From the NCBI GenBank assembly GCA_965213685.1, contig CBDBZY010000005.1, forward strand, positions 27,904-91,903: a stretch of DNA of 64,000 nt. Reading direction: 5' to 3'. The stretch's first letter is position 1; every line of letters begins with the position of its first letter. Positions 1 through 64,000 of this stretch are shown here, piece by piece. The position numbers and the translations under genes are program-made. Below the pieces are notes generated by a model. The model made no database searches. It worked only from the letters and a program-made list of their open reading frames with translations, and was not told the origin of the DNA. This stretch comes from a bacterium (GTDB lineage: Bacteria; UBA8248).

Positions 1-2108
1 TCCCAGTACCTGCGGTCGCCGCACCGCTCGACGATCTTCGCGTAGATCGCCCCGGGCGGGACGTCCACCGGCGGGAAGGGCAGGGGCTGCTCGGACTCGT
101 CGCCGCCAAATTCGGAATCGTCGCCGCCGCCAAATATGATGCGATCGCTCCGATTCTCGTTCAGGTCGATCTGGTTGATCTCGGCGTTGAACCGCTCATC
201 GTGCGCGCGCAGGGCGTTGAGCACCTGCCAGACCACCTCGAACTGGGCGTTGCGGTCCAGGGCACGAACCGGGTCCGCACCCGGCGGAATCGCCACCGGC
301 AGGATGATGTAGCCGTATTCCTTGCCCTCCGCCTTGCGCATCGCGCGGCCCACCGCCTGCACGATGTCCACGTGCGACTTGCGCTTCTCCATGAAGAGCA
401 CGGCGTCCAGGGCGGGCACGTCCACCCCCTCGGAGAGGCAGCGCGCGTTCGAGAGGATGCGGCAGGCGCCCTCCCCCTCATCCTCCTCCCGGAGCCAGTC
501 GATCCGGCCCTTGCGCTGGAGGGCGTTGTTCTTCCCGTCCACGTGTTCCGTCTCGCACCGCAGCGCGCCCGCCCGCTCCTCGGCGGGCAGCCGTTCGACC
601 GCCTGTGCGACGACGTCGCTCCAGTGGTCATTCAGCCGCTGTGACCCCTTGATCGTGTTCGTGAACGCGATGGCGCGCCTGAGCGGGCCGACCGGCCCGG
701 CCTTCCCGCCCGCACCGCTTTCGGGGTTCTGGAGTGCGCGCCAGCAGCCGACGATCTTCGTCTGGTCGGTGATGGTGATTTCGCTCCTCCCCGTCTTCCC
801 GAGTCCCTGGAGCGCCTCGCCCGCCCCCTCCTCGGAGAGGGTGAGCACCACGACCTTGAAGTCGGAGAGCAGCTTCTGCTCGACCGCGCGGGAGAAGGGC
901 AGGCGGTGGAACTCCGGCCCGTAGGTATTCTCATCGTCCATCGAGAACACCTCGACGTCGCGGCTTTTCGCCCTGGCCTTCGCACTCTCGGTGTAGAGGC
1001 GGGGGGTGGCCGTCATGTAGAGGCGTTTTTCCGCGCGTATCCGCTCCTCGTCGTGCACCAGCACGAAGGGGGAGGTCTTCTCCTCCCCGGGACGCTCGAC
1101 GCCCGTCGTGCGGTGGGCCTCGTCGCAGAGGATGAGGTCGAACGCCGGCGCCCCTCCCTCTTGGGCCGCCGCCACCAGGGGGAGGGAGTGGTAGGTGCAG
1201 AAGACGGCCGTCAGGGCGTCCTGCGGCGTCTCCCGCAGGCTCGCGGCTATCCTCTCCGGGTCGGTGGTGGGAGGAATCTCCAGCTCCTCCAGCAGGGCGT
1301 CCTCCACCACGTCGCCTTTTTTCGTCGTCTTTTTTCCCGCACTCGCGTCCGAGCAGACGCCGACGTAGCGGTGCGGGAGGCGCCTCTGCTCCGCCCACTC
1401 CCGCATCGACTGGGCGAACAGCGCGATGGACGGCACCAGGTAGAGCACCCGCCCGCCGCGGCCGGCGACCTCCTCGGCGATGCGCAGGGCGGTGAAGGTC
1501 TTGCCCGTGCCGCACGCCATGATGAGCTTGCCGCGGTCGCCCTTCTGAAAGCCCGCCAGCACGCCGTCGAGCGCCTCCCGCTGATGCGGACGCAGGCAGA
1601 ACCGCTCGCCCCGGCGGCGCAAATCCTCCGGCTCGTCGCGCACCAGGTCGGGCCAGTCGAAGCCGTAGGCCGCGAGGTCGCCGAAGCGCAGCACCTGGCA
1701 TTCCGGCTTGAGGCCAAGGATGGCGTCCGTCGCGTTCGGCCCCCAGTCGTCGCCTGTGTCCACCACGATGCGGGCGGTGAACGGGTCGCGGCTGGAGGCT
1801 GCGATGAACGAATCGAGATGCGGCTTCGCGATGCGCGTGCCCGGGGCGTAGCACTTGCACTGCACCGCGCAGTAGCCGTCCCCCGCGCGCTCCTGGGCCA
1901 CGAGGTCGATCCCGGTGTCCTTCCCGCTGAAGCCGTGATGCCGCGCCGCCCAATCGCTCCAGCGCCAGACGTCCGAGAAGCGGTCGGAATAGACAGGATC
2001 TTCCCGGAAATACTCCCTCATCACCCGCTCGAAGGTGCGCCCCTTCTCGACCTCGGTGTCCGAGATGGCGCGTATCTGCTCCAGCATGGTCTGAAAATCG
2101 ACGCCCAA
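1..2108 (-). CDS. Type ISP-like restriction-modification enzyme (Mrr-like nuclease + SF2 helicase), 3' part beyond window edge
   Basis: Not in the ORF track because there is no stop inside the window. Manual translation from TTG at 2108 (RBS GGAGGGGAG): ...EKGRTFE...DTGIDLVA...AVQCKCY (Mrr-like), MACGTGKT (Walker A), ILCDEAHRT, NARCLSEGVDVPALD, VQAVGRAMRK. This is the LlaGI/LlaBIII-type architecture. Confidence 0.85.
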   Translation of the reverse strand, partial: MGVDFQTMLEQIRAISDTEVEKGRTFERVMREYFREDPVYSDRFSDVWRWSDWAARHHGFSGKDTGIDLVAQERAGDGYCAVQCKCYAPGTRIAKPHLDSFIAASSRDPFTARIVVDTGDDWGPNATDAILGLKPECQVLRFGDLAAYGFDWPDLVRDEPEDLRRRGERFCLRPHQREALDGVLAGFQKGDRGKLIMACGTGKTFTALRIAEEVAGRGGRVLYLVPSIALFAQSMREWAEQRRLPHRYVGVCSDASAGKKTTKKGDVVEDALLEELEIPPTTDPERIAASLRETPQDALTAVFCTYHSLPLVAAAQEGGAPAFDLILCDEAHRTTGVERPGEEKTSPFVLVHDEERIRAEKRLYMTATPRLYTESAKARAKSRDVEVFSMDDENTYGPEFHRLPFSRAVEQKLLSDFKVVVLTLSEEGAGEALQGLGKTGRSEITITDQTKIVGCWRALQNPESGAGGKAGPVGPLRRAIAFTNTIKGSQRLNDHWSDVVAQAVERLPAEERAGALRCETEHVDGKNNALQRKGRIDWLREEDEGEGACRILSNARCLSEGVDVPALDAVLFMEKRKSHVDIVQAVGRAMRKAEGKEYGYIILPVAIPPGADPVRALDRNAQFEVVWQVLNALRAHDERFNAEINQIDLNENRSDRIIFGGGDDSEFGGDESEQPLPFPPVDVPPGAIYAKIVERCGDRRYW

Positions 2109-2138
2109 CGTCTCCCCTCCTCCTCCTTGCCGGGATGC
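2105..2138. repeat. Direct repeat copy 1 (CCAACGTCTCCCCTCCTCCT...), overlaps RBS/start of the Type ISP gene
   Basis: First 20 nt are identical to 6747-6766; the match extends imperfectly to about 30 nt. Confidence 0.8.
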
Positions 2139-2553
2139 GGAGCGGGAGCAACCCCCTCCCCCTCCGCCACGGGGCGGCGGCTTGCTCGCTCCCTGCGCAC
2201 AAGATGAAAATGTGCCGCAAAGTTATGGCAAATCAGGAGGCGAATGCAAACGAACGGGGGGAGACGGGCCGCCGGAGGGGCCGCTGAGGGAGGGGGAGGA
2301 ACGAAACCGCCCGCCCGACGCTGCGCCGATGGGACTGAGAGACGTCCTCTAGCGTAGTATTCTGCCGAATCTGCCTCAAGGTATGTCATATTATACGTAT
2401 AACGATGATCTCATTTCGCCGATGAGGCTACCACCGGATGCGCGGACGAACGGTTGCGGATAAAAAAATTACCGTTAGCGATAAAGAAGTAAGATCGGTA
2501 TGTTGGCCTGCCAGACTCCATGTGCCAACTACGCCATCTTAAGAACAGTGCCC

Positions 2554-3852
2554 ATGCGTTCCGATCGTGCGCAACAAAAACGAGATGTAAGGAACGAGTC
2601 CCACCAGCCATCTAATCAAAAAAAGCAACCACCGGACGCACATGCAATCCCCGAGGTTAGTGCCCCCGATTTGAGTTGGCGCCTCTCTGATCATCATGGT
2701 GCCGAAGCTGCAGATGAAATGGTTGCTGACCCTTGGGATGTCCACATTGCGGACAAAAATAATCTACTTGCCGAAACAGGTGAGCCATCATCAAACCATG
2801 ATGTTGCTCCTGTCTCGGCGAAAGTGGGTCTAAAGCTCTTCAACGCATTAAATGAATGGCCACCAGAAGACGATGCGGACGCTGTCTCAACGGAAATACC
2901 ACTCAAACTCTTCAACGCATTAGACGCATGGCCGCAGGAGGACGATGCCGAGGCTATCGACGACAATAGCGAGCAATTCCACCCGGCAAACAACGATAGA
3001 TTGCCGGATGCTTCGACCAATCCCGAGCCGCTTCTCGGAGTGTTCAGCCCGGCAAATGATATTTTCGAGCTGGACCGGTCCAATGAAGGAGTTTTTGATG
3101 AAGCAGTCGACGGAGGATTCGAAGGGTTCGTGGCCGATGAGCACGAAGACCTGGCCGACGACTCCTACATCTCTGAATTCGACGAGAACGCCCAACAACC
3201 ACCCTGGGAAATCGCCCCAAAGGAAGAAGAGCGAAATTTACGTCGTGCTCGCACCAAGGCGGCGAAAGTTGTAAATCTGCTTGATTTCAGAAGCCCTCGC
3301 GAGCGAGAGAGGATCATAGCGTATCTGACGGAATTGTTTCAGCAGATGACACATCCGGCGACCTTCCGAGCAATCGAGAGAGCGTCAGAAGGGATAGGGT
3401 TCGACACTTTGGAAGCGATGGTGGAATTGCGCCGATGGTGGTTGAGATTTGACGAACTACGCACGCCTAGGCGCAGCCTAACATTTAGATGGGATACGGC
3501 GCGCCTCGTGTGTCTCGCCAGAAAGGATTATCCCCCAGAGGCCATGATCGATGACGATTGGCTCGACGAATGGTTGCGATTGCCATATCCGGATCCCAAC
3601 TACTCTAGTTTTTCCTCCTACATTGAATACAAGGTTCTTTACCGTGAAGCCGAACTTCTGGGGCAGGGGCTAAGACATTGGGAGCACGGCAATGATTATG
3701 TAGAAATGGGCGATGACTACAGCTGGTATCGGCGCCTCCCTGGCTATGGTGAGACAATGCGAGATATACGAGGCCATTTCCGCATCATCACGCCCTATGA
3801 TGACTGGACCAGGGACACCACCATCCATTTGTCCCGAGAGGATGAGAAATGA
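2554..3852 (+). CDS. Hypothetical protein, acidic low-complexity N-half and Trp/Tyr-rich C-terminal domain
   Basis: ORF 2500..3852 (start uncertain; first ATG 2554). Lower GC than flanks. Stop overlaps the next ATG (ATGA). Confidence 0.75.
   Translation: MRSDRAQQKRDVRNESHQPSNQKKQPPDAHAIPEVSAPDLSWRLSDHHGAEAADEMVADPWDVHIADKNNLLAETGEPSSNHDVAPVSAKVGLKLFNALNEWPPEDDADAVSTEIPLKLFNALDAWPQEDDAEAIDDNSEQFHPANNDRLPDASTNPEPLLGVFSPANDIFELDRSNEGVFDEAVDGGFEGFVADEHEDLADDSYISEFDENAQQPPWEIAPKEEERNLRRARTKAAKVVNLLDFRSPRERERIIAYLTELFQQMTHPATFRAIERASEGIGFDTLEAMVELRRWWLRFDELRTPRRSLTFRWDTARLVCLARKDYPPEAMIDDDWLDEWLRLPYPDPNYSSFSSYIEYKVLYREAELLGQGLRHWEHGNDYVEMGDDYSWYRRLPGYGETMRDIRGHFRIITPYDDWTRDTTIHLSREDEK
2830..2955 (+). 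repeat. In-frame tandem duplication, 72-nt period
   Basis: Encodes LKLFNALNEWPPEDDADA then LKLFNALDAWPQEDDAEA; copies start at 2830 and 2902. Confidence 0.85.
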
Positions 3853-6683
3853 TGCCCATTGAGGTTCTGCTCCCGATCAAAGGATGCTGGGTGAGGCGTC
3901 GCGGCGGCCTCAAGGGACCGCTGGGACGGGTAGAAGAAGTGAACAGCAACGGAGCAACATCAAATCAGGTAAAGGTAATTTGGGGACAAGGAGAAAGTGA
4001 ATGGCTGAATGTCGATGAACTGGAGGCTGGATTTCAGCCCAAATGGGCTGTGCAAGACGTTCCTCTTTCCGCAACGCGCAAGCCTTTGGGACAAGGGCGC
4101 GTCGTAGGCAAACGTACATTGGGCGGCCGCCACCAAATTCTTGTGCAACTCGACGATACTGGCCGCTCGGTCTGGTTGCCCTACGAAAACCTGCGGCGCA
4201 TTAAAGATGTGCGCATGCGCTATGCTCGCGCGGAGACAGGAGTCGAAAACCATGCCGAAAGGCTCCGCCTTCGCCTGCTTGCCCATGCGCTCGAGAACTG
4301 GAACCACCTCACCGGCTCGCTAGACCGGCTTGACGTCGACCCCCTCCCGCACCAAATCCAGCTTGTGCATCGGATAATAAGTTCCGGCAACTATAATTGG
4401 CTAATCGCCGATGACGTAGGGTTGGGCAAGACCATCGAAGTCGGACTGTTGCTCGCCGCCCTCAAACGCAAGGGACAGGCGCGGCGCGTATTGATCGTTT
4501 CTCCCTCCGGTCTTGTGCGCCAATGGCAGGACGAACTCCTTTACAAATTCGACCAGCAGGCTCGAATCTATGGGCGCGACTTCACCATCAACAAGCCGGA
4601 ACACTGGAAACTATACGACTACGTCATCGTCTCAATCGATCTCGCCAAGCGGGAAAACCACATGCAAGCGTTTCGGGAGGCGGGAGGATGGGACGTCATT
4701 GTGTTTGACGAGGGACACAAGCTCACGCGATATGCCAGCGGAGAGCGCGCGGACCGATATAAGCTGGCGGAAATGCTAAGGCCGATGGCGGACGCATTTC
4801 TCCTCCTCAGCGGCACTCCCCATCAAGGTTATGCGGATAGGTTCATATCGCTCCTTGAACTCGTGCGGCCTGATCTCAGGCCGAGAATACAAACTCTCGA
4901 AGCTAACCCAGAAGTTGTGGGCGACATGATTTTGCGAAATCGAAAGAGCGAGGTCACCGACGCCGACGGGGAGTTCATATTCAAAGGGCAGCAGATACAC
5001 AGGATTGCCATAGAGCCATCCGAACAGACTCGCGCATTCCAGCGTGGCTTGAACAAGTACCTCAGGCACGGCTACCGGGCTGGAGAGCAGACAGGCGCGG
5101 TTGGGCGTGCCATCGGTTTCGTCATGACAACCTACAGAAAACTTTCCTCCTCAAGTATCGCAGCGATCGAACGCGGTCTTAGACTTCGCATGGAGCGCCT
5201 GTCACATAGCGTGAACGCGCAAGACGAAACCGACATCATGGATGATCTGACGTTGGAGGATCTCTCCGAAGGCGGGGACGACCAAGACGACCTTGAATCG
5301 CACTCGACGAAAGCGACGGAATTCTTCGCCCACGAAAAGGAGATGCTAGAAAACTTGCTTGCAGACGCGAAGGCCATCCGAAGCACCGACGAAAAGCTGC
5401 GCATATTTATCGACCAAGTCGTGGCCCCTCTCGTGGACGAAGGGAAAAACCTTCTCGTATTCACTGAATATCGGGCAACGCAATCCTACATTAAGGAAGC
5501 GCTACAAACTCGATTTCCCGATGACGGTGAAGTCGTCTTGATAAACGGTTCGATGACGCTGGATGAGAAGATGAAAGCCATTGAGGCATTTAGCGAATCG
5601 GCGCGATTCATGGTTTCGACAGAAGCCGGCGGCGAGGGGATCAACCTTCATGAGTCATGTCATGTGATGGTGAACTATGACCTGCCGTGGAACCCGGCGA
5701 GATTGGTACAGCGTATTGGAAGACTATACCGATACGGGCAAAATGAAACCGTCGTCGTATTCAACCTTCACGCCCGTGACAGCTTCGACAATAAGGCCAT
5801 TGACTTGATGATGCAGCGCGTCAGTCAGATCGCACAGGACATGAAACCTGTGGGCACAGAGTACAATGACCGACTTTATGCCGAAATTCTTGGCGAAGTG
5901 CTGGACAATCTCGACTTCGCATCCATCCTTCAATCAGCGACCGAGATGCAAATGGGTTATACGTCTAAGCAAATTGATGAAGCGCTGGCCCGCGCAGAAC
6001 AAGCAAAGCGCTTGCAGGATGAGATATTTACACACGTGTCTGGTTACGATCCAAATGCTTTGGGCGGCACCATCGGCTTCACCATGCAGCACGTCGATGT
6101 TTTTATCCGCGGCATGCTGCCCATTGTTGCAATCAAACTTGAAACAACTTTATACGAGGGGGCGGTCAAGGAAATTCGACTGCCCGAAACGCTTCGAGGC
6201 CAATTCCCGGAGTTTGGGCAACGAACCGTGGTGAGGGTTACGACAGATCGCCGCCTTGCACAGCGGCTACACGATGTTGTTTTGCTCGATTTCGAGACAC
6301 CGTTTTTCCGGTATCTGATTGAGCAAGCGAAATCACGGGGTTTCGATGGGATCTACGCATCGGCTCTATCGACCGCTGATATTCAAGGCATCCTTTTGGC
6401 CTTCAAGCTTCGCTGGCAGAATGACCAGGGCGAGACTTTGACAGAGGAATTTGTTCCGTTGTTCGCTGAGGCGAATGGAATGATCACAAAATTCCCGCAA
6501 TTCCTTGCGCAGTGGCTGGTATCGCCGATCCAACCCGCTCCGGCACCCGCCCCCCAAACAGCGGATCGCCTGAAAATGTATGACCGATTAGTGGCGAAGG
6601 CTGAGCAAATCCTTGCCGCCGAAAGTACGCGCTTCAAGCATCCAAACGGACTTGTAGAACTCGCCGCAGCGGATTACAGATAA
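3849..6683 (+). CDS. SNF2-family (RapA/DrmD-like) helicase/ATPase
   Basis: 944 aa; PLPHQI, ADDVGLGKT, FDEGHK, LSGTPH, STEAGGEGINL, NYDLPWNPARLVQRIGR motifs. Confidence 0.9.
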   Translation: MMPIEVLLPIKGCWVRRRGGLKGPLGRVEEVNSNGATSNQVKVIWGQGESEWLNVDELEAGFQPKWAVQDVPLSATRKPLGQGRVVGKRTLGGRHQILVQLDDTGRSVWLPYENLRRIKDVRMRYARAETGVENHAERLRLRLLAHALENWNHLTGSLDRLDVDPLPHQIQLVHRIISSGNYNWLIADDVGLGKTIEVGLLLAALKRKGQARRVLIVSPSGLVRQWQDELLYKFDQQARIYGRDFTINKPEHWKLYDYVIVSIDLAKRENHMQAFREAGGWDVIVFDEGHKLTRYASGERADRYKLAEMLRPMADAFLLLSGTPHQGYADRFISLLELVRPDLRPRIQTLEANPEVVGDMILRNRKSEVTDADGEFIFKGQQIHRIAIEPSEQTRAFQRGLNKYLRHGYRAGEQTGAVGRAIGFVMTTYRKLSSSSIAAIERGLRLRMERLSHSVNAQDETDIMDDLTLEDLSEGGDDQDDLESHSTKATEFFAHEKEMLENLLADAKAIRSTDEKLRIFIDQVVAPLVDEGKNLLVFTEYRATQSYIKEALQTRFPDDGEVVLINGSMTLDEKMKAIEAFSESARFMVSTEAGGEGINLHESCHVMVNYDLPWNPARLVQRIGRLYRYGQNETVVVFNLHARDSFDNKAIDLMMQRVSQIAQDMKPVGTEYNDRLYAEILGEVLDNLDFASILQSATEMQMGYTSKQIDEALARAEQAKRLQDEIFTHVSGYDPNALGGTIGFTMQHVDVFIRGMLPIVAIKLETTLYEGAVKEIRLPETLRGQFPEFGQRTVVRVTTDRRLAQRLHDVVLLDFETPFFRYLIEQAKSRGFDGIYASALSTADIQGILLAFKLRWQNDQGETLTEEFVPLFAEANGMITKFPQFLAQWLVSPIQPAPAPAPQTADRLKMYDRLVAKAEQILAAESTRFKHPNGLVELAAADYR

Positions 6684-6746
6684 CTCTCGTTCATTTTCGC
6701 AACAATACGGCTCGCAGCTGGGGCATACTCTCTTCACGCCTCCTCA

Positions 6747-6777
6747 CCAACGTCTCCCCTCCTCCTTACCGTCATGC
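6747..6777. repeat. Direct repeat copy 2
   Basis: CCAACGTCTCCCCTCCTCCTTACCGTCATGC; matches 2105-2138 with a 3-nt indel and a few substitutions. Confidence 0.8.
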
Positions 6778-6786
6778 CCGGCGGGG

Positions 6787-7437
6787 CTAGGGGCGCTTCC
6801 TGGTGCTTTTGGGGGCCGCTTTTTTCTGCGCGGTCTTCTTCGCGGCGGCTTTTTTCCGGGTGGTGCCCGCCTTCTTCGGGGCCGCCTTCTTCCTGGGCGC
6901 GGCCTTTTTCTTGCGGGCCTCTGCGCGCTCCTCCTCCTCCGTAGGCGGAAAAACGGGCTTCCGGCGACCGGTGACCAGGCGAAAGGCATAGCCCACCTGG
7001 GTTTCGCGCCATTCATTCTCCCCGAGATCCTGCAACACCAGCTCGACCGGGGAGCCCGGAACCAGCATGTCCCGGAAACCCTCCCACCCGATCAGGTGGG
7101 AATTTATCTTGATCCCCTCAGCAAGGAGGATGACCGCGGAGACGCGCTCTTCATCCCCCCGCACGGAGGCGCGCGTGACCGTGGCGGAGAGGAGCTTGCC
7201 CTTCCCGCTCAGGAGCACCTCGCTCGTGCTGCGCGGGCAAACAGGGTTGTCGCAAGTGGTCTTCGAACCCGTCTTGGGGAAGAAATACTCCTCGCATTCC
7301 TGGCACACGGACCCGATGAGCCTGGGCTTGTGACGCGCGTTTCGGGGAATCGTAAAAACATCGCGCAGAAACGGGACGGCAACCTTGTTCTTGCCGGGAA
7401 CAAAAATGGAGGGCTTGTTGTTCTGAGGCGCATGCAT
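6787..7437 (-). CDS. Zn-ribbon/OB-fold (DUF35-like) protein with a Lys/Ala-rich histone-H1-like tail
   Basis: CQEC...FFP...CDNPVCP, then LSGKGKLLSATV and GSPVELV; C-terminus KKKAAPRKKAAPKKAG.... Start uncertain. Confidence 0.75.
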   Translation of the reverse strand: MHAPQNNKPSIFVPGKNKVAVPFLRDVFTIPRNARHKPRLIGSVCQECEEYFFPKTGSKTTCDNPVCPRSTSEVLLSGKGKLLSATVTRASVRGDEERVSAVILLAEGIKINSHLIGWEGFRDMLVPGSPVELVLQDLGENEWRETQVGYAFRLVTGRRKPVFPPTEEEERAEARKKKAAPRKKAAPKKAGTTRKKAAAKKTAQKKAAPKSTRKRP

Positions 7438-7750
7438 GGGTTGACCTGCCTTTGCGATTCCAGGACGCTCAAACAAGGTAAGCCGAACATAAACAACCAC
7501 TTATAAAAAATTATGCCCCTGGCGCGGCTCCGGTGTGCGAACATTATCAGGGGCGCGCGCGGGTGTCAAGATGAGCGCGGAGCGGAAGAATCCGGGCACA
7601 CGCGCGCGCGGGCGCCATCCGCTCTCCTCTCTTCCGGGGGAAGACCCGCAGCCCTGTGCGCGGGGGAAATCCGCAACCCGCCCCTCCGACTTGACCATCC
7701 GAAACCCGCAATCTTATATTCATCCCCTGTACGTATATGGGGGATGCGGC

Positions 7751-9199
7751 ATGACTTCTCCAGGCGCTCCGGATTCTCGCCCCGGGCTGTTGCGGCGATT
7801 GCCCTCCGTGGACGAGATTGTCACCCGCCTCAGGAACGAGGGGGCGAACGGCTCGTCAGACGCCGCATTGTCCGACGCAGCCAGAGAGGCGATCGGGGGG
7901 AAGAGGCGGTTCCTGATGGAGCGCATCCACCGGGAAGAGTCCCCGAGAGGCGCGGAAAACGCCTCGCCGTCCGAGCGGGCGCTTCGGGATATGGTCCTCC
8001 GCGACGCGAAGCGGATTCTCTCCTCCCGCAAACGAAACGGGTTGAAAAAAGTCATCAACGCGACGGGAATCGTCCTACACACCAACCTGGGCCGGGCGCC
8101 GTTGAGCGACGCCGCGGCCGCGGCGCTGCAGGACGTCGCGCAAGGGTATTCCAACCTGGAGTTCGACCTCCGTCTCGGGCGCAGGGGAAAGAGGGGGGCC
8201 GACGTCGAATCCCTCCTCCGCCAGCTGACGGGCGCGGAATCCGCATTGGTCGTCAACAACAACGCCGCGGCCGTGATGTTCGCCATTCACGCCATGGCCC
8301 ATTCCGCCGAGGTGATCGTCTCGCGGGGGGAGTTGATAGAAATCGGCGGCTCTTTTCGCATCCCCGACATCATGCGGCAGAGCGGCGCGACGCTGGTGGA
8401 AACCGGGACGACGAACAAAACGAGAATATCCGATTACCGGGACGCCATCACCGAACGCACCGCCCTGCTGCTCAAGGCGCATACGAGCAATTACAGGATC
8501 GTCGGCTTCACCGAAGAGGTGTCTCGCGACGCGCTCTCCAGGCTCGGGGCGGAAAAGAACGTCCCCACCCTGGAAGACCTGGGAAGCGGCTCCCTCCTTC
8601 ATGTGGACGGCCTCCCGCAGGAGCCCACCGTGCGGGAATCCATACGGGCCGGAATCGACGTCGTCACCTTCTCCGGAGACAAGCTGCTGGGCGGCCCGCA
8701 GGCCGGCGTCGTCGTCGGCAAGAGCGCATGGATAGAGAAGATGAAACGACACCCGCTCATGCGCATCCTGCGGCCGGACAAGCTCACGCTCGCCGCCCTG
8801 GAGGCGACGCTGCGGACGCATCTGGACCCGGACGCCGCCCGCGCAGCCATCCCGACCATCCGGATGTTGTCCGCCAGCCAGGAGGAATTGCGGGCGCGGG
8901 CGGAATCCCTGAGGGGCCTCATGGGAGAGCGGGCCTGTTCCGCCCTGGGCGCGAGCGTCGAAAAAACTTCCGGCATGGTGGGCGGCGGCGCCATGCCTTT
9001 GGCGAAGCTGGACAGCTGCGCCGTTACCCTCTCCCCTCAAAATTCCTCCGCGGATTCACTGGAGACCAAACTGCGCCACGCCGCCCCGCCCGTTGTGGCG
9101 CGGGTTCACGGAGACAAGGTGATACTCGACCTGCGATGCGTCACAGGGGAGGAAATCCGGCAGCTCGCCGCCCTTCTCCGAGAACTCGCAACAAGGTAG
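7751..9199 (+). CDS. selA: L-seryl-tRNA(Sec) selenium transferase
   Basis: VINATGIVLHTNLGRAPL, YSNLEFDL, VNNNAAA, SRGELIEIGGSFRIPDIM, FSGDKLLGGPQAG. Confidence 0.97.
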   Translation: MTSPGAPDSRPGLLRRLPSVDEIVTRLRNEGANGSSDAALSDAAREAIGGKRRFLMERIHREESPRGAENASPSERALRDMVLRDAKRILSSRKRNGLKKVINATGIVLHTNLGRAPLSDAAAAALQDVAQGYSNLEFDLRLGRRGKRGADVESLLRQLTGAESALVVNNNAAAVMFAIHAMAHSAEVIVSRGELIEIGGSFRIPDIMRQSGATLVETGTTNKTRISDYRDAITERTALLLKAHTSNYRIVGFTEEVSRDALSRLGAEKNVPTLEDLGSGSLLHVDGLPQEPTVRESIRAGIDVVTFSGDKLLGGPQAGVVVGKSAWIEKMKRHPLMRILRPDKLTLAALEATLRTHLDPDAARAAIPTIRMLSASQEELRARAESLRGLMGERACSALGASVEKTSGMVGGGAMPLAKLDSCAVTLSPQNSSADSLETKLRHAAPPVVARVHGDKVILDLRCVTGEEIRQLAALLRELATR

Positions 9200-9278
9200 A
9201 TTTTCACCATCCTCGCACAGAGAAAACGGAATCCTCCAGCCCGAACATAGACCGAACATAGAGAGGTCAACTTATCCG

Positions 9279-10082
9279 ATGCCAACCACAAATTCCGAAG
9301 GCCTTGCGATAGATTATGAAGTCATCCGCCCCGACCATCCCCGGCCGCCCGTATTCCTGATCAGCGGGCTGGGCGGGGTGCGCGCGTCCTGGGAGAAACA
9401 GCTCGACGACTTCTCCGCGCACAGGCCCCTCATCCTGCACGACCACCGGGGAACGGGAAAAAGCGACAAGCCGGGCGGCGTCTACAGCGTCCCGAACATG
9501 GCGAAAGACGTCATCGCCATCATGGATGACCTGGGAATCGAAAGGGCGCATCTCGTCGGCAGCTCAACCGGGGGCGCCATCATCCAGGTGATTTGCATTG
9601 AGCGTCCCGACCGCGTTCAAAGCGCCTCCATCGTCAGCTCCTGGCCCAGGAGCGACGCATATTTCACCCGCCAGTTCAGCGTCCGCAAAGAAGTTCTGCT
9701 GGAGATGGGATGGGAAGCCTACACGAGATTTTCCACGTTCACCTTGCATAGCCCGCAGTTTTTCGCCGACAACTTCCAGACGATACAACAGAAAGAGGAC
9801 GAATCGCTCCGGAGCGCGCCTCCTGCGGAGATCATGGCCGAGCGCATCGACTGCATCATAGCCCACGATCAGATGGAGCGACTGGGGCAAATCCGCAGCC
9901 CCGCACTGGTGGCCGTCGCAAGGGACGACGTCGTGACCCCGCTGTATTATTCCCAACAACTGGCTGATTCCATCCCCGGGGCGGAGCTGAAAATTTTTGA
10001 CGGAGGCGGCCATTTCGTCTATCTCGAAAAACCCGCCGAATTCAACGCGGCCATCCTGGAATTCATCCACCGCCATGACTAA
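9279..10082 (+). CDS. Alpha/beta hydrolase (RutD/PcaD-like)
   Basis: ISGLGG, DHRGTGKS, GSSTGG nucleophile elbow, DDVVTP, GGGH. Confidence 0.85.
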   Translation: MPTTNSEGLAIDYEVIRPDHPRPPVFLISGLGGVRASWEKQLDDFSAHRPLILHDHRGTGKSDKPGGVYSVPNMAKDVIAIMDDLGIERAHLVGSSTGGAIIQVICIERPDRVQSASIVSSWPRSDAYFTRQFSVRKEVLLEMGWEAYTRFSTFTLHSPQFFADNFQTIQQKEDESLRSAPPAEIMAERIDCIIAHDQMERLGQIRSPALVAVARDDVVTPLYYSQQLADSIPGAELKIFDGGGHFVYLEKPAEFNAAILEFIHRHD

Positions 10083-10127
10083 TCGACGTCCGCACATCTG
10101 GTGCCCCGGCCGCGCAGGCAACGCCGC

Positions 10128-12041
10128 ATGACGAAGCACGTCGTCATCGGAACCGCCGGCCACATCGATCACGGGAAAACCTCCCTCGTCAAAGCGTTGA
10201 CCGGCACAGACACCGATCGCCTGAAAGAAGAAAAAGAGCGGGGGATCACCATCGAACTCGGATTCGCCGAGCTCGTTCTGGGGAGCATCCACGCGGGCAT
10301 CGTGGACGTTCCGGGCCACGAGCGGTTCGTCAAGAACATGCTGGCCGGCGTCGGCGGCATCGATTTGGTGATGCTGATCATTGCGGCGGATGAAGGCGTG
10401 ATGCCGCAAACCAGAGAACATTTGGCCATCTGCCGACTTCTCGGGATACGAACGGGCCTCGTCGTGCTGACCAAAACGGACCTGGTCGAGCCGGAATGGA
10501 TGGAGCTCGTCACGGACGACGTGCGGGACTTCGTGAAAGACACCTTTCTGGAGAACAAGCCCATCGTGCCGGTTTCGGCCCATGCCGGAGATGGCCTGGA
10601 GAGCCTCCGAAACGCCCTGGCAGAAATCGCGAACGCGACGCCCGCGAAAAGCGAAACGGGTATTTTCCGGCTACCGATTGACCGCGTGTTCACGATGCGG
10701 GGCTTCGGCGTCGTGATAACGGGAACCCTGTTCAGCGGGAGCGTGGGACTCGGGGAGCAGGTGGAAATCTTTCCCAGCGGCCATCAGGCGCGCGTTCGCG
10801 GCCTGCAGGCACACGGGACGCCCGTGAAAAAATCCACCGCCGGCCTCCGGACCGCGCTCAACCTGCAAGGCGTGGAGCACGCCGAGGTGTCCAGGGGGGA
10901 CATCGTCGGACGTCGCGGAGAACTGAAAACAACGTATATGCTGGACGTTCACCTGGAACATCTCCCCGACGCGACGCGCCCCCTGAAAACGCGCGACCGC
11001 ATCCGCTTCCATGCCGGCACCGCGGAAATCATGGGGAGGGTGTCTCTCATCGGGCGGGACGCACTGGAGCCGGGGGACCGCGCTTTCGGGCAAATACGGC
11101 TCGAGGCACCCGTCGTCGTCCTTCCCAGGGACCGGTTCGTCATCCGGCGCTACTCGCCGATCGTCACGATCGGCGGCGGCGAAATTCTGGACGTCACGCC
11201 CCGCAAGCACAGACGATTGCGCAGTTCATCCATGGATCGCCTGCGGTCGCTGCACCAGGGAGACGAGACGGAGAGGCTGCTCATATTCCTGCGGGACGCG
11301 CGATGGAACGGGATGGACCTCGCCGACCTCACGGGTCGTCTCACGCTCCAGCCCGGAGACATCCAAAAAACCATGCAGGCGCTGTCCGCGCGCGGGCGGG
11401 TGCAGATTATCGACCAGGCCAGCCTCTTCGTCATGACGAGGGAGCATTTCGACGCCACCCAGAAAAGCGTTCTCTCCTCCCTCGAGGAGTATCACGCCGG
11501 CAACCCCCTGCGCCCGGGCGCTCCCAGAGAGGAGGTGCGCGGGAAGGCGGGCGGCCTGCATGAAAAAATCTTTGACGCCGCTCTCCAGCATTTGGGCGCG
11601 GCGAAGAAAATCGTGGCGGACGGCGCCACCCTGCGGCTCGCCTCGCACCACGTAGAAATTGGCGAGGAACTCAGAGCGGTGAAGACCAGACTGGAGGCGG
11701 CCTTCCGAAACGCCCATTTTCAGCCCCCATCCACAGAGGAGGCGTTCGCGCAAGGGGGCGGGGAGGGCGATGCGAACCAAGACGCTCTGCAAATTCTGAT
11801 AGACGAGGGCGTTTTATTGCGGCTGAAGGAGAACATCGTCTATCACCGAGACGCCTTGACGGAGGCGGAAAACCTCCTGAAAGGGCACCTGTCGCGCCAC
11901 CGTGAAATTACGGCGGCGGAATTTCGGGACATATTGGGGATCACGCGGAAACACGCCATACCCCTGCTGGAGTATTTCGACACCGCGCGCATCACGTTGC
12001 GGGTCGGGGACAAAAGGGTGCTCCGCCCGGACGCGAGATGA
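10128..12041 (+). CDS. selB: Selenocysteine-specific elongation factor
   Basis: [36 protein letters not shown]; C-terminal winged helix [20 protein letters not shown]...RVGDKR. Confidence 0.97.
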
Positions 12042-13231
12042 CGTCTCCTGATGAGGAATCCGACATGGCTCTGGACGATGACAAAATCCGACGACTGCGC
12101 TCCGACGTTCCGGCGCTGCAAAATCAAATCTACGTAAATTGGGGAGGAGGGGGGCCGTCCTCCAAATCGACCCTGCACGAGATGGAGGCGTTCACGAAAC
12201 GGGAGCTGGCGCTCGGCTCGTTCCATCCGCAAATCCGGGACGAAACCCGCGCGGCACTGGAGCGGACCAGGGAGCGCTGCGCCAAACTCATCGGCGCCGA
12301 CCCCTCGGAGGTCGCGCTCGTGAACAATACGACGGCCGGCATCAACATCGCGGCGGCCGGCCTGGAGTGGAGAGCGGGAGACGAGGTTCTTCTCTCGGAT
12401 TTGGAGCATCCCGGCGGCTACTTGCCCTGGCTGGTATGGCGGGAGAGAAGCGGCATCCGGGTGCGACTGTTCCGAACCGGCGCAAACGATCAGGAGCTCC
12501 TGCGCAATCTGGAAAGCGCCGTCACCCCGAAAACCAGGGCGGTTTGCGTGAGCCACGTCGCGTGGCTCACGGGCAGGAGACTGCCCCTGGAGGCGATCAG
12601 CCGGATTTGCGTCCGCTCAGGCGCGCTCCTCGTGGTGGACGGCGCCCAATCCGTCGGCCACATACCCGTCCACATGCGGGAAACCGGCGCGGACGTCTAC
12701 ACCATATCGGGACAGAAATGGCTGATGGGCCCGCAAGGCACGGGCGCCGTGTATGTGCGGCGCGGCGCGGGCAAAGACGTTCGCCTCTCCTCCGCGGGCT
12801 ATCGCTCCGCCCAAAAGAAGAGCCTCGAGACCCTCTCCTTCACGCCGCAGACGAGCGCCATGCGCTATGAGATCGGCACCCTGCATACGCCCGCTTTCAT
12901 CGGGCTGGGGGCCGCGGCCGCGCACTTCCAAACAACGGGGCCCGCATCCATCGCCAACAGGGCGCTCGCGCTGTCGAATCGCCTGCTGGACCGGATGCGC
13001 GCCATGAAAAACGTCGACGTCATCAGCCCGCCGGGGCCGGCCCAGTCCGGTCTGGTGTCTTTCCGCATTCCGGGCACCGCCTCTCAAAAGTTGGTGGACG
13101 CGCTCGTGCGGGAGCACAAAATCATCCTCCGGGCGGTGGAGACCGCACCCCCCGCCATCCGGGCTTCCATCCATTATCTGAATACGGAACAGGAAATAGA
13201 CCAGATCGCGGACGCGATCTCCGCCTTATAG
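12038..13231 (+). CDS. Class V PLP enzyme, probable C-S lyase (C-DES/EgtE/isopenicillin-epimerase-like)
   Basis: YVNWGGGGP, NTTAGIN, LEHPG, VDGAQSVGH, SGQKWLMGPQGTG, IRASIHYLN. No SufS/IscS catalytic Cys loop. Coupled to selB (ATGA overlap). Confidence 0.8.
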   Translation: MTSPDEESDMALDDDKIRRLRSDVPALQNQIYVNWGGGGPSSKSTLHEMEAFTKRELALGSFHPQIRDETRAALERTRERCAKLIGADPSEVALVNNTTAGINIAAAGLEWRAGDEVLLSDLEHPGGYLPWLVWRERSGIRVRLFRTGANDQELLRNLESAVTPKTRAVCVSHVAWLTGRRLPLEAISRICVRSGALLVVDGAQSVGHIPVHMRETGADVYTISGQKWLMGPQGTGAVYVRRGAGKDVRLSSAGYRSAQKKSLETLSFTPQTSAMRYEIGTLHTPAFIGLGAAAAHFQTTGPASIANRALALSNRLLDRMRAMKNVDVISPPGPAQSGLVSFRIPGTASQKLVDALVREHKIILRAVETAPPAIRASIHYLNTEQEIDQIADAISAL

Positions 13232-13276
13232 CGGATTGAGCCGGGAATCCGGCGCGGAAAAACCCGGTGAACCGCG

Positions 13277-13315
13277 AAAAAAAGCGGCGGTTCCCTCTCC
13301 CCCCGCCGCTTTTTT
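13277..13315. terminator. Bidirectional intrinsic terminator
   Basis: A7-GCGGCGG-loop-CCGCCGC-T6 between convergent genes. Confidence 0.75.
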
Positions 13316-13330
13316 CTGATGGTTCGCTGG

Positions 13331-14071
13331 TTATTTTTTGAGCGTCACGTTCACCGCCGTGGCGGCACCACCCTTCACCGACACCTTCATGGACTTCCTG
13401 CCCAGCGCCTCGTGCCAGACCTCGAGCGTATAGGAGCCCGCCGGAACGTCCCGGAGTTCGAATTTGCCCCCGGGGCCCGTGACGCCGACGTAGGGATTAT
13501 CGGCCACGACAATATATCCCTTCATCCAGTCATGCACATCACACGTCACCTTCACGACCCCGGGCTTCTTGAAGTAGCGGGTCGACATTCTCAGTTTTTT
13601 CTTGAACTTCGGCTGTGCGATATTGGCCACCGGGTTTCCGGTCTTGCCCGGGTGGGTGTGCACGTTATGGAGTATCCGGTCGCTGTTTTTCACCAGGAGC
13701 TTCGTCCGCGACTTCATCACGACGACCCGGGGCAGATACACGCATCCCTTTTGATCGACGACGGCCTTTTTCTGGTCCTTCGCCCACTGCTTGCCGGATT
13801 TCACCCCTTTCAGGGACACGACGGCCCACACGACGCCGCCATCCTGGACAACCAGGCTGTCGTCGGTGATGGGCTTTTTCGCGCAAACCTTCTTGTCCTT
13901 GTTCACGGAAAGGACCTTGCGCTTCGGGACGGCGCCCTCAAACTTGATCGCACCGGCAATCGAGCCGCCGCCGCTTACCTTCCCCCCCTTGTAAGCGTCC
14001 GCAGAGCCCGCGAACGCGACGCCGAGGACCATCGCAAACACCAAACGCCATGGAACGTATCTGGGAATCAT
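13331..14071 (-). CDS. Secreted carboxypeptidase-regulatory-like/cupredoxin-like protein
   Basis: Signal peptide; DQKGCVYLPRV, NSDRILHNVH, CDVHDWM, YTLEVWHE; RBS GAGGAG before ATG 14071. Confidence 0.75.
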   Translation of the reverse strand: MIPRYVPWRLVFAMVLGVAFAGSADAYKGGKVSGGGSIAGAIKFEGAVPKRKVLSVNKDKKVCAKKPITDDSLVVQDGGVVWAVVSLKGVKSGKQWAKDQKKAVVDQKGCVYLPRVVVMKSRTKLLVKNSDRILHNVHTHPGKTGNPVANIAQPKFKKKLRMSTRYFKKPGVVKVTCDVHDWMKGYIVVADNPYVGVTGPGGKFELRDVPAGSYTLEVWHEALGRKSMKVSVKGGAATAVNVTLKK

Positions 14072-14351
14072 GCCTACTCCTCTCTCGTTGAAAAAATTTT
14101 CAGGTTGGCCCCTGTGTGTCCCCAAGGCGGGCGGCTCGGCCATGCGCGCGCGCCGCATCGGGAAAAGGTTTCATATGTTCGCGTTCCGGAGTGCTCGATC
14201 TCTCCGCTCTCCGGTGAGCCTCCCGTCCAGTCCGGGACGCCGGAAGTCCCCTCGCCATTCAAGTAATGTACCTTTCAGGCGAAGTCAAGCCTCTCCACGA
14301 TGCGCGCGATAAACCGGTGCGCTTCGTTGCGCCTCGGGGAGTGGCCCTGCT

Positions 14352-15335
14352 ATGAAGGAGGCTAGGCGCACCGCCGGGCAGACGGGGCGAATCGGCGCAG
14401 CTTCCCGACCCGTAATGCGTTGCGCGAAAAAAGGAAAAAGGGGAGAGAGAGGAGAGTTGCTTCACGCATCCATCGGTTTCGCGCTGCTGCTGATGCCCTG
14501 CGTCCCCCTCCTCCTCCCGAGCCACGCCTCCGCGCACCATACCAGTTCCATCGCCTACATCCTGCAGGAAGTCGGCCGAAAGAAGGTCGGCGGCGTAGAG
14601 ATGGAGCTGCGCGCCATGCCGCCCAGGCTCACCGGACGTGCGGGTGCGCAGGAATCTCCCCGAAACGCGCATGACCTTCTCTCCCGATTCACGCATCGCT
14701 TTGAAATGCGCGTGACCGGCAATCCGGGCGGCGAGGCCACGCCGCCCAAGGTGGACGTGCAGATTCTGTTCGCCCAGGACGAATGGAGAAAGACGTTCTC
14801 CATGAAAAGACTCTCCGAGGAGCGCCCCGACACCTACGGGGCAAACGTCCGATTGGGCGAGAAAGGTCCATACGCCGTCACGGCGACGATATTCGGCCTG
14901 TCGCCCTCCCCGCTGCGCGCGCGCTTCTCTTTCGACTTTGATCCCGAATCGGTCAGGAGCGCGATGCGAGACCTGGCAAAGACCCTGTCGCACCTCGGGT
15001 GCGAGACGCTCACCCTCGGTCTGGACGGCCAGGCCGTCCCACCGCAAAAAGAACGACGCATCCGGAATCTGGCCGCCAGGTTCCGGTATCTCGCGCCCTG
15101 GGTATCGAACCTTCGGGAGGGAGAGGAGCAGGAGCTGTACGATGGATTCGCCCAGCGGCTGCGCGACCTCGCCGCAACCATAGCGGCAAGCGTTCAGAAA
15201 GCGGATTACGACCGACTCGCCGGGAACCTCGCCGCCGCCAGGGCGCTCTGCTCAAAATGTCACCGAATCTTCCAGGAGGCGGACTCCACCGGAAAACCCG
15301 TCCGGAAATCATTCCTTCGCCCATCCGAACGTTAG
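14352..15335 (+). CDS. Exported protein with a C-terminal cytochrome c'-like CxxCH domain
   Basis: Hydrophobic signal-like segment ending ASAHH; C-terminal helical region ending ARALCSKCHRIF. Start uncertain. Confidence 0.6.
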   Translation: MKEARRTAGQTGRIGAASRPVMRCAKKGKRGERGELLHASIGFALLLMPCVPLLLPSHASAHHTSSIAYILQEVGRKKVGGVEMELRAMPPRLTGRAGAQESPRNAHDLLSRFTHRFEMRVTGNPGGEATPPKVDVQILFAQDEWRKTFSMKRLSEERPDTYGANVRLGEKGPYAVTATIFGLSPSPLRARFSFDFDPESVRSAMRDLAKTLSHLGCETLTLGLDGQAVPPQKERRIRNLAARFRYLAPWVSNLREGEEQELYDGFAQRLRDLAATIAASVQKADYDRLAGNLAAARALCSKCHRIFQEADSTGKPVRKSFLRPSER

Positions 15336-15449
15336 CGCGGGAAGAACTCATTTCCACCCCCCGCGCGTTTGCAACGGGGCGGACTCTGGGGTATCTCTCT
15401 TCCCAGGACGGCTCGCCGCCGACGCGCTCCATCCTTCTTAGGGACACAC

Positions 15450-16301
15450 GTGAATCCGAACGCCAGATACGCCAGCAAAATGCCCGAGACGCTCGACGGC
15501 TGGGCCGTTTTGCATCACATTTTCCGGGTGAACTGGCCCGCCTGGAACCGGCTGGAGAGCGACCGACGGCACCGGGTTCTCGACGAGGCGGCGGAATACC
15601 TCGGTGCCATCGCCCGGCCGGCGTCCGGCGAGAGCGCTCTTTTCAGCTTGCTCGGCCACAAGGGCGACCTGCTCTTTCTTCATTTCCGGCCCACGCTGGA
15701 TGCGCTCCATGAGGTGGAGTTGGGCTTTCGGCAGCTCTCGCTGGCGGAACACCTCGAGGAGACGACGTCCTACCTCTCTTTTCTGGAGCTCGGCCTCTAC
15801 GAGATGACGGTGAAACTCCACGACCGGTTCGTGGAGGAAGGCCTGGCGCCGGGAAGCGACGCATGGGAGTCGAAATGGTCCAAGGAGATGGGCATCCAGC
15901 GCGAGCGCATGAAGGAGCGCCTCTACATGGACATCCCCAGAACCAGATACATGTGCTTCTACCCGATGAGCAAGCGCAGGGGGGAGGAGAAAAACTGGTA
16001 CGGACTGCCCATGGAGGCGCGCCAGAAGATGATGCGCGAGCACGGCTTCGTCGGCAGAAGATACGCCGGCCGCGTGCAGCAAGTCATCACGGGCAGCATC
16101 GGCTTCGACGACTGGGAGTGGGGGGTGTATCTGTTTTCAGAAGACCCGCTCGTGTTCAAGCGCCTCGTATATGAAATGCGCTTCGACGAGGCCAGCGTCT
16201 GGTATGGCGAGTTTGGCCCCTTCTACGCCGGCCTGCGGATGATGCCGCATCACCTCCGGGACATATTCCGGGGAAGGGCGCCCGCCCTCGAAGCGCCGTA
16301 G
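15450..16301 (+). CDS. hemQ: Coproheme decarboxylase / chlorite-dismutase-family haem protein
   Basis: PETLDGWAVLH, LGHKGDL, FYPMSKRR, NWY, MMREHGFVGRRY, GSIGFDDWEWGV, EMRFDEAS. Confidence 0.85.
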   Translation: MNPNARYASKMPETLDGWAVLHHIFRVNWPAWNRLESDRRHRVLDEAAEYLGAIARPASGESALFSLLGHKGDLLFLHFRPTLDALHEVELGFRQLSLAEHLEETTSYLSFLELGLYEMTVKLHDRFVEEGLAPGSDAWESKWSKEMGIQRERMKERLYMDIPRTRYMCFYPMSKRRGEEKNWYGLPMEARQKMMREHGFVGRRYAGRVQQVITGSIGFDDWEWGVYLFSEDPLVFKRLVYEMRFDEASVWYGEFGPFYAGLRMMPHHLRDIFRGRAPALEAP

Positions 16302-16333
16302 GGCGACGGCGTTTCCGGAGAGACAGGCCCTCC

Positions 16334-17194
16334 ATGGCGAACGTCCTCATCCTCGGGTGCGGCTATGTCGGCACCGCCCTTGGCGCGGTGCTCGGCGCGG
16401 AGGGACACATCGTCTGGGGGATGCGCAGAAACCCCGAAAACCTGCCCGACCCGATTCGGCCGCTGCGGGTCGACATCCACCAGGGAACGCTGCCCGACGC
16501 CCTCCCCGACAACCTGGATTTCATCTTCTACGCCATATCCTCGGGCGGCGGCGGTGCGGCCGGCTACCGGGCGGCGTATGCGGACGGCCCCCGAAATCTC
16601 CTCCGCGCACTGGACATCAAAGGAGCAAGGCCCCGGCGCGTCTTCTTCACCTCGAGCACGGCCGTCTACCCCCGGACGGACGGCGGCTGGGTGGATGAGG
16701 AATCGCCTGCGCAACCCGCCCACCATTCGGGCCGCAGCCTGCTGGAGGGGGAACGCGCCTTGCTGGACAGCGACCATCCCGCCACCGTCGTGCGGCTCGG
16801 GGGGATTTACGGACCAGGCCGCACGCGCCTGATCGACGCCGTCCGCGCGGGTCGCGCCGCGTGCCGCGAAGGCCCTCCCCGCTTCACGAATCGCATTCAC
16901 CGCGATGATTGCGCGGGCGTCCTCCGCCATCTCATGCGGATGGACGCGCCGGAGGACATCTACGTCGGCGTCGACGACGAGCCTGCGGAGCACCGCGACG
17001 TGCTGGACTGGCTGGCGGACCGGCTGGGCGTTCCGCATCCCCCCCGAACCGGTGCCGGTGCGTCCGCCTCCGCGCGCGCGGCGACGAACAAGAGATGCTC
17101 CAACGCGAAGATCAAGGCCGCCGGGTATCGGTTTCTCTATCCATCGTATCGGGACGGCTACGCGGAAATGCTCCAGCGCATGGAAACCGCGTGA
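16334..17194 (+). CDS. NAD-dependent epimerase/SDR (YeeZ-like)
   Basis: ILGCGYVG, FTSSTAVY, RLGGIYGPGR, NRIHRDD. Confidence 0.88.
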   Translation: MANVLILGCGYVGTALGAVLGAEGHIVWGMRRNPENLPDPIRPLRVDIHQGTLPDALPDNLDFIFYAISSGGGGAAGYRAAYADGPRNLLRALDIKGARPRRVFFTSSTAVYPRTDGGWVDEESPAQPAHHSGRSLLEGERALLDSDHPATVVRLGGIYGPGRTRLIDAVRAGRAACREGPPRFTNRIHRDDCAGVLRHLMRMDAPEDIYVGVDDEPAEHRDVLDWLADRLGVPHPPRTGAGASASARAATNKRCSNAKIKAAGYRFLYPSYRDGYAEMLQRMETA

Positions 17195-17206
17195 CGCGGC
17201 GAGAAC

Positions 17207-17902
17207 TCAGCCTCTCAGGACGATCCGCAGATCCTTGCGCAATTTCGCCAGCGAATCGGCGTCGTTGCTGTGGTAATAGCCCCGAATCTGGAACTTCCTG
17301 TCGATCAGCACGAACCGCGAGCTATGGGAGATCAGGACTTCCGGCGTCCCCGCATCCTCCGGATGCCCGGGGTGATGGGCGTGTGCGGAGGGGAGAAGGA
17401 ACTGCGCGAACCGCGCGCCAGCGGACCCGGCGGGGCGCATGGCTTTTTGGGTCGCATAGCTCAGGCGGAACCCTTGGAGCACCAGGTTCCGGATTTCTTT
17501 CTCCTCGCCCGAGACAAAATACCAGCGCGACGTGTCGGCGCCGTATTTCCGGGCGTATTTCGCGAGAACCGCCCCCGTATCGTGCGCGGGGTCCGTGGTG
17601 ATGGAGAGTTGCCGGAAGTCCGGCTCGCCGGAGAACTCCTCCTGAAGCCGCCGCATCTCGGCCGTTTGCAGAGGACACGTATCCTGGCACCGCGTGTAGA
17701 TGAAATCCACGACCCACACCTTCCTCTCCAGATGCCCCCTCTCGAACTTGTGGCCCGACGCGTCGACGAGAGAAAATTCAAAGAGTCGCGAGTAGACGGG
17801 CAAGGGCTGAAAAAGATGGCCGCGGAGCCAGCGGTAGCCGGGACCTACGGTCAAGGCGATCAGAAGACCCGCGGCCAGGAGCAGGCTCCAGCGGCGCGCC
17901 AT
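17207..17902 (-). CDS. SCO1/SenC copper chaperone
   Basis: N-terminal TM segment, FIYTRCQDTCP (CxxxC), ITTDPAHDT, HSSRFVLID. Confidence 0.88.
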   Translation of the reverse strand: MARRWSLLLAAGLLIALTVGPGYRWLRGHLFQPLPVYSRLFEFSLVDASGHKFERGHLERKVWVVDFIYTRCQDTCPLQTAEMRRLQEEFSGEPDFRQLSITTDPAHDTGAVLAKYARKYGADTSRWYFVSGEEKEIRNLVLQGFRLSYATQKAMRPAGSAGARFAQFLLPSAHAHHPGHPEDAGTPEVLISHSSRFVLIDRKFQIRGYYHSNDADSLAKLRKDLRIVLRG

Positions 17903-18194
17903 GTTCCCCTCCCCTCTTGTCCACCGAAAAAAGCTGTCCCGGAAGAAGCCCATCCCCTCGCCCCTCTCTCCGCGCCAAGCGCCCGAAAACCCGCACCCGC
18001 ACCCATTTTGGCAAAACAGGGGCGTGCCCGCAAAACCTGTGCGGCGATCGGCGGGTTCCGGGAGACGGGAGACGGCATCGCCGCCGCGCGGTTGCGCAGC
18101 GCCCGCCCTCCTGCTTATACTCCCGCCTCTATCCGAAAACCATCCGGGAGCTTCCGGGCCGCCGGGAACAGAGATTAGAGAAGGAGAATCCGGA

Positions 18195-18707
18195 ATGAAA
18201 AGACATTTCACTGGAGTGCGCATTTGGGTCGCCGCGTGGGTTCTCATCTGCGCCTGCGCCGCGCAGCCGGCCGTTGCCGGCGAGAGCGGGAGCTTTGAAC
18301 TCCAAGAAAGCTACGTCCACGATTACACCACGATGCAGCACGCGGGGACGACTATCACCGGCGGCCCACTGCGCGGGACGGGCGTCATCGCCAGGAGCAG
18401 CGGCGGCCTCTTCCCCGAGGGCGGGAGCTACGGCATCACCTGCCTGGTCTATGCGAAGAAATCCAAAAAGGGACTGGACCTCGAGGCCCCCTGCACGTTC
18501 ACCGACTCCTCGGGCGATATGTTCTATCTCATGGCGATACGGCGCGCGGGCGTCATCCAGGTCGGCGGCGGCGGGCAGGGCGTTCAGCGGATCGTAGGCG
18601 GGACCGGCAAATACGCCGGCGTCACCGGCGCCTGCCCCTACGTGACCACCTACCTGCCGGACAAATGGCTCGTCTCGAAGGCGACCTGCAAGTGGCAAAA
18701 ACCCTGA
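18195..18707 (+). CDS. Secreted hypothetical protein, probably beta-rich
   Basis: RBS AAGGAG, signal peptide, GGTGKYAGVTG motif. Confidence 0.7.
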   Translation: MKRHFTGVRIWVAAWVLICACAAQPAVAGESGSFELQESYVHDYTTMQHAGTTITGGPLRGTGVIARSSGGLFPEGGSYGITCLVYAKKSKKGLDLEAPCTFTDSSGDMFYLMAIRRAGVIQVGGGGQGVQRIVGGTGKYAGVTGACPYVTTYLPDKWLVSKATCKWQKP

Positions 18708-19114
18708 CCGGCGCGCCGGGGGCGATTCGCCAACCAGGAACACGGGCAGGAAGCGTCCCTGCGCACCCCCTGTAAAGCGAACCGCCGGCGGATGGCGATA
18801 CGCTTCTTCGGCGGTCGTCTCCGAAGCCTGCCGCTCACTGCCCGAAGGATGTCATCTGCGCGTTTTCACCCGACACGGACTCTCCCTGCCCAAGGGGCAC
18901 TCCCGAGCGCGCTACGGCGGCTGTGCGAGGGTGCGAAACGCCAGGGCAGCCTGCTCCGCAGCCCCCGTTGGCACAACCAGATGGCGCGCGCCTGAGACGA
19001 GTCGGGGGCGAGACGACCTCCCCGCATGCGCACAACGGCGCCTCCGCGCCTTCCCGACTGACGCACCTGCGCCTGCTCTCCGGGAGCGTGGCGATCGGGC
19101 GCATCGTCAAAAAG

Positions 19115-19177
19115 CCCCCCCCCCCCCCCCCGCGCTCGGGGGGGGGGGGGGGGGGGGGGGGGGCGATCAGCGATAAT
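19115..19177. other. C17/G26 homopolymer inverted run followed by the last 14 nt of the CRISPR repeat
   Basis: C 19115-19131, G 19138-19163, then CGATCAGCGATAAT 19164-19177. Confidence 0.8.
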
Positions 19178-19221
19178 GCGCCGGACGCAGCCCATCCGAG
19201 AGGAGAGGCGGCATCGTGAAT

Positions 19222-19304
19222 GATGCGCTCGCCACCCGCCCGCGTCACCGTCGCAGAGGCGAGAGGAACGGACGCGCGCATCCGGGGCGGAGTGGCGCCG
19301 AGGC
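19222..19304. repeat. Direct repeat copy 1 (61-nt core 19244-19304)
   Basis: Core GTCACCGTCGCAGAGGCGAGAGGAACGGACGCGCGCATCCGGGGCGGAGTGGCGCCGAGGC, plus an upstream GATGCGCTCGCC shared with copy 2. Confidence 0.88.
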
Positions 19305-19394
19305 TCATCCGCCGACATTCAATGGCATTGTGCGGTCGGAGGTGAGACACTTTGAGATGCGATCTTCCCACACCACAAAAAAGAGGAAACCAAA

Positions 19395-19811
19395 ATGAAA
19401 ACCCTGCTCGCTGTCTCTGTTTTACTGTTCGCGCTCCCCGCTGGTGCTGAAGCGGGGTATTACGACATAAAGAAAAGCCCATCCGAACCCACGCCCGTCA
19501 TGATCTGTACTGTAGGTCATTGGTGTCGCATGATATGCCCTTCGGAAAAATTTCGCCACGCATTGAATGTAGAAGGAGGCGTCACGAAATTCAAGAAAGT
19601 GTCATGGTGGTATAACACGAAGGACAATGAGGTTAATATCCCAGGGGACTCGGCTGTTCCCAAGTTGAATAAATTAATCACTGATCGTGTCCACGAATAT
19701 ATTAAGCACGCAATCAGCGAGATTGAGCCTAGATGCGGGGATTTCTGGGGAGAACTGGAGAAAAAGTTTCAGGAGATGAAGATGAAAGGGCTTCTTCCTT
19801 CACTGAAATAG
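19395..19811 (+). CDS. Lower-GC secreted hypothetical protein, 138 aa
   Basis: RBS GAGGAA, signal peptide MKTLLAVSVLLFALPAGAEA, four Cys; lies between the direct repeats. Confidence 0.75.
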   Translation: MKTLLAVSVLLFALPAGAEAGYYDIKKSPSEPTPVMICTVGHWCRMICPSEKFRHALNVEGGVTKFKKVSWWYNTKDNEVNIPGDSAVPKLNKLITDRVHEYIKHAISEIEPRCGDFWGELEKKFQEMKMKGLLPSLK

Positions 19812-19820
19812 AGGGGCGCC

Positions 19821-19894
19821 GATGCGCTCGCCTGTCATCGTCGCAGAGGCGAGAGGAACGGACGCGCCCATCCGGGGCGGAGTGGCGCCCAGGC
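19821..19894. repeat. Direct repeat copy 2 (core 19834-19894)
   Basis: Three mismatches to the copy-1 core. Confidence 0.88.
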
Positions 19895-19999
19895 GTAAAT
19901 CGCGCTCGCCGCCCGCTCCACCTCACTCGGGGTAATCTCCACCCAGTAGTGCGCGCGCCTTGCCGAGGGTCATCCCGACGCGGTAAGAGGTGTACAAAC

Positions 20000-22419
20000 G
20001 TTGTGGATTGCGGCCAGGCATCGATCAGCGATAATCCAAAAGACAATGCCTACTACGTCGATGGAGTTGTGGATTGCGGCCAGGCATCGATCAGCGATAA
20101 TACCAGGCTATGACCACTCCGACCTCCGACCGTTGTGGATTGCGGCCAGGCATCGATCAGCGATAATCGCAGTTGGTCGGCGGCCGTCGCGATCTGGGTT
20201 GTGGATTGCGGCCAGGCATCGATCAGCGATAATCGACATGGACTTCAGCCCGGCCGTATCTCCGTTGTGGATTGCGGCCAGGCATCGATCAGCGATAATC
20301 TGGGGTGGCTTCGACGGCCAGAGGTCTATGTTGTGGATTGCGGCCAGGCATCGATCAGCGATAATGGAAAACCCCCGGGGTGATGGAGAACTATAGTTGT
20401 GGATTGCGGCCAGGCATCGATCAGCGATAATCATCCTCTCCCGTCTTCCTGCCGTGGAGGCGTTGTGGATTGCGGCCAGGCATCGATCAGCGATAATCGA
20501 ACCGGAGTGCCCGCAGGAGTGCGACGGTTGTGGATTGCGGCCAGGCCACGAACGACATCGATCAGCGATAATAAGCGGCCGATCGGCGGCGGGGCAGCAC
20601 CACGTTGTGGATTGCGGCCAGGCATCGATCAGCGATAATTGAGCCGAGCAAGAAAGGTTGACCCTCTTCGTTGTGGATTGCGGCCAGGCATCGATCAGCG
20701 ATAATCACCTCTTCGTTCGGACGCTATCATGTTCGGGTTGTGGATTGCGGCCAGGCATCGATCAGCGATAATCCCGCCTCAGCCAGCCCGGCCTCAGGCA
20801 TGGGATCGCTGTCGTTGTGGATTGCGGCCAGGCATCGATCAGCGATAATACGATGTCTCCTTACCACACTCAAGTTGCGGCCAGGCATCGACGCAAGTGG
20901 TACGGGTTGTGGATTGCGGCCAGGCATCGATCAGCGATAATCGCGCCCTTTCGCGATCACAATCCCTGCAGGTTGTGGATTGCGGCCAGGCATCGATCAG
21001 CGATAATCCGCATCGTGTTCGACATTGAGGCGCCTGGGTTGTGGATTGCGGCCAGGCATCGATCAGCGATAATCGCGCCCTTTCAGGCGATCATCAATCC
21101 CTGCAGGTTGTGGATTGCGGCCAGGGCACGATCAGCGATAATTCTGGTGGCACGGGGCGGGTAATGCAGCACGTTGTGGATTGCGGCCAGGCATCGATCA
21201 GCGATAATTGAACTTTTTTTCGGGAGGTCACCCGAGAAGTTGTGGATTGCGGCCAGGCATCGATCAGCGATAATTATAACGCTTGGCATCCGAGAAGAAT
21301 GGGAGTTGTGGATTGCGGCCAGGCATCGATCAGCGATAATCTCCGGCAGGGCCATGGCGTTCACACTACTGTTGTGGATTGCGGCCAGGCATCGATCAGC
21401 GATAATTTTGAACTGAAGAGAGAGAAACCAGGCATCGTTGTGGATTGCGGCCAGGCATCGATCAGCGATAATGAGCGTTTCGTCGCGAAGAGCAGACGAA
21501 ACGTTGTGGATTGCGGCCAGGCATCGATCAGCGATAATCTCCGGCAGGGCCATGGCGTTCACACTACTGTTGTGGATTGCGGCCAGGCATCGATCAGCGA
21601 TAATTTTGAACTGAAGAGAGAGAAACCAGGCATCGTTGTGGATTGCGGCCAGGCATCGATCAGCGATAATATAAAATCGGCGATTTCATAGGCGATGCCG
21701 TTGTGGATTGCGGCCAGGCATCGATCAGCGATAATACGACATTGAGGCGAGTGGGTTGTGGAGCGCCAGGCATCGATCAGCGATATCGCGCCCTTTCGCG
21801 TTGTGGATTGCGGCCAGGCATCGATCAGCGATAATACCTAGGGACTACCAGGTGGAGGGTAAGGGCGCTCGTTGTGGATTGCGGCCAGGCATCGATCAGC
21901 GATAATGACGCTTCTGGCGGACGCGCCTGTGGATGGGTTGTGGATTGCGGCCAGGCATCGATCAGCGATAATGGGCGCGCGCCGAACGCGCGCGCACCGG
22001 GGGTTGTGGATTGCGGCCAGGCATCGATCAGCGATAATCGGAAGCCTCATCATAACGGCGTTCCTTAAGTTGTGGATTGCGGCCAGGCATCGATCAGCGA
22101 TAATAAAGCGAGTATAGGGCGCACCTTCAGGGCGGTTGTGGATTGCGGCCAGGCATCGATCAGCGATAATGGAAGCGTTCATCATGACGGCCTGTGGATG
22201 GAGTTGTGGATTGCGGCCAGGCATCGATCAGCGATAATGGAGGCGCGCGCGGCCAAAGAAGACGCAGGTTGGGATTGCGGCCAGGCATCGGCGTTGACGA
22301 CCTGATCGATGCGTTGTGGATTGCGGCCAGGCATCGATCAGCGATAATCCACACGCGCAGCTACCGAACTTCAGAAGAATCATGTTGTGGATTGCGGCCA
22401 GGCATCGATCAGCGATAAT
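20000..22419 (+). CRISPR. Type II-C CRISPR array, 36-nt repeat GTTGTGGATTGCGGCCAGGCATCGATCAGCGATAAT, ~38 repeat units (about 33 intact), spacers mostly 30 nt
   Basis: 66-nt period; adjacent to cas2. Strand inferred from the GTTGT start, the anti-repeat strand and a downstream terminator. Confidence 0.98.
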
Positions 22420-22452
22420 GGATTCATCCCAAGCGTTTGAATCCATTCGGTT

Positions 22453-22502
22453 AAGGCTCCCGAGAGCAGATCAGAACAGGGCGATCTGCTCGGGAGCCTT
22501 TT
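22453..22502 (+). terminator. Long hairpin plus T-run spanning the cas2 stop; probable pre-crRNA terminator
   Basis: AAGGCTCCCGAG(AG)CAGATC-10 nt-GATCTGCTCGGGAGCCTT-TT. Confidence 0.65.
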
Positions 22503-22800
22503 CTGTGGCCCCGCGAATCTTTCCGTGAAACACCTTCATCCGGGAAAACTGCTTGTCGGTAAAAAGAAGCAGCCGCACCTCGCCGTCGGGGGGCAGTGCG
22601 CCGTTCACCCGCTTCTCGTGCACCGCGGCGTTCTCCGCACTCGGGCAGTGGCGGGCGTAGACGGAATACTGGAGCATCGCGAAGCCGTCATCGAGCAGGG
22701 CGCCGCGAAACTCCTGGTAGGCCTTGCGGGCGGCCTTCGTGTCGGTCGGCAGGTCGAACATCACCATCAGCCACATGCTGCGCCAGCCGCCGAAGGTCAT
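22471..22800 (-). CDS. cas2: CRISPR-associated Cas2
   Basis: WLMVMFDLPT, LLDDGFAMLQYSVYAR, FTDKQF. Confidence 0.95.
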   Translation of the reverse strand: MTFGGWRSMWLMVMFDLPTDTKAARKAYQEFRGALLDDGFAMLQYSVYARHCPSAENAAVHEKRVNGALPPDGEVRLLLFTDKQFSRMKVFHGKIRGATEKAPEQIALF

Positions 22801-23693
22801 GGCCGGGGGATGTCCGCCTCCTTCTCCTCCCCGCAGAGGACGCGGCGGACGCCGGCGGCGTAGTACTGCAGGGCGGTGAGGAGGGGGTAGTTCCTTCCGC
22901 CGAACCGCACCTCGCCCGCCAGAATCTCGAGAAGCTCGCGCTTCTCCTCCCTCCCGAGCTCCGGCTCCTCCCCCCAGATGTCGGGGGCGTCCGCCATGCG
23001 CCGCACCTGGCGATCCACCATCGGCCGCAACGGCTCCACCAGGTCGTCGGCGAGGCAGAAGCCGTCATACTGGTTGTGGTGGTGGAGGCCGAGAGCGGGG
23101 TGCAGACCCGCCGCGACAATCGCGCGGGCCGTCGCCGCGCGAATCAGCGAGTAGCCGTAGTTCAAAAGGCGGTTGACGCCCGGAAGCGCGCGATCCCGCC
23201 GGAAATCCGCCCCGAACAGCAGGGGCCAATACATCCGCGCGGCGCGCGCCTCGGCGTGGGCGGGCTCCTCCCCGCGCGCCGCCCGCCCGGCTATCGCCCG
23301 CAGGGGGCCGCCGTATTCGCCGAATGCGTCCAGGGCGTCCGCCTGGGCGAGAATCTTCGCGCGCACGATGGCCCGCCAGAGGCGGCCCTGCCTCCCGGGG
23401 GTCGCGGCGGCCTGCTCCCTGACGATGCGGCTGTGGAGGGTGTGCCCGTCCAGCGGGAGCAGGACGGAGGCGGGCAGGTGCTTCTCGTCGCACATCACCA
23501 CGGCGACGTTGTTCTTCATGCACTCGGCGAGCAGACCCTGGGAGGGGCGGATGGCGGGGTGATCCAGAATCAGGACGCCCAGATCCTCCACGGGGAGGGA
23601 CTCGGCGGCGAACTTATCCCGCTCGACCTTGAGCTGCTTCCGGCTAAGCGAGAGGCGGGCGGGGCTTCCGATCTCGACGATTCGTTTGAGCAT
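22797..23693 (-). CDS. cas1: CRISPR-associated Cas1 (type II)
   Basis: EARAARMYW, NRLLNYGY, GLHHHNQY, LADDLVEPLRP; ATG 23693 overlaps the end of cas9. Confidence 0.95.
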   Translation of the reverse strand: MLKRIVEIGSPARLSLSRKQLKVERDKFAAESLPVEDLGVLILDHPAIRPSQGLLAECMKNNVAVVMCDEKHLPASVLLPLDGHTLHSRIVREQAAATPGRQGRLWRAIVRAKILAQADALDAFGEYGGPLRAIAGRAARGEEPAHAEARAARMYWPLLFGADFRRDRALPGVNRLLNYGYSLIRAATARAIVAAGLHPALGLHHHNQYDGFCLADDLVEPLRPMVDRQVRRMADAPDIWGEEPELGREEKRELLEILAGEVRFGGRNYPLLTALQYYAAGVRRVLCGEEKEADIPRP

Positions 23694-26673
23694 GGGCGGT
23701 CTCCAGGTTTCCCAGGGGGTCGACGGACATCTTCGCCGCCCTGAGCGTGTGGGGGGTAGCAATCAACCGTGTTGCCTTGTCCTCTAGTGTCGTGCTCGTG
23801 TGCGCGCGCAGCGTGATTTTTACTTCCCCTGTTGTCCAAATTTTCGAAACCTTCTGCACGCGATAAAGGGCGCAACCGTTCTTCGGCTCATCGAGCTGGA
23901 CCATGTCGTTGACAGAAAGCGACATGACGAACCGCCACCCCTCCGCGCACTCGCGCGAGACGATGGGCATCTTCTCGCGGCGGGCGCGCCGGGCGGCCTC
24001 CAGGGTCGTTATGACGCGGCCCTTTCGCCTGCCCGTCTGGACGTTCTCGATGATCTCGACGTGGTGGTTGTTCCCCAGGGCGTAATACTTGAAGGGTTCT
24101 TCCTCTCCATCCCGCGAGACCGAAAACAGCCCATCCGGACTAAGGTTCTCGGCGACGCGCACCTTCTTGATCCGCGTCCTCCCCGAACCTTTCCGGGAAT
24201 GCGGGAGGGAAAGGGGGTTGCTCTCGGGGAAGGCGTCCTTGGCCTTCCAGCCGTGGGCCTCCATGCGCTCTTGCACGAGCTCCCGGACCCGGCCGTCCAC
24301 GATTTTCTCCACCTGCTTCCTGCTGAGCAATTCGAGCGAAACCCTGCGGACGAAGCACGCCTCTCCCTCAAGAGAGATGCGCCCATACGCGGTTTCTTCA
24401 TGAAGAGCGCCACTAATCTTCCTTCCGCTCGGCTGGTGGGAGACCACGATGGCCCGCACCTTCTGCCGCGCCTCGTCCTTGAATCCGGGCCAGGGCGACC
24501 CGAGCGGAAAACCCCTCTTGCCCAGAACCGCGCGCTGCTCGGCGGAGAGTTTCGCTATGCCGTTGAAGAGCTTCCGGTTCGTGAGGGCGACGACCAGCGC
24601 GTCGATGGCGTGGTGGCGATGGTCGGCGCGGTTCTTCCCGATGTCGGAATCGACGGCGAGAATCGCGTTGAGCCTCCAGGAGCGGCGCAGGGCGGCGGTG
24701 GCCTGCCCGGTCGTCACCTCGATGTTCGCGCCCAACGCCTTGAGATATTTGCTCACCTCGCGGCTGATGTAGCGGGTGTCGTTGAGCTGACGCTCGATGA
24801 ACTTGTTCAGATCGAGCTCCTTCTGCTCGAAGCGCTTCCTCTTGGGATAGGGCATCTCCTTCATGGAGAAGACGCGCTGCCGGACTTGGTCGAACCGCCC
24901 GGCGTCGCCACCCCATGCCTCCCGGGGCGTCCGGTTCCCCTTCTCCCGGTTGGCGGAAGCCAGGGCGAGCACCTTGTTCATGTAGGAATCGTCCAGCGTC
25001 CTGCTGTAGGGGAGGATGTGATCCACCTCGAAGGCGGGGCTGAAAATATCATGCTGCCCGATGCTCCTGCCGGAATAGGGGCATACGCATTTCTGCTCCT
25101 TCCACAGGCGGTATCGGAGCCTGTTGCCGCCGTTGTCGGATTGCCCCTGCTCCGCCATCACCTCCCGTGCCTCATCGTTGAGGTCCCTGTTCTTCTTGTT
25201 CTGGACGTTCAGCCTTTTCTTCTGCTCCTTGCCGAGCTTCATGTCCCGGGCGAGCTCCACCCGGATGCGCGCCGGCTTCCCGTGTTTGCGGATGATGGCG
25301 TTCACCACCTTGCGCACCTCGTTGATCGCCTTCTGGACGATGGGGTTTCTCAGGTCGGGGGCGGGCGGCAGCACATCCTCCTCCGGCGTCTTTTTTTGAT
25401 CCTCGCGCAGATAGCCCGCTCGCTGGCAGGCGTCGTGGTAGTTCTCCCCCCGCTCCAGGTACGGGCTGATCCTGCGAATCGCCCGCAGGGAGAGGTTGGC
25501 GTAGCCCGGCTGAAACTCCGTGTTCAGCAGCGCGTCCGCCTGCGCACTCGTGAGTTTCCAGTGCTCCGTCAACCGCTTCGAAAGGGTCTCTTCCTTGTGA
25601 ATGCTGAACACATCCTCCAGAAAAGCGTCCCGCTCGCTATCGGACATGGCGTCCCATGTCTTTTTGGAGAGAATTTTCCGGATGTCGCAGAGCGTGCGCG
25701 CACCCAGCAGGTTCTTCTTCCCGCCCTCCTCGATATTGAAGGTTTCGCCGGAGTGCAGTCCCAACGCCTTGCGGACGCTGTTCCAGCCGAGCGTTTTCCG
25801 CTCCCGAAGAAGGTCCTTGATCTCCTCTCTTTCTTCTTGCCTGAGCGGACGATACCCGCCCGTCTGCGGGTCTCTGACCTCGAGATGGTTGACGTCCTGG
25901 AGTGCCCTGAACCACTGGGCCTCCGGGCGGCCCCAGGGACATCTCTTCCTGCCCGGCTCGAAGGTGCATTTTCCGACGAGCCCCTTCTGCAGTTTCAGGG
26001 GACGCTGGTGGAACAGAATCTTGCGGACGCGGTCGCGCGGGGCGTCACCCAGCAGATCGGGGCGAAACTCCGCCTGCTTCCGCCAGAGAAGGTCGAATTC
26101 CTCCTCATACATTTTCCGCTCCGTCCGATGGTTCCTCTTCTTCGGCTTGTCCGCCAGATATGCGCCCAGCGTGCGCCTGCCGGATTTCTTGATATCCTCT
26201 CTCAGCCCCGCAATCTCCTGGAGAACCTTCCCGTCTTCCTTTTTCTTCTCCTTGGAATCGCGCACCTTGCGGTTGCTGAGAAACCCCCGCCGCTGGTTCA
26301 GATGGAAGATGGCACGGCCCAGCTCATGCGGGGGAATTTCGCTCTTCAGCCCCCGCTTGCGAATCTCATAGGGGTCGGCCTCGTGGAACAGCCTCTGCCG
26401 CTCCCCGCGCTCCTCGGGCAGGAGGCTCGAGCGGATGAGTTCGTTCCGGAGGGTTTCGCGCCGCATCTTCCGCCTGGCAAGCTGACGGCGGCGGCCCCGC
26501 GCGGCGCGCCTCTCGTGGTTCCTGGGCGTTTTCGTCTTCCTGTCCACCATCTCCTGAAACACCCGGACGCCGATAGCCTCGAGGCGCTGCGGTTCTTCCG
26601 CCTCGTTCTCCTCGATGAGCGCCCAGCCGATGGAGTTGGGGCCAAGGTCGAGTCCGAGGGTCAAATCGGGCAT
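23644..26673 (-). CDS. cas9: Type II-C Cas9, 1009 aa
   Basis: RuvC-I LGLDLGPNSIGWA, Arg-rich bridge helix, RuvC-II IRVELAR, HNH EVDHILPYSRTLDDSYMNKVL, RuvC-III HRHHAIDA; no csn2 or cas4 in the locus. Confidence 0.97.
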   Translation of the reverse strand: MPDLTLGLDLGPNSIGWALIEENEAEEPQRLEAIGVRVFQEMVDRKTKTPRNHERRAARGRRRQLARRKMRRETLRNELIRSSLLPEERGERQRLFHEADPYEIRKRGLKSEIPPHELGRAIFHLNQRRGFLSNRKVRDSKEKKKEDGKVLQEIAGLREDIKKSGRRTLGAYLADKPKKRNHRTERKMYEEEFDLLWRKQAEFRPDLLGDAPRDRVRKILFHQRPLKLQKGLVGKCTFEPGRKRCPWGRPEAQWFRALQDVNHLEVRDPQTGGYRPLRQEEREEIKDLLRERKTLGWNSVRKALGLHSGETFNIEEGGKKNLLGARTLCDIRKILSKKTWDAMSDSERDAFLEDVFSIHKEETLSKRLTEHWKLTSAQADALLNTEFQPGYANLSLRAIRRISPYLERGENYHDACQRAGYLREDQKKTPEEDVLPPAPDLRNPIVQKAINEVRKVVNAIIRKHGKPARIRVELARDMKLGKEQKKRLNVQNKKNRDLNDEAREVMAEQGQSDNGGNRLRYRLWKEQKCVCPYSGRSIGQHDIFSPAFEVDHILPYSRTLDDSYMNKVLALASANREKGNRTPREAWGGDAGRFDQVRQRVFSMKEMPYPKRKRFEQKELDLNKFIERQLNDTRYISREVSKYLKALGANIEVTTGQATAALRRSWRLNAILAVDSDIGKNRADHRHHAIDALVVALTNRKLFNGIAKLSAEQRAVLGKRGFPLGSPWPGFKDEARQKVRAIVVSHQPSGRKISGALHEETAYGRISLEGEACFVRRVSLELLSRKQVEKIVDGRVRELVQERMEAHGWKAKDAFPESNPLSLPHSRKGSGRTRIKKVRVAENLSPDGLFSVSRDGEEEPFKYYALGNNHHVEIIENVQTGRRKGRVITTLEAARRARREKMPIVSRECAEGWRFVMSLSVNDMVQLDEPKNGCALYRVQKVSKIWTTGEVKITLRAHTSTTLEDKATRLIATPHTLRAAKMSVDPLGNLETAHAQTNRRDRKPRPPLA

Positions 26674-26689
26674 TGTGGAAATTCTCCTG

Positions 26690-26725
26690 TTGACACCATG
26701 AGCGAGAGGGGGTAAAAGTATAGCA
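26690..26725. promoter_or_regulatory. Overlapping divergent promoters for tracrRNA (+) and cas9 (-)
   Basis: + strand TTGACA (26690)-17 nt-TAAAAG (26713); - strand extended -10 TGCTATACT (26725-26717). Confidence 0.55.
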
Positions 26726-26877
26726 GTTTTCGCTGATCGATGCCTAGTTGCTTTTTTCGCGTTTCACAACAAGAAGCGAACAAGCTTCGGAGGCAAGTCC
26801 CCGAACGGGGAAACGAAACCACCCCTCACTTTTGGGGGGAAACCAAAACCCCGGGCGCTCCGGCTCCCGGGGTTTTG
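26726..26877 (+). ncRNA. tracrRNA
   Basis: Anti-repeat TCGCTGATCGATGCCTAGTTGC...TTTCACAAC (26726-26770), then AAG nexus, hairpins and terminator AAAACCCCGGG...CCCGGGGTTTT. Confidence 0.88.
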
Positions 26878-26924
26878 TTATGGATGAATGGATTCCATCA
26901 TCCCGCAGGGGGCGGGGAGTTTCC

Positions 26925-28199
26925 CTACCGCGCGAGCCGGATTCCGCTGAACTGCCATCGCGCCTCGGGAGGAAAGAAGTTTCGGTAGGTGGGGCGGACG
27001 TGGTTTCGGCTCGTGGCGCAGGAGCCGCCGCGCAGGACGTATTGGTTGCACATGAACTTGCCGTTGTACTCGCCGATGGCCCCGGGCGCGGGACGATAGC
27101 CCGGGTAGGCGCCGTAGGCACTCGACGTCCACTCCCATACGTCGCCATACATCTGGGCGGGCGCGTCCGCGGGCCCGGCGTCGAGCGCCAGGGGGTGAAA
27201 GCGCGCGCTGTCGGCGAAATTTCCGGCGCGCGTGGCGCCTCCCGCCGCCGTCTCCCATTCGGCCTCGGTCGGCAGCCTCGCCCCCGCCCAGCGGGCGTAG
27301 GCGTCGGCCTCGAAGTAGCTCACGTGGCACACCGGCGCGCGCAGGTCTATCGGCGCGAGACCGGAGAGGGTGAAGTGCCTCCAGGCGCCGGCCGCTCGCA
27401 CCCAGTAAAGTGGTGCCCGCCAACCCTCCGCGCAAACCCGGGCCCAGCCCAGCGAGAGCCAGTGCTCGGGCCGCTCGTAGCCGCCATCGGCCATGAAGGC
27501 CAGAAACTCCCCGTTGGTGACGAGCCGATCCGCCATCTCCCAGGCTTCGCAGAAGACGCGATGTCTGGGCGATTCGTTGTCGAAGGCGAAGCCCGCGCCA
27601 TCGTGCCCCATCCAGCGAACGCCCTCCGGATAGCCCCGCCAGCCCGGGGGCTTCACGCTCCCGTTTTGCGGGCTTCCCTCCTGCTGAGGCGGCGCCTCGC
27701 GATAGACCGGATGAAGCGGGTTCACGGAGAGCACGTGCTTGATGTCGGTAAGCATGAGCTCCTGGTGCTGCTGCTCGTGGTGGAGGCCGATTTCGAGGAG
27801 GGGGGCGAGGCGGGCCAGCTGCGCCTCGCCCGCTCCGGCCAGCAGCTTTTCCACCTGCGCGTCCACGTGGCGGCGATAGGCGTACACCTCATCGAGTGCG
27901 GGCCGGGAGACGTGGCCCCGCAGATGCCTGGGAAACTGCTCCCCCACGCCGTTGTAGTAGGAGTTGAACAGGACGATGAAATCCGGATGAAACGGCTCGT
28001 AGCCGGCGAGGGCCTCCCGCAGGATGAAGGTCTCGAAGAACCAGGTGATGTGCGCCAGGTGCCAGCGGGTGGGGCTCACGTCCGGCATCGACTGGATGAC
28101 GGTGTCCTCCGGTGCTAGGGGTGCCGCCAACTCCAGGCTGAAGCGGCGGACGTCCAGAAACCGCGTCGTCATATCATCGACAAGCCGGGCGTTCGACAT
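26925..28199 (-). CDS. egtB: Ergothioneine biosynthesis sulfoxide synthase
   Basis: [37 protein letters not shown]-sulfatase C-terminus EYNGKFM...YRNFF. Confidence 0.9.
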
Positions 28200-29206
28200 G
28201 GCGCATCCTCCATCGTATTCCGCCCCTCGGGGTCTGCGGTGAGATACTGCACGCTGAACCAGTCCGCCTCGTCCGTCCACACGCGCTCCACGCGCATCCC
28301 CCCGCGCGCGGCCAGGGTGCGGAAACCCTCGAGCGTGTATTTGTGAGAGTTCTCGCTGTGGATGCTCTCGCCCTCGGCGAAGGTGAACTCCGCATCCCCC
28401 ACCCGCACCTTCTGCGCCTTCCGGCTCACGAGGCGCATCTCGACGCGGCCCCGCTCCGCGTCGTAGGACGCCTGGTGGCGAAACTGATCGAGCGCAAAAT
28501 CCGCCCCCAGCTCCTCGTTGATGCGCCGCAGGAGGTTGAGGTTGAAATCCCGCGTCACCTCCTCCTTGTCGTTGTAGGCCACCTCGATGATGGGCGCCGC
28601 CTTCTGCAGGTCCACGCCCACCAGAAGACCGCCCCCGGCCCCCACCGTCCGCGCGACGTTCGCCAGAAACGCCACCGCCTCCTCGTCCGTGAAGTTTCCG
28701 ATGGTGGAGCCCGGAAAATAGGCGGCCACGCGCCCATAGGCCGCCGCCACCGGCGGCAGCGCGAACGGCCGGGTGAAGTCCGCGCACACGGGCGCGACCT
28801 CGAGGGCCGCAAAATCCGCCGCGAGCCCCCGCGCCGCGCCGCGCAGGTGCTTCTTCGATATGTCCACCGGAACGTAGGCGGCGGGCCGTTCGAGATGCGC
28901 GAGCAGGGCGCGTATCTTGCGGTCCGAGCCGCTGCCGTATTCGACGATCAGCGCCTCGGGCCCGATAGCCTCCGCCATCTCGGCCGCGGCCTCCTCCATG
29001 ATGCGAAGCTCCGTCCGGGTGAGGTAGTATTCGTCCAGCTCGCAGATGCGCTCGAAGAGCCGCGAGCCGCGCTCATCGTAGAAATACTTGCAGGGCAGGG
29101 TCTTGGCGGGAGCGCCGAGGCCCTCGAGCACATCCGCCCGAAAGTCCCGGAGCCCGGGCCTGTAGTCGTAGAGCTTGATCTCGCGCGTCGCCCCGGTGCC
29201 CGCCAC
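28169..29206 (-). CDS. egtD: L-histidine N-alpha-methyltransferase
   Basis: [46 protein letters not shown]. Confidence 0.93.
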
Positions 29207-29521
29207 ACAAATTCCCCGAACGTCCCCACAGATTCCGCGATTCCGGTCATTCCGCCCCAGGCGCGGAGAGATCCCCCCCTTCCCCCCGTTGGAGAGAGAG
29301 AAAGTCCCCCGGTGCGCAACCTCGTAGCCTACGACGCCCGGCGCGTCGATTCAAGGAGGGAGGCCATACCCCCCCCCCGTTCTCGTTCGGGAGGGGGAGT
29401 ACACATTTCAAAACGCCCGGGGATGACAGATTCCGCGCGGATGCCCCGCGGCCCGCTTTTCTTTCCCGGACCCCGCATCGGTGGTATGAATGGTGTCGCG
29501 CGCCCCTTTTCGGAAACCTCC

Positions 29522-30712
29522 ATGAACGTCAACGGCAACGTCCTCATCATCGCGTCGAGCCACGCGGTGAACTCCGTCTACAACCGGATGCTGACGCCCA
29601 TCCTTCCGCTCATCATGGCCGACTTCGGCTTGGGCTACGCGCAGACGGGACTCATCGCCTCCGTCTACGCCCTCTCGAACAGCCTGTTCCAGCTGCCCAT
29701 CTCCTTTCTGGGCGATTTCACCGGAAAAACCCGCCTCATCCTGGGACTCTCCCTGTTCTCCAGCGCCCTGCCCGCTTATTTCTACGGCTATTCGGCCACA
29801 TACGCCGCCCTGCTCGCCCTCGTCTTCCTCAGCGGCCTCGGCGGTTCGGCGTATCACCCCTCGGCGGTGTCGATGATCGCCCGGGAGAGTCCCGGGCACC
29901 GCGGCCTCGCCATGGGACTCTTCAAGGCGGGGGGAGATTTCGGCAGCATCCTGACGCCGGCGGCCATGAGCTGGCTCACCGTCCACCTTGCGAGCTGGCG
30001 CGCCGCATCGCAGTATTTCGTGTTGCCGGGCGTCGCCTGCGCCCTCCTCATCTGGCTGCGGTTCCAGGATGTGCCCGGCGAACGGGCGCCGATGGCGAGG
30101 GCGGCAAAATCCACGCTCGGCGCACTGCTGGGCGACAGGCTCCTGGTGCGGATGACCCTGCTCTCCTCCTGCCGGGTGATGGGCCTGCGGGGCATCATGA
30201 CGTTCCTGCCGCTGCTGCTGGCCCAGGGGCTGGGGTTGGGCACCATCGCGGTCGGCTGGACGCTCACCGGCTATTTCCTCGTCGGCACGGCCTGCGCCAT
30301 CCTCTGGGGAAAATACGCGAACGGGAAGAACGAGACGCGCTTCATCCTCCTCATGATGGCGACGAGCGCACTCTCCCTCGCGTTCCTGTCGCGCGCCGAA
30401 TCCTTCGTCGTCTTCCTGGGCCTTCTGGGGTTGCTGGGCGCGAGCCTGAATCCCTCCCAAAGCCTCATGCTGACGATCACCACCGGGGCGATCCCGGAGA
30501 AAAACCGCACGAGCGCCATCGGCCTCATGTACACGGCGAACGAGGCGGCGTCCGTCGCGTCGCCCTTCCTGGGGGGACTCATCGCCCAGGCGGCGGGACT
30601 GCGGGAATCGTTCCTCTTCTACTCCCTCCTCTGCCTGGTCGCCACCGGACTCGCCTGGCGCATCCACGCCGAGCAAAAAAGGCGCGCGCGGGCGGCGGGC
30701 GCCGCTCCCTAG
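29522..30712 (+). CDS. MFS transporter (FSR-like)
   Basis: Hydrophobic ~12-TM pattern; SHAVNS, GLGGSAYHP. ATG 29522 lies within ORF 28343..30712. Confidence 0.88.
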   Translation: MNVNGNVLIIASSHAVNSVYNRMLTPILPLIMADFGLGYAQTGLIASVYALSNSLFQLPISFLGDFTGKTRLILGLSLFSSALPAYFYGYSATYAALLALVFLSGLGGSAYHPSAVSMIARESPGHRGLAMGLFKAGGDFGSILTPAAMSWLTVHLASWRAASQYFVLPGVACALLIWLRFQDVPGERAPMARAAKSTLGALLGDRLLVRMTLLSSCRVMGLRGIMTFLPLLLAQGLGLGTIAVGWTLTGYFLVGTACAILWGKYANGKNETRFILLMMATSALSLAFLSRAESFVVFLGLLGLLGASLNPSQSLMLTITTGAIPEKNRTSAIGLMYTANEAASVASPFLGGLIAQAAGLRESFLFYSLLCLVATGLAWRIHAEQKRRARAAGAAP

Positions 30713-30850
30713 AGGCGTCTCCGCACGAGGGCGGGGATTCTTTACACGCGCGCACCGGCGGCATATACTGGGAGGAACATCGAGAAATCCTTTTCCGCCG
30801 GGCTGGACAGCCCGCAGATCTGAAACCGGACAAGAGAAGGAGTTCGCGGG

Positions 30851-31759
30851 ATGACCACGAAAAACGCACTCGACAACTTGCAGGTGTTGCCGACGGGAAG
30901 CGCCCTGGGCGCCGAGGTCCGGGGGGTCGATTTCGCCCGGCCCGTGCCCGGGGAGGTGGCCGACGCCCTGCGCGCCGCCTGGACAGAACACCTCGTCCTG
31001 CTGTTTCGGGATCAGGAGCTGACCGAGGAGCAACACCTCGACGCCACGCGCATCTTCGGCGAGGCCCAGGTGGGCGCCGCCAAGGCTTACTACGACAAGG
31101 CGGGGAAGAAGCAGGCCTGGGCCGCCAGGCACCCGGAAATCACCGTCATCCACAACCTGGACGAAAACGGGAATCCCGTGCAGGCAAACGAAAGCCTGGG
31201 GAGCGGCGAGGTCGTCTGGCACAGCGACAACTCCTACGTCGAGAAACCGCCCGCCGGCAGCATGCTCTACGGCCGGACGCTGCCCCCCTCGGGCGGCGAC
31301 ACCTGCTTCAGCAACCAGTACGTCGCCTACGAGACCCTGCCCGAGGAGGTGAAGGCGAGAATCGAGGACAAAACCGCCGTCCACGACTCGAGCAGAAACT
31401 CCGCGGGCACGCTCCGGCCCGGCGTCCGGATGCCGACGAAGCCCTCCGAGGTGCCGGGGCCGCACCACCCCCTCGTGCGCACGCACCCCGCCTCCGGGAG
31501 GCGGGCACTCTACCTGGGCCGCAGGCGGGATTATCCCTCGCAGTACATCGACGGCCTCCGGGAGGAGGAGAGCGAGGAGCTCCTCGATTTCCTGTGGGCA
31601 CACGCCTGCCGCCCCGAACTGGTGTGGGCGCACCGGTGGCGGCCCGGAGACGTCCTCCTCTGGGACAACCGCTGCACCATGCACTACCGCGAACCCCACG
31701 CGGGCACGCACCCGCGCGTCATGCACCGCACCCAGATACAGGGCGACCAGCCGGTATGA
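30851..31759 (+). CDS. TauD/TfdA-family Fe(II)/2-oxoglutarate dioxygenase
   Basis: LGAEVRGVD, WHSD, GGDTCF, HPLVRTHP, WDNRCTMH. Confidence 0.93.
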   Translation: MTTKNALDNLQVLPTGSALGAEVRGVDFARPVPGEVADALRAAWTEHLVLLFRDQELTEEQHLDATRIFGEAQVGAAKAYYDKAGKKQAWAARHPEITVIHNLDENGNPVQANESLGSGEVVWHSDNSYVEKPPAGSMLYGRTLPPSGGDTCFSNQYVAYETLPEEVKARIEDKTAVHDSSRNSAGTLRPGVRMPTKPSEVPGPHHPLVRTHPASGRRALYLGRRRDYPSQYIDGLREEESEELLDFLWAHACRPELVWAHRWRPGDVLLWDNRCTMHYREPHAGTHPRVMHRTQIQGDQPV

Positions 31760-31967
31760 CCCTCCGGCGAGGCCGCAGGCGAAAAGCGTCCCGCTCCTTC
31801 CGGCATGCGGGGCAAACCGCCGGGGTTCGGGCCCGGATTCTCTTTTCAGGCCGTATGGAGTTTGATACCCTGATCTCATCCAATGGACATGGATTGCCGG
31901 GGGGCGGGCCGGTGGCCGGGTGCGCTCCGTCCCGCTCCGCGAACCCCCTTGGCGAAGGAAACGCCTC

Positions 31968-33203
31968 ATGTATCTGAACGCAGAGCGCGCGCGCGGGCTG
32001 ATGAAGGATTTCGGCTTCGACGCCGTCATCGCCAGCACGCCCGAGAACGTCACCTATCTGGCGGGCACCGTGGGCTGGTCGAACAAGGTCTACGCCTACT
32101 CCGTGCACATGTTCGCCGTCTTCGCCCGCGACGAGGGGGTGGCACCCGCCCTCGTCGTGCCGGGCCAGGAGGTCACCTACGTCTCGGCCCAGCAGCCCTG
32201 GATAGAGGACCTCTACACCTTCGGCGGCAAGAGCGCGCTCATACAGCCGCCGGGGGAGGCGCCCCGCACGCCCGAGGAGGAAACCTACCTCGGCTTGTAC
32301 AACAACGACGCGAGGCGCGGTGCCAACCCGGGACAGGCCCTCGGCATGGCCATCAAGGAGCGCGGGCTGGAGAAGGGCAGGCTCGCACTCGACCAGGAGC
32401 GCGTCACCCCCCTCGTGCGCGCGCAGATAGAGGCGGCCCTGCCCGAAGCCGAGATCGTGGAGGCCGCGGATTTCCTCCGCCTCATCCGGATGGTGAAGAC
32501 GCCGGACGAGATCGCCGCCCTCGCCGCGGCCGCCCGCGTGAACGAGAAGGCGGGCATCGCGGCCTCGAACGCGGTGGCCGAGGGGGCGACCGAGTGCGAG
32601 GTGGCCTCCGTCTTCGCGGCGGAGGTGGGGCGCATGGGCGGCAAGTGGCAGTGGTTCCACTTCTGCTCGGGACGCCGCGCGACGGGCATATTTCCGCCCA
32701 CGGACAAGAAGATCGCCAAAGGCGAGATGTGGAAGTTCGACGCGGGCGTCGTTCTGGAGAACTACCAGGGAGACACCGGCTGGGGGGGCGTCCTGGGCGA
32801 GCCCACCCGGGCGCAGCGCGACCTGTGGAAGGCGACCGAGGCGGGCTTCGAGGCCGCACTCGCGCAAGTGCGCGCGGGCGCGCGCGGCTCCACCATCTAC
32901 AGAACCATGCTCGAGGCCACGCGCGCGGCGGGGCTGCCCGCACACAACGGGAACTTCGCCGGCCACGCCATCGGCCTGGAGCAGCGCGAGGTGCCCTACG
33001 TGCTCTCGGACCCGGCGCCTCAGGGCAGCCCCTTCCTGCCGGAATCGAGCGACTTCCCGCTCGAGGCGGGCACGACGCTCTGCATCGAGAATCCCTGCCA
33101 GATATTCGGCATGGGGGGAACCCAGATAGAGAAAACCATCGTCGTCACCGAAACCGGCTACGAGTTCATCTACCCGCAGGAGAGGAAGCTCTGGATCGCC
33201 TGA
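31968..33203 (+). CDS. M24 (Xaa-Pro peptidase/creatinase-like) hydrolase
   Basis: RMVKTPDEI, FDAG...YQGD, GHAIGLE, IENP, IEKT. Confidence 0.88.
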   Translation: MYLNAERARGLMKDFGFDAVIASTPENVTYLAGTVGWSNKVYAYSVHMFAVFARDEGVAPALVVPGQEVTYVSAQQPWIEDLYTFGGKSALIQPPGEAPRTPEEETYLGLYNNDARRGANPGQALGMAIKERGLEKGRLALDQERVTPLVRAQIEAALPEAEIVEAADFLRLIRMVKTPDEIAALAAAARVNEKAGIAASNAVAEGATECEVASVFAAEVGRMGGKWQWFHFCSGRRATGIFPPTDKKIAKGEMWKFDAGVVLENYQGDTGWGGVLGEPTRAQRDLWKATEAGFEAALAQVRAGARGSTIYRTMLEATRAAGLPAHNGNFAGHAIGLEQREVPYVLSDPAPQGSPFLPESSDFPLEAGTTLCIENPCQIFGMGGTQIEKTIVVTETGYEFIYPQERKLWIA

Positions 33204-33251
33204 TGAAGTCGCGCGGCCGGACGATTTCCCCCCCTGCCTGAGGAATTTCGC

Positions 33252-34019
33252 ATGTGCGCGAGGAGATTCATCGATTTAAGCACCCCCATCATGAACGGCT
33301 CGAACGAACCCCGCCCGCCCGAGGTCACCTACCTCGACCACGAGGAGTTCGGCGCACGCTCCGCCAGGGGCTGGGGCATCCCGATGGAGGCGCTGCACGA
33401 CGGCGTGGGCGGGGCGGCGGAGTTCGTCACCATCTCCACCCACTCGGCCACCCACATGGACGCCCCCTGGCACTACGGCCCCACCGTGGCGGGTGTGCCG
33501 GCGCGAAAAATAGACGAGGTGCCCCTCGAGTGGTGCTACGGGGACGGCGTCGTGCTCGACCTGCGGCACAAGAAAACGGGCGAGTGGATCACCGAGGAGG
33601 ACGTCCGGGCGTGTCTCGCCAACATCGACTACGAGGTCAAGGCGGGCGACATCGTCCTCCTGTGGACGGGCACCGACGCGCACCGGGACAGCCCCGACTA
33701 CCCGGAACTCCACCCGGGCATGAGCATTCCGGCGACGGAGTATCTCCTGGATCGCGGCGTGCGCGTCATCGCCATCGACGCGTTCGGCTTCGACAGGCCC
33801 TTCAGCTTCCAGGTGCCCGAGTTCAAGGCGGGCAGGCGCGAGTCGCTGATGCCCTGCCACCACATCCTGGGCAGGAGGCGCGAGTATTTTCAAATCGAGC
33901 AGATCGCCAACATCGGCGCCATACCCCGTCCCCACGGCTTCCAGGTTTGCTGCTTTCCCGTCAACGTGAAGGACGCGAGCGGTGCGTGGGTGCGTCCGGT
34001 TGCGATAGTGGAGGATTGA
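33252..34019 (+). CDS. Cyclase-family metal hydrolase (kynurenine-formamidase-like)
   Basis: HSATHMDAPWH, GDIVLLWTG, ASGAWVRPVA. Confidence 0.9.
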   Translation: MCARRFIDLSTPIMNGSNEPRPPEVTYLDHEEFGARSARGWGIPMEALHDGVGGAAEFVTISTHSATHMDAPWHYGPTVAGVPARKIDEVPLEWCYGDGVVLDLRHKKTGEWITEEDVRACLANIDYEVKAGDIVLLWTGTDAHRDSPDYPELHPGMSIPATEYLLDRGVRVIAIDAFGFDRPFSFQVPEFKAGRRESLMPCHHILGRRREYFQIEQIANIGAIPRPHGFQVCCFPVNVKDASGAWVRPVAIVED

Positions 34020-34068
34020 ACCGAGGCGTTTTCGCGGAATCGAAACCACTGACAGGAGGAGTCCTCTC

Positions 34069-35211
34069 ATGAAACAGTTCCGACGCATTGCCCCCGTCAT
34101 CGCCCTCGCCGCATGCATCGCCCTCGCCGCTCCGGGAGCGTCGCCCGCGGCCCCCCAAAAACTCCAGAACATCAAGGTGACGATGGCCAACCCGCTGTTC
34201 AACCCGGGCATCTCCTTTCTGTGGATCGGGAATTTCCTGGGCTACTATCAGGAAAACGGCGTGGACGCGCAGTTCGTCGCCGCCCAGGGCGGTGCCCAGG
34301 CGATGGGCTGGGTGCTCTCCGGCCGCACCCACGTCGGCCTGCCGCGGCCCATCCCCATCCTCTTCCGCGCCGCGCGCGGAAAGAAGATGCCCCCCGTCAA
34401 GGGCGTCTACATCCTGAACCGCGACGCCATCTACGCCGATGGCGTGGCCGTGCCGCCGGGCAGCGCGATCAAATCCGTCTGCGACCTGCAGGGCAAGAAG
34501 GTGGGCGTCATGAGCCAGCGCGACTCAGGGCCCATTTTCGTGCGAAAGGCACTGGAGACTTGCGGCGTCCCCGCCAAGGATCAGAGGGTCACCTACCTTC
34601 CGGTCGGGCCGGTCTCGAAAGCGGCCACCGCCATGAAGCTCGGCCGCGTGGACGCCTGGGCGAACGTGGACATCCAGTACACCCTGGCGCGCGCGCGGGG
34701 ATTCCAGTTCGACATCATCCCCTATCAAAAGGAGTGGACCCGGAACCTGTTCGGCAACGTGGTCTGGATCAACAAGAAATACCTGGCGAACAACCGGGAA
34801 ACCGTGGTGGGCTTCCTGCGCGGCCTGGCGAAGGGCAGCCTCTTCTTCTACACGAACCCCGCCGCGGCACTCCAGGTGCACTGGGTGCTCTACCCCGAGT
34901 CGAAACCCAAGGGCATGAGCGACAAGGAGGCCACCGCCCTGATGCTCCAGGTGCTCCAGGCGCGCGCGCCGAAGCTGCGCCTCGACGATGAGAAAATCCA
35001 GAAATTCGGCGCCCACCACGACGGCGAGTGGAAGGAGTACGTGAAATTCGTGGGCCTCGACAAGACACTGAGCGACGCGCAGGTGAAATCCCTCTACACG
35101 AACGATCTGATCGACGAGGTCAACAATTTCGACCGCAACGCGGTCATCCAGCGGGCCAGGAACTTCGACTTCGCCAAGGAGCTCCGGCGCTTCCGGGCCA
35201 CGCAGAAATGA
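34069..35211 (+). CDS. ABC transporter substrate-binding protein (NitT/TauT/SsuA type)
   Basis: Signal peptide, GYYQENGVD, DLQGKKVGV; followed by permease and ATPase genes. Confidence 0.88.
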   Translation: MKQFRRIAPVIALAACIALAAPGASPAAPQKLQNIKVTMANPLFNPGISFLWIGNFLGYYQENGVDAQFVAAQGGAQAMGWVLSGRTHVGLPRPIPILFRAARGKKMPPVKGVYILNRDAIYADGVAVPPGSAIKSVCDLQGKKVGVMSQRDSGPIFVRKALETCGVPAKDQRVTYLPVGPVSKAATAMKLGRVDAWANVDIQYTLARARGFQFDIIPYQKEWTRNLFGNVVWINKKYLANNRETVVGFLRGLAKGSLFFYTNPAAALQVHWVLYPESKPKGMSDKEATALMLQVLQARAPKLRLDDEKIQKFGAHHDGEWKEYVKFVGLDKTLSDAQVKSLYTNDLIDEVNNFDRNAVIQRARNFDFAKELRRFRATQK

Positions 35212-35224
35212 TGCGGGAAACGGC

Positions 35225-36130
35225 ATGAAGACCGCCGGCCAAAGGAGGGAGCCGCCCAGGAGCGTGGAGGCGCTGCTGCTGGACAGACCCTACCTGCTGT
35301 TCGCCATCTCCTTCGTGGTGCTGCTCATCGTCTGGGAGTGGGCGGTGCGCTACTTCGAGGTGGACGACTTCATCTTCCCCGCCCCCTCTGGGGTGGCGAC
35401 GGCGCTTCTGCGCGGCCTGTTCTTCTACGATGCGGGCGGCGGCGTCGGCTCCGCCGCCGACTTCATGGGGCTGATGAAAACCAGCTTCTACAACCACATC
35501 AGCCACACCCTGTTCGAGGCCGTCATGGGCTTTTTCATGGGCAGCCTCATAGGCCTGGGGCTGGGGCTGGCGTTCATGCAGTCGAGATGGGTCGAGGCGA
35601 TCATCATGCCCTACGTGGTGGCGTTTCAGACGCTGCCCAAGCTCGCCATCGCGCCCCTGTTCATCATCTGGTTCGGCTACGAGGTGAAGTCCAAAATCTT
35701 TCTGGCCGGCCTCGTGGCGTTCTTCCCGCTCCTGGTGAACACCATGGTGGGGCTGAAGTCCGCCGCGACGGACCAGATCGACCTGATGCGCTCGCTCTCC
35801 GCCTCCCGCTGGCAGATGTTCTGGAAGATGCAGTTTCCCAACGCCCTGCCCTTCATCTTCGCCGGCTTCGAGATCGCGGTCGTCTTCAGCCTCCTGGGCG
35901 CCATCTTGGGCGAGTTCGTCGGCGCGGGGCAGTGCATGTGGGGCGGGCGCGGCCAGTGCGGCCTGGGGATTCTGCTCATGCAGATGAGCTTCAGCAGCGA
36001 CACCACGGGCACGTTCGCCATTCTGGTCATCCTCTCGATCATGGGCCTCGGGATGCACCAGATCGTGCGCTTCGTGAAGAAAAAGGTGCTCTTCTGGGCG
36101 CCCGAGACGGACAAGACGATGGGCGCCTAG
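35225..36130 (+). CDS. ABC permease (NitT/TauT)
   Basis: PKLAIAPLFIIWFG, PNALPFIFAG, GAILGEF. Confidence 0.9.
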   Translation: MKTAGQRREPPRSVEALLLDRPYLLFAISFVVLLIVWEWAVRYFEVDDFIFPAPSGVATALLRGLFFYDAGGGVGSAADFMGLMKTSFYNHISHTLFEAVMGFFMGSLIGLGLGLAFMQSRWVEAIIMPYVVAFQTLPKLAIAPLFIIWFGYEVKSKIFLAGLVAFFPLLVNTMVGLKSAATDQIDLMRSLSASRWQMFWKMQFPNALPFIFAGFEIAVVFSLLGAILGEFVGAGQCMWGGRGQCGLGILLMQMSFSSDTTGTFAILVILSIMGLGMHQIVRFVKKKVLFWAPETDKTMGA

Positions 36131-36189
36131 CAAAAGCGGCCCATTTGCGAGGCGGGCGCCTTGCGAGGCGGGCGCGGATTCGGGGAAAC

Positions 36190-36963
36190 ATGAGCGCATA
36201 CATTGCGGTAGCGCATCTGGAGAAAGAATACGTCACGGCGAGCCGGGAGGTCGTGCACGCGCTCACCGACATCAACTTCGAGATTGACGAGGGCGAGTTC
36301 GTCTCCGTCGTCGGCCCGAGCGGCTGCGGGAAGAGCACCCTCCTGAAAATCCTGGGCGGCCTGCTCTCCAAGACGTCCGGTGCCTGCTCGCTCAAGAACA
36401 CGCCCATCGACGGCCCCCGCAACGACGTGGGGATCGTCTTTCAGGACCCCGTGCTGCTCCTGTGGCGCAACGTGCTCCAGAACACCATGCTGCCCGCGGA
36501 AATTCTGGGCCTGGACGCGAAAAAGACCCTCCCGCGCGCCCGTGCGCTCATCCGGCTCGTGGGCCTGGAGGGCTTCGAGGACAAATACCCCCACGAGCTC
36601 TCCGGCGGGATGCGCCAGAGGAACGCCATCATCCGCGCACTCATTCACGACCCGAGCGTGCTGCTGATGGACGAGCCCTTCGGCGCACTCGACGCCATGA
36701 CGCGGGAGCAGATGAACCTCGAGCTGCAACGCATCTGGCTGGAGAGCAAAAAGACCGTATTCTTCATCACCCACTCGATTCCGGAGGCGGTCTTCCTCGG
36801 CGACCGCGTGATCGTCATGACGCCGCGCCCGGGCCGCATCTCCGAGATCATCTCCGTCGACATCCCCCGACCGCGCTCGCTCTCCACCATGGGCGACGAC
36901 ATGTTCGTGGCGCTCACCCAGGGAATCCGGAACCTGCTCTACGTGGAAGGTTCCCTCGACTAG
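36190..36963 (+). CDS. ABC ATP-binding protein (NitT/TauT)
   Basis: GPSGCGKST, LSGGMRQR, LLMDEPFGALD. Confidence 0.93.
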   Translation: MSAYIAVAHLEKEYVTASREVVHALTDINFEIDEGEFVSVVGPSGCGKSTLLKILGGLLSKTSGACSLKNTPIDGPRNDVGIVFQDPVLLLWRNVLQNTMLPAEILGLDAKKTLPRARALIRLVGLEGFEDKYPHELSGGMRQRNAIIRALIHDPSVLLMDEPFGALDAMTREQMNLELQRIWLESKKTVFFITHSIPEAVFLGDRVIVMTPRPGRISEIISVDIPRPRSLSTMGDDMFVALTQGIRNLLYVEGSLD

Positions 36964-37003
36964 TCCGGGTGCCGCCGGCACATTCCGAGAGGAGCGTGAA
37001 GAT

Positions 37004-37810
37004 ATGGAGAAGCTCATCATCACCAACTGCGCGGCCGACAGCAGGAAGCATCCGGGCGTCCCCAAGCGGCTGCAAACGCCCGAGGCCGTCGCCAGGGAGG
37101 TCCGGCAAAGCTACGAGGCGGGGGCGGCCATCGCCCACATCCACGGCATCCCGATGCGGCTCGAAAGCTGGGAGCCGCTGACCCGGGCGGTGCGCGAGGC
37201 CTGCCCCGAGATGCTGATCCAGTTCGGGATCGCCGCGATGGGCCTGCCGGGCCGGCGCAAGATCATCCACCTGCGGCCCGACATGGCCTCCATCGCCCTG
37301 GGGTCGCACGATTTCGCCTTCGTCGACGCCGACCTGCTCGTCGAGCACTCCCGGCAGGAGATAGAGGACCAGGTGCGCCTGTTCAACGACCACGGGGTGA
37401 AGCCCGAGTTCGAGTGCTTCAATCTGGGGCACCTGTGGAACCTCGAGTGGCTGCTCGACAAGGGGCTGGTGGCGGACCCCGTCGTCATCACGATATTCTT
37501 CGGCTGGCCGGGCGGCTTCTACGCCCCCGCCACGCTGCGGGAGCTCCTCCACCGCATCGACCATCTGCCGGAGGGCTGCGTCTTCTCCTGCAGTGCGGCG
37601 GGCGCCACCTCGAACGCACTCCAGACCGTCACCATCATCCAGGGCGGCCACGTGCGCGTGGGCACGGAGGATGAGCCCTATTACGCCGAGGGCGTCCTCT
37701 GCGAGAACAACGCGCAGCTCGTCGCGCGCATCGCGCGCATCGGACGCGAGCTCGGGCGCGACCCGGCCACGGTGGAGGAGGCCAGAAAGATGCTGGGCGT
37801 CGTCGGGTAG
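37004..37810 (+). CDS. Beta-keto acid cleavage enzyme (BKACE/DUF849), paralog 1
   Basis: AGAAIAHIH, GVKPEFECF, GGHVRVGTED, NAQLVAR. Confidence 0.88.
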   Translation: MEKLIITNCAADSRKHPGVPKRLQTPEAVAREVRQSYEAGAAIAHIHGIPMRLESWEPLTRAVREACPEMLIQFGIAAMGLPGRRKIIHLRPDMASIALGSHDFAFVDADLLVEHSRQEIEDQVRLFNDHGVKPEFECFNLGHLWNLEWLLDKGLVADPVVITIFFGWPGGFYAPATLRELLHRIDHLPEGCVFSCSAAGATSNALQTVTIIQGGHVRVGTEDEPYYAEGVLCENNAQLVARIARIGRELGRDPATVEEARKMLGVVG

Positions 37811-37857
37811 CCCCTCCCTCCCCCCTCTTCAAGACCCGGCGTCGGGAGGAGCGGTTC

Positions 37858-38655
37858 ATGGAGAAGCTGATGATCGTCAACTGCGCGGCGGACACCTCGA
37901 TGCACGAGGGAGTGGCGCCGCGCTTCGCCGATTCGGACGTCCTCGCGGAATCCGTGGAGGAGGCGCACCGCGCGGGGGCGTGCGTCGCCCACATCCACGC
38001 GCCCCCGGCCGACTACGCGGCCTGGGAGTCCCACTCCCGCGCCATCCGCGACAGGTGCGGCGTCCTGCTCCAGTACGGCATCTCCACCCAGACGGTCGCC
38101 CAGCGCAAGGAGGTGGTGAAGAACCGCCCCGAGATGATCTCCGTCGCCGTGGGCGCGCACAACATGGCCTTCGTCTCGCGCGACGTGATGATGCTCCACC
38201 CCCGCGAGGAGCTCGCCGAGATGATGCGGCTGTGCCGGGACAACGGCGTCAAGCCCGAGTTCGAGGTCTTCGCCCTGGGCGAGACCTGGATGATCGACGA
38301 TTTGCTGCAAAAGGGGCTCGTGGAGCCGCCCATCCTCATGACGTGCTTCTTCGGGCGTCCGGGCGGGGCGTGGTCGCCCCCCTCGATGGGCGAGTTCCTC
38401 CACCGCGTCTCGAACCTGCCGGAGGGTTCGATATACATCGCCAGCGCCACCGGCCCGACGCACGTCCACATGCAGACGATGGCGGTGATGGCGGGCGGCC
38501 ACGCCCGCGTGGGCACGGAGGACGAGCCCTATCTCCGCCCCGGCCAGCTGGGCGACAACCGCGAGCACGTGGCGCGCATCGCGCGGATCGCGGGCGAGCT
38601 GGGCCGGGAGGTCGCCGGCGTCGCGGAGGCGCGCCGCATCATCGGGATTTCGTGA
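37858..38655 (+). CDS. BKACE/DUF849, paralog 2
   Basis: AGACVAHIH, GVKPEFEVF, GGHARVGTED. Confidence 0.88.
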   Translation: MEKLMIVNCAADTSMHEGVAPRFADSDVLAESVEEAHRAGACVAHIHAPPADYAAWESHSRAIRDRCGVLLQYGISTQTVAQRKEVVKNRPEMISVAVGAHNMAFVSRDVMMLHPREELAEMMRLCRDNGVKPEFEVFALGETWMIDDLLQKGLVEPPILMTCFFGRPGGAWSPPSMGEFLHRVSNLPEGSIYIASATGPTHVHMQTMAVMAGGHARVGTEDEPYLRPGQLGDNREHVARIARIAGELGREVAGVAEARRIIGIS

Positions 38656-38707
38656 TTCCGGTGACGCTTCATCCATCCGCCATTCACCCTTTCGGGGAGC
38701 GCAAGAC

Positions 38708-40402
38708 ATGCCCAAGATGAGCGGGGCGCAATTCATGGCCGACGCCCTCGACGCCTACGGCGTCACCCACATTTTCTTCGTGCCGACCATCCTGAGCCAC
38801 TCCCTCGCCCAGATGGAGACGCGCGGGACGCGCATCGCCCGCATCCTCACCCACGGCGAGAAGGCCGCGGCCTACATGGCGGACGGCTACGCCCGCGCGT
38901 CGGGGCGGCCCGGCGTCTGCATGGCGCAGATCGTGGGCGGGGTGAACCTCGCCGCGGGCCTTCGGGACGCCCACCTCGCCTGCGCGCCCGTCCTCGCGTT
39001 CACGGGCGGCACCACGCCGCAAATCCGCTACCGCAACGCCTACCAGGAGACGGAGGACATCAGCGCGTTCGACCCGGTCACGAAGTTCAACGCGGCGGTG
39101 GATTCCGTCGAGCGCTTCCCGGACATGCTGCGCCAGGCCTTCCGCGTCGCCACCTCGGGGACGCCGGGGCCGGTGCACCTGCGCTTCGGCGGCAACTTGG
39201 GCCAGGTGGAGCAGGAGGAGGCGGAGCTGCGGCTCGTCGTGGAGGAGAATTTCCGGCGCGTCCCCGCCTACCGGCCCGAGCCGTCCGCCGAGAGCGTCGC
39301 CTGTGCTCTGGAGGCGATTCGGGAGGCGCGCAGGCCCGTCATCGTCGCGGGCGGCGGCGTGCGCACCTCGCAGGCGGGCGCGGAGCTGGTGGCGCTCGCC
39401 GAGAAGCTGCGCATCCCCGTCGCCACCTCGATGAACGGCAAGGAGTCCATCCCGGGGAATCACCCCCTCTCGGTCGGCGTGGTGGGGACGTATTCGCGGC
39501 GGAGCGCCAACCGGATCGTCTCGGAGGCCGACCTCGTCTTCTTCGTCGGCACCCAGACCGGCGGCATGACCACCCACTTCTGGCGGGTGCCCCGCGTCGG
39601 AACCCCCGCCGTCCAGCTCGACATCGACCCGGAGGAGCTGGGGCGCAACTACCCGCTCCGGGCCTCGATCATGGGGGACGCGAAGGTCTCCCTCCGCAAG
39701 ATGCTCGGGGCGTCAGAGGAGACGGCCCCCGCGCGGGGGCGGGAGGAGTGGCTCGCGCGCGCGGCGGAGGCGGACGCCGCGTGGCGCGCGGAGGCGGCCC
39801 CGCTGCTGGAGTCGGACGCCGCCCCCATCCGTCCCGAGCGCATCTGCCGGGAGCTGGGCGCGCATTTGCCCGACGACGCCATCGTCCTGGCGGACACCGG
39901 ACACGCCGGCATGTGGACGGGCGGCTATCTCGACCTCACCAGCCCGGGGGCGAGCTTCCTGCGCGCCGCCGGCCACCTCGGCTGGGGCTTTCCCGCCGCA
40001 CTGGGCGCCAAGTGCGGGGCACCGGAGCGGCCCGTCGTCCTGTTCACCGGCGACGCGGGCTTCTGGTATCACATCGCGGAGGTCGAGACCGCCGCGCGCT
40101 GGGGGCTGCACGTCGTCGTCATCGTGAACAACAACGGCTCCCAGAACCAGGAGACGAAGATTTTCGACGAGGCCTACGGCGGCGCGCAGGGCGGACGCGC
40201 GCACGAGCTCTGGCACTTCAACCGGACGGACTTCCGCGAGATCGCGCAGTCCATGGGCGCCCGCGGCGTGCGCGTGGAGAGGGCGGGCGAGATAGCCGGC
40301 GCGCTCGACGAGGCGTTCAACATGCGCGGCGGCCCCGTCGTCCTCGACGTGGTCACCGACATCCGCGCCCTCGCCCCCGCCGCCTACGCCCCGGCGGAGT
40401 AA
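38708..40402 (+). CDS. Thiamine-diphosphate-binding enzyme (acetolactate-synthase-like)
   Basis: HGEKAAAYMADGYARASG; ThDP motif GDAG...NN. Confidence 0.9.
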   Translation: MPKMSGAQFMADALDAYGVTHIFFVPTILSHSLAQMETRGTRIARILTHGEKAAAYMADGYARASGRPGVCMAQIVGGVNLAAGLRDAHLACAPVLAFTGGTTPQIRYRNAYQETEDISAFDPVTKFNAAVDSVERFPDMLRQAFRVATSGTPGPVHLRFGGNLGQVEQEEAELRLVVEENFRRVPAYRPEPSAESVACALEAIREARRPVIVAGGGVRTSQAGAELVALAEKLRIPVATSMNGKESIPGNHPLSVGVVGTYSRRSANRIVSEADLVFFVGTQTGGMTTHFWRVPRVGTPAVQLDIDPEELGRNYPLRASIMGDAKVSLRKMLGASEETAPARGREEWLARAAEADAAWRAEAAPLLESDAAPIRPERICRELGAHLPDDAIVLADTGHAGMWTGGYLDLTSPGASFLRAAGHLGWGFPAALGAKCGAPERPVVLFTGDAGFWYHIAEVETAARWGLHVVVIVNNNGSQNQETKIFDEAYGGAQGGRAHELWHFNRTDFREIAQSMGARGVRVERAGEIAGALDEAFNMRGGPVVLDVVTDIRALAPAAYAPAE

Positions 40403-40472
40403 AAGGGGGGGAGAGGGAGGGATTTTCCGAACGCCCGGATGGGGCGGGGTTGTGCCGGCGGAACCGGAACCG

Positions 40473-40967
40473 TCAACCGCCCGGAACTGCCCAGTTGTCA
40501 AGAGCGGAGCGGGAAACCACGAGCGGTTTTTCGAGCTTGCCGAAAGAGATTTGAAGGCTCTTGCCTTTTTCCACCCGGACAGTCAGGGATTGCTGTTTCT
40601 TCTCCGGGGAGGAGGCGTCCAGCAATCGCCGTATCTGCTCCGGGGACGGAAAACATATCTGCATGTCATTTGCGAGCCGGATTTCCGGCAATCCGCAGAC
40701 CAGGGCGATGCGGCACCCCGCTTCCCGCAGCTGGCCCAGCTCGGCCTGCCCGAAGCTGAAAACCCAGGATTTTGCGTCCGTCGTTTTCGCCTCTCTCGGC
40801 TCTTCGCTGTACTTCACGAGGAGCCGGACGTCGTTGACCTTGTAGGTGGCCCACTCTTTTTGGGTGTTCGCCTCGATGAGGTGGAGCGTAGAACTCGGCC
40901 CCCTCCCTCGCAGTATCTTGACGAGAACCAGCCCATGAAACAATTCAAACTGCTTCACCGAAGACAT
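40473..40967 (-). CDS. Hypothetical protein at the distal end of the defence island
   Basis: 164 aa, RBS GGAGG; FELFHGLVL, LLVKYS, WVFSF, LVCG. Confidence 0.7.
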   Translation of the reverse strand: MSSVKQFELFHGLVLVKILRGRGPSSTLHLIEANTQKEWATYKVNDVRLLVKYSEEPREAKTTDAKSWVFSFGQAELGQLREAGCRIALVCGLPEIRLANDMQICFPSPEQIRRLLDASSPEKKQQSLTVRVEKGKSLQISFGKLEKPLVVSRSALDNWAVPGG

Positions 40968-41073
40968 CCCTTGCCTCCTGTGGACGGGCGCGCGGGGGGA
41001 GAAAACGGCAGATTACCACGGCGCGGCGAGCGAGGGCAAGACGCCCGCGCGCGGCGCGCGTCTGCGCGCCACG

Positions 41074-44000
41074 TTACGAGACGCTCTTGCGGACTGCCTC
41101 TATCTCGGCGCGGTCAAGGCCGTAGAGCCGATAGACGAGGCGGTCGATTTCCGCTTCCGGTGCGGCTGTGTCGGCCTTCGGGTCGGCTGCTTTCGCCGCG
41201 ATGATCTCATCCACGAGGCGGACGAGGGGCCGCTGCTCCTCTCCGGATATTCGGGGGACGGGAATTTGCTCGACAACGAATTTTTCCCATTGAATAGATG
41301 CTTTCCCTAAGCTCCTCGCCAGATTCCGCGCCATCCAGGCGCCAAGCGCGCTGTTCAAAACGGCGCAGAGATACTTCAGGGACGAACCCGTAAGAACGAA
41401 CCCCTTGTTGTTGCAATACATGACCTTTTCCGAGTAGGAGAATCGACCTTCAAGGGTTATGTCCCTCCAGAACAGCTTCTCTTTGGCGAATAGATTGATG
41501 TAGCTGTCCTTCGGGTTGTTGTCCAATTCCAGCCAGTGATGCTGTCCCTCGTAGTCCGGGTTTCGTCCACTACCGGAACGTGTATATCGACACTGGCCAC
41601 GGGCCCGCAACTTCACCTCGTGCCGCGTGAGATGTTGATACACGGCAGGGTAATCATCAGGTAGAGTCTTGTGGCTACCAAACTTGGCGACTATCAGCCA
41701 TAACCCCTTCCAGTGCGCGCGCCAGCGTTCGATGTCCTGCCCGCGCAGGACGGGCTGGATGATTTCGGCGGAGCGGGGGTCCTCGTCAACGAGGGCGTTC
41801 CGCGCGGCGGCGTTGATGATGAAGGCCTCGTTGTAGCCTGTTCTGATCCCCATGTTGATCCGCACGTCCCATCCCTTGAGCGGGACGCCCCGCGCTTGTA
41901 TCTTCTCAAACGCGCCCCACTCGACGGCGGAGAGGATGCTCCAGGGCGCCTCGCCGTCCGGGTGCGCCTCGTCCCAACCCGATGCGCTTTGCGGAGGGAG
42001 GCGGGGGGGACTTGAATCGGTTCGTTTCATTTTAATGGCGGGCAGGCGGACCGCGCCATTATCTTCAAGATCGGCCGCGTCCGCCGCGTCTTTGCCCTCG
42101 CGGACCAGCAAGATGCTGGCGTCCACACTCGCCTCGAACACTTTGCTATCCCTATCATCCCAGAGGCGCAGCGGCGTGTGGGACTCGGCGAAGAAGCGGC
42201 GCAACCGCTTGCCGTATTCCGCCTTCAGCCAGCTGTTGGAGGTGATGTAGGCGAGCACGCCGGCGCCCGGACGGAGCAACCGGCAGCCGCGCTCGTAGAA
42301 GAGCTGGTAGATGTCCCCCCTGGGCGCGAAGGTCGAGAAGCGCGCGCCCTCGTATCTTTTCGCCAGTTCTCCGGCGTTTTTCTCCAGCTGGACGTAGGGC
42401 GGATTGCCGATGACGACGTCGAAGCCCCCCGACACGCCGAACATGTATTCCGGCTCGAACCAGTCCACGCTGGCGGTCTGATCGTACGGGTCCCAGCGGG
42501 CGATTCTCTCCGCGCTGTCGTGCTTGAAGCCCAGGTCTTCCAGCGCGCGGGCGAGCGCGTCCCGCAGCGCGGCGTCCCTTTTGCGCAGCAGCCGCTTGGT
42601 ATTTCGATCTGTGGCGTTGAAGTAGCGTTCGCGCACCTGCCGCAAAGCATTTTCCAGCGCCCTCACGCGGTCGCTCCCCAGCGCTTGCTGCCCCTCGTCG
42701 CCCAGACCCAGCAGCGTGTCAGTAGCGACGAAGCGCGTCTCCAGGTTCGGCAGGGGGCGGATGCCGTAATTCTCCCTTGCGTCGCCGGTCGGCTCCTGCT
42801 CGATGGCGAGCGAGATGAAAAAGCGCAGCTTGGCGATCTGGCAGGCGACGGGCTGGATGTCCACGCCGTAGATGGCGTTCTGGATGAGGTAGAGCTTGCG
42901 TCCGTAATCCGATGCCCGGTACTTCTCGAAGGTTGCGCTGATCTGCCGCAGCGCGTCCTCGCGCCGTTCCCGATTCCCGATGTCGAAGGCCGCCCCCGCC
43001 TGCGCGCGCGCCCGCTCCCTCTGGAGTTCCTCCCACAGCCGGTTGTCCGGGTCGAGGCGGCGGAGCGCGAGGGTGAGCTTCTGGAGAACACCCATCGGGA
43101 AGGCGCCGGAGCCGGCGGCGGGGTCGAGCACCCGGAGGTTGGCGATGGCGTCCACGACCGCGCGCCTCTCTGCCTTCTCGAAGAGCGTGTCGGCGTCGTT
43201 CATCGCGGCGGAATGCTCCAGAAGATAGCGCAGCCGAGCGCGCCAGGATTCCTCGTCTTCGACGGTCGGGCGGCTTTTCGCCGCCAGCGCCTCGGCGAGC
43301 GCCTCCCCCGCCATGTCGTCCACCACCCACCGGGGCGTGTAGTAGGAGCCGGTGTCCTTGCGGGCGGTGTCGCGCATCTCCGGGTTGTAGGCGGCCAGCA
43401 GGTTCTCGAACACGAGGCCGAGCAGCTCCGGGTCGAGGGCGACCTCCTGGTCTATCGGCGTGTTCTCCTCCACCGTGAACTTGTAGCGTCGGAGGATGGG
43501 GAACAGGCCCTTGTCCTCATCGAAGAACAGGCGCGCCGGCACGTCCAGCTCCCGCCTCTGCGCGGGATTGTCGGTGAAGACGTCCACCCGCCGGCCGCCC
43601 TCCCTTTTCCCCTCGAAATGGTCCAGGCAGTCGAACAGGCCGCCATTCACGAAGGGGACTTGCCGCAGCTCCTTGGCGAAGCCGTCCGGGTCGATCAGCA
43701 GGTCGCTATAGCGGTATCTGCTGAAGTCGCGGTGGGTCTTGCGGTCGCCCCCGCTGAAGGCGCGCTTGCGGATAGCCGTGTTCAGGGTGGCGAAGAACAG
43801 GTTCTGGAGCACGGCGCGGTAGTAGTCCGTGCGTGCGGGCGCGTGATCCCGGAGCGTCCGGCGTGCGAAGCGCTCCTCGAACAGGCGTTCGGGAACCAGT
43901 CCCTTCTCCTTCAGGAACCAGATGAACAGCAGGCGCGTGATCAGCCGAATCACGTGTCTCTCGGGCGAACCCGCACCCGCGCCGTCGTCGGGAAAGCGGC

Positions 44001-44718
44001 ACTCCCGGCGCGCGCGCTCAAACCATTCGAACAGGTCGCGGTAGAAGCGCCTGTTCAGCGTCTCGGTGTCGAGCGCGTCTTCCCACGCCCGGTGCAGGCC
44101 GTCAAAATCCCGCACGCCCTTTTCACGCAGGGAGGAGAGCGCCAGCTCGCCGAGAATATCGACGTGCGCCCGGTGCGGATGTTCGGAATGAATGTCCTTG
44201 ATCAAGGTCACCTTTTCCAGCACGTCGCGGCCTTTGTCCCGCTTGTGGGCGCGGCGGTGGACGACGGAGAGGGTCAGGGCGCCCCCGTGCCGGAGAAGGA
44301 GGACGACCGGCATCCGGAAGCCGCTGTTGACGGCGCGCGTCATCCCGGCCAGCTCCGTCCGCGTGTAGGCACCGCCGCCATTCAGCTCCGCCGCCACGAA
44401 CAGAAAGGACTTGTCGCGCTTCTCCTCGAACTTCGGAAACAGCGTCCGGTCGCCGTCAATCTCCTCCCCGGTGAGCTGAAAGACGATCTCCGCCGAACGC
44501 CAGCCGTCGAACAGCCGCCGCTGCCTTTCCGTCAAGTCTTTCCCGTCTTCTTTCAGCGACTCCCGCAGCCACTCCAGGAAATCGGCGACGCTCCCCACGT
44601 CTGTCGTCCGGTCGCTCCGGTAGCCGAGCGCGCCGAACAGCGTCGCCGCCCGACTCCGTAGCGAGCCGCTCCCGTTTTCCGCGAAACCGCGCAGCGCGTC
44701 CATCAGGGCTTCACGCAT
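41074..44718 (-). CDS. Type IIG/Eco57I-like N6-adenine methyltransferase with target-recognition region
   Basis: PFVNGGLF, LLGLVFENLL, TGSYYTP, LDPAAGSGAF, VIGNPPY, TaqI-C-like C-terminus. Confidence 0.9.
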   Translation of the reverse strand: MREALMDALRGFAENGSGSLRSRAATLFGALGYRSDRTTDVGSVADFLEWLRESLKEDGKDLTERQRRLFDGWRSAEIVFQLTGEEIDGDRTLFPKFEEKRDKSFLFVAAELNGGGAYTRTELAGMTRAVNSGFRMPVVLLLRHGGALTLSVVHRRAHKRDKGRDVLEKVTLIKDIHSEHPHRAHVDILGELALSSLREKGVRDFDGLHRAWEDALDTETLNRRFYRDLFEWFERARRECRFPDDGAGAGSPERHVIRLITRLLFIWFLKEKGLVPERLFEERFARRTLRDHAPARTDYYRAVLQNLFFATLNTAIRKRAFSGGDRKTHRDFSRYRYSDLLIDPDGFAKELRQVPFVNGGLFDCLDHFEGKREGGRRVDVFTDNPAQRRELDVPARLFFDEDKGLFPILRRYKFTVEENTPIDQEVALDPELLGLVFENLLAAYNPEMRDTARKDTGSYYTPRWVVDDMAGEALAEALAAKSRPTVEDEESWRARLRYLLEHSAAMNDADTLFEKAERRAVVDAIANLRVLDPAAGSGAFPMGVLQKLTLALRRLDPDNRLWEELQRERARAQAGAAFDIGNRERREDALRQISATFEKYRASDYGRKLYLIQNAIYGVDIQPVACQIAKLRFFISLAIEQEPTGDARENYGIRPLPNLETRFVATDTLLGLGDEGQQALGSDRVRALENALRQVRERYFNATDRNTKRLLRKRDAALRDALARALEDLGFKHDSAERIARWDPYDQTASVDWFEPEYMFGVSGGFDVVIGNPPYVQLEKNAGELAKRYEGARFSTFAPRGDIYQLFYERGCRLLRPGAGVLAYITSNSWLKAEYGKRLRRFFAESHTPLRLWDDRDSKVFEASVDASILLVREGKDAADAADLEDNGAVRLPAIKMKRTDSSPPRLPPQSASGWDEAHPDGEAPWSILSAVEWGAFEKIQARGVPLKGWDVRINMGIRTGYNEAFIINAAARNALVDEDPRSAEIIQPVLRGQDIERWRAHWKGLWLIVAKFGSHKTLPDDYPAVYQHLTRHEVKLRARGQCRYTRSGSGRNPDYEGQHHWLELDNNPKDSYINLFAKEKLFWRDITLEGRFSYSEKVMYCNNKGFVLTGSSLKYLCAVLNSALGAWMARNLARSLGKASIQWEKFVVEQIPVPRISGEEQRPLVRLVDEIIAAKAADPKADTAAPEAEIDRLVYRLYGLDRAEIEAVRKSVS

Positions 44719-44721
44719 CGC

Positions 44722-47700
44722 TCAGGTCTCCTCTTTCCGCCGCGCCTCGCGCGCGTCGGCGATGATGAACCACGTAATCAGCTCGAAACGCGCCGCCCCG
44801 TCCGGCTGCTCGGCTCGCTTCGAGAGCGTCGCGCCGCGCTCTCGGGCGATCGCCCGCAACTCGGCGCGGCGGAAGGTCGACGCGATGTCTTTCAGGGCGG
44901 CGTCCAGCAGTTTGTCGTATTTCTCCATTTCCTGTCCCCGCCGCGTCTGCCGGTCGAAGGCGTCCTCCAGTACCGCTATGGCCTCCGCCTTGCCGGCGGC
45001 GAGGCTCCGGAACAGGGCGAGGCACTGCTTCGGTTGTGCGAAGGTGTGGCGGACGCTTCCGTCGTCGCGGACGTGGACGAGAAAATACGGCCACAGACTG
45101 TTCGCCGTATGCCGCTCCGCCTCCCCCTTGCGCTTCAGGCAGAAGATGACGCCGGGCGGGACGGGGCCGGGCGGCCCCCCGCCGGGGAGGTCGGCGGACG
45201 GGCGGTTGTCGGCGATGGCGTAGACGCCGGCCGGCGCCGCTTCGAGTTCCGCGCGGTTTCGCTGGATGTAGCGCAGCAAATCGGCGAGGAACTCATCGAG
45301 CGTGAGGTCGCTCATGGTCACGACGTCGTCCGCATCCTCCATGTCGAGAGGCTCGTTGCGGATCCGCTTCAACTGCTCGCCCCGAAACCGCAACTCGCCC
45401 TGCGCCGCCTCCTGCGCGTTCAACAGGTCGTCGTCGCCCGTCGCCGCCGCGTCGGCGAGCGCCATGCGCGCCTCCACGCGGTTTTTCAGGTCCAGATAGC
45501 GGTCGAGATTCTCGGTCGGCCAGAAATTGAGCATGCGGACTTCGCGGTTGCGGCTTCCGAGCCGGTCGATTCGACCGAAGCGCTGCATCAGGCGAATCGG
45601 GTTCCAGTGTATGTCGTAGTTCACGACGAGGTCGCAATCCTGGAGGTTCTGCCCCTCGGACAGGCAGTCGGTCGCGATCAGAACGTCAATCTCCTCGCCG
45701 CCGCCATCCGCATTCTGGGCGCGCGGCGCGAAGCGCCCCAGAATATCGGCGAATTGCGACGCGCCCGTCGTGCTCCGGTTCCCCTCGCCGCCGGTCACCA
45801 GCCCCACGTGAACGCCGAACTCGCAGCGCATCGGCTCCGAGAGATGGGCGTACAGATAGCGGGCGGTGTCGGCGAAGGTGGTGAAGACGAGCGCCTTGCG
45901 GTTGGCGCGCCCGTCCTTATCGGCGGGGGCCGTCTTCACCTTGCGCCGCAGCGCCTCCCCCAACCTGGCCAGCTTGGCGTCGCGCGCGACGGTGACCCGT
46001 TCCGCCCGCTCGCAAATGTCCGCGAACATCTTCCTGTCCTCGCGCAGGTCGCCGCGCCAACGGTCGACGTCGAGTGCGGCCAGCCGATAGCGGCGCCTTC
46101 TGCCGACCGTGAACTCCTCGTCCTCCTCGTCCTCCGCGCCGTCTCCGGGCCAGGAGTCTATCTCCTCCTCCCCGCCGCGCTCTTTCCACGCCTCGATGCG
46201 GCGGTCGACATCGTCTATCTGGTCGAGAATGCGCTTCGCGGTCAGGGCGAAGGCGCGCACCGAGCTTTCCAGGCGCTTCAAGAGGTTCACGCGCATCATG
46301 CCGACGAGCCAGCGTTCGCGGTCGCGCTGGTCGAAGCGCAGATTCGCCTTCTCCTCGTCCAGGCTGGACTTGTCCTTCAGGTATCGCGAGGGCATGTAGA
46401 CGGCGAGGCGGAAGTCGCTGATGCGCTCGTGCAGCTCGTCATACGAAAGCGCGCCGTCGCGGTCCGTGCCCGGATGCAGGTTCTCCGGCGCCGCCCGCTT
46501 CGGGAAGCCGCCGATCCGCTTCGTTTCCTCCGGATAGAAACGGCGGAGATGGTCGCGGGAGCGGGCGATGGTGACCGCGTCCAGCAACGCCAGGAAATCC
46601 GCCCCCAGGTTTCCGACAAGCGCGGCCTTGTCCGTCTTCTCGCCCCTTTTGCGCGCATCCTCCCATCGCCTGAATTCGCGCTGGGCGACGCCGAACATCG
46701 TCTGGATGTCGCCGATGCCGAGCGCCTCGCGGAACGCGTCCCGACGCTTTTCGGTCATCAGGTATATCTGGTTGCGCAGGTCGCGCAGGCTGGTGTTCAC
46801 CGGGGTCGCCGAGAGCATCAGCACCTTGGTTCGCGCGCCATCTTTTATCACCTCCTCCAGCAGGCGGTTGTAGCGGCTGCGCCGGAGGATCGCGCCCGCG
46901 TCGTCCCGCCGGTCGCGGCCTTCGTTGCGGAAGTTGTGCGACTCGTCGATGACGACGAGGTCAAACCCGCCCCAGTGGAAGTTGGCGAGGTCGATCTTGT
47001 CCGCCTTGCCCTCGTAGCGGCTCAGGTCCGTGTGCGCCAGCACGGTATAGCCAAACCGGTCCCTCTCGAACGGGTTGTTGCGCTGGGAGGCCCAGGAGGC
47101 GTAGCGGGTCCAGTTCGCCTCCAGTTTCTTGGGGCAGAGCACCAGCACCCGCTCGTTGCGCAACTCGAAAAACTTGATCACCGCGAGCGTCGTCCAGGTC
47201 TTCCCGAGTCCCACGCTGTCGGCGATGATGCAGCCGTTGTGCCGGAGGAGCCGGTTGACGGCGTTCGTCGCCCCGTCCCGCTGAAACCCGTAAAGATTCT
47301 TCCATATCTCGGTGTCGTGGAGATGAATATCGTGGAGCAGGCCTTCCTGCTCCCTGTGCCGGGCGATCCAGTCCGCGAAAACATGGAACAGGGTCTTGTA
47401 ATAGACAAACTCCGGCGCATACCGCCTGCCGAGGCGCTCCAGGGCGGCCAGAACTTCCGCCTTCACGTCCCGGGCAATGGCTTCGTCGCTCCAGAGCTCC
47501 TCGAACCATCCGAGGAGGAGTGCGCGGTCGGCTTCGGCGCGGACCTCCAGATTGAGCTCTATGTTGGGCTTCGCGCCATAGCCAAGCCCGCGCCGCGTGA
47601 AATTGGAGCTGCCGGCGAGCGCGGCACCACCGCCTCCGTCCGCGACGTGGTAGAGCTTCCCGTGCAGGAAACCCGCGGACTGGACGGTGCGGACGTCCAC

Positions 47701-48024
47701 CTTCTTCTTGATCCAGTCGCCGCAAGCCCTTGCGAGCGCCTTCTGCGCCAGGACGCGACGCAGCTCGATGCCGCTGTCGTCGTTCAACCGGAAATCCCTG
47801 CCGGCGTCCCCGCGCGGGTCCATCGACGCGACCCCGTACGGATCGCCATAGAGAAACCGGACGCGGCCCGCCTCCTCCAGCTGATGGCGCAGGGCCTCGT
47901 ATGCGTAGATCGTGAAATAGGCGGAGACGATGGAGACGTTCGAGCCGGTCTTGATTCTCTCGCGCAAGAAATCCCCGACGCGGCGGTGCCTGTTGTCGAT
48001 AACGGTGCCGCCGCTTGGCGTCAT
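44722..48024 (-). CDS. Phospholipase-D-like nuclease fused to SNF2 helicase
   Basis: SAYFT, LHGKLY...GSSNFT (HKD-type), ADSVGLGKT, DESHNFRN, LSATPVN, LSEGQNLQD, QRFGRIDRLG. Confidence 0.9.
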   Translation of the reverse strand: MTPSGGTVIDNRHRRVGDFLRERIKTGSNVSIVSAYFTIYAYEALRHQLEEAGRVRFLYGDPYGVASMDPRGDAGRDFRLNDDSGIELRRVLAQKALARACGDWIKKKVDVRTVQSAGFLHGKLYHVADGGGGAALAGSSNFTRRGLGYGAKPNIELNLEVRAEADRALLLGWFEELWSDEAIARDVKAEVLAALERLGRRYAPEFVYYKTLFHVFADWIARHREQEGLLHDIHLHDTEIWKNLYGFQRDGATNAVNRLLRHNGCIIADSVGLGKTWTTLAVIKFFELRNERVLVLCPKKLEANWTRYASWASQRNNPFERDRFGYTVLAHTDLSRYEGKADKIDLANFHWGGFDLVVIDESHNFRNEGRDRRDDAGAILRRSRYNRLLEEVIKDGARTKVLMLSATPVNTSLRDLRNQIYLMTEKRRDAFREALGIGDIQTMFGVAQREFRRWEDARKRGEKTDKAALVGNLGADFLALLDAVTIARSRDHLRRFYPEETKRIGGFPKRAAPENLHPGTDRDGALSYDELHERISDFRLAVYMPSRYLKDKSSLDEEKANLRFDQRDRERWLVGMMRVNLLKRLESSVRAFALTAKRILDQIDDVDRRIEAWKERGGEEEIDSWPGDGAEDEEDEEFTVGRRRRYRLAALDVDRWRGDLREDRKMFADICERAERVTVARDAKLARLGEALRRKVKTAPADKDGRANRKALVFTTFADTARYLYAHLSEPMRCEFGVHVGLVTGGEGNRSTTGASQFADILGRFAPRAQNADGGGEEIDVLIATDCLSEGQNLQDCDLVVNYDIHWNPIRLMQRFGRIDRLGSRNREVRMLNFWPTENLDRYLDLKNRVEARMALADAAATGDDDLLNAQEAAQGELRFRGEQLKRIRNEPLDMEDADDVVTMSDLTLDEFLADLLRYIQRNRAELEAAPAGVYAIADNRPSADLPGGGPPGPVPPGVIFCLKRKGEAERHTANSLWPYFLVHVRDDGSVRHTFAQPKQCLALFRSLAAGKAEAIAVLEDAFDRQTRRGQEMEKYDKLLDAALKDIASTFRRAELRAIARERGATLSKRAEQPDGAARFELITWFIIADAREARRKEET

Positions 48025-48036
48025 CCAACAGGCCCT

Positions 48037-48435
48037 TCAGTCCAAAAAGGCACTTAACCGCCGCTTTAGAGCATCCTCATCGGCGAGTTCACACTCCCAT
48101 AGCGTAAGTCCGCTCCAACCAGAGGCTGTTAGTTCGTCGAGTTGGCGTGAATGACGCTCGACATTCCGCTTGATTTTTGCTTTCCAGTACTCGGCGTTGG
48201 TTTTTGGCAGACGATTCCCGCGCTTGCAAGAATGCCCATGCCAGAAACACCCATGTACGAAAATAACCTTTCGACGCGAGACGAACACTATGTCAGGCTT
48301 GCCCGGCAAGTCCTTCCTGTGTAATCGATAGCGATACCCCAGCCCATGCAGAAGTCGTCGGACCATCATCTCGGGCCTGGTGTCTCGGCCCTTGACCGCG
48401 CGCATAATCCGGCTACGCTGCTCGGAAGGCGTCAT
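48037..48435 (-). CDS. vsr: Very-short-patch repair endonuclease
   Basis: RSRIMRAVKGRDTRPE, LPGKPDI, FVHGCFWHGH, WEC. Confidence 0.95.
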   Translation of the reverse strand: MTPSEQRSRIMRAVKGRDTRPEMMVRRLLHGLGYRYRLHRKDLPGKPDIVFVSRRKVIFVHGCFWHGHSCKRGNRLPKTNAEYWKAKIKRNVERHSRQLDELTASGWSGLTLWECELADEDALKRRLSAFLD

Positions 48436-48504
48436 TACGAGCTGTGAATAGCCGTCGGAGCGGACTTCCGCTGCGCTTCGCCGCCCCGGGCAAAATACGC
48501 CTCC

Positions 48505-49239
48505 TTAACCAAGCAAATCGATCCAGTCATCTCGATATTTGATAGCTTTCCATATATGTTTAGGTTCTATTTGTGGCACATAGCGATTGATAACAAAGCG
48601 ACGAGATGAGCCGGGCACCAATCGAAAAATTGTGAATTGCGCACCGTGTGGTTGCCAAGTGAAGCAATGATCGCTAGTGGCTTTGTCACGGCCCTCTAAG
48701 TTCCCTCGACTATTGACGCGCCACTCGTAGTTGTCTACCGGGAATCGGGCGATCTCCTCCTCGAACAATAAAAATTCTTGGGATGACATATTGCGAAGCA
48801 ATACCATGAGACGCAGGTCGTCATGCTCATTAAGCGATGCGTTGACGCGCTCGTTCCAGATAGATAACACCGCGCGGCCGGTGGCGGCCACGTCGGCCCT
48901 AGGATCGGAGATGCCCAAAGAGTAATCCGGGCTGTTCCTGCCTGATATAAGCCGCACTCTAAGGGCGTTGTGCGGATCCTTCTGCTTAACAGTTTTGGCG
49001 GACCATCCGCATCCGTTGCGCACAACATCCACTACGCCAAGCGGACTGGAGCGATGAAATCCATCCACGCCTTTCGCCAGCAGCTCGCCGTAATCATCCC
49101 CCTTGATATCTTCGTCCCCCAGCGCGAGTCGATGCACCAAGTGTCTACCCATACGGAGGACAACATCGTCAGGTATCTGGCCAATGGGCCACGGGCCACG
49201 CAACACATTGGAACTACCGCGCAATTTCGGCGAACGCAT
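48505..49239 (-). CDS. Putative Type II restriction endonuclease
   Basis: Lies between a C5 methyltransferase and vsr, overlapping the methyltransferase stop; VDV...SAKT resembles a PD-(D/E)xK variant; lower GC. Confidence 0.65.
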   Translation of the reverse strand: MRSPKLRGSSNVLRGPWPIGQIPDDVVLRMGRHLVHRLALGDEDIKGDDYGELLAKGVDGFHRSSPLGVVDVVRNGCGWSAKTVKQKDPHNALRVRLISGRNSPDYSLGISDPRADVAATGRAVLSIWNERVNASLNEHDDLRLMVLLRNMSSQEFLLFEEEIARFPVDNYEWRVNSRGNLEGRDKATSDHCFTWQPHGAQFTIFRLVPGSSRRFVINRYVPQIEPKHIWKAIKYRDDWIDLLG

Positions 49240-50146
49240 GAATCAATCTTTCCATCGTTGCTTGAATCATCGGCACGGGAACCGCGTTTCCGGCCTGCTT
49301 GCGCGCCTGCGCGTCCGAATCGGCCAAATGGAATGAATCGGGGAACCCTTGAAGGCGAAACATTTCACGCGGAGTAAGTCGCCGTTCGCCATCTACGAGC
49401 AAGTAGTTATAGCTCGCTCCGGCCCTTAGAGCGCACGAGAAAGGATGACTTGATATGTTGCCCCCCTTATTCTCATGCCAAATTGAAGGATGGAATTTGG
49501 ATTTATGTCGAGCTTGACGGGAGCGGCGGATGCGTTCAGATACGAAATGCTTCTTATCAGGCGCCTTCTCCAGGACTGAAGACAGGGGCGTCCGTAACAT
49601 AGGAGCGGGCCAGTCGAAATCTTCCAGTCCGCCCAAGGCCGCGACTATCAAAACTCGCTCTCTTTTTTGCGGCAATCCATAGTCAAGAGCATTTAAGACG
49701 CGCCAGCGCGTATCGTAGCCGAGCAATTCCAGCGTCGTGAGAATATAGCCCATAATTTGTCCATTTGACGCCGTAGCGAGTTGACGGACGTTTTCGAGCA
49801 ACACGGCGGCGGGTCGCTTCTCGGCAATAATTCGCGCAATTTCGAGAAAAAGAAATCCTCGCTTTTCCCGGAATCCCTCGCGCTTTCCGATAATGGAAAA
49901 CGGCTGGCAGGGAAAACCCGCGCAAAGCAGATCATGATCAGGGACTTTGCAGGCGGGGACTAAGGATATATCGCCCTCGGGAGATATTCCGAAATTACGC
50001 TCATAAACAGCTCGGCAATTCGCGTCAATATCGCAGGCGAAGACGCACTCCATGTCCAGTGCGGTAGCAGCCAGATGAAAACCACCTACTCCGCAAAACA
50101 GATCAGCGAATTTCAGGGATTGACTAGCCACCCGCAACATTTCCAA
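49214..50146 (-). CDS. DNA (cytosine-5)-methyltransferase
   Basis: DLFCGVGG, GFPCQPFS, ENV, PQKRER, RLTPRE...LQGFP, GNAV. Confidence 0.95.
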   Translation of the reverse strand: MEMLRVASQSLKFADLFCGVGGFHLAATALDMECVFACDIDANCRAVYERNFGISPEGDISLVPACKVPDHDLLCAGFPCQPFSIIGKREGFREKRGFLFLEIARIIAEKRPAAVLLENVRQLATASNGQIMGYILTTLELLGYDTRWRVLNALDYGLPQKRERVLIVAALGGLEDFDWPAPMLRTPLSSVLEKAPDKKHFVSERIRRSRQARHKSKFHPSIWHENKGGNISSHPFSCALRAGASYNYLLVDGERRLTPREMFRLQGFPDSFHLADSDAQARKQAGNAVPVPMIQATMERLIHAFAEIAR

Positions 50147-50293
50147 AAGAGAGGGGCGGATTCGATCAGGCTATTCTTACATGCAGTTCTCATCCTCGTT
50201 GTATTCGTCCCAAAGCCCCTAGGCTGTTTGCGTCATTCCAGCAAATTGCGATTTCTCCATGGTATCCTACGGAATGGACGAAGACAAGCCCCC

Positions 50294-51367
50294 TTACCCC
50301 CGGATCGGCTCGATCACGCTCAGGGTCTGCGCACCGGGGGTGGGTATCCACATCGATTTCTGGCCCTCGCCGCCCGCCACGATGAGGATGAGGGCGTCCG
50401 CGCGGGCGAGGATGGGCACGGCGGCCTCCGGGTCCGTCCTGTCCACCCAGACGGGGAACGCGGGGCCCTTGGACTTGCCCCGCACCCCCACGTGCTTCCA
50501 GGGCTTGCGCGCCCGCTCGAAGAGGTAGCGCTTGACGTCCGCCTTGCGCCACCCCGCCCGCGCGATATGCGCCGCGTGCTCGGGGGCCATGACGAGCACG
50601 GGCTCCCCCTGGGAGGAGAGGTTGTTCCCGCCGAGCGTCGCCATCGAGTCCGCGTAGCCGAAGAGCAGGGCGTGGGGGTCGGTGTTGTAGTTGTCCGTGA
50701 TGCAGTGGGGCGCCTCGCCGCACACCAGCGTCACCGTGCTGTCCTCCGGCGGGAAGCCACGCTCCACGTGGTACGGCTCCCAGGGGTTCGCCTCCTCGTT
50801 CTCGGCGATGCAGCAGGTGTATTTTCCGGGGTGGGCGTGCTGGGCGCGGTCCAACTCGCCGGGCACAGCCCCGCCCAGGTTGATGAGGCAGAGCCTGAGG
50901 GCGCGGCCAATCGTCGCGTTCGCCCGCCAGCCGGGGCCGAACAGGCCCGAGCCGCAGTTGATGCGGAGACGCTTCGCGATGGGGCCGTTCACGATGATGA
51001 GCGCAGTGGCGGGGTGCGTCGTCGTCTGCCGGTGGCTCAGGCCGTAGCGCGGCCTGGTGACGGCGCGGAGGGAGGCGACGACGACCGGCAGGTATTCCGG
51101 CGCGCAGCCGGCCATCACGGCGTTCACCGCTATCGCGCGCGCCGTCGCCACTCCCATGAGGGGCGGCACCTCGGCTATCTCCGCATCCGGCGCGCCCGCC
51201 CATCCTGCGAGCATGTTCTCCACGCGCCCCCGCGTGGGCGGCACGATGGGCAGGCCGTCCGTCCAGCCGCGCTCGTAGAACCAGGCGTTCACCTCCTCCA
51301 GGGAACCGGAGAGCGGCAACGCCCGCCGACCCGCCTCGGGGAGGGGTTCCTCGACGTTTTCAGCCAC
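50294..51367 (-). CDS. Conserved hypothetical protein of the family usually adjacent or fused to UGSC selenoproteins
   Basis: GTG 51367 after GGGGAGG; WTDGLPIVPPT, AVNAVMAGC, RANATIGRALRL, IAENEE, PWEPYHVERG. Confidence 0.75.
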   Translation of the reverse strand: MAENVEEPLPEAGRRALPLSGSLEEVNAWFYERGWTDGLPIVPPTRGRVENMLAGWAGAPDAEIAEVPPLMGVATARAIAVNAVMAGCAPEYLPVVVASLRAVTRPRYGLSHRQTTTHPATALIIVNGPIAKRLRINCGSGLFGPGWRANATIGRALRLCLINLGGAVPGELDRAQHAHPGKYTCCIAENEEANPWEPYHVERGFPPEDSTVTLVCGEAPHCITDNYNTDPHALLFGYADSMATLGGNNLSSQGEPVLVMAPEHAAHIARAGWRKADVKRYLFERARKPWKHVGVRGKSKGPAFPVWVDRTDPEAAVPILARADALILIVAGGEGQKSMWIPTPGAQTLSVIEPIRG

Positions 51368-51381
51368 GGGCCGCCTCCCCC

Positions 51382-51999
51382 TTATTTTGGACAAAGATGG
51401 CGGGGGCCCATGAACCTCTTCTCCCCGTATTCGGCCTGCAGCGCGCGGGCGTCGCCCGTGAGCGCGCGGAGAACCTCCCCCACGACGGCGTCCGCCTTGG
51501 GGTGCGCATCCTCCCTCGCGGGCGCGGCCAGGGGATGCTCCATCTCGACGACGGGCAGGCCGCGATAGCCCTGCCTTTGCGCTATCGCCCGGGCGCTGTG
51601 GCTGAAGCCGCGGCTCACGATGACGCAGGCGGGGCTGCCCATCCGCTCCAGCGAGACTGCGTCGCGGACACTCCACAACGTGGAGGAGCCTCAGTGGCCC
51701 ACGCCGACGAGAACCGCGTCGCAGCGCGCGCGCAACTCCTCCAGAATCGCGGGCGACGCCGGCTGGGCGAGGTGATGCTTCCGCCTCTGGACGACCTCGC
51801 GGATGCCGACGCTGGCCCGCAGACGGTCGCGCACCCGATCCAGCACCCAGTCGGAGAACTCCTTGTTGTTCTCGAGCACCCCGAGGACGGCGCCCGCAAG
51901 CGTCGCGGGCCTTGCGCGCAAGGCCGCCTCCGCCATTCTGGGAACGCCGGCGGGAGAGATGAGCTCCCCATACCTCTCCTCGCCCGTGTCCGCGCTCAT
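51382..51999 (-). CDS. UGSC-family selenoprotein, 205 aa, in-frame TGA (Sec) at 51693-51691, motif U-G-S-S
   Basis: ORFs 51691..51999 and 51382..51678 are in the same frame and separated by one TGA: ...AVLVGVGH-U-GSSTLWSVRDAVSLERMG.... selA and selB are in the window; a hairpin follows the TGA. Confidence 0.85.
51666..51690 (-). promoter_or_regulatory. Candidate SECIS hairpin
   Basis: Directly 3' of the UGA: GGC-UC-CUCCAC-GUU-GUGGAG-U-GUC; apical loop begins with G. Confidence 0.45.
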
Positions 52000-52026
52000 G
52001 CAGCCTCCCGGAAATGACCGCGCGTC

Positions 52027-52833
52027 CTATTTTCCCGTGAAGACGGGCTTTCGCTTCTCCATGAACGCCGTGCGGCCCTCCCTGTAGTCCGCGCTGTCGA
52101 AGCACTCCTGCGAGAGCCTGGCGATCATCCCGAAATCGCGGTCCGCTCCGTCCTTCACCACCTCGCCGATGGTGAGCTTGGACGCCTTGACGGAGAGCGG
52201 CGCGTTGTTCGCGATGGCGGCGGCCATCTCGACGGCGGCGTCCTCGAGGGCGTCGGCGGGCCAGACGCCGTTGACCAGCCCGATCTCGAGCGCGTCCGCC
52301 GCCGGGATGCGCCGGGCCGTGAAGAGAATCTCCTTCGCCTTCGCCGGCCCCACCAAATCGACGAGCTGCTTGAGGCTGTCGAAGCCATAGGCGATGCCGA
52401 GGCGACCGGCCGGGATGCCGAATTGCGCGTCATCGGAGGCCAGGCGGATGTCGGCCTGCAGGGCGACCCCCAGGCCGCCGCCCAGGCAATAGCCCCGAAT
52501 CATGGCGATCAGCGGCTTTTTCATGCCCGCCATGACGCGCTTGGCCTCCTCGGAAATCCGCGTGTATTCGGCGGCCTGCGCGGCGTTGCTCCTGTTTTTG
52601 GCGAACTGGGATATGTCCGCCCCCGAGACGAAGGCCTTCTCGCCCGCACCCCGCATCACCACGACGCGGACAGCGTCATCCTCCTCGAAGCCCCGAAGTA
52701 TCTCGGCCATCCCCCCCCACATCTCGAGGGAGAGCGCGTTTCTGCGCTCCGGGTTGTTGAATATCATCCAGCCCACTCCCGCATTCGTCTCGCACGTCAT
52801 CTTCTGTGTCGATAACCGCATTCCACGCTCCAT
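52027..52833 (-). CDS. Enoyl-CoA hydratase/isomerase
   Basis: NPERRNAL, AFVSGADI, GYCLGGG, DYREGRTAFMEKRKPVF. Confidence 0.93.
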   Translation of the reverse strand: MERGMRLSTQKMTCETNAGVGWMIFNNPERRNALSLEMWGGMAEILRGFEEDDAVRVVVMRGAGEKAFVSGADISQFAKNRSNAAQAAEYTRISEEAKRVMAGMKKPLIAMIRGYCLGGGLGVALQADIRLASDDAQFGIPAGRLGIAYGFDSLKQLVDLVGPAKAKEILFTARRIPAADALEIGLVNGVWPADALEDAAVEMAAAIANNAPLSVKASKLTIGEVVKDGADRDFGMIARLSQECFDSADYREGRTAFMEKRKPVFTGK

Positions 52834-52878
52834 CCGTTGCGCCCCCCCCTCCCCCGCGAGAGGGGGGACAGCTCCCGC

Positions 52879-54067
52879 TCAGACGATGCCCGCGTCCCGC
52901 AACTGTCCGATTCGCCCCGCATCGTAGCCCATTTCCCGCAAAATCTCCTCCGTATGCGCACCCAGCCCAGGGGTCGCGTTCCGCATCCTCTGCGGCGTGC
53001 GCGTCAGCTTCACCGCCTGGCCCACCACCCGGATCGGCCCCATCTTGGGATGTGGAACCTCCGGGCTCATGTTCAGCCCCCGTACCTGGGGGTCGGCGAA
53101 CGTCTCCTCCACCGTGTAGATGGGCCCGCAGGGGATCCCCGCCTCGTTGAGGATGTCGATCCACTCCGCGCAGGGCTTCGTTCGCGTTCGGCGGGCGATG
53201 GTTTCGTGCAACGCCTCGCGGTTCTCGTAGCGCCTCGAGAGGGTCGCGTAATCCGGGTGCCCGATGAGCTCCGGGAGGCCGAGCGCGACCGCGAGCCTCT
53301 CCCAGAGATGCTGGGGGCCGGACTGGATGTTGATCCGCCCGTCCGCCGTCTCGAAAACCCCCGCCGGCAGGAAGGTGGGGTGGTTGTTCCCCTGCTGGCC
53401 GGGCACCTCGCCGGACTGGAGATACCTGGCGGCCTGGAAGTCCATCATCTGAATCTGGGCCTCGAGCAACGAGGTGTGCACCCACTGCCCCTCGCCCGAG
53501 ACCTCCCGCTCCAGCAGGGCGATGAGAAGCCCCTGTGCGAGCATGAAGCCGGCGGAGAGGTCGGCTATCGGGATGCCCACGCGCATGGGGCCTTCCCCCG
53601 GTTTTCCGGTGACGGACATGAGGCCGCTCAACCCCTGGGCGAATCTGATCGAGGCCCGGGCGCTTGCGGTAAGGGCCCTCCTGCCCGAACCCCGATATGC
53701 TGCCGTAGACGATCCGCGGGTTGACCTTGCGGCACGACTCGTAATCGACGCCGAGGCGGTGCTTCACGTCGGGCCGGTAGTTCTCGACGATGAGGTCGGC
53801 GCCTTTCACCATTCGGAAGAATATCTCGCGTCCCTCCTCCTCCTTGAGGTTCAGCGACATGCTCCTTTTGTTGCGGTGAAGGTTTTGCGCCTCGTAGCCG
53901 TGTCGGGGACTCGCCATGTTGTCCGAACGCCCGCTCGCGGGGGGCGCTTCTATCTTGACGACGTCCGCCCCCCAGTCGGCGAACTGCCGAACCGCCGTGG
54001 GGCCGGCGCGCGCGCGGGTCAGGTCAAGCATCCGGAAGCGGGAAAGAGGCAGGGAATGGTCCGACAC
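52879..54067 (-). pseudogene. CaiB/BaiF class III CoA-transferase with a 1-nt insertion at ~53643
   Basis: The N-half (DWGADVVKIE, HRNKRS, ENYRP, SISGFGQ) and C-half (SGLMSVTG, PCGPI) are in different frames. Removing one base from ATTCGCC restores DQIAQGLSGLMS. Confidence 0.85.
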
Positions 54068-54347
54068 GAGCCAGGCTCCTCCAGCAGAGAATGATGAGTC
54101 CGGGGCGCGAGAGATTCTGGGCCTTCTAAGGTATCAAAATTCCGACGCCTTGCGCAGTCTCGACCGGGAGAAGCGGGCGTCTTCCGCAACAGAGCCCGCG
54201 CCCGCGCGACCCCGGGCGATGCGGACGGGCGCGCCGTGCGGCCGCCGGCTCAAAGACGGCCGCCCCGTGAAGCGAAAGGGGGGGAGGGAGCACGGAGGAT
54301 GGGGCGTCCGGCGTTCGCCGCACCATGGAGGAGGGGGGGGCGTTCTG

Positions 54348-54424
54348 TGGTCGGGGCGAGAGGATTTGAACCTCCGGCTTCCTGCTCCCAAAGCAGGCGC
54401 GCTACCAGGCTGCGCCACGCCCCG
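54348..54424 (-). tRNA. tRNA-Pro(TGG)
   Basis: CGGGGCGTGGCGCAGCCTGGTAGCGCGCCTGCTTTGGGAGCAGGAAGCCGGAGGTTCAAATCCTCTCGCCCCGACCA; 77 nt, CCA encoded. Confidence 0.97.
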
Positions 54425-54531
54425 AAAGGCTCCGCGCCCAGCGTAGCACAACCGAACCTCGTCCCGTAATCGCGGGAGGGGGAGAGGAGAGAGAGAACCG
54501 AGAGGGCGCGCGGGCGCGGCCCGCCGCAAGA

Positions 54532-56781
54532 TCAGGCGGGCGCGGGCGCCGCCGTTGGCCCGTTACGCCGGCTCCGTTGATACGCATACAGCCCGGCGAA
54601 GAGCACCAGCGCCAAAAGCTGCACCACGGGGCGCGAGCCGCCCGTTATCCCCGTGATGAGCGAGGGCCTGAAGGCCGAGACGCACACCAGCATCAGCAAC
54701 GCCCGCTCGCCCCAGTTGCAATGATCGGCGAAATAGCCCTGGAGTGCGGACGCGAAGGCGAACATCGCCGCCAGGGAGACCAGGCATACCCAGGCGATTT
54801 TCAAGATGTCGTTAATCCAGAGGATCTCGCCCTTCGGGCCGACGCCCTGCATCATCAGCAACTCCAGGTTGTAGATGAACACGAACGGCAGGACGGCGGT
54901 TCTCAGGTCGTAGACGAACCCCTGCACGCCCGTCTGGATGGGGTCGGACTTGGCTATCGCCGAGGCGGCGAACGCGGCGAGCCCCACCGGGGGCGTGTCA
55001 TCGGCCAGGATGCCGAAATAGAAGACGAACAGGTGGGCCGCGAGGAGGGGAACGACCAGGCCCGCCTTGCCGCCGAGGCTCACGATGACGGGTGCGGTGA
55101 GCGTCGCCATGACGATGTAGTTCGCCGTCGTGGGCAGCCCCATCCCCAGGACGAGGGAACACACCGCGGTGAGCAGGAGCATGAGCACCACGTTGCCCAG
55201 GGAGACGATCTCGATCAGCTCGATGAACCGGCCGCTCAGCCCCGTGAGCGTGACGGTGCCGACGATGATGCCCGCGGCCGCAGTCGCCACGCCGATGCCC
55301 ATCATGTTCTTGGCCCCCGCCATCAGCCCCTGCCACACGTCGCCGAAGCTGCGCCCGAAGCCATCGAGCACCCCATTCCACAGGCGCGTTTCGAGCTCCT
55401 GGAAATGCGCCTCGCCGAACAGCTCGCGCAGGTGGGCGACCCCCGTCTCCCTTTTCATGTCGCGGAGGATGAGGATGGTGTTCTCCATGGGCCGCTGGAT
55501 GACGATGATCGCCATGGTCAGCAGGATGGCGTTGAACGCGGACGCCACGGCCGACATGCGCAGGATGACCAGGGTATAGATGAGCGCGAGGATGGGAACG
55601 ACGTAATGGATGCCGCCTATGAGCGTGCTCCAGAAGGAGGGGAGCTCATCCGCCTCGAGCGGCCGCAGGTTGAGCTTGAGCGCCTCGAGATGCACCACGT
55701 AGAAAAGGGCGATGTAGGAGAGCAGCGCCGGCAGTATGGCGGCGCGCACCACGTCGAGATACGCGAGGCCCAAGAACTCCGCCATGATGAACGCGGCGGC
55801 GCCCATCACCGGCGGCATGAGCTGCCCGTTCGTGCTCGCGCCCACTTCCACGGCGCCCGCCTTGTAGGGCGGCAGGCCGACCTTCTTCATCAGCGGAATC
55901 GTGAAGGTTCCCGTCGTCGCCACGTTCGCGATGGAGGAGCCCGAGACGAGGCCGGTCATGCCCGAGGCGACCACCGCCGCCTTGGCGGGTCCGCCGCGAA
56001 AGCGGCCAAGCGCCGCGAAGGCCACCTGGACGAAGTAGTTCGCCGCCCCCGCCTTGTCGAGCAGCGAGCCGAACAGAACGAAGAGGAACACGAAGCTCGT
56101 GGACACGCCGATGGGCACGCCCCAGATGCCGCTGTCGCTCAGATACATGTGGTCCACGACGAATTCGAGCGGAATGCCCGGATGCGCGATGAAAGAGGGC
56201 ATGTAGGGGCCCACGAAGCAGTAGAGCAGAAAGAGGATGGCGAGAATCGGCAGCGCGGGGCCGAGCGCCCGCCGCGCGGCCTCGAGCAGGAGAACCACCA
56301 GAATCGTTCCCACGATGACGTCGCGCTGGATGGGAAGACCCGAACGCTGGATGATGTTCACGTAGTCCAGGGCCATATACAGCGCGCCCAACCCCGCGAG
56401 GAGGGCGAGGAGGTAGTCGTACCAGGGGATGACCTCCCGCGTGGATCGCTCGATGCGCATGAAGCCGGGGAAAACCTGGAGGGATACGCGCTGAATCCAG
56501 CCCTCGCCCGGCTTTTTCGTCCCCGGGAAGGCGAGATAGACCATGGTGATGGCGAAGGTGAGGTGAATGCTTCTGGCGATGATGGAGTTCATCGGAGTGT
56601 AGGCGATGAAGAGCTGGAACAGGGACCAGGACATCGCCAACACGGAGACGAGCCAAGCCGTCATGTTTTTGGGGCTTCTGCCGCCGGATTCCGCCTCGGC
56701 GGCGATCTCCTCCGCCGCTCGCCTCGACTCCTCATCCAGATCCGCGTTCAAGGCGTTCGCGGGATCATGCGGTCCGCTCAT
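54532..56781 (-). CDS. TRAP transporter fused 4TM/12TM permease (TAXI type)
   Basis: GGPAKAAV, SGSSIANV, GQLMPPVMGAAAFIMAE, LGMGLPTTANY, TPPVGLAA. Confidence 0.93.
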   Translation of the reverse strand: MSGPHDPANALNADLDEESRRAAEEIAAEAESGGRSPKNMTAWLVSVLAMSWSLFQLFIAYTPMNSIIARSIHLTFAITMVYLAFPGTKKPGEGWIQRVSLQVFPGFMRIERSTREVIPWYDYLLALLAGLGALYMALDYVNIIQRSGLPIQRDVIVGTILVVLLLEAARRALGPALPILAILFLLYCFVGPYMPSFIAHPGIPLEFVVDHMYLSDSGIWGVPIGVSTSFVFLFVLFGSLLDKAGAANYFVQVAFAALGRFRGGPAKAAVVASGMTGLVSGSSIANVATTGTFTIPLMKKVGLPPYKAGAVEVGASTNGQLMPPVMGAAAFIMAEFLGLAYLDVVRAAILPALLSYIALFYVVHLEALKLNLRPLEADELPSFWSTLIGGIHYVVPILALIYTLVILRMSAVASAFNAILLTMAIIVIQRPMENTILILRDMKRETGVAHLRELFGEAHFQELETRLWNGVLDGFGRSFGDVWQGLMAGAKNMMGIGVATAAAGIIVGTVTLTGLSGRFIELIEIVSLGNVVLMLLLTAVCSLVLGMGLPTTANYIVMATLTAPVIVSLGGKAGLVVPLLAAHLFVFYFGILADDTPPVGLAAFAASAIAKSDPIQTGVQGFVYDLRTAVLPFVFIYNLELLMMQGVGPKGEILWINDILKIAWVCLVSLAAMFAFASALQGYFADHCNWGERALLMLVCVSAFRPSLITGITGGSRPVVQLLALVLFAGLYAYQRSRRNGPTAAPAPA

Positions 56782-56932
56782 TCACCCCCGCCCCCAAATG
56801 ATTTCTTCCGAATCTCACGCGCAAGCACAAAATCAAGATACCAGAGAAAAAACGCAACGCATAAAGCCAAGGGGAGCCGCCGGAGCCGGAGCCGCCGCCC
56901 CCCCTGGCCTTATGCGCGCAGGTTCGACCGGA

Positions 56933-57904
56933 TTACTTCTTCATCAGGCCCTTTTCCTTGTAGTACCGCTCGGCGCCCGGATGGAAGGGAGCCGAGAGGC
57001 CCTTGAGCATGTCCTTCTCCTGCAGGAACTTGAACGCCGCGTGCGTGGTGCGGAACTGATCGAGGTTGTCAAAGATGGTCTTCACGACGTTGTAGACGAC
57101 GTCGTTGGGCTGCTTGTCGCTGGTCACGAAGGTGGCCTTCACCGCGTAGGTGGGCACATCCTTGGCGACGCCCTTGTAGACGCCGCCCGGGATGGTCGTC
57201 ATCACGTAGTAGGGCTTGCCGGCCACCAGATTCATGATGCCCGCCGAGTTCACGGGAATCATGCGGATCGCCGTGCTGTTGGATATCTCGAGGCCGCCGC
57301 CCCAGGGGTTGCCCACGGTGTAGAAGAACGCGTCGATTTTCTTGTCCACCAGCGCGCGGTTCGCCTCGTTCTGCTGCAGGCCCTCCGCCTTGATGTCCTT
57401 GTTCTGGTCGATGCCGTAGATTTTCAGGATGTCTCTCGCGTTTCCGCGCTGGCCGGAGCCGGGGTTGCCGATGTTGACGCGGCGTCCCTTGATGTCGGAC
57501 ACCTTCGTGATGCCCGAATCGGCGCGCGCCACGAGCATGATGGTTTCCGCGTGAACGCTGAAGACGCTCCGCAGCCCCTTGTAGGCCTTGCCCTTCCAGT
57601 TGGCCGCGCCGTTGTAGGCCTGCCAGTTCCTGTCGGACTGCGCGACGCCGAAGTTCAGGAGTCCGCGCTTGATGGCGTTGATGTTGAACACCGAGCCGAG
57701 TGCGGGACGCCCGATGCAGTTGTAGCCCTTGCTCTTGAGGTTCTTGTTCACCAGTTTGCAGACGTTGAGCGCCACCTGATAGTAGACGCCCGTGGTGGAG
57801 CCGCCGCCGACCACCAGGAACTTTGCGGCACTGGCGGGAACCGCCGTTCCGGCCAGCGAAACGGCCACCGCAAAAGCGAACGCGAACTTCATTGCCCTTT
57901 TCAT
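56933..57904 (-). CDS. TAXI-family TRAP substrate-binding protein
   Basis: GGGSTTGVYY, GSVFNI, AQSD, IGNPGSG, PFHPGAERYY. Confidence 0.93.
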   Translation of the reverse strand: MKRAMKFAFAFAVAVSLAGTAVPASAAKFLVVGGGSTTGVYYQVALNVCKLVNKNLKSKGYNCIGRPALGSVFNINAIKRGLLNFGVAQSDRNWQAYNGAANWKGKAYKGLRSVFSVHAETIMLVARADSGITKVSDIKGRRVNIGNPGSGQRGNARDILKIYGIDQNKDIKAEGLQQNEANRALVDKKIDAFFYTVGNPWGGGLEISNSTAIRMIPVNSAGIMNLVAGKPYYVMTTIPGGVYKGVAKDVPTYAVKATFVTSDKQPNDVVYNVVKTIFDNLDQFRTTHAAFKFLQEKDMLKGLSAPFHPGAERYYKEKGLMKK

Positions 57905-58402
57905 CAGAAAATCTCCTTGCGTGTGATGAGGTTCGATAACACATTTGCCCATCGACTCCGATGGACGTCCCTTAGTTTCGTCTTAGTGTGCGCAAACGAC
58001 ATATCCCGACACCCGCCGTCGACGGCGAATCATACCGGTTTGCGGAAACCCTCAAAATGCGCCGACTCCGGTTTTCTTAGTTTCGATGGATTATCATCTT
58101 CAAGAGCGTCGTTTTTGATGCCTCCACTATAGCGAGCGGAAAACATGGATGTCAATACAATTTACAATTTTTCGTCGGGAGGCGTGAAGTGCGGCTCCCG
58201 ACCCCGCCGCCGGGCGGATGCGGGAGGACGCGCCATGCTATGCTTCGCCCCGTATTCCTGTCGTCTCCGGGCCGACGCCCCATGCCCGACGCATTCCTCC
58301 GAGACGCGCCCGGAAGGAGCGGGCGGGAACGACGCGCGCCCAGGCGCATGACTATAGGTTTTTCCGCCTCTCCTCCGCCATCGCATCGAGGGTACTCTTT
58401 AA

Positions 58403-59614
58403 ATGAGCTGGACAACGTGGGACGTCATCGTCATCGGAGGCGGCATACTCGGGCTTTCGGCCGCGATGGAGCTGACCCGCCGCCATCCCCGCCGGCGCGT
58501 CCTCGTCCTGGAGAAAGAGGCCGAGGTCGGACGCCACCAGTCGCTCCACAACAGCGGCGTGATTCACGCGGGCCTCTACTACCGCCCGGGCTCCCTCAAG
58601 GCGAAAACCTGCGTCGAGGGGGCGGCCGCCATGGTGCGCTTCGCGCGCGAGTGCGGCATCGACCACGAAATCTGCGGCAAGGTGGTCGTCGCCACGGAGG
58701 AGGCGGAAATCCCCCGGCTGGAAGAACTCCACCGCCGGGGGGTCGCCAACGGCATCGAGAACATCGCCGTCCTGGGGCCCGAGGCGCTGCGGGAGGTGGA
58801 GCCGCACGCCCGGGGCGTCCGGGCGCTCCGGGTGCCCTCCACCGGCATCATCGACTACAACGCCGTGGTGCGCGCCTACGCGCGCCTCGTCACGGAGCGG
58901 GGCCAGAGAATCCGGACGTCGGCCGAGGTAACCGGCATCGTGGACGCGGGCGGAGGAGAGAAGCGCGTCGAGACGACGGCGGGAGATTTCGGGGGCAGGC
59001 TCCTCATCAACTGCGCGGGGCTGTACGCCGACAGGGTCGCCAGGCTCGCGGGCGGGACGCCCCCCATGCAGATCGTGCCCTTTCGCGGGGAGTACTACGA
59101 ACTCACCCCCGAGCGGCGCGCGCTCGTGCGGGGGCTGATCTACCCCGTGCCCGACCCGGCGTTCCCCTTCCTCGGCGTACACTTCACCCGCCGGGTGAGC
59201 GGGGCGGTCGAGGCGGGGCCGAACGCCGTGCTGGCCTACATGCGGGAAGGCTACGTGAAGACCCACGCTGACCCGCGCGACCTGCTCGAAACCCTGACCT
59301 ACGCCGGCTTCTGGAAACTGGCCCGAAGGTACTGGAGAACGGGACTGGGCGAGATGGTGCGCTCCCTCAGCAAATCCGCCTTCACCCGCGCGCTGCAAAA
59401 ACTCCTGCCCGAGATTCGGGAGTCGGACCTCGCCCCCGCCGGCGCGGGCGTTCGCGCGCAGGCGGTGGACAGGGATGGCGGCCTGCTCGACGACTTCGCC
59501 ATCCTCCGGACCGAGGGCGCGATTCACGTGTGCAACGCCCCCTCCCCCGGGGCGACGGCGTCGTTGATGATCGGCCGGACCATCGCGGACATGGCGGACG
59601 AGATGCAACGCTGA
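58403..59614 (+). CDS. lhgO: L-2-hydroxyglutarate oxidase
   Basis: IGGGILG, HQSLHNSGVIHAGLYYRPGSLKA, PFRGEYY, IYPVPDP.FPFLGVHFT, NAPSPGATASL. Confidence 0.9.
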   Translation: MSWTTWDVIVIGGGILGLSAAMELTRRHPRRRVLVLEKEAEVGRHQSLHNSGVIHAGLYYRPGSLKAKTCVEGAAAMVRFARECGIDHEICGKVVVATEEAEIPRLEELHRRGVANGIENIAVLGPEALREVEPHARGVRALRVPSTGIIDYNAVVRAYARLVTERGQRIRTSAEVTGIVDAGGGEKRVETTAGDFGGRLLINCAGLYADRVARLAGGTPPMQIVPFRGEYYELTPERRALVRGLIYPVPDPAFPFLGVHFTRRVSGAVEAGPNAVLAYMREGYVKTHADPRDLLETLTYAGFWKLARRYWRTGLGEMVRSLSKSAFTRALQKLLPEIRESDLAPAGAGVRAQAVDRDGGLLDDFAILRTEGAIHVCNAPSPGATASLMIGRTIADMADEMQR

Positions 59615-59665
59615 GGGCCGCGCGCCTTCGCCCCCCTCCGCCCGCCAACCCGCCCGTCCGCCCCG

Positions 59666-60337
59666 CTAGTCGCCCGGTCGATACCGGCTCTCCTCCGGAT
59701 CGGGCCTCGTCCAGCGCCCCAGGAGTTTTCCGCCCCGGTAGGCCGCCTCGTAGGGACCGTCCAGCGTCAACACCACGAGGGGCTGTTTTCTTCTGCTCAT
59801 CCTCTGGCGATACAGTCGGCTCTGCCCGACGTAGAGCTCCCGCTCGGCGGGCAGCAGGGCGAAAAGCCGACCGAAAAACTCCAGGAACTCGGCGATGAAT
59901 TTTTTCGTCGCCACGCGGTGGCGATCCACCAGGTAGCACTTCCCCTCCAGCACCCGGTTGAAGACCAGGCCGAGCAGGCACCCCCCGTTGTCGAAATAGG
60001 GCGCGTAGGGGAACGTGCGGCAGGAAACGGAGCGGTTCTCCCGCTCGCAGTGCGCGACCCCCCGGCATTCGATGAAAACGCTCTCGTCGCGGTCCATCTC
60101 CCCGACCAGCTCGAGCTCGGCGCCCGAGCGTGGGCGAAACTCATGCCAAAGCCGGGTGCGCGGCTCCAGGAACTCCCACTCCTTGCGGTAGGCGACGGGG
60201 ACGACCCAGCCCGTGTCACAGCAAAACGGAGTCCCGTCGTTGAAAGGCGCGCACTTCTTCCCGCAGTCGAACCGCGCGGGCGGACTCTCAAAGCCATCGT
60301 ACAGCGCCTGGAAATCCTCTGGCCTCAACCGCGCCAT
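59666..60337 (-). CDS. Cys-rich hypothetical protein (possible Zn/Fe-S binding)
   Basis: FDCGKKC, PFCCD, ECRGVAHC, SCRTFP; ATG 60337 after GAGG. Confidence 0.7.
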   Translation of the reverse strand: MARLRPEDFQALYDGFESPPARFDCGKKCAPFNDGTPFCCDTGWVVPVAYRKEWEFLEPRTRLWHEFRPRSGAELELVGEMDRDESVFIECRGVAHCERENRSVSCRTFPYAPYFDNGGCLLGLVFNRVLEGKCYLVDRHRVATKKFIAEFLEFFGRLFALLPAERELYVGQSRLYRQRMSRRKQPLVVLTLDGPYEAAYRGGKLLGRWTRPDPEESRYRPGD

Positions 60338-60511
60338 GCCTGCCTCACGCGAACCGGACGGATTGCCGGACGGCGAACGCAACACCCCCGGCGTCCTGTC
60401 CCGGGGGCGCCCCGCCGACGAATGGACGGGCGAAATGCGCCGCCGGCGGGACGTCGCGTGTGCCGAGGAAAGCGCAGCGGCCGCATGCGGGGGGACGCCC
60501 GACGGCGGAAT

Positions 60512-61525
60512 CTAGCCTGAGGCCGCCCCGTTCGACTTCGGCGCGACGCCATAGAGCTTCTCCGAGAAGTGGCACGCCGCGAAGTGGCCCGCCGCGACCT
60601 CGCGCATCAGCGGCTCCTCCGAGACGCATCTGTCCTCCTTGTAGGGACATCTCGTATGGAATCGGCAGCCCGCGGGCGGGTTCACGGGGCTGGGCACGTC
60701 GCCGGTCAGGATCATCCGCTTCTTCTTGACCGCCGGGTCCGGAACCGGCACGGCGGAAAGCAGCGCCTCGGTGTAGGGATGCTTCGGGTCCATCACCACC
60801 CTGTCGGCTCCGGACATCTCCACGATCTTGCCCAGATACATGACGGCGATGCGGTCGCTCACGTGCTGGACGACGGCTAGGTCGTGCGCGATGAGCACAA
60901 ACGCGATGCCAAACTCTTTTTGCAGATCCTCCAGCAGGTTGATCACCTGGGCCTGGATCGACACGTCGAGTGCGCTGACCGGCTCGTCCGCGATGATGAG
61001 TTTCGGGTTGAGCGCGAGGGCGCGGGCGATCCCGATGCGCTGCCGCTGCCCGCCGGAGAACTCGTGCGGATAGCGGCGTATGTGCTCCGGCCGCAAGCCC
61101 ACGCGGTGGAGGAGGGAGGCGACTTTCTCCTCCCTCTCCTTGCCCTTGGCGATGTTGTGGATGGTCAACGGCTCGCCGACGATGCTCCCCACCGTCATGC
61201 GCGGGTTCAGGGAAGCGTACGGGTCCTGGAAGATGATCTGCATCTCCCGCCGCAGCTTCCGCATCGACTCCCTGTCGAGGGAGCAGACGTCGGTGCCCTG
61301 GAAGTTCACCTCGCCCGCCGTCGGCTCGATGAGGCGCAGCACGGCACGGCCCGTGGTGGACTTCCCGCATCCGCTCTCGCCGACGAGCCCGAGCGTTTCG
61401 CTGGGCTCCAGGTCGAAGCTCACGCCGTCCACGGCGCGCACGTAGTTGCGAATCCGCGAGAAGACGCCTCCGCGAACCGGGAAGTGCTTCACCATATTTT
61501 TCACTTCGAGCAGTTTCTGGGCCAT
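60512..61525 (-). CDS. Oligopeptide/dipeptide ABC ATP-binding protein (OppF/DppF-like)
   Basis: [45 protein letters not shown]. Confidence 0.93.
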
Positions 61526-61847
61526 GATCATGCCCCTTTTCAATGGAAACCCGCGCAAACGGACATATCTATCTCGTGCCTGTTTTCTATCATTGCGGCC
61601 CCGCCCGGGCAAGCCGGGAAAATCCCCGTCCACGCATCCGGAGGCGCGCTGCGTCGCATCGCACACTTCACGCCAAACGCCCCCTCCCCTTGCGGGGCCG
61701 CCCTCTGGCGCGGCGTCGTTGCCTATCGAACGCTCATTTGCTAGATTTGCGCTCCAGCGCGTCGTGGAGAAGCGTCATGATTCTGCGGATCATCGCCCGC
61801 TGACGCGCGGCACAGGTAGAATGATTCGTTTTTCACCGGAGGCAAAA

Positions 61848-62207
61848 ATGGCGGAAAAAGGGAGAGGGGGCGCGGAGGCCGAAGCAGGCCCCGCCCTGAC
61901 GGCGAAAGAGATCCACAAGATGAACGTGCCCAAGCTCAAGGAGGCCGCCCTGGCGTACGGCGGAAAAATCTCGGGCGTCCACGGGATGGACAAGAACCAG
62001 TTGATACGGGCGCTCAAGGAGATCAACCACATCCCGCTGACAGAGGCCAAGCGCGCCTCCAAGATCGACAGGGGCGCCGTGAAGCGGCAGATCAAATCCC
62101 TCAAGGGCATGCGGGCACAGCACATCGAGTCGAAAGACGGCGTCCAGCTCCGGCGCGTGCGCAAGCGCATCAAGGCGCTTCGCAGGAAACTCGTGCGAAC
62201 CGCTTAG
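61848..62207 (+). CDS. Small basic protein with a Rho-N-terminal-like motif
   Basis: IHKMNVPKLKEAA...GVHGMDKNQLIRAL; Lys/Arg-rich C-terminus; RBS GGAGG. Confidence 0.65.
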   Translation: MAEKGRGGAEAEAGPALTAKEIHKMNVPKLKEAALAYGGKISGVHGMDKNQLIRALKEINHIPLTEAKRASKIDRGAVKRQIKSLKGMRAQHIESKDGVQLRRVRKRIKALRRKLVRTA

Positions 62208-62221
62208 GCTGCCCCCGAAAA

Positions 62222-63241
62222 ATGAACGACTTCATCGCCCCAGGAGAAACGATGCCCGCATCCACATCCTTGCCCCTCGCTTCGGGAGGCGCCGGCAAAT
62301 TCGCGGAGCGCATCCGGGAAGACATGCCGCACCTGAGCCGCACGGCGCTCTCCACCCTCCAGATCAACGTGGGGAAATACTGCAACCAGACCTGCGCGCA
62401 CTGCCATGTGGGCGCGGGCCCGCACCGCAAGGAGATCATGACCGAGGAGACGGCGAGCCGCATCCTCGAATGGCTCGAGGGGACGCAAATCCCCACCGTC
62501 GACGTCACGGGAGGCGCACCCGAGCTCAACCCCCAGTTCCGGCGCATCGTCGACCGCGCCCGCCAGAGGGACCGGCACGTGATGGTGCGCTCGAACCTCT
62601 CGGTCGTGTTCGAGCCCGGAGAAGAGGACTTGATCGATTTCTACCGGGCGAGCCGGGTGGAGCTCGTCTGCTCCCTCCCCTGCTATCTGGAGGAGAACGT
62701 GGACGCCCAGCGCGGAGACGGCGTGTTTGAAAAATCCGTCCGCGCACTGCGCGCGCTGAACGAAGCGGGGTTCGGCCCCCCGGGAGAGTTGCAACTCAAC
62801 CTTGTCTATAACCCGGTGGGCGATTACCTCCCGCCCCCGCAGGAGGCGCTGGAGGCCGAATACAAGCGGGAGCTCCTCCGGCGCTACGGCATCCGCTTTC
62901 ACCGCCTCTACACCATCACCAACATGCCCATCACCCGCTTTGCGAGCTTCCTGAAGGCGAGCGGAAAATGGGAGAGCTACATGGCGCGGCTGCGCGAGGC
63001 CTACAACCCCGAGACGATCTCCGGCCTGATGTGCCGAAGCCTCATCAGCGTGGGATGGGACGGCGCCCTGTATGATTGCGACTTCAACCAGATGCTCGGC
63101 ATGTCCCTGGGCAACGGGACGCCCCTGAAACTCTGGGACGTCGCGCCCGCCGATCTGCTGGGCCGGGAGATTCTCCTGGACGACCATTGCTTCGGCTGCA
63201 CGGCCGGTGCGGGCTCCTCCTGCGGAGGCGCTCTTGCGTAG
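62222..63241 (+). CDS. arsS: ArsS-family radical SAM protein (DUF3641)
   Basis: LQINVGKYCNQTCAHCHV, DVTGGAPE, SLPCY, YDCDFNQML, HCFGCTAGAGSSCGG. Confidence 0.85.
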   Translation: MNDFIAPGETMPASTSLPLASGGAGKFAERIREDMPHLSRTALSTLQINVGKYCNQTCAHCHVGAGPHRKEIMTEETASRILEWLEGTQIPTVDVTGGAPELNPQFRRIVDRARQRDRHVMVRSNLSVVFEPGEEDLIDFYRASRVELVCSLPCYLEENVDAQRGDGVFEKSVRALRALNEAGFGPPGELQLNLVYNPVGDYLPPPQEALEAEYKRELLRRYGIRFHRLYTITNMPITRFASFLKASGKWESYMARLREAYNPETISGLMCRSLISVGWDGALYDCDFNQMLGMSLGNGTPLKLWDVAPADLLGREILLDDHCFGCTAGAGSSCGGALA

Positions 63242-63377
63242 CGGGCGGAACTCCTGCGATCTCCCCCCGGCGCGGGCCGCCGGCCCCGCCGGGCATGGCG
63301 GTTTCCGCAACCCGGGGAAGGCGACCCGGAGGAGACGTTTTGCCCATAACGCCCATAACGAAAGAGGAGCGAATGCG

Positions 63378-64000
63378 GTGCCACTACCAGGCAGCACAGG
63401 AAGCAGGCGGCGGGGCAAATGGCTGCGCGGATCGCTCGCCCTCATCTTGTCCCTCGCGCTCCTGGGCGCACCGGCCGCCTCCTCGGGGTCGGGCCACGAA
63501 TCCGACGCCGAGGAGGAGCGGACGAGCGAATCGATAGACCCGATGGAGCCGCTCAACCGCGTGATCTTCGACTTGAACGAGGCACTCGACGCCATCCTCC
63601 TGCTGCCGCTCGCTCGCGCCTACCGGGGCATATTCCCGAGGCCCGTCCGCGATTCGTTCCGGAACTTTCTGCGGAACCTCAACGCCCCCCTCGTATGGCT
63701 GAACGACATCCTGCAAGGGGAGGGCAGGCGCGCGGAGGTCACCTGGAAGCGGTTCTGGATAAACACCACTCTGGGCGTGGGCGGGCTCCTCGACGTGGCG
63801 GCGCAGGACATGGACCTGCCCCATCACGGCGAGGATTTCGGCCAGACGCTGGGCGTCTGGGGCGTGGACCGGGGGGCGTATCTCGTGCTGCCTCTTCTGG
63901 GACCGTCGACGTTGCGGGACGCCCTGGGCAAGGCGGCGGACGCCTTCATGAACCCCCTGTCCCACCTGGGCGCCGCGCATGAAGACGGGGCGGGCGTCCT
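63378..64000 (+). CDS. mlaA: MlaA/VacJ-family protein, truncated by the window edge
   Basis: Manual translation: DPMEPLNRVIF, NFLRNL, RFWINTTLGVGGLLDVA, EDFGQTLGVWGV, YLVLPLLGPSTLRD. Confidence 0.88.
   Translation, partial: MPLPGSTGSRRRGKWLRGSLALILSLALLGAPAASSGSGHESDAEEERTSESIDPMEPLNRVIFDLNEALDAILLLPLARAYRGIFPRPVRDSFRNFLRNLNAPLVWLNDILQGEGRRAEVTWKRFWINTTLGVGGLLDVAAQDMDLPHHGEDFGQTLGVWGVDRGAYLVLPLLGPSTLRDALGKAADAFMNPLSHLGAAHEDGAGV

Follow-up and report, generated by a model that had tools for sequence, protein, structure and literature searches.

An open reading frame that is interrupted by TGA and resumes in the same frame beyond it can be a gene cut short by a stop, or a gene in which the TGA is read as selenocysteine (Sec). 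This question arises on the minus strand of the window (the whole 64-kb stretch of DNA analyzed here) at 51382..51999, where a first-pass annotation had joined two fragments through the TGA into a selenoprotein related to the UGSC family. A second question follows from the motif around the TGA. Proteins of this family characteristically carry [U/C]-G-S-C; here the fourth position is serine, and one may ask what a Sec with no cysteine beside it in the motif would react with, and whether the answer lies in the same polypeptide at all.

A reading frame interrupted by TGA

Reading through the TGA yields a predicted selenoprotein gene of 205 codons (51382..51999, minus strand) that begins with an ATG at 51997-51999, behind a GGGAGG ribosome-binding site at 52004-52009 on the same strand, and ends with a TAA at 51382-51384. 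Its only in-frame TGA (51691..51693, minus strand) stands in the context GGC CAC TGA GGC TCC TCC ACG and corresponds to Sec103, such that the read-through product bears the sequence G-V-G-H-U-G-S-S, with the motif H102-U103-G104-S105-S106 encoded at 51682-51696 on the minus strand. Under translation table 11 the same DNA appears as two ORFs, 51691-51999 (102 aa) and 51382-51678 (98 aa). As the first-pass annotation had claimed, the two share one frame and join into a single protein of 205 residues with U at position 103. The GC3 values of the halves, 0.88 and 0.85, are the coding pattern of this 64% G+C window. Its warning that gene callers would split the gene is likewise borne out by public protein sets, which carry two "hypothetical protein" halves. 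Among the 80 matches of a short-protein search, 51 are N-terminal halves that stop at the residue before the TGA (50 of them terminating in G-[VI]-G-H and one in V-A-V-G-H), and about 25 are C-terminal pieces that begin at an internal Met. A Nitrospinae bin annotated by NCBI has both halves on one contig under adjacent locus tags.

The read-through protein matches the Pfam family PF24696 (UGSC) over model positions 2-171 of 172, at 151.5 bits versus a threshold of 25 (E 3.2e-44), and the NCBIfam equivalog NF041046 at 116.2 bits, below the curated cutoff of 125. The family motif is only partly present: U-G-S is there, and position 4 is Ser. An exhaustive HMMER search returned 882 relatives at E <= 0.001, the best 150 of which, together with the query and 8 earlier matches, make up an alignment of 159 rows. 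In the U column of this alignment, 143 rows show Cys, 9 show a different residue, and 7 are gapped; 4 of these 7 are fragments that terminate immediately ahead of the column. Hence the TGA does fall on the cysteine of the UGSC homologues. The replacement of the second family cysteine by serine, also reported at first pass, holds as well, position 4 being Cys in 129 of the 159 rows and Ser in 17. Three fused relatives (P0128, P0130, and P0137) have Ile or Ser at the U column instead of Cys or Sec, retaining the UGSC domain without its presumed catalytic residue; this residue is therefore not indispensable throughout the UGSC family.

Could the TGA nevertheless be a genuine stop, or have arisen by nonsense mutation or faulty sequencing, with the halves constituting two genes or a pseudogene? 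Gene callers do report two halves, and at least one probable indel error or pseudogene, in a CoA-transferase gene, lies nearby. However, the TGA is shared with at least 47 other species-level genomes, in which both halves are intact and in frame; the Cys forms of the same clade are continuous ORFs; and SECIS-like hairpins are confined to the TGA forms, which together leave a true stop scarcely credible. Nor is TGA reassigned genome-wide, as 14 of the window's 32 Pfam-backed genes end in it as an ordinary stop. The comparisons thus show, at the level of sequence, that 51382-51999 encodes one predicted selenoprotein of 205 amino acids from a separate clade, H-[U/C]-G-[S/A]-S, within the UGSC superfamily.

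The genes selA and selB, previously noted in the window, are both found there by their Pfam domains: selA at 7535-9199 (plus strand; Pfam SelA, 500 bits) and selB at 10101-12041 (plus strand; GTP_EFTU plus three SelB-specific domains). An alpha/beta-hydrolase gene is located between them. Neither tRNA-Sec nor selD was found within the 64-kb window. Three further genes in the window may be mentioned here. A class V aminotransferase or cysteine-desulfurase-like gene (12038-13231, plus strand) shares its first 4 nt with the end of selB; its product has best NCBIfam matches of the SufS/CsdA types and a weak match to the selenocysteine lyase SclA, all below cutoff, and may supply selenium. An ArsS-type arsenosugar radical SAM "(seleno)protein" gene (62222-63241, plus strand; TIGR04167, 440 bits) is a Cys form, its product ending in ...SSCGGALA before a TAG stop. 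An EgtD-like histidine-specific methyltransferase gene (28169-29206, minus strand; Methyltransf_33, 369 bits) sits beside a large MFS protein, and its presence near selenium genes might reflect a link to ergothioneine or selenoneine-type chemistry.

A candidate recoding hairpin

In the available text of PMC13188914 (bSECISearch model), the bacterial SECIS consensus comprises a loop of 3-9 nt on an upper stem of 4-16 bp, a G within the first two loop positions that is usually followed by G or U, a spacing of 16-37 nt from the UGA to the apical loop, and a free energy no higher than -7.5 kcal/mol. The best SECIS candidate downstream of the UGA, CGUUGUGGA-GUG-UCCGCGACG (51660..51680, minus strand), is a 9-bp stem whose GUG loop (51669-51671) is situated 19 nt past the UGA and whose free energy is -11.0 kcal/mol, within all four constraints of the consensus. 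This is not the hairpin to which attention had first been drawn. The latter, CUCCAC-GUU-GUGGAG (51671..51685, minus strand), does exist, as had been claimed, and starts 6 nt past the UGA, but as a SECIS it falls outside both the spacing and the energy ranges, with its loop only 11 nt past the UGA and a free energy of -6.7 kcal/mol on its own. The two hairpins have the segment GUGGAG in common and are consequently mutually exclusive.

Which of the two is the more plausible recoding signal? Folding of the window's RNA prefers the hairpin at 51671-51685 in its minimum-energy structure, and the loop of this hairpin begins with GU, as a SECIS loop might. Conservation was compared across the 13 Sec forms with this type of hairpin (the window, L001-L009, L023, L060, and L069), amounting to 11 distinct rows. 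In these, the stem of the 51671-51685 hairpin is paired in 92.4% of cells, and the 9-bp stem in 94.9%. None of the pairs of the former is changed on both sides, whereas the latter has two double changes, from G-C to C-G in L023 and from G-C to A-U in L069. Values matching those observed for the 9-bp stem arose in 11 of 500 shuffles; the covariation is thin, at 2 compensatory cells in 11 distinct rows, and these bases are also under coding constraint. The distant Sec forms L060 and L069 have a different 5' arm in the 51671-51685 hairpin, as do 35 further Sec forms, whose hairpin sits further downstream. Taken with its spacing (11 nt vs. 16-37) and energy (-6.7 vs. -7.5 kcal/mol or lower), these differences make it unlikely that the hairpin at 51671-51685 is itself the SECIS, and it probably is not. 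Taken as a whole, the 71-nt fold does not exceed its shuffles in stability (z = -0.63). A long-range stem at 51641-51669 in the window's fold was dropped from consideration, being absent, by eye, in L001 and L005.

Beyond this comparison set, the other 35 Sec forms, mostly betaproteobacterial, carry another hairpin (CGUGA loop, +24 nt) that is paired in 89.5% of cells and shows one double change. A single protein clade therefore harbors two hairpin solutions: a GUG or GUA triloop at +19, and CGUGA at +24. A script that applies the four constraints to minimum-energy folds only accepted a hairpin in each of the 48 TGA forms and in not one of the 16 Cys forms among the loci listed, a contrast that is phylogenetically clustered, with 14 of the 16 Cys forms in Alphaproteobacteria, and thus represents few independent events. 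Rfam returned no SECIS or other family in searches of the site and of the whole window, its 8 weak matches lying far below the gathering scores. In the proposed mechanism, the hairpin at 51671-51685 would melt when the ribosome arrives at the UGA, and SelB would recognize the 9-bp, GUG-loop hairpin at 51660-51680.

Serine at motif position 4

To what extent is the serine a peculiarity of this gene? Related loci were fetched by way of the better-conserved protein encoded directly downstream, here termed the partner; at least 537 of 578 candidate stretches were confirmed, and 80 loci were taken from species-representative genomes. UGSC domains were located in these loci and the window by profile search of their six-frame translations. 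The resulting UGSC-domain matches number at least 95 including the window, with TGA at the U column in 66, TGC in 19, TGT in 2, TCA in 1, and a gap in 7. The pattern H-[U/C]-G-[S/A]-S occurs in at least 64 genes, namely, 48 with TGA (the window included), 15 with TGC, and 1 with TGT. Sec forms among the loci listed come from 31 Betaproteobacteria, 1 Gammaproteobacterium, 1 member each of Nitrospinota, Acidobacteriota, and Thermodesulfobacteriota, 3 bins labeled Actinomycetes, and 9 other bins, and Cys forms from 14 Alphaproteobacteria and 2 Actinomycetota. The Nitrospinota-like relatives among the Sec forms are the Nitrospinota bin L001, whose partner protein is 89% identical to the window's, and 8 other bins at 86-89%.

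A FastTree tree of 231 rows places the window within a set of 65 rows with a support of 99, of which 63 have H.G.S; this support is the sole measure of the monophyly of the H-x-G-x-S clade. A second, separate group without the fourth cysteine, D-C-G-T-S, appears in the same tree. The serine singled out by the first-pass annotation is therefore real, but it does not belong to this genome in particular, as at least 64 genes in several phyla share it. Given this spread and the supported tree set, Ser at motif position 4 is, on the sequences compared, an old, clade-defining trait and no private mutation. At several loci (L041, L028, L033, L039, L026, L017, L037, and L053), two or three UGSC-type genes of differing motif classes adjoin, with H-U-G-S-S, G-U-G-S-C, and fused D-C-G-T-S side by side, an arrangement that suggests families of paralogous modules.

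The partner protein and known systems

The partner gene (P0160; 50294..51367, minus strand; 357 aa) begins 14 nt beyond the selenoprotein stop, with a GTG start at 51365-51367 and a ribosome-binding site, GGGGGAGG, at 51374-51381 on the minus strand. Its product belongs to a large and nameless family: at least 7984 of 8000 scored candidates are relatives at E <= 0.001, typically 60-67% identical apart from a close group at 74-90%, and those that bear a name are all "hypothetical". It matches no Pfam or NCBIfam family (a meaningful Pfam match was found in 0 of 60 members) and no PDB chain by sequence, and its matches in the ESM Atlas are "hypothetical protein" clusters only. What this protein does have is a persistent association with UGSC domains. 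It is 56% identical over 327 residues to residues 228-554 of a natural fusion, P0016, a 556-aa protein with a C-G-A-S-bearing UGSC domain at its N-terminus. Such fusions recur, and all 17 proteins of at least 300 aa among the 150 best UGSC matches carry the partner domain C-terminal to UGSC. In the 80 loci listed and the window, 85 of 90 partner domains have the U/C codon of a UGSC gene within 900 nt on the same strand. Relative to the partner, 68 of these 85 linked UGSC genes are Ser-4 forms located upstream, 12 are classic forms downstream, and 5 are classic forms upstream.

The first-pass annotation had offered resolution by a partner as one consequence of the missing cysteine, and this protein, encoded in one operon with the selenoprotein, fused to UGSC domains elsewhere, and bearing two conserved cysteines, is a candidate for that role. 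Among partners of Ser-4 forms, 90% retain Cys88 and 99% retain Cys186; among partners of classic forms, the figures are 100% and 94%. A cysteine specific to the partners of the Ser-4 clade was sought as compensation for the lost one, and none was found in 90 partner domains; an in-frame TGA occurs in 0 of 93. The partner domain is probably the "Unknown_1" of a 2008 GOS paper, to judge from the available part of that source (PMC2398784).

The model of the selenoprotein (pLDDT 93.2) is a (beta-alpha)5, flavodoxin-like fold in which Sec103 lies between strand 95-101 and helix 104-119, beside His102. Its fold matches in the PDB are weak (TM 0.32-0.47) and flavodoxin-like or Rossmann-like, with no thioredoxin-fold protein among those listed. 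A "nucleophile elbow", the pattern small-x-nucleophile-x-small-small, is typical of alpha/beta-hydrolases, and we take the local G-H-U-G-S-S to resemble it. The partner model has a pLDDT of 89.0 and a weak match to class I fumarate hydratases.

These folds and associations bear on two other ways in which a lone Sec might function. The protein could be a stand-alone mono-selenol oxidoreductase that relies on a small thiol or a glutaredoxin-type protein to resolve its selenenylsulfide, the neighboring gene being only loosely related in function. In the available portions of the literature, U-x-x-S is a recognized selenoprotein redox motif, as in arsenate reductase (PMC1088965; PMC2398784), and 133 of the best 150 UGSC-family matches are indeed single-domain proteins of less than 300 aa. 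A loosely related neighbor, however, is at odds with the 85 of 90 adjacencies among the loci listed and the window and with the 17 natural fusions, and the fold is neither thioredoxin-like nor ArsC-like in the PDB search, so that stand-alone action seems quite improbable. Alternatively, Sec103 may be a ligand of a metal or iron-sulfur center shared with the partner, to which Cys88 and Cys186 would contribute other ligands. The partner has exactly two near-universal cysteines in addition to conserved His118, His179, His200, His221, and His264; its best PDB folds are class I iron-sulfur fumarate hydratases (E 4e-4 to 7e-4, probability 0.8-0.97); and partners linked to the classic U-G-S-C often possess two extra cysteines, at columns 115 (65%) and 142 (53%). 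But those fold matches are weak, with TM of 0.25-0.36 and rmsd of 8-19 A, and the partner's sequence matches neither a PDB chain nor a Pfam family, which renders a shared metal center doubtful.

The gene neighborhood provides a further lead. Directly upstream, 27 nt before the selenoprotein ATG, an enoyl-CoA hydratase gene (52027..52833, minus strand) is syntenic in L001-L009, followed by a family III CoA-transferase gene (52879..54067, minus strand) and a TRAP-type carboxylate transporter (54532..57952, minus strand; syntenic in L002-L009), consisting of a fused DctM-type membrane protein (54532-56781, minus strand) and a TAXI/NMT1_3 binding protein (56933-57952, minus strand). In the direction of transcription, the order in the window and L002-L009 is binding protein, TRAP membrane protein, CoA-transferase III, enoyl-CoA hydratase, selenoprotein, and partner. 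The CoA-transferase gene is frameshifted in the window by one extra T near 53643 (at 53640-53646, "GATTCGCC" vs. "GA-TCGCC") and is intact in four close relatives; either the assembly has an indel here or the gene has recently become a pseudogene. Across the 80 loci listed, the recurring neighbors are TctC (39), MmgE/PrpD (25), ABC ATPases (24), CoA-transferase III (13), asparaginase (13), enoyl-CoA hydratase (11), and GntR/FCD regulators (11), a set indicative of carboxylic-acid import and breakdown. Since Betaproteobacteria have TctC genes in great number, the TctC count weighs little. This gene context suggests that the selenoprotein and its partner are the two subunits of an enzyme that takes part in carboxylic-acid catabolism.

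Downstream of the partner gene, the window takes on a different character. A restriction/defense island (41074-50146, minus strand) directly adjoins it, containing an Eco57I-type methylase with a TaqI_C domain, a PLD-SNF2 helicase, an ORF without an assigned role, and a C5 cytosine methylase. The C5 methylase (49217-50146) and the ORF at 48508-49239 were found in 0 of the 80 related loci listed, so at least that end of the island looks like an insertion. Farther away, a type II CRISPR-Cas locus (19999-26673) comprises an array of 36-nt repeats, spaced at a period of 66 nt and divided into three blocks between about 19999 and 22290, and, beyond it, cas2 (22471-22800), cas1 (22797-23762), and cas9 (23644-26673), all on the minus strand.

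Taken jointly, the evidence is best explained by a Sec-using Ser-4 clade whose member here is recoded through the 9-bp SECIS and whose selenoprotein and partner make up one enzyme, a reading to which we assign a probability of roughly 0.7. In this enzyme, Sec103, next to His102, would function as a lone selenolate nucleophile or redox center and, lacking an intramolecular resolving cysteine, would work against the substrate or against Cys88 and Cys186 of the partner, and the pair would serve the catabolism of an imported carboxylic acid; this proposed chemistry of Sec103 is drawn from its position and context only. More tentatively, and with appreciably less confidence, the H-U-G-S-S protein and its partner may constitute an unrecognized, widespread two-subunit selenoenzyme of carboxylic-acid catabolism in which one Sec, carried by the flavodoxin-like subunit, completes an active or metal site made of two invariant partner cysteines. 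If so, the "UxxC redox motif" assumed since 2008 would not be the essence of UGSC chemistry, and a Sec site would turn out to be built on a partner family of thousands that has no Pfam or NCBIfam model.

How does this system relate to what has been described? The available parts of the literature list the UGSC family first in marine metagenome selenoproteomes, with a UGSC/Unknown_1 fusion already in print (PMC2398784), cover it in reviews (PMC9312934; PMC13188914), and count its proteins among the most abundant predicted selenoproteins of aquatic metagenomes, with no function assigned (PMC2398784; PMC13188914). A literature search found no paper with both "UGSS" and "selenocysteine". The family and one fusion are thus already known, and the Ser-4 branch is widespread and undescribed. 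A large Sec-using clade without the second cysteine argues against a simple intramolecular selenenylsulfide cycle, and its constant pairing with the partner, as neighbor or as fusion, defines a concrete two-protein system to express and assay. The NCBIfam cutoff misses the Ser-4 clade, and the genes of this clade are split into halves; as a result, the selenoproteins of Nitrospinota-like bacteria and Betaproteobacteria have probably been undercounted.

Like other members of the UGSC family, the window protein is about 200 aa long with a full-length Pfam match, and has Sec/Cys in the same column after the strand end G-x-G-[DH], followed by G and a small residue. It differs in having Ser instead of Cys at position 4 and His instead of Asp before Sec, in scoring below the NCBIfam cutoff, and in its placement in a separate, well-supported clade. 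The "likely Trx-like fold" given for UGSC in the available text of the 2008 paper (PMC2398784) is not borne out by the flavodoxin-like model predicted here. The hairpin, too, has a feature at variance with the bacterial SECIS consensus, as it overlaps an alternative upstream hairpin. With Sec-ArsC and other U-x-x-S or C-x-x-S proteins, as far as the accessible portions of PMC1088965 and PMC2398784 describe them, the window protein shares a lone Sec/Cys with Ser three residues on; unlike the ArsC-type proteins, to which it has no sequence or fold relation, it has a partner domain adjoining or fused. The class I fumarate hydratases differ in domain order and have no sequence similarity to this pair, whose small subunit is a flavodoxin-like Sec protein. 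They nevertheless offer a lead, though only a lead, in that they too combine two subunits or a fusion with carboxylic-acid substrates and furnish the best fold match of the partner.
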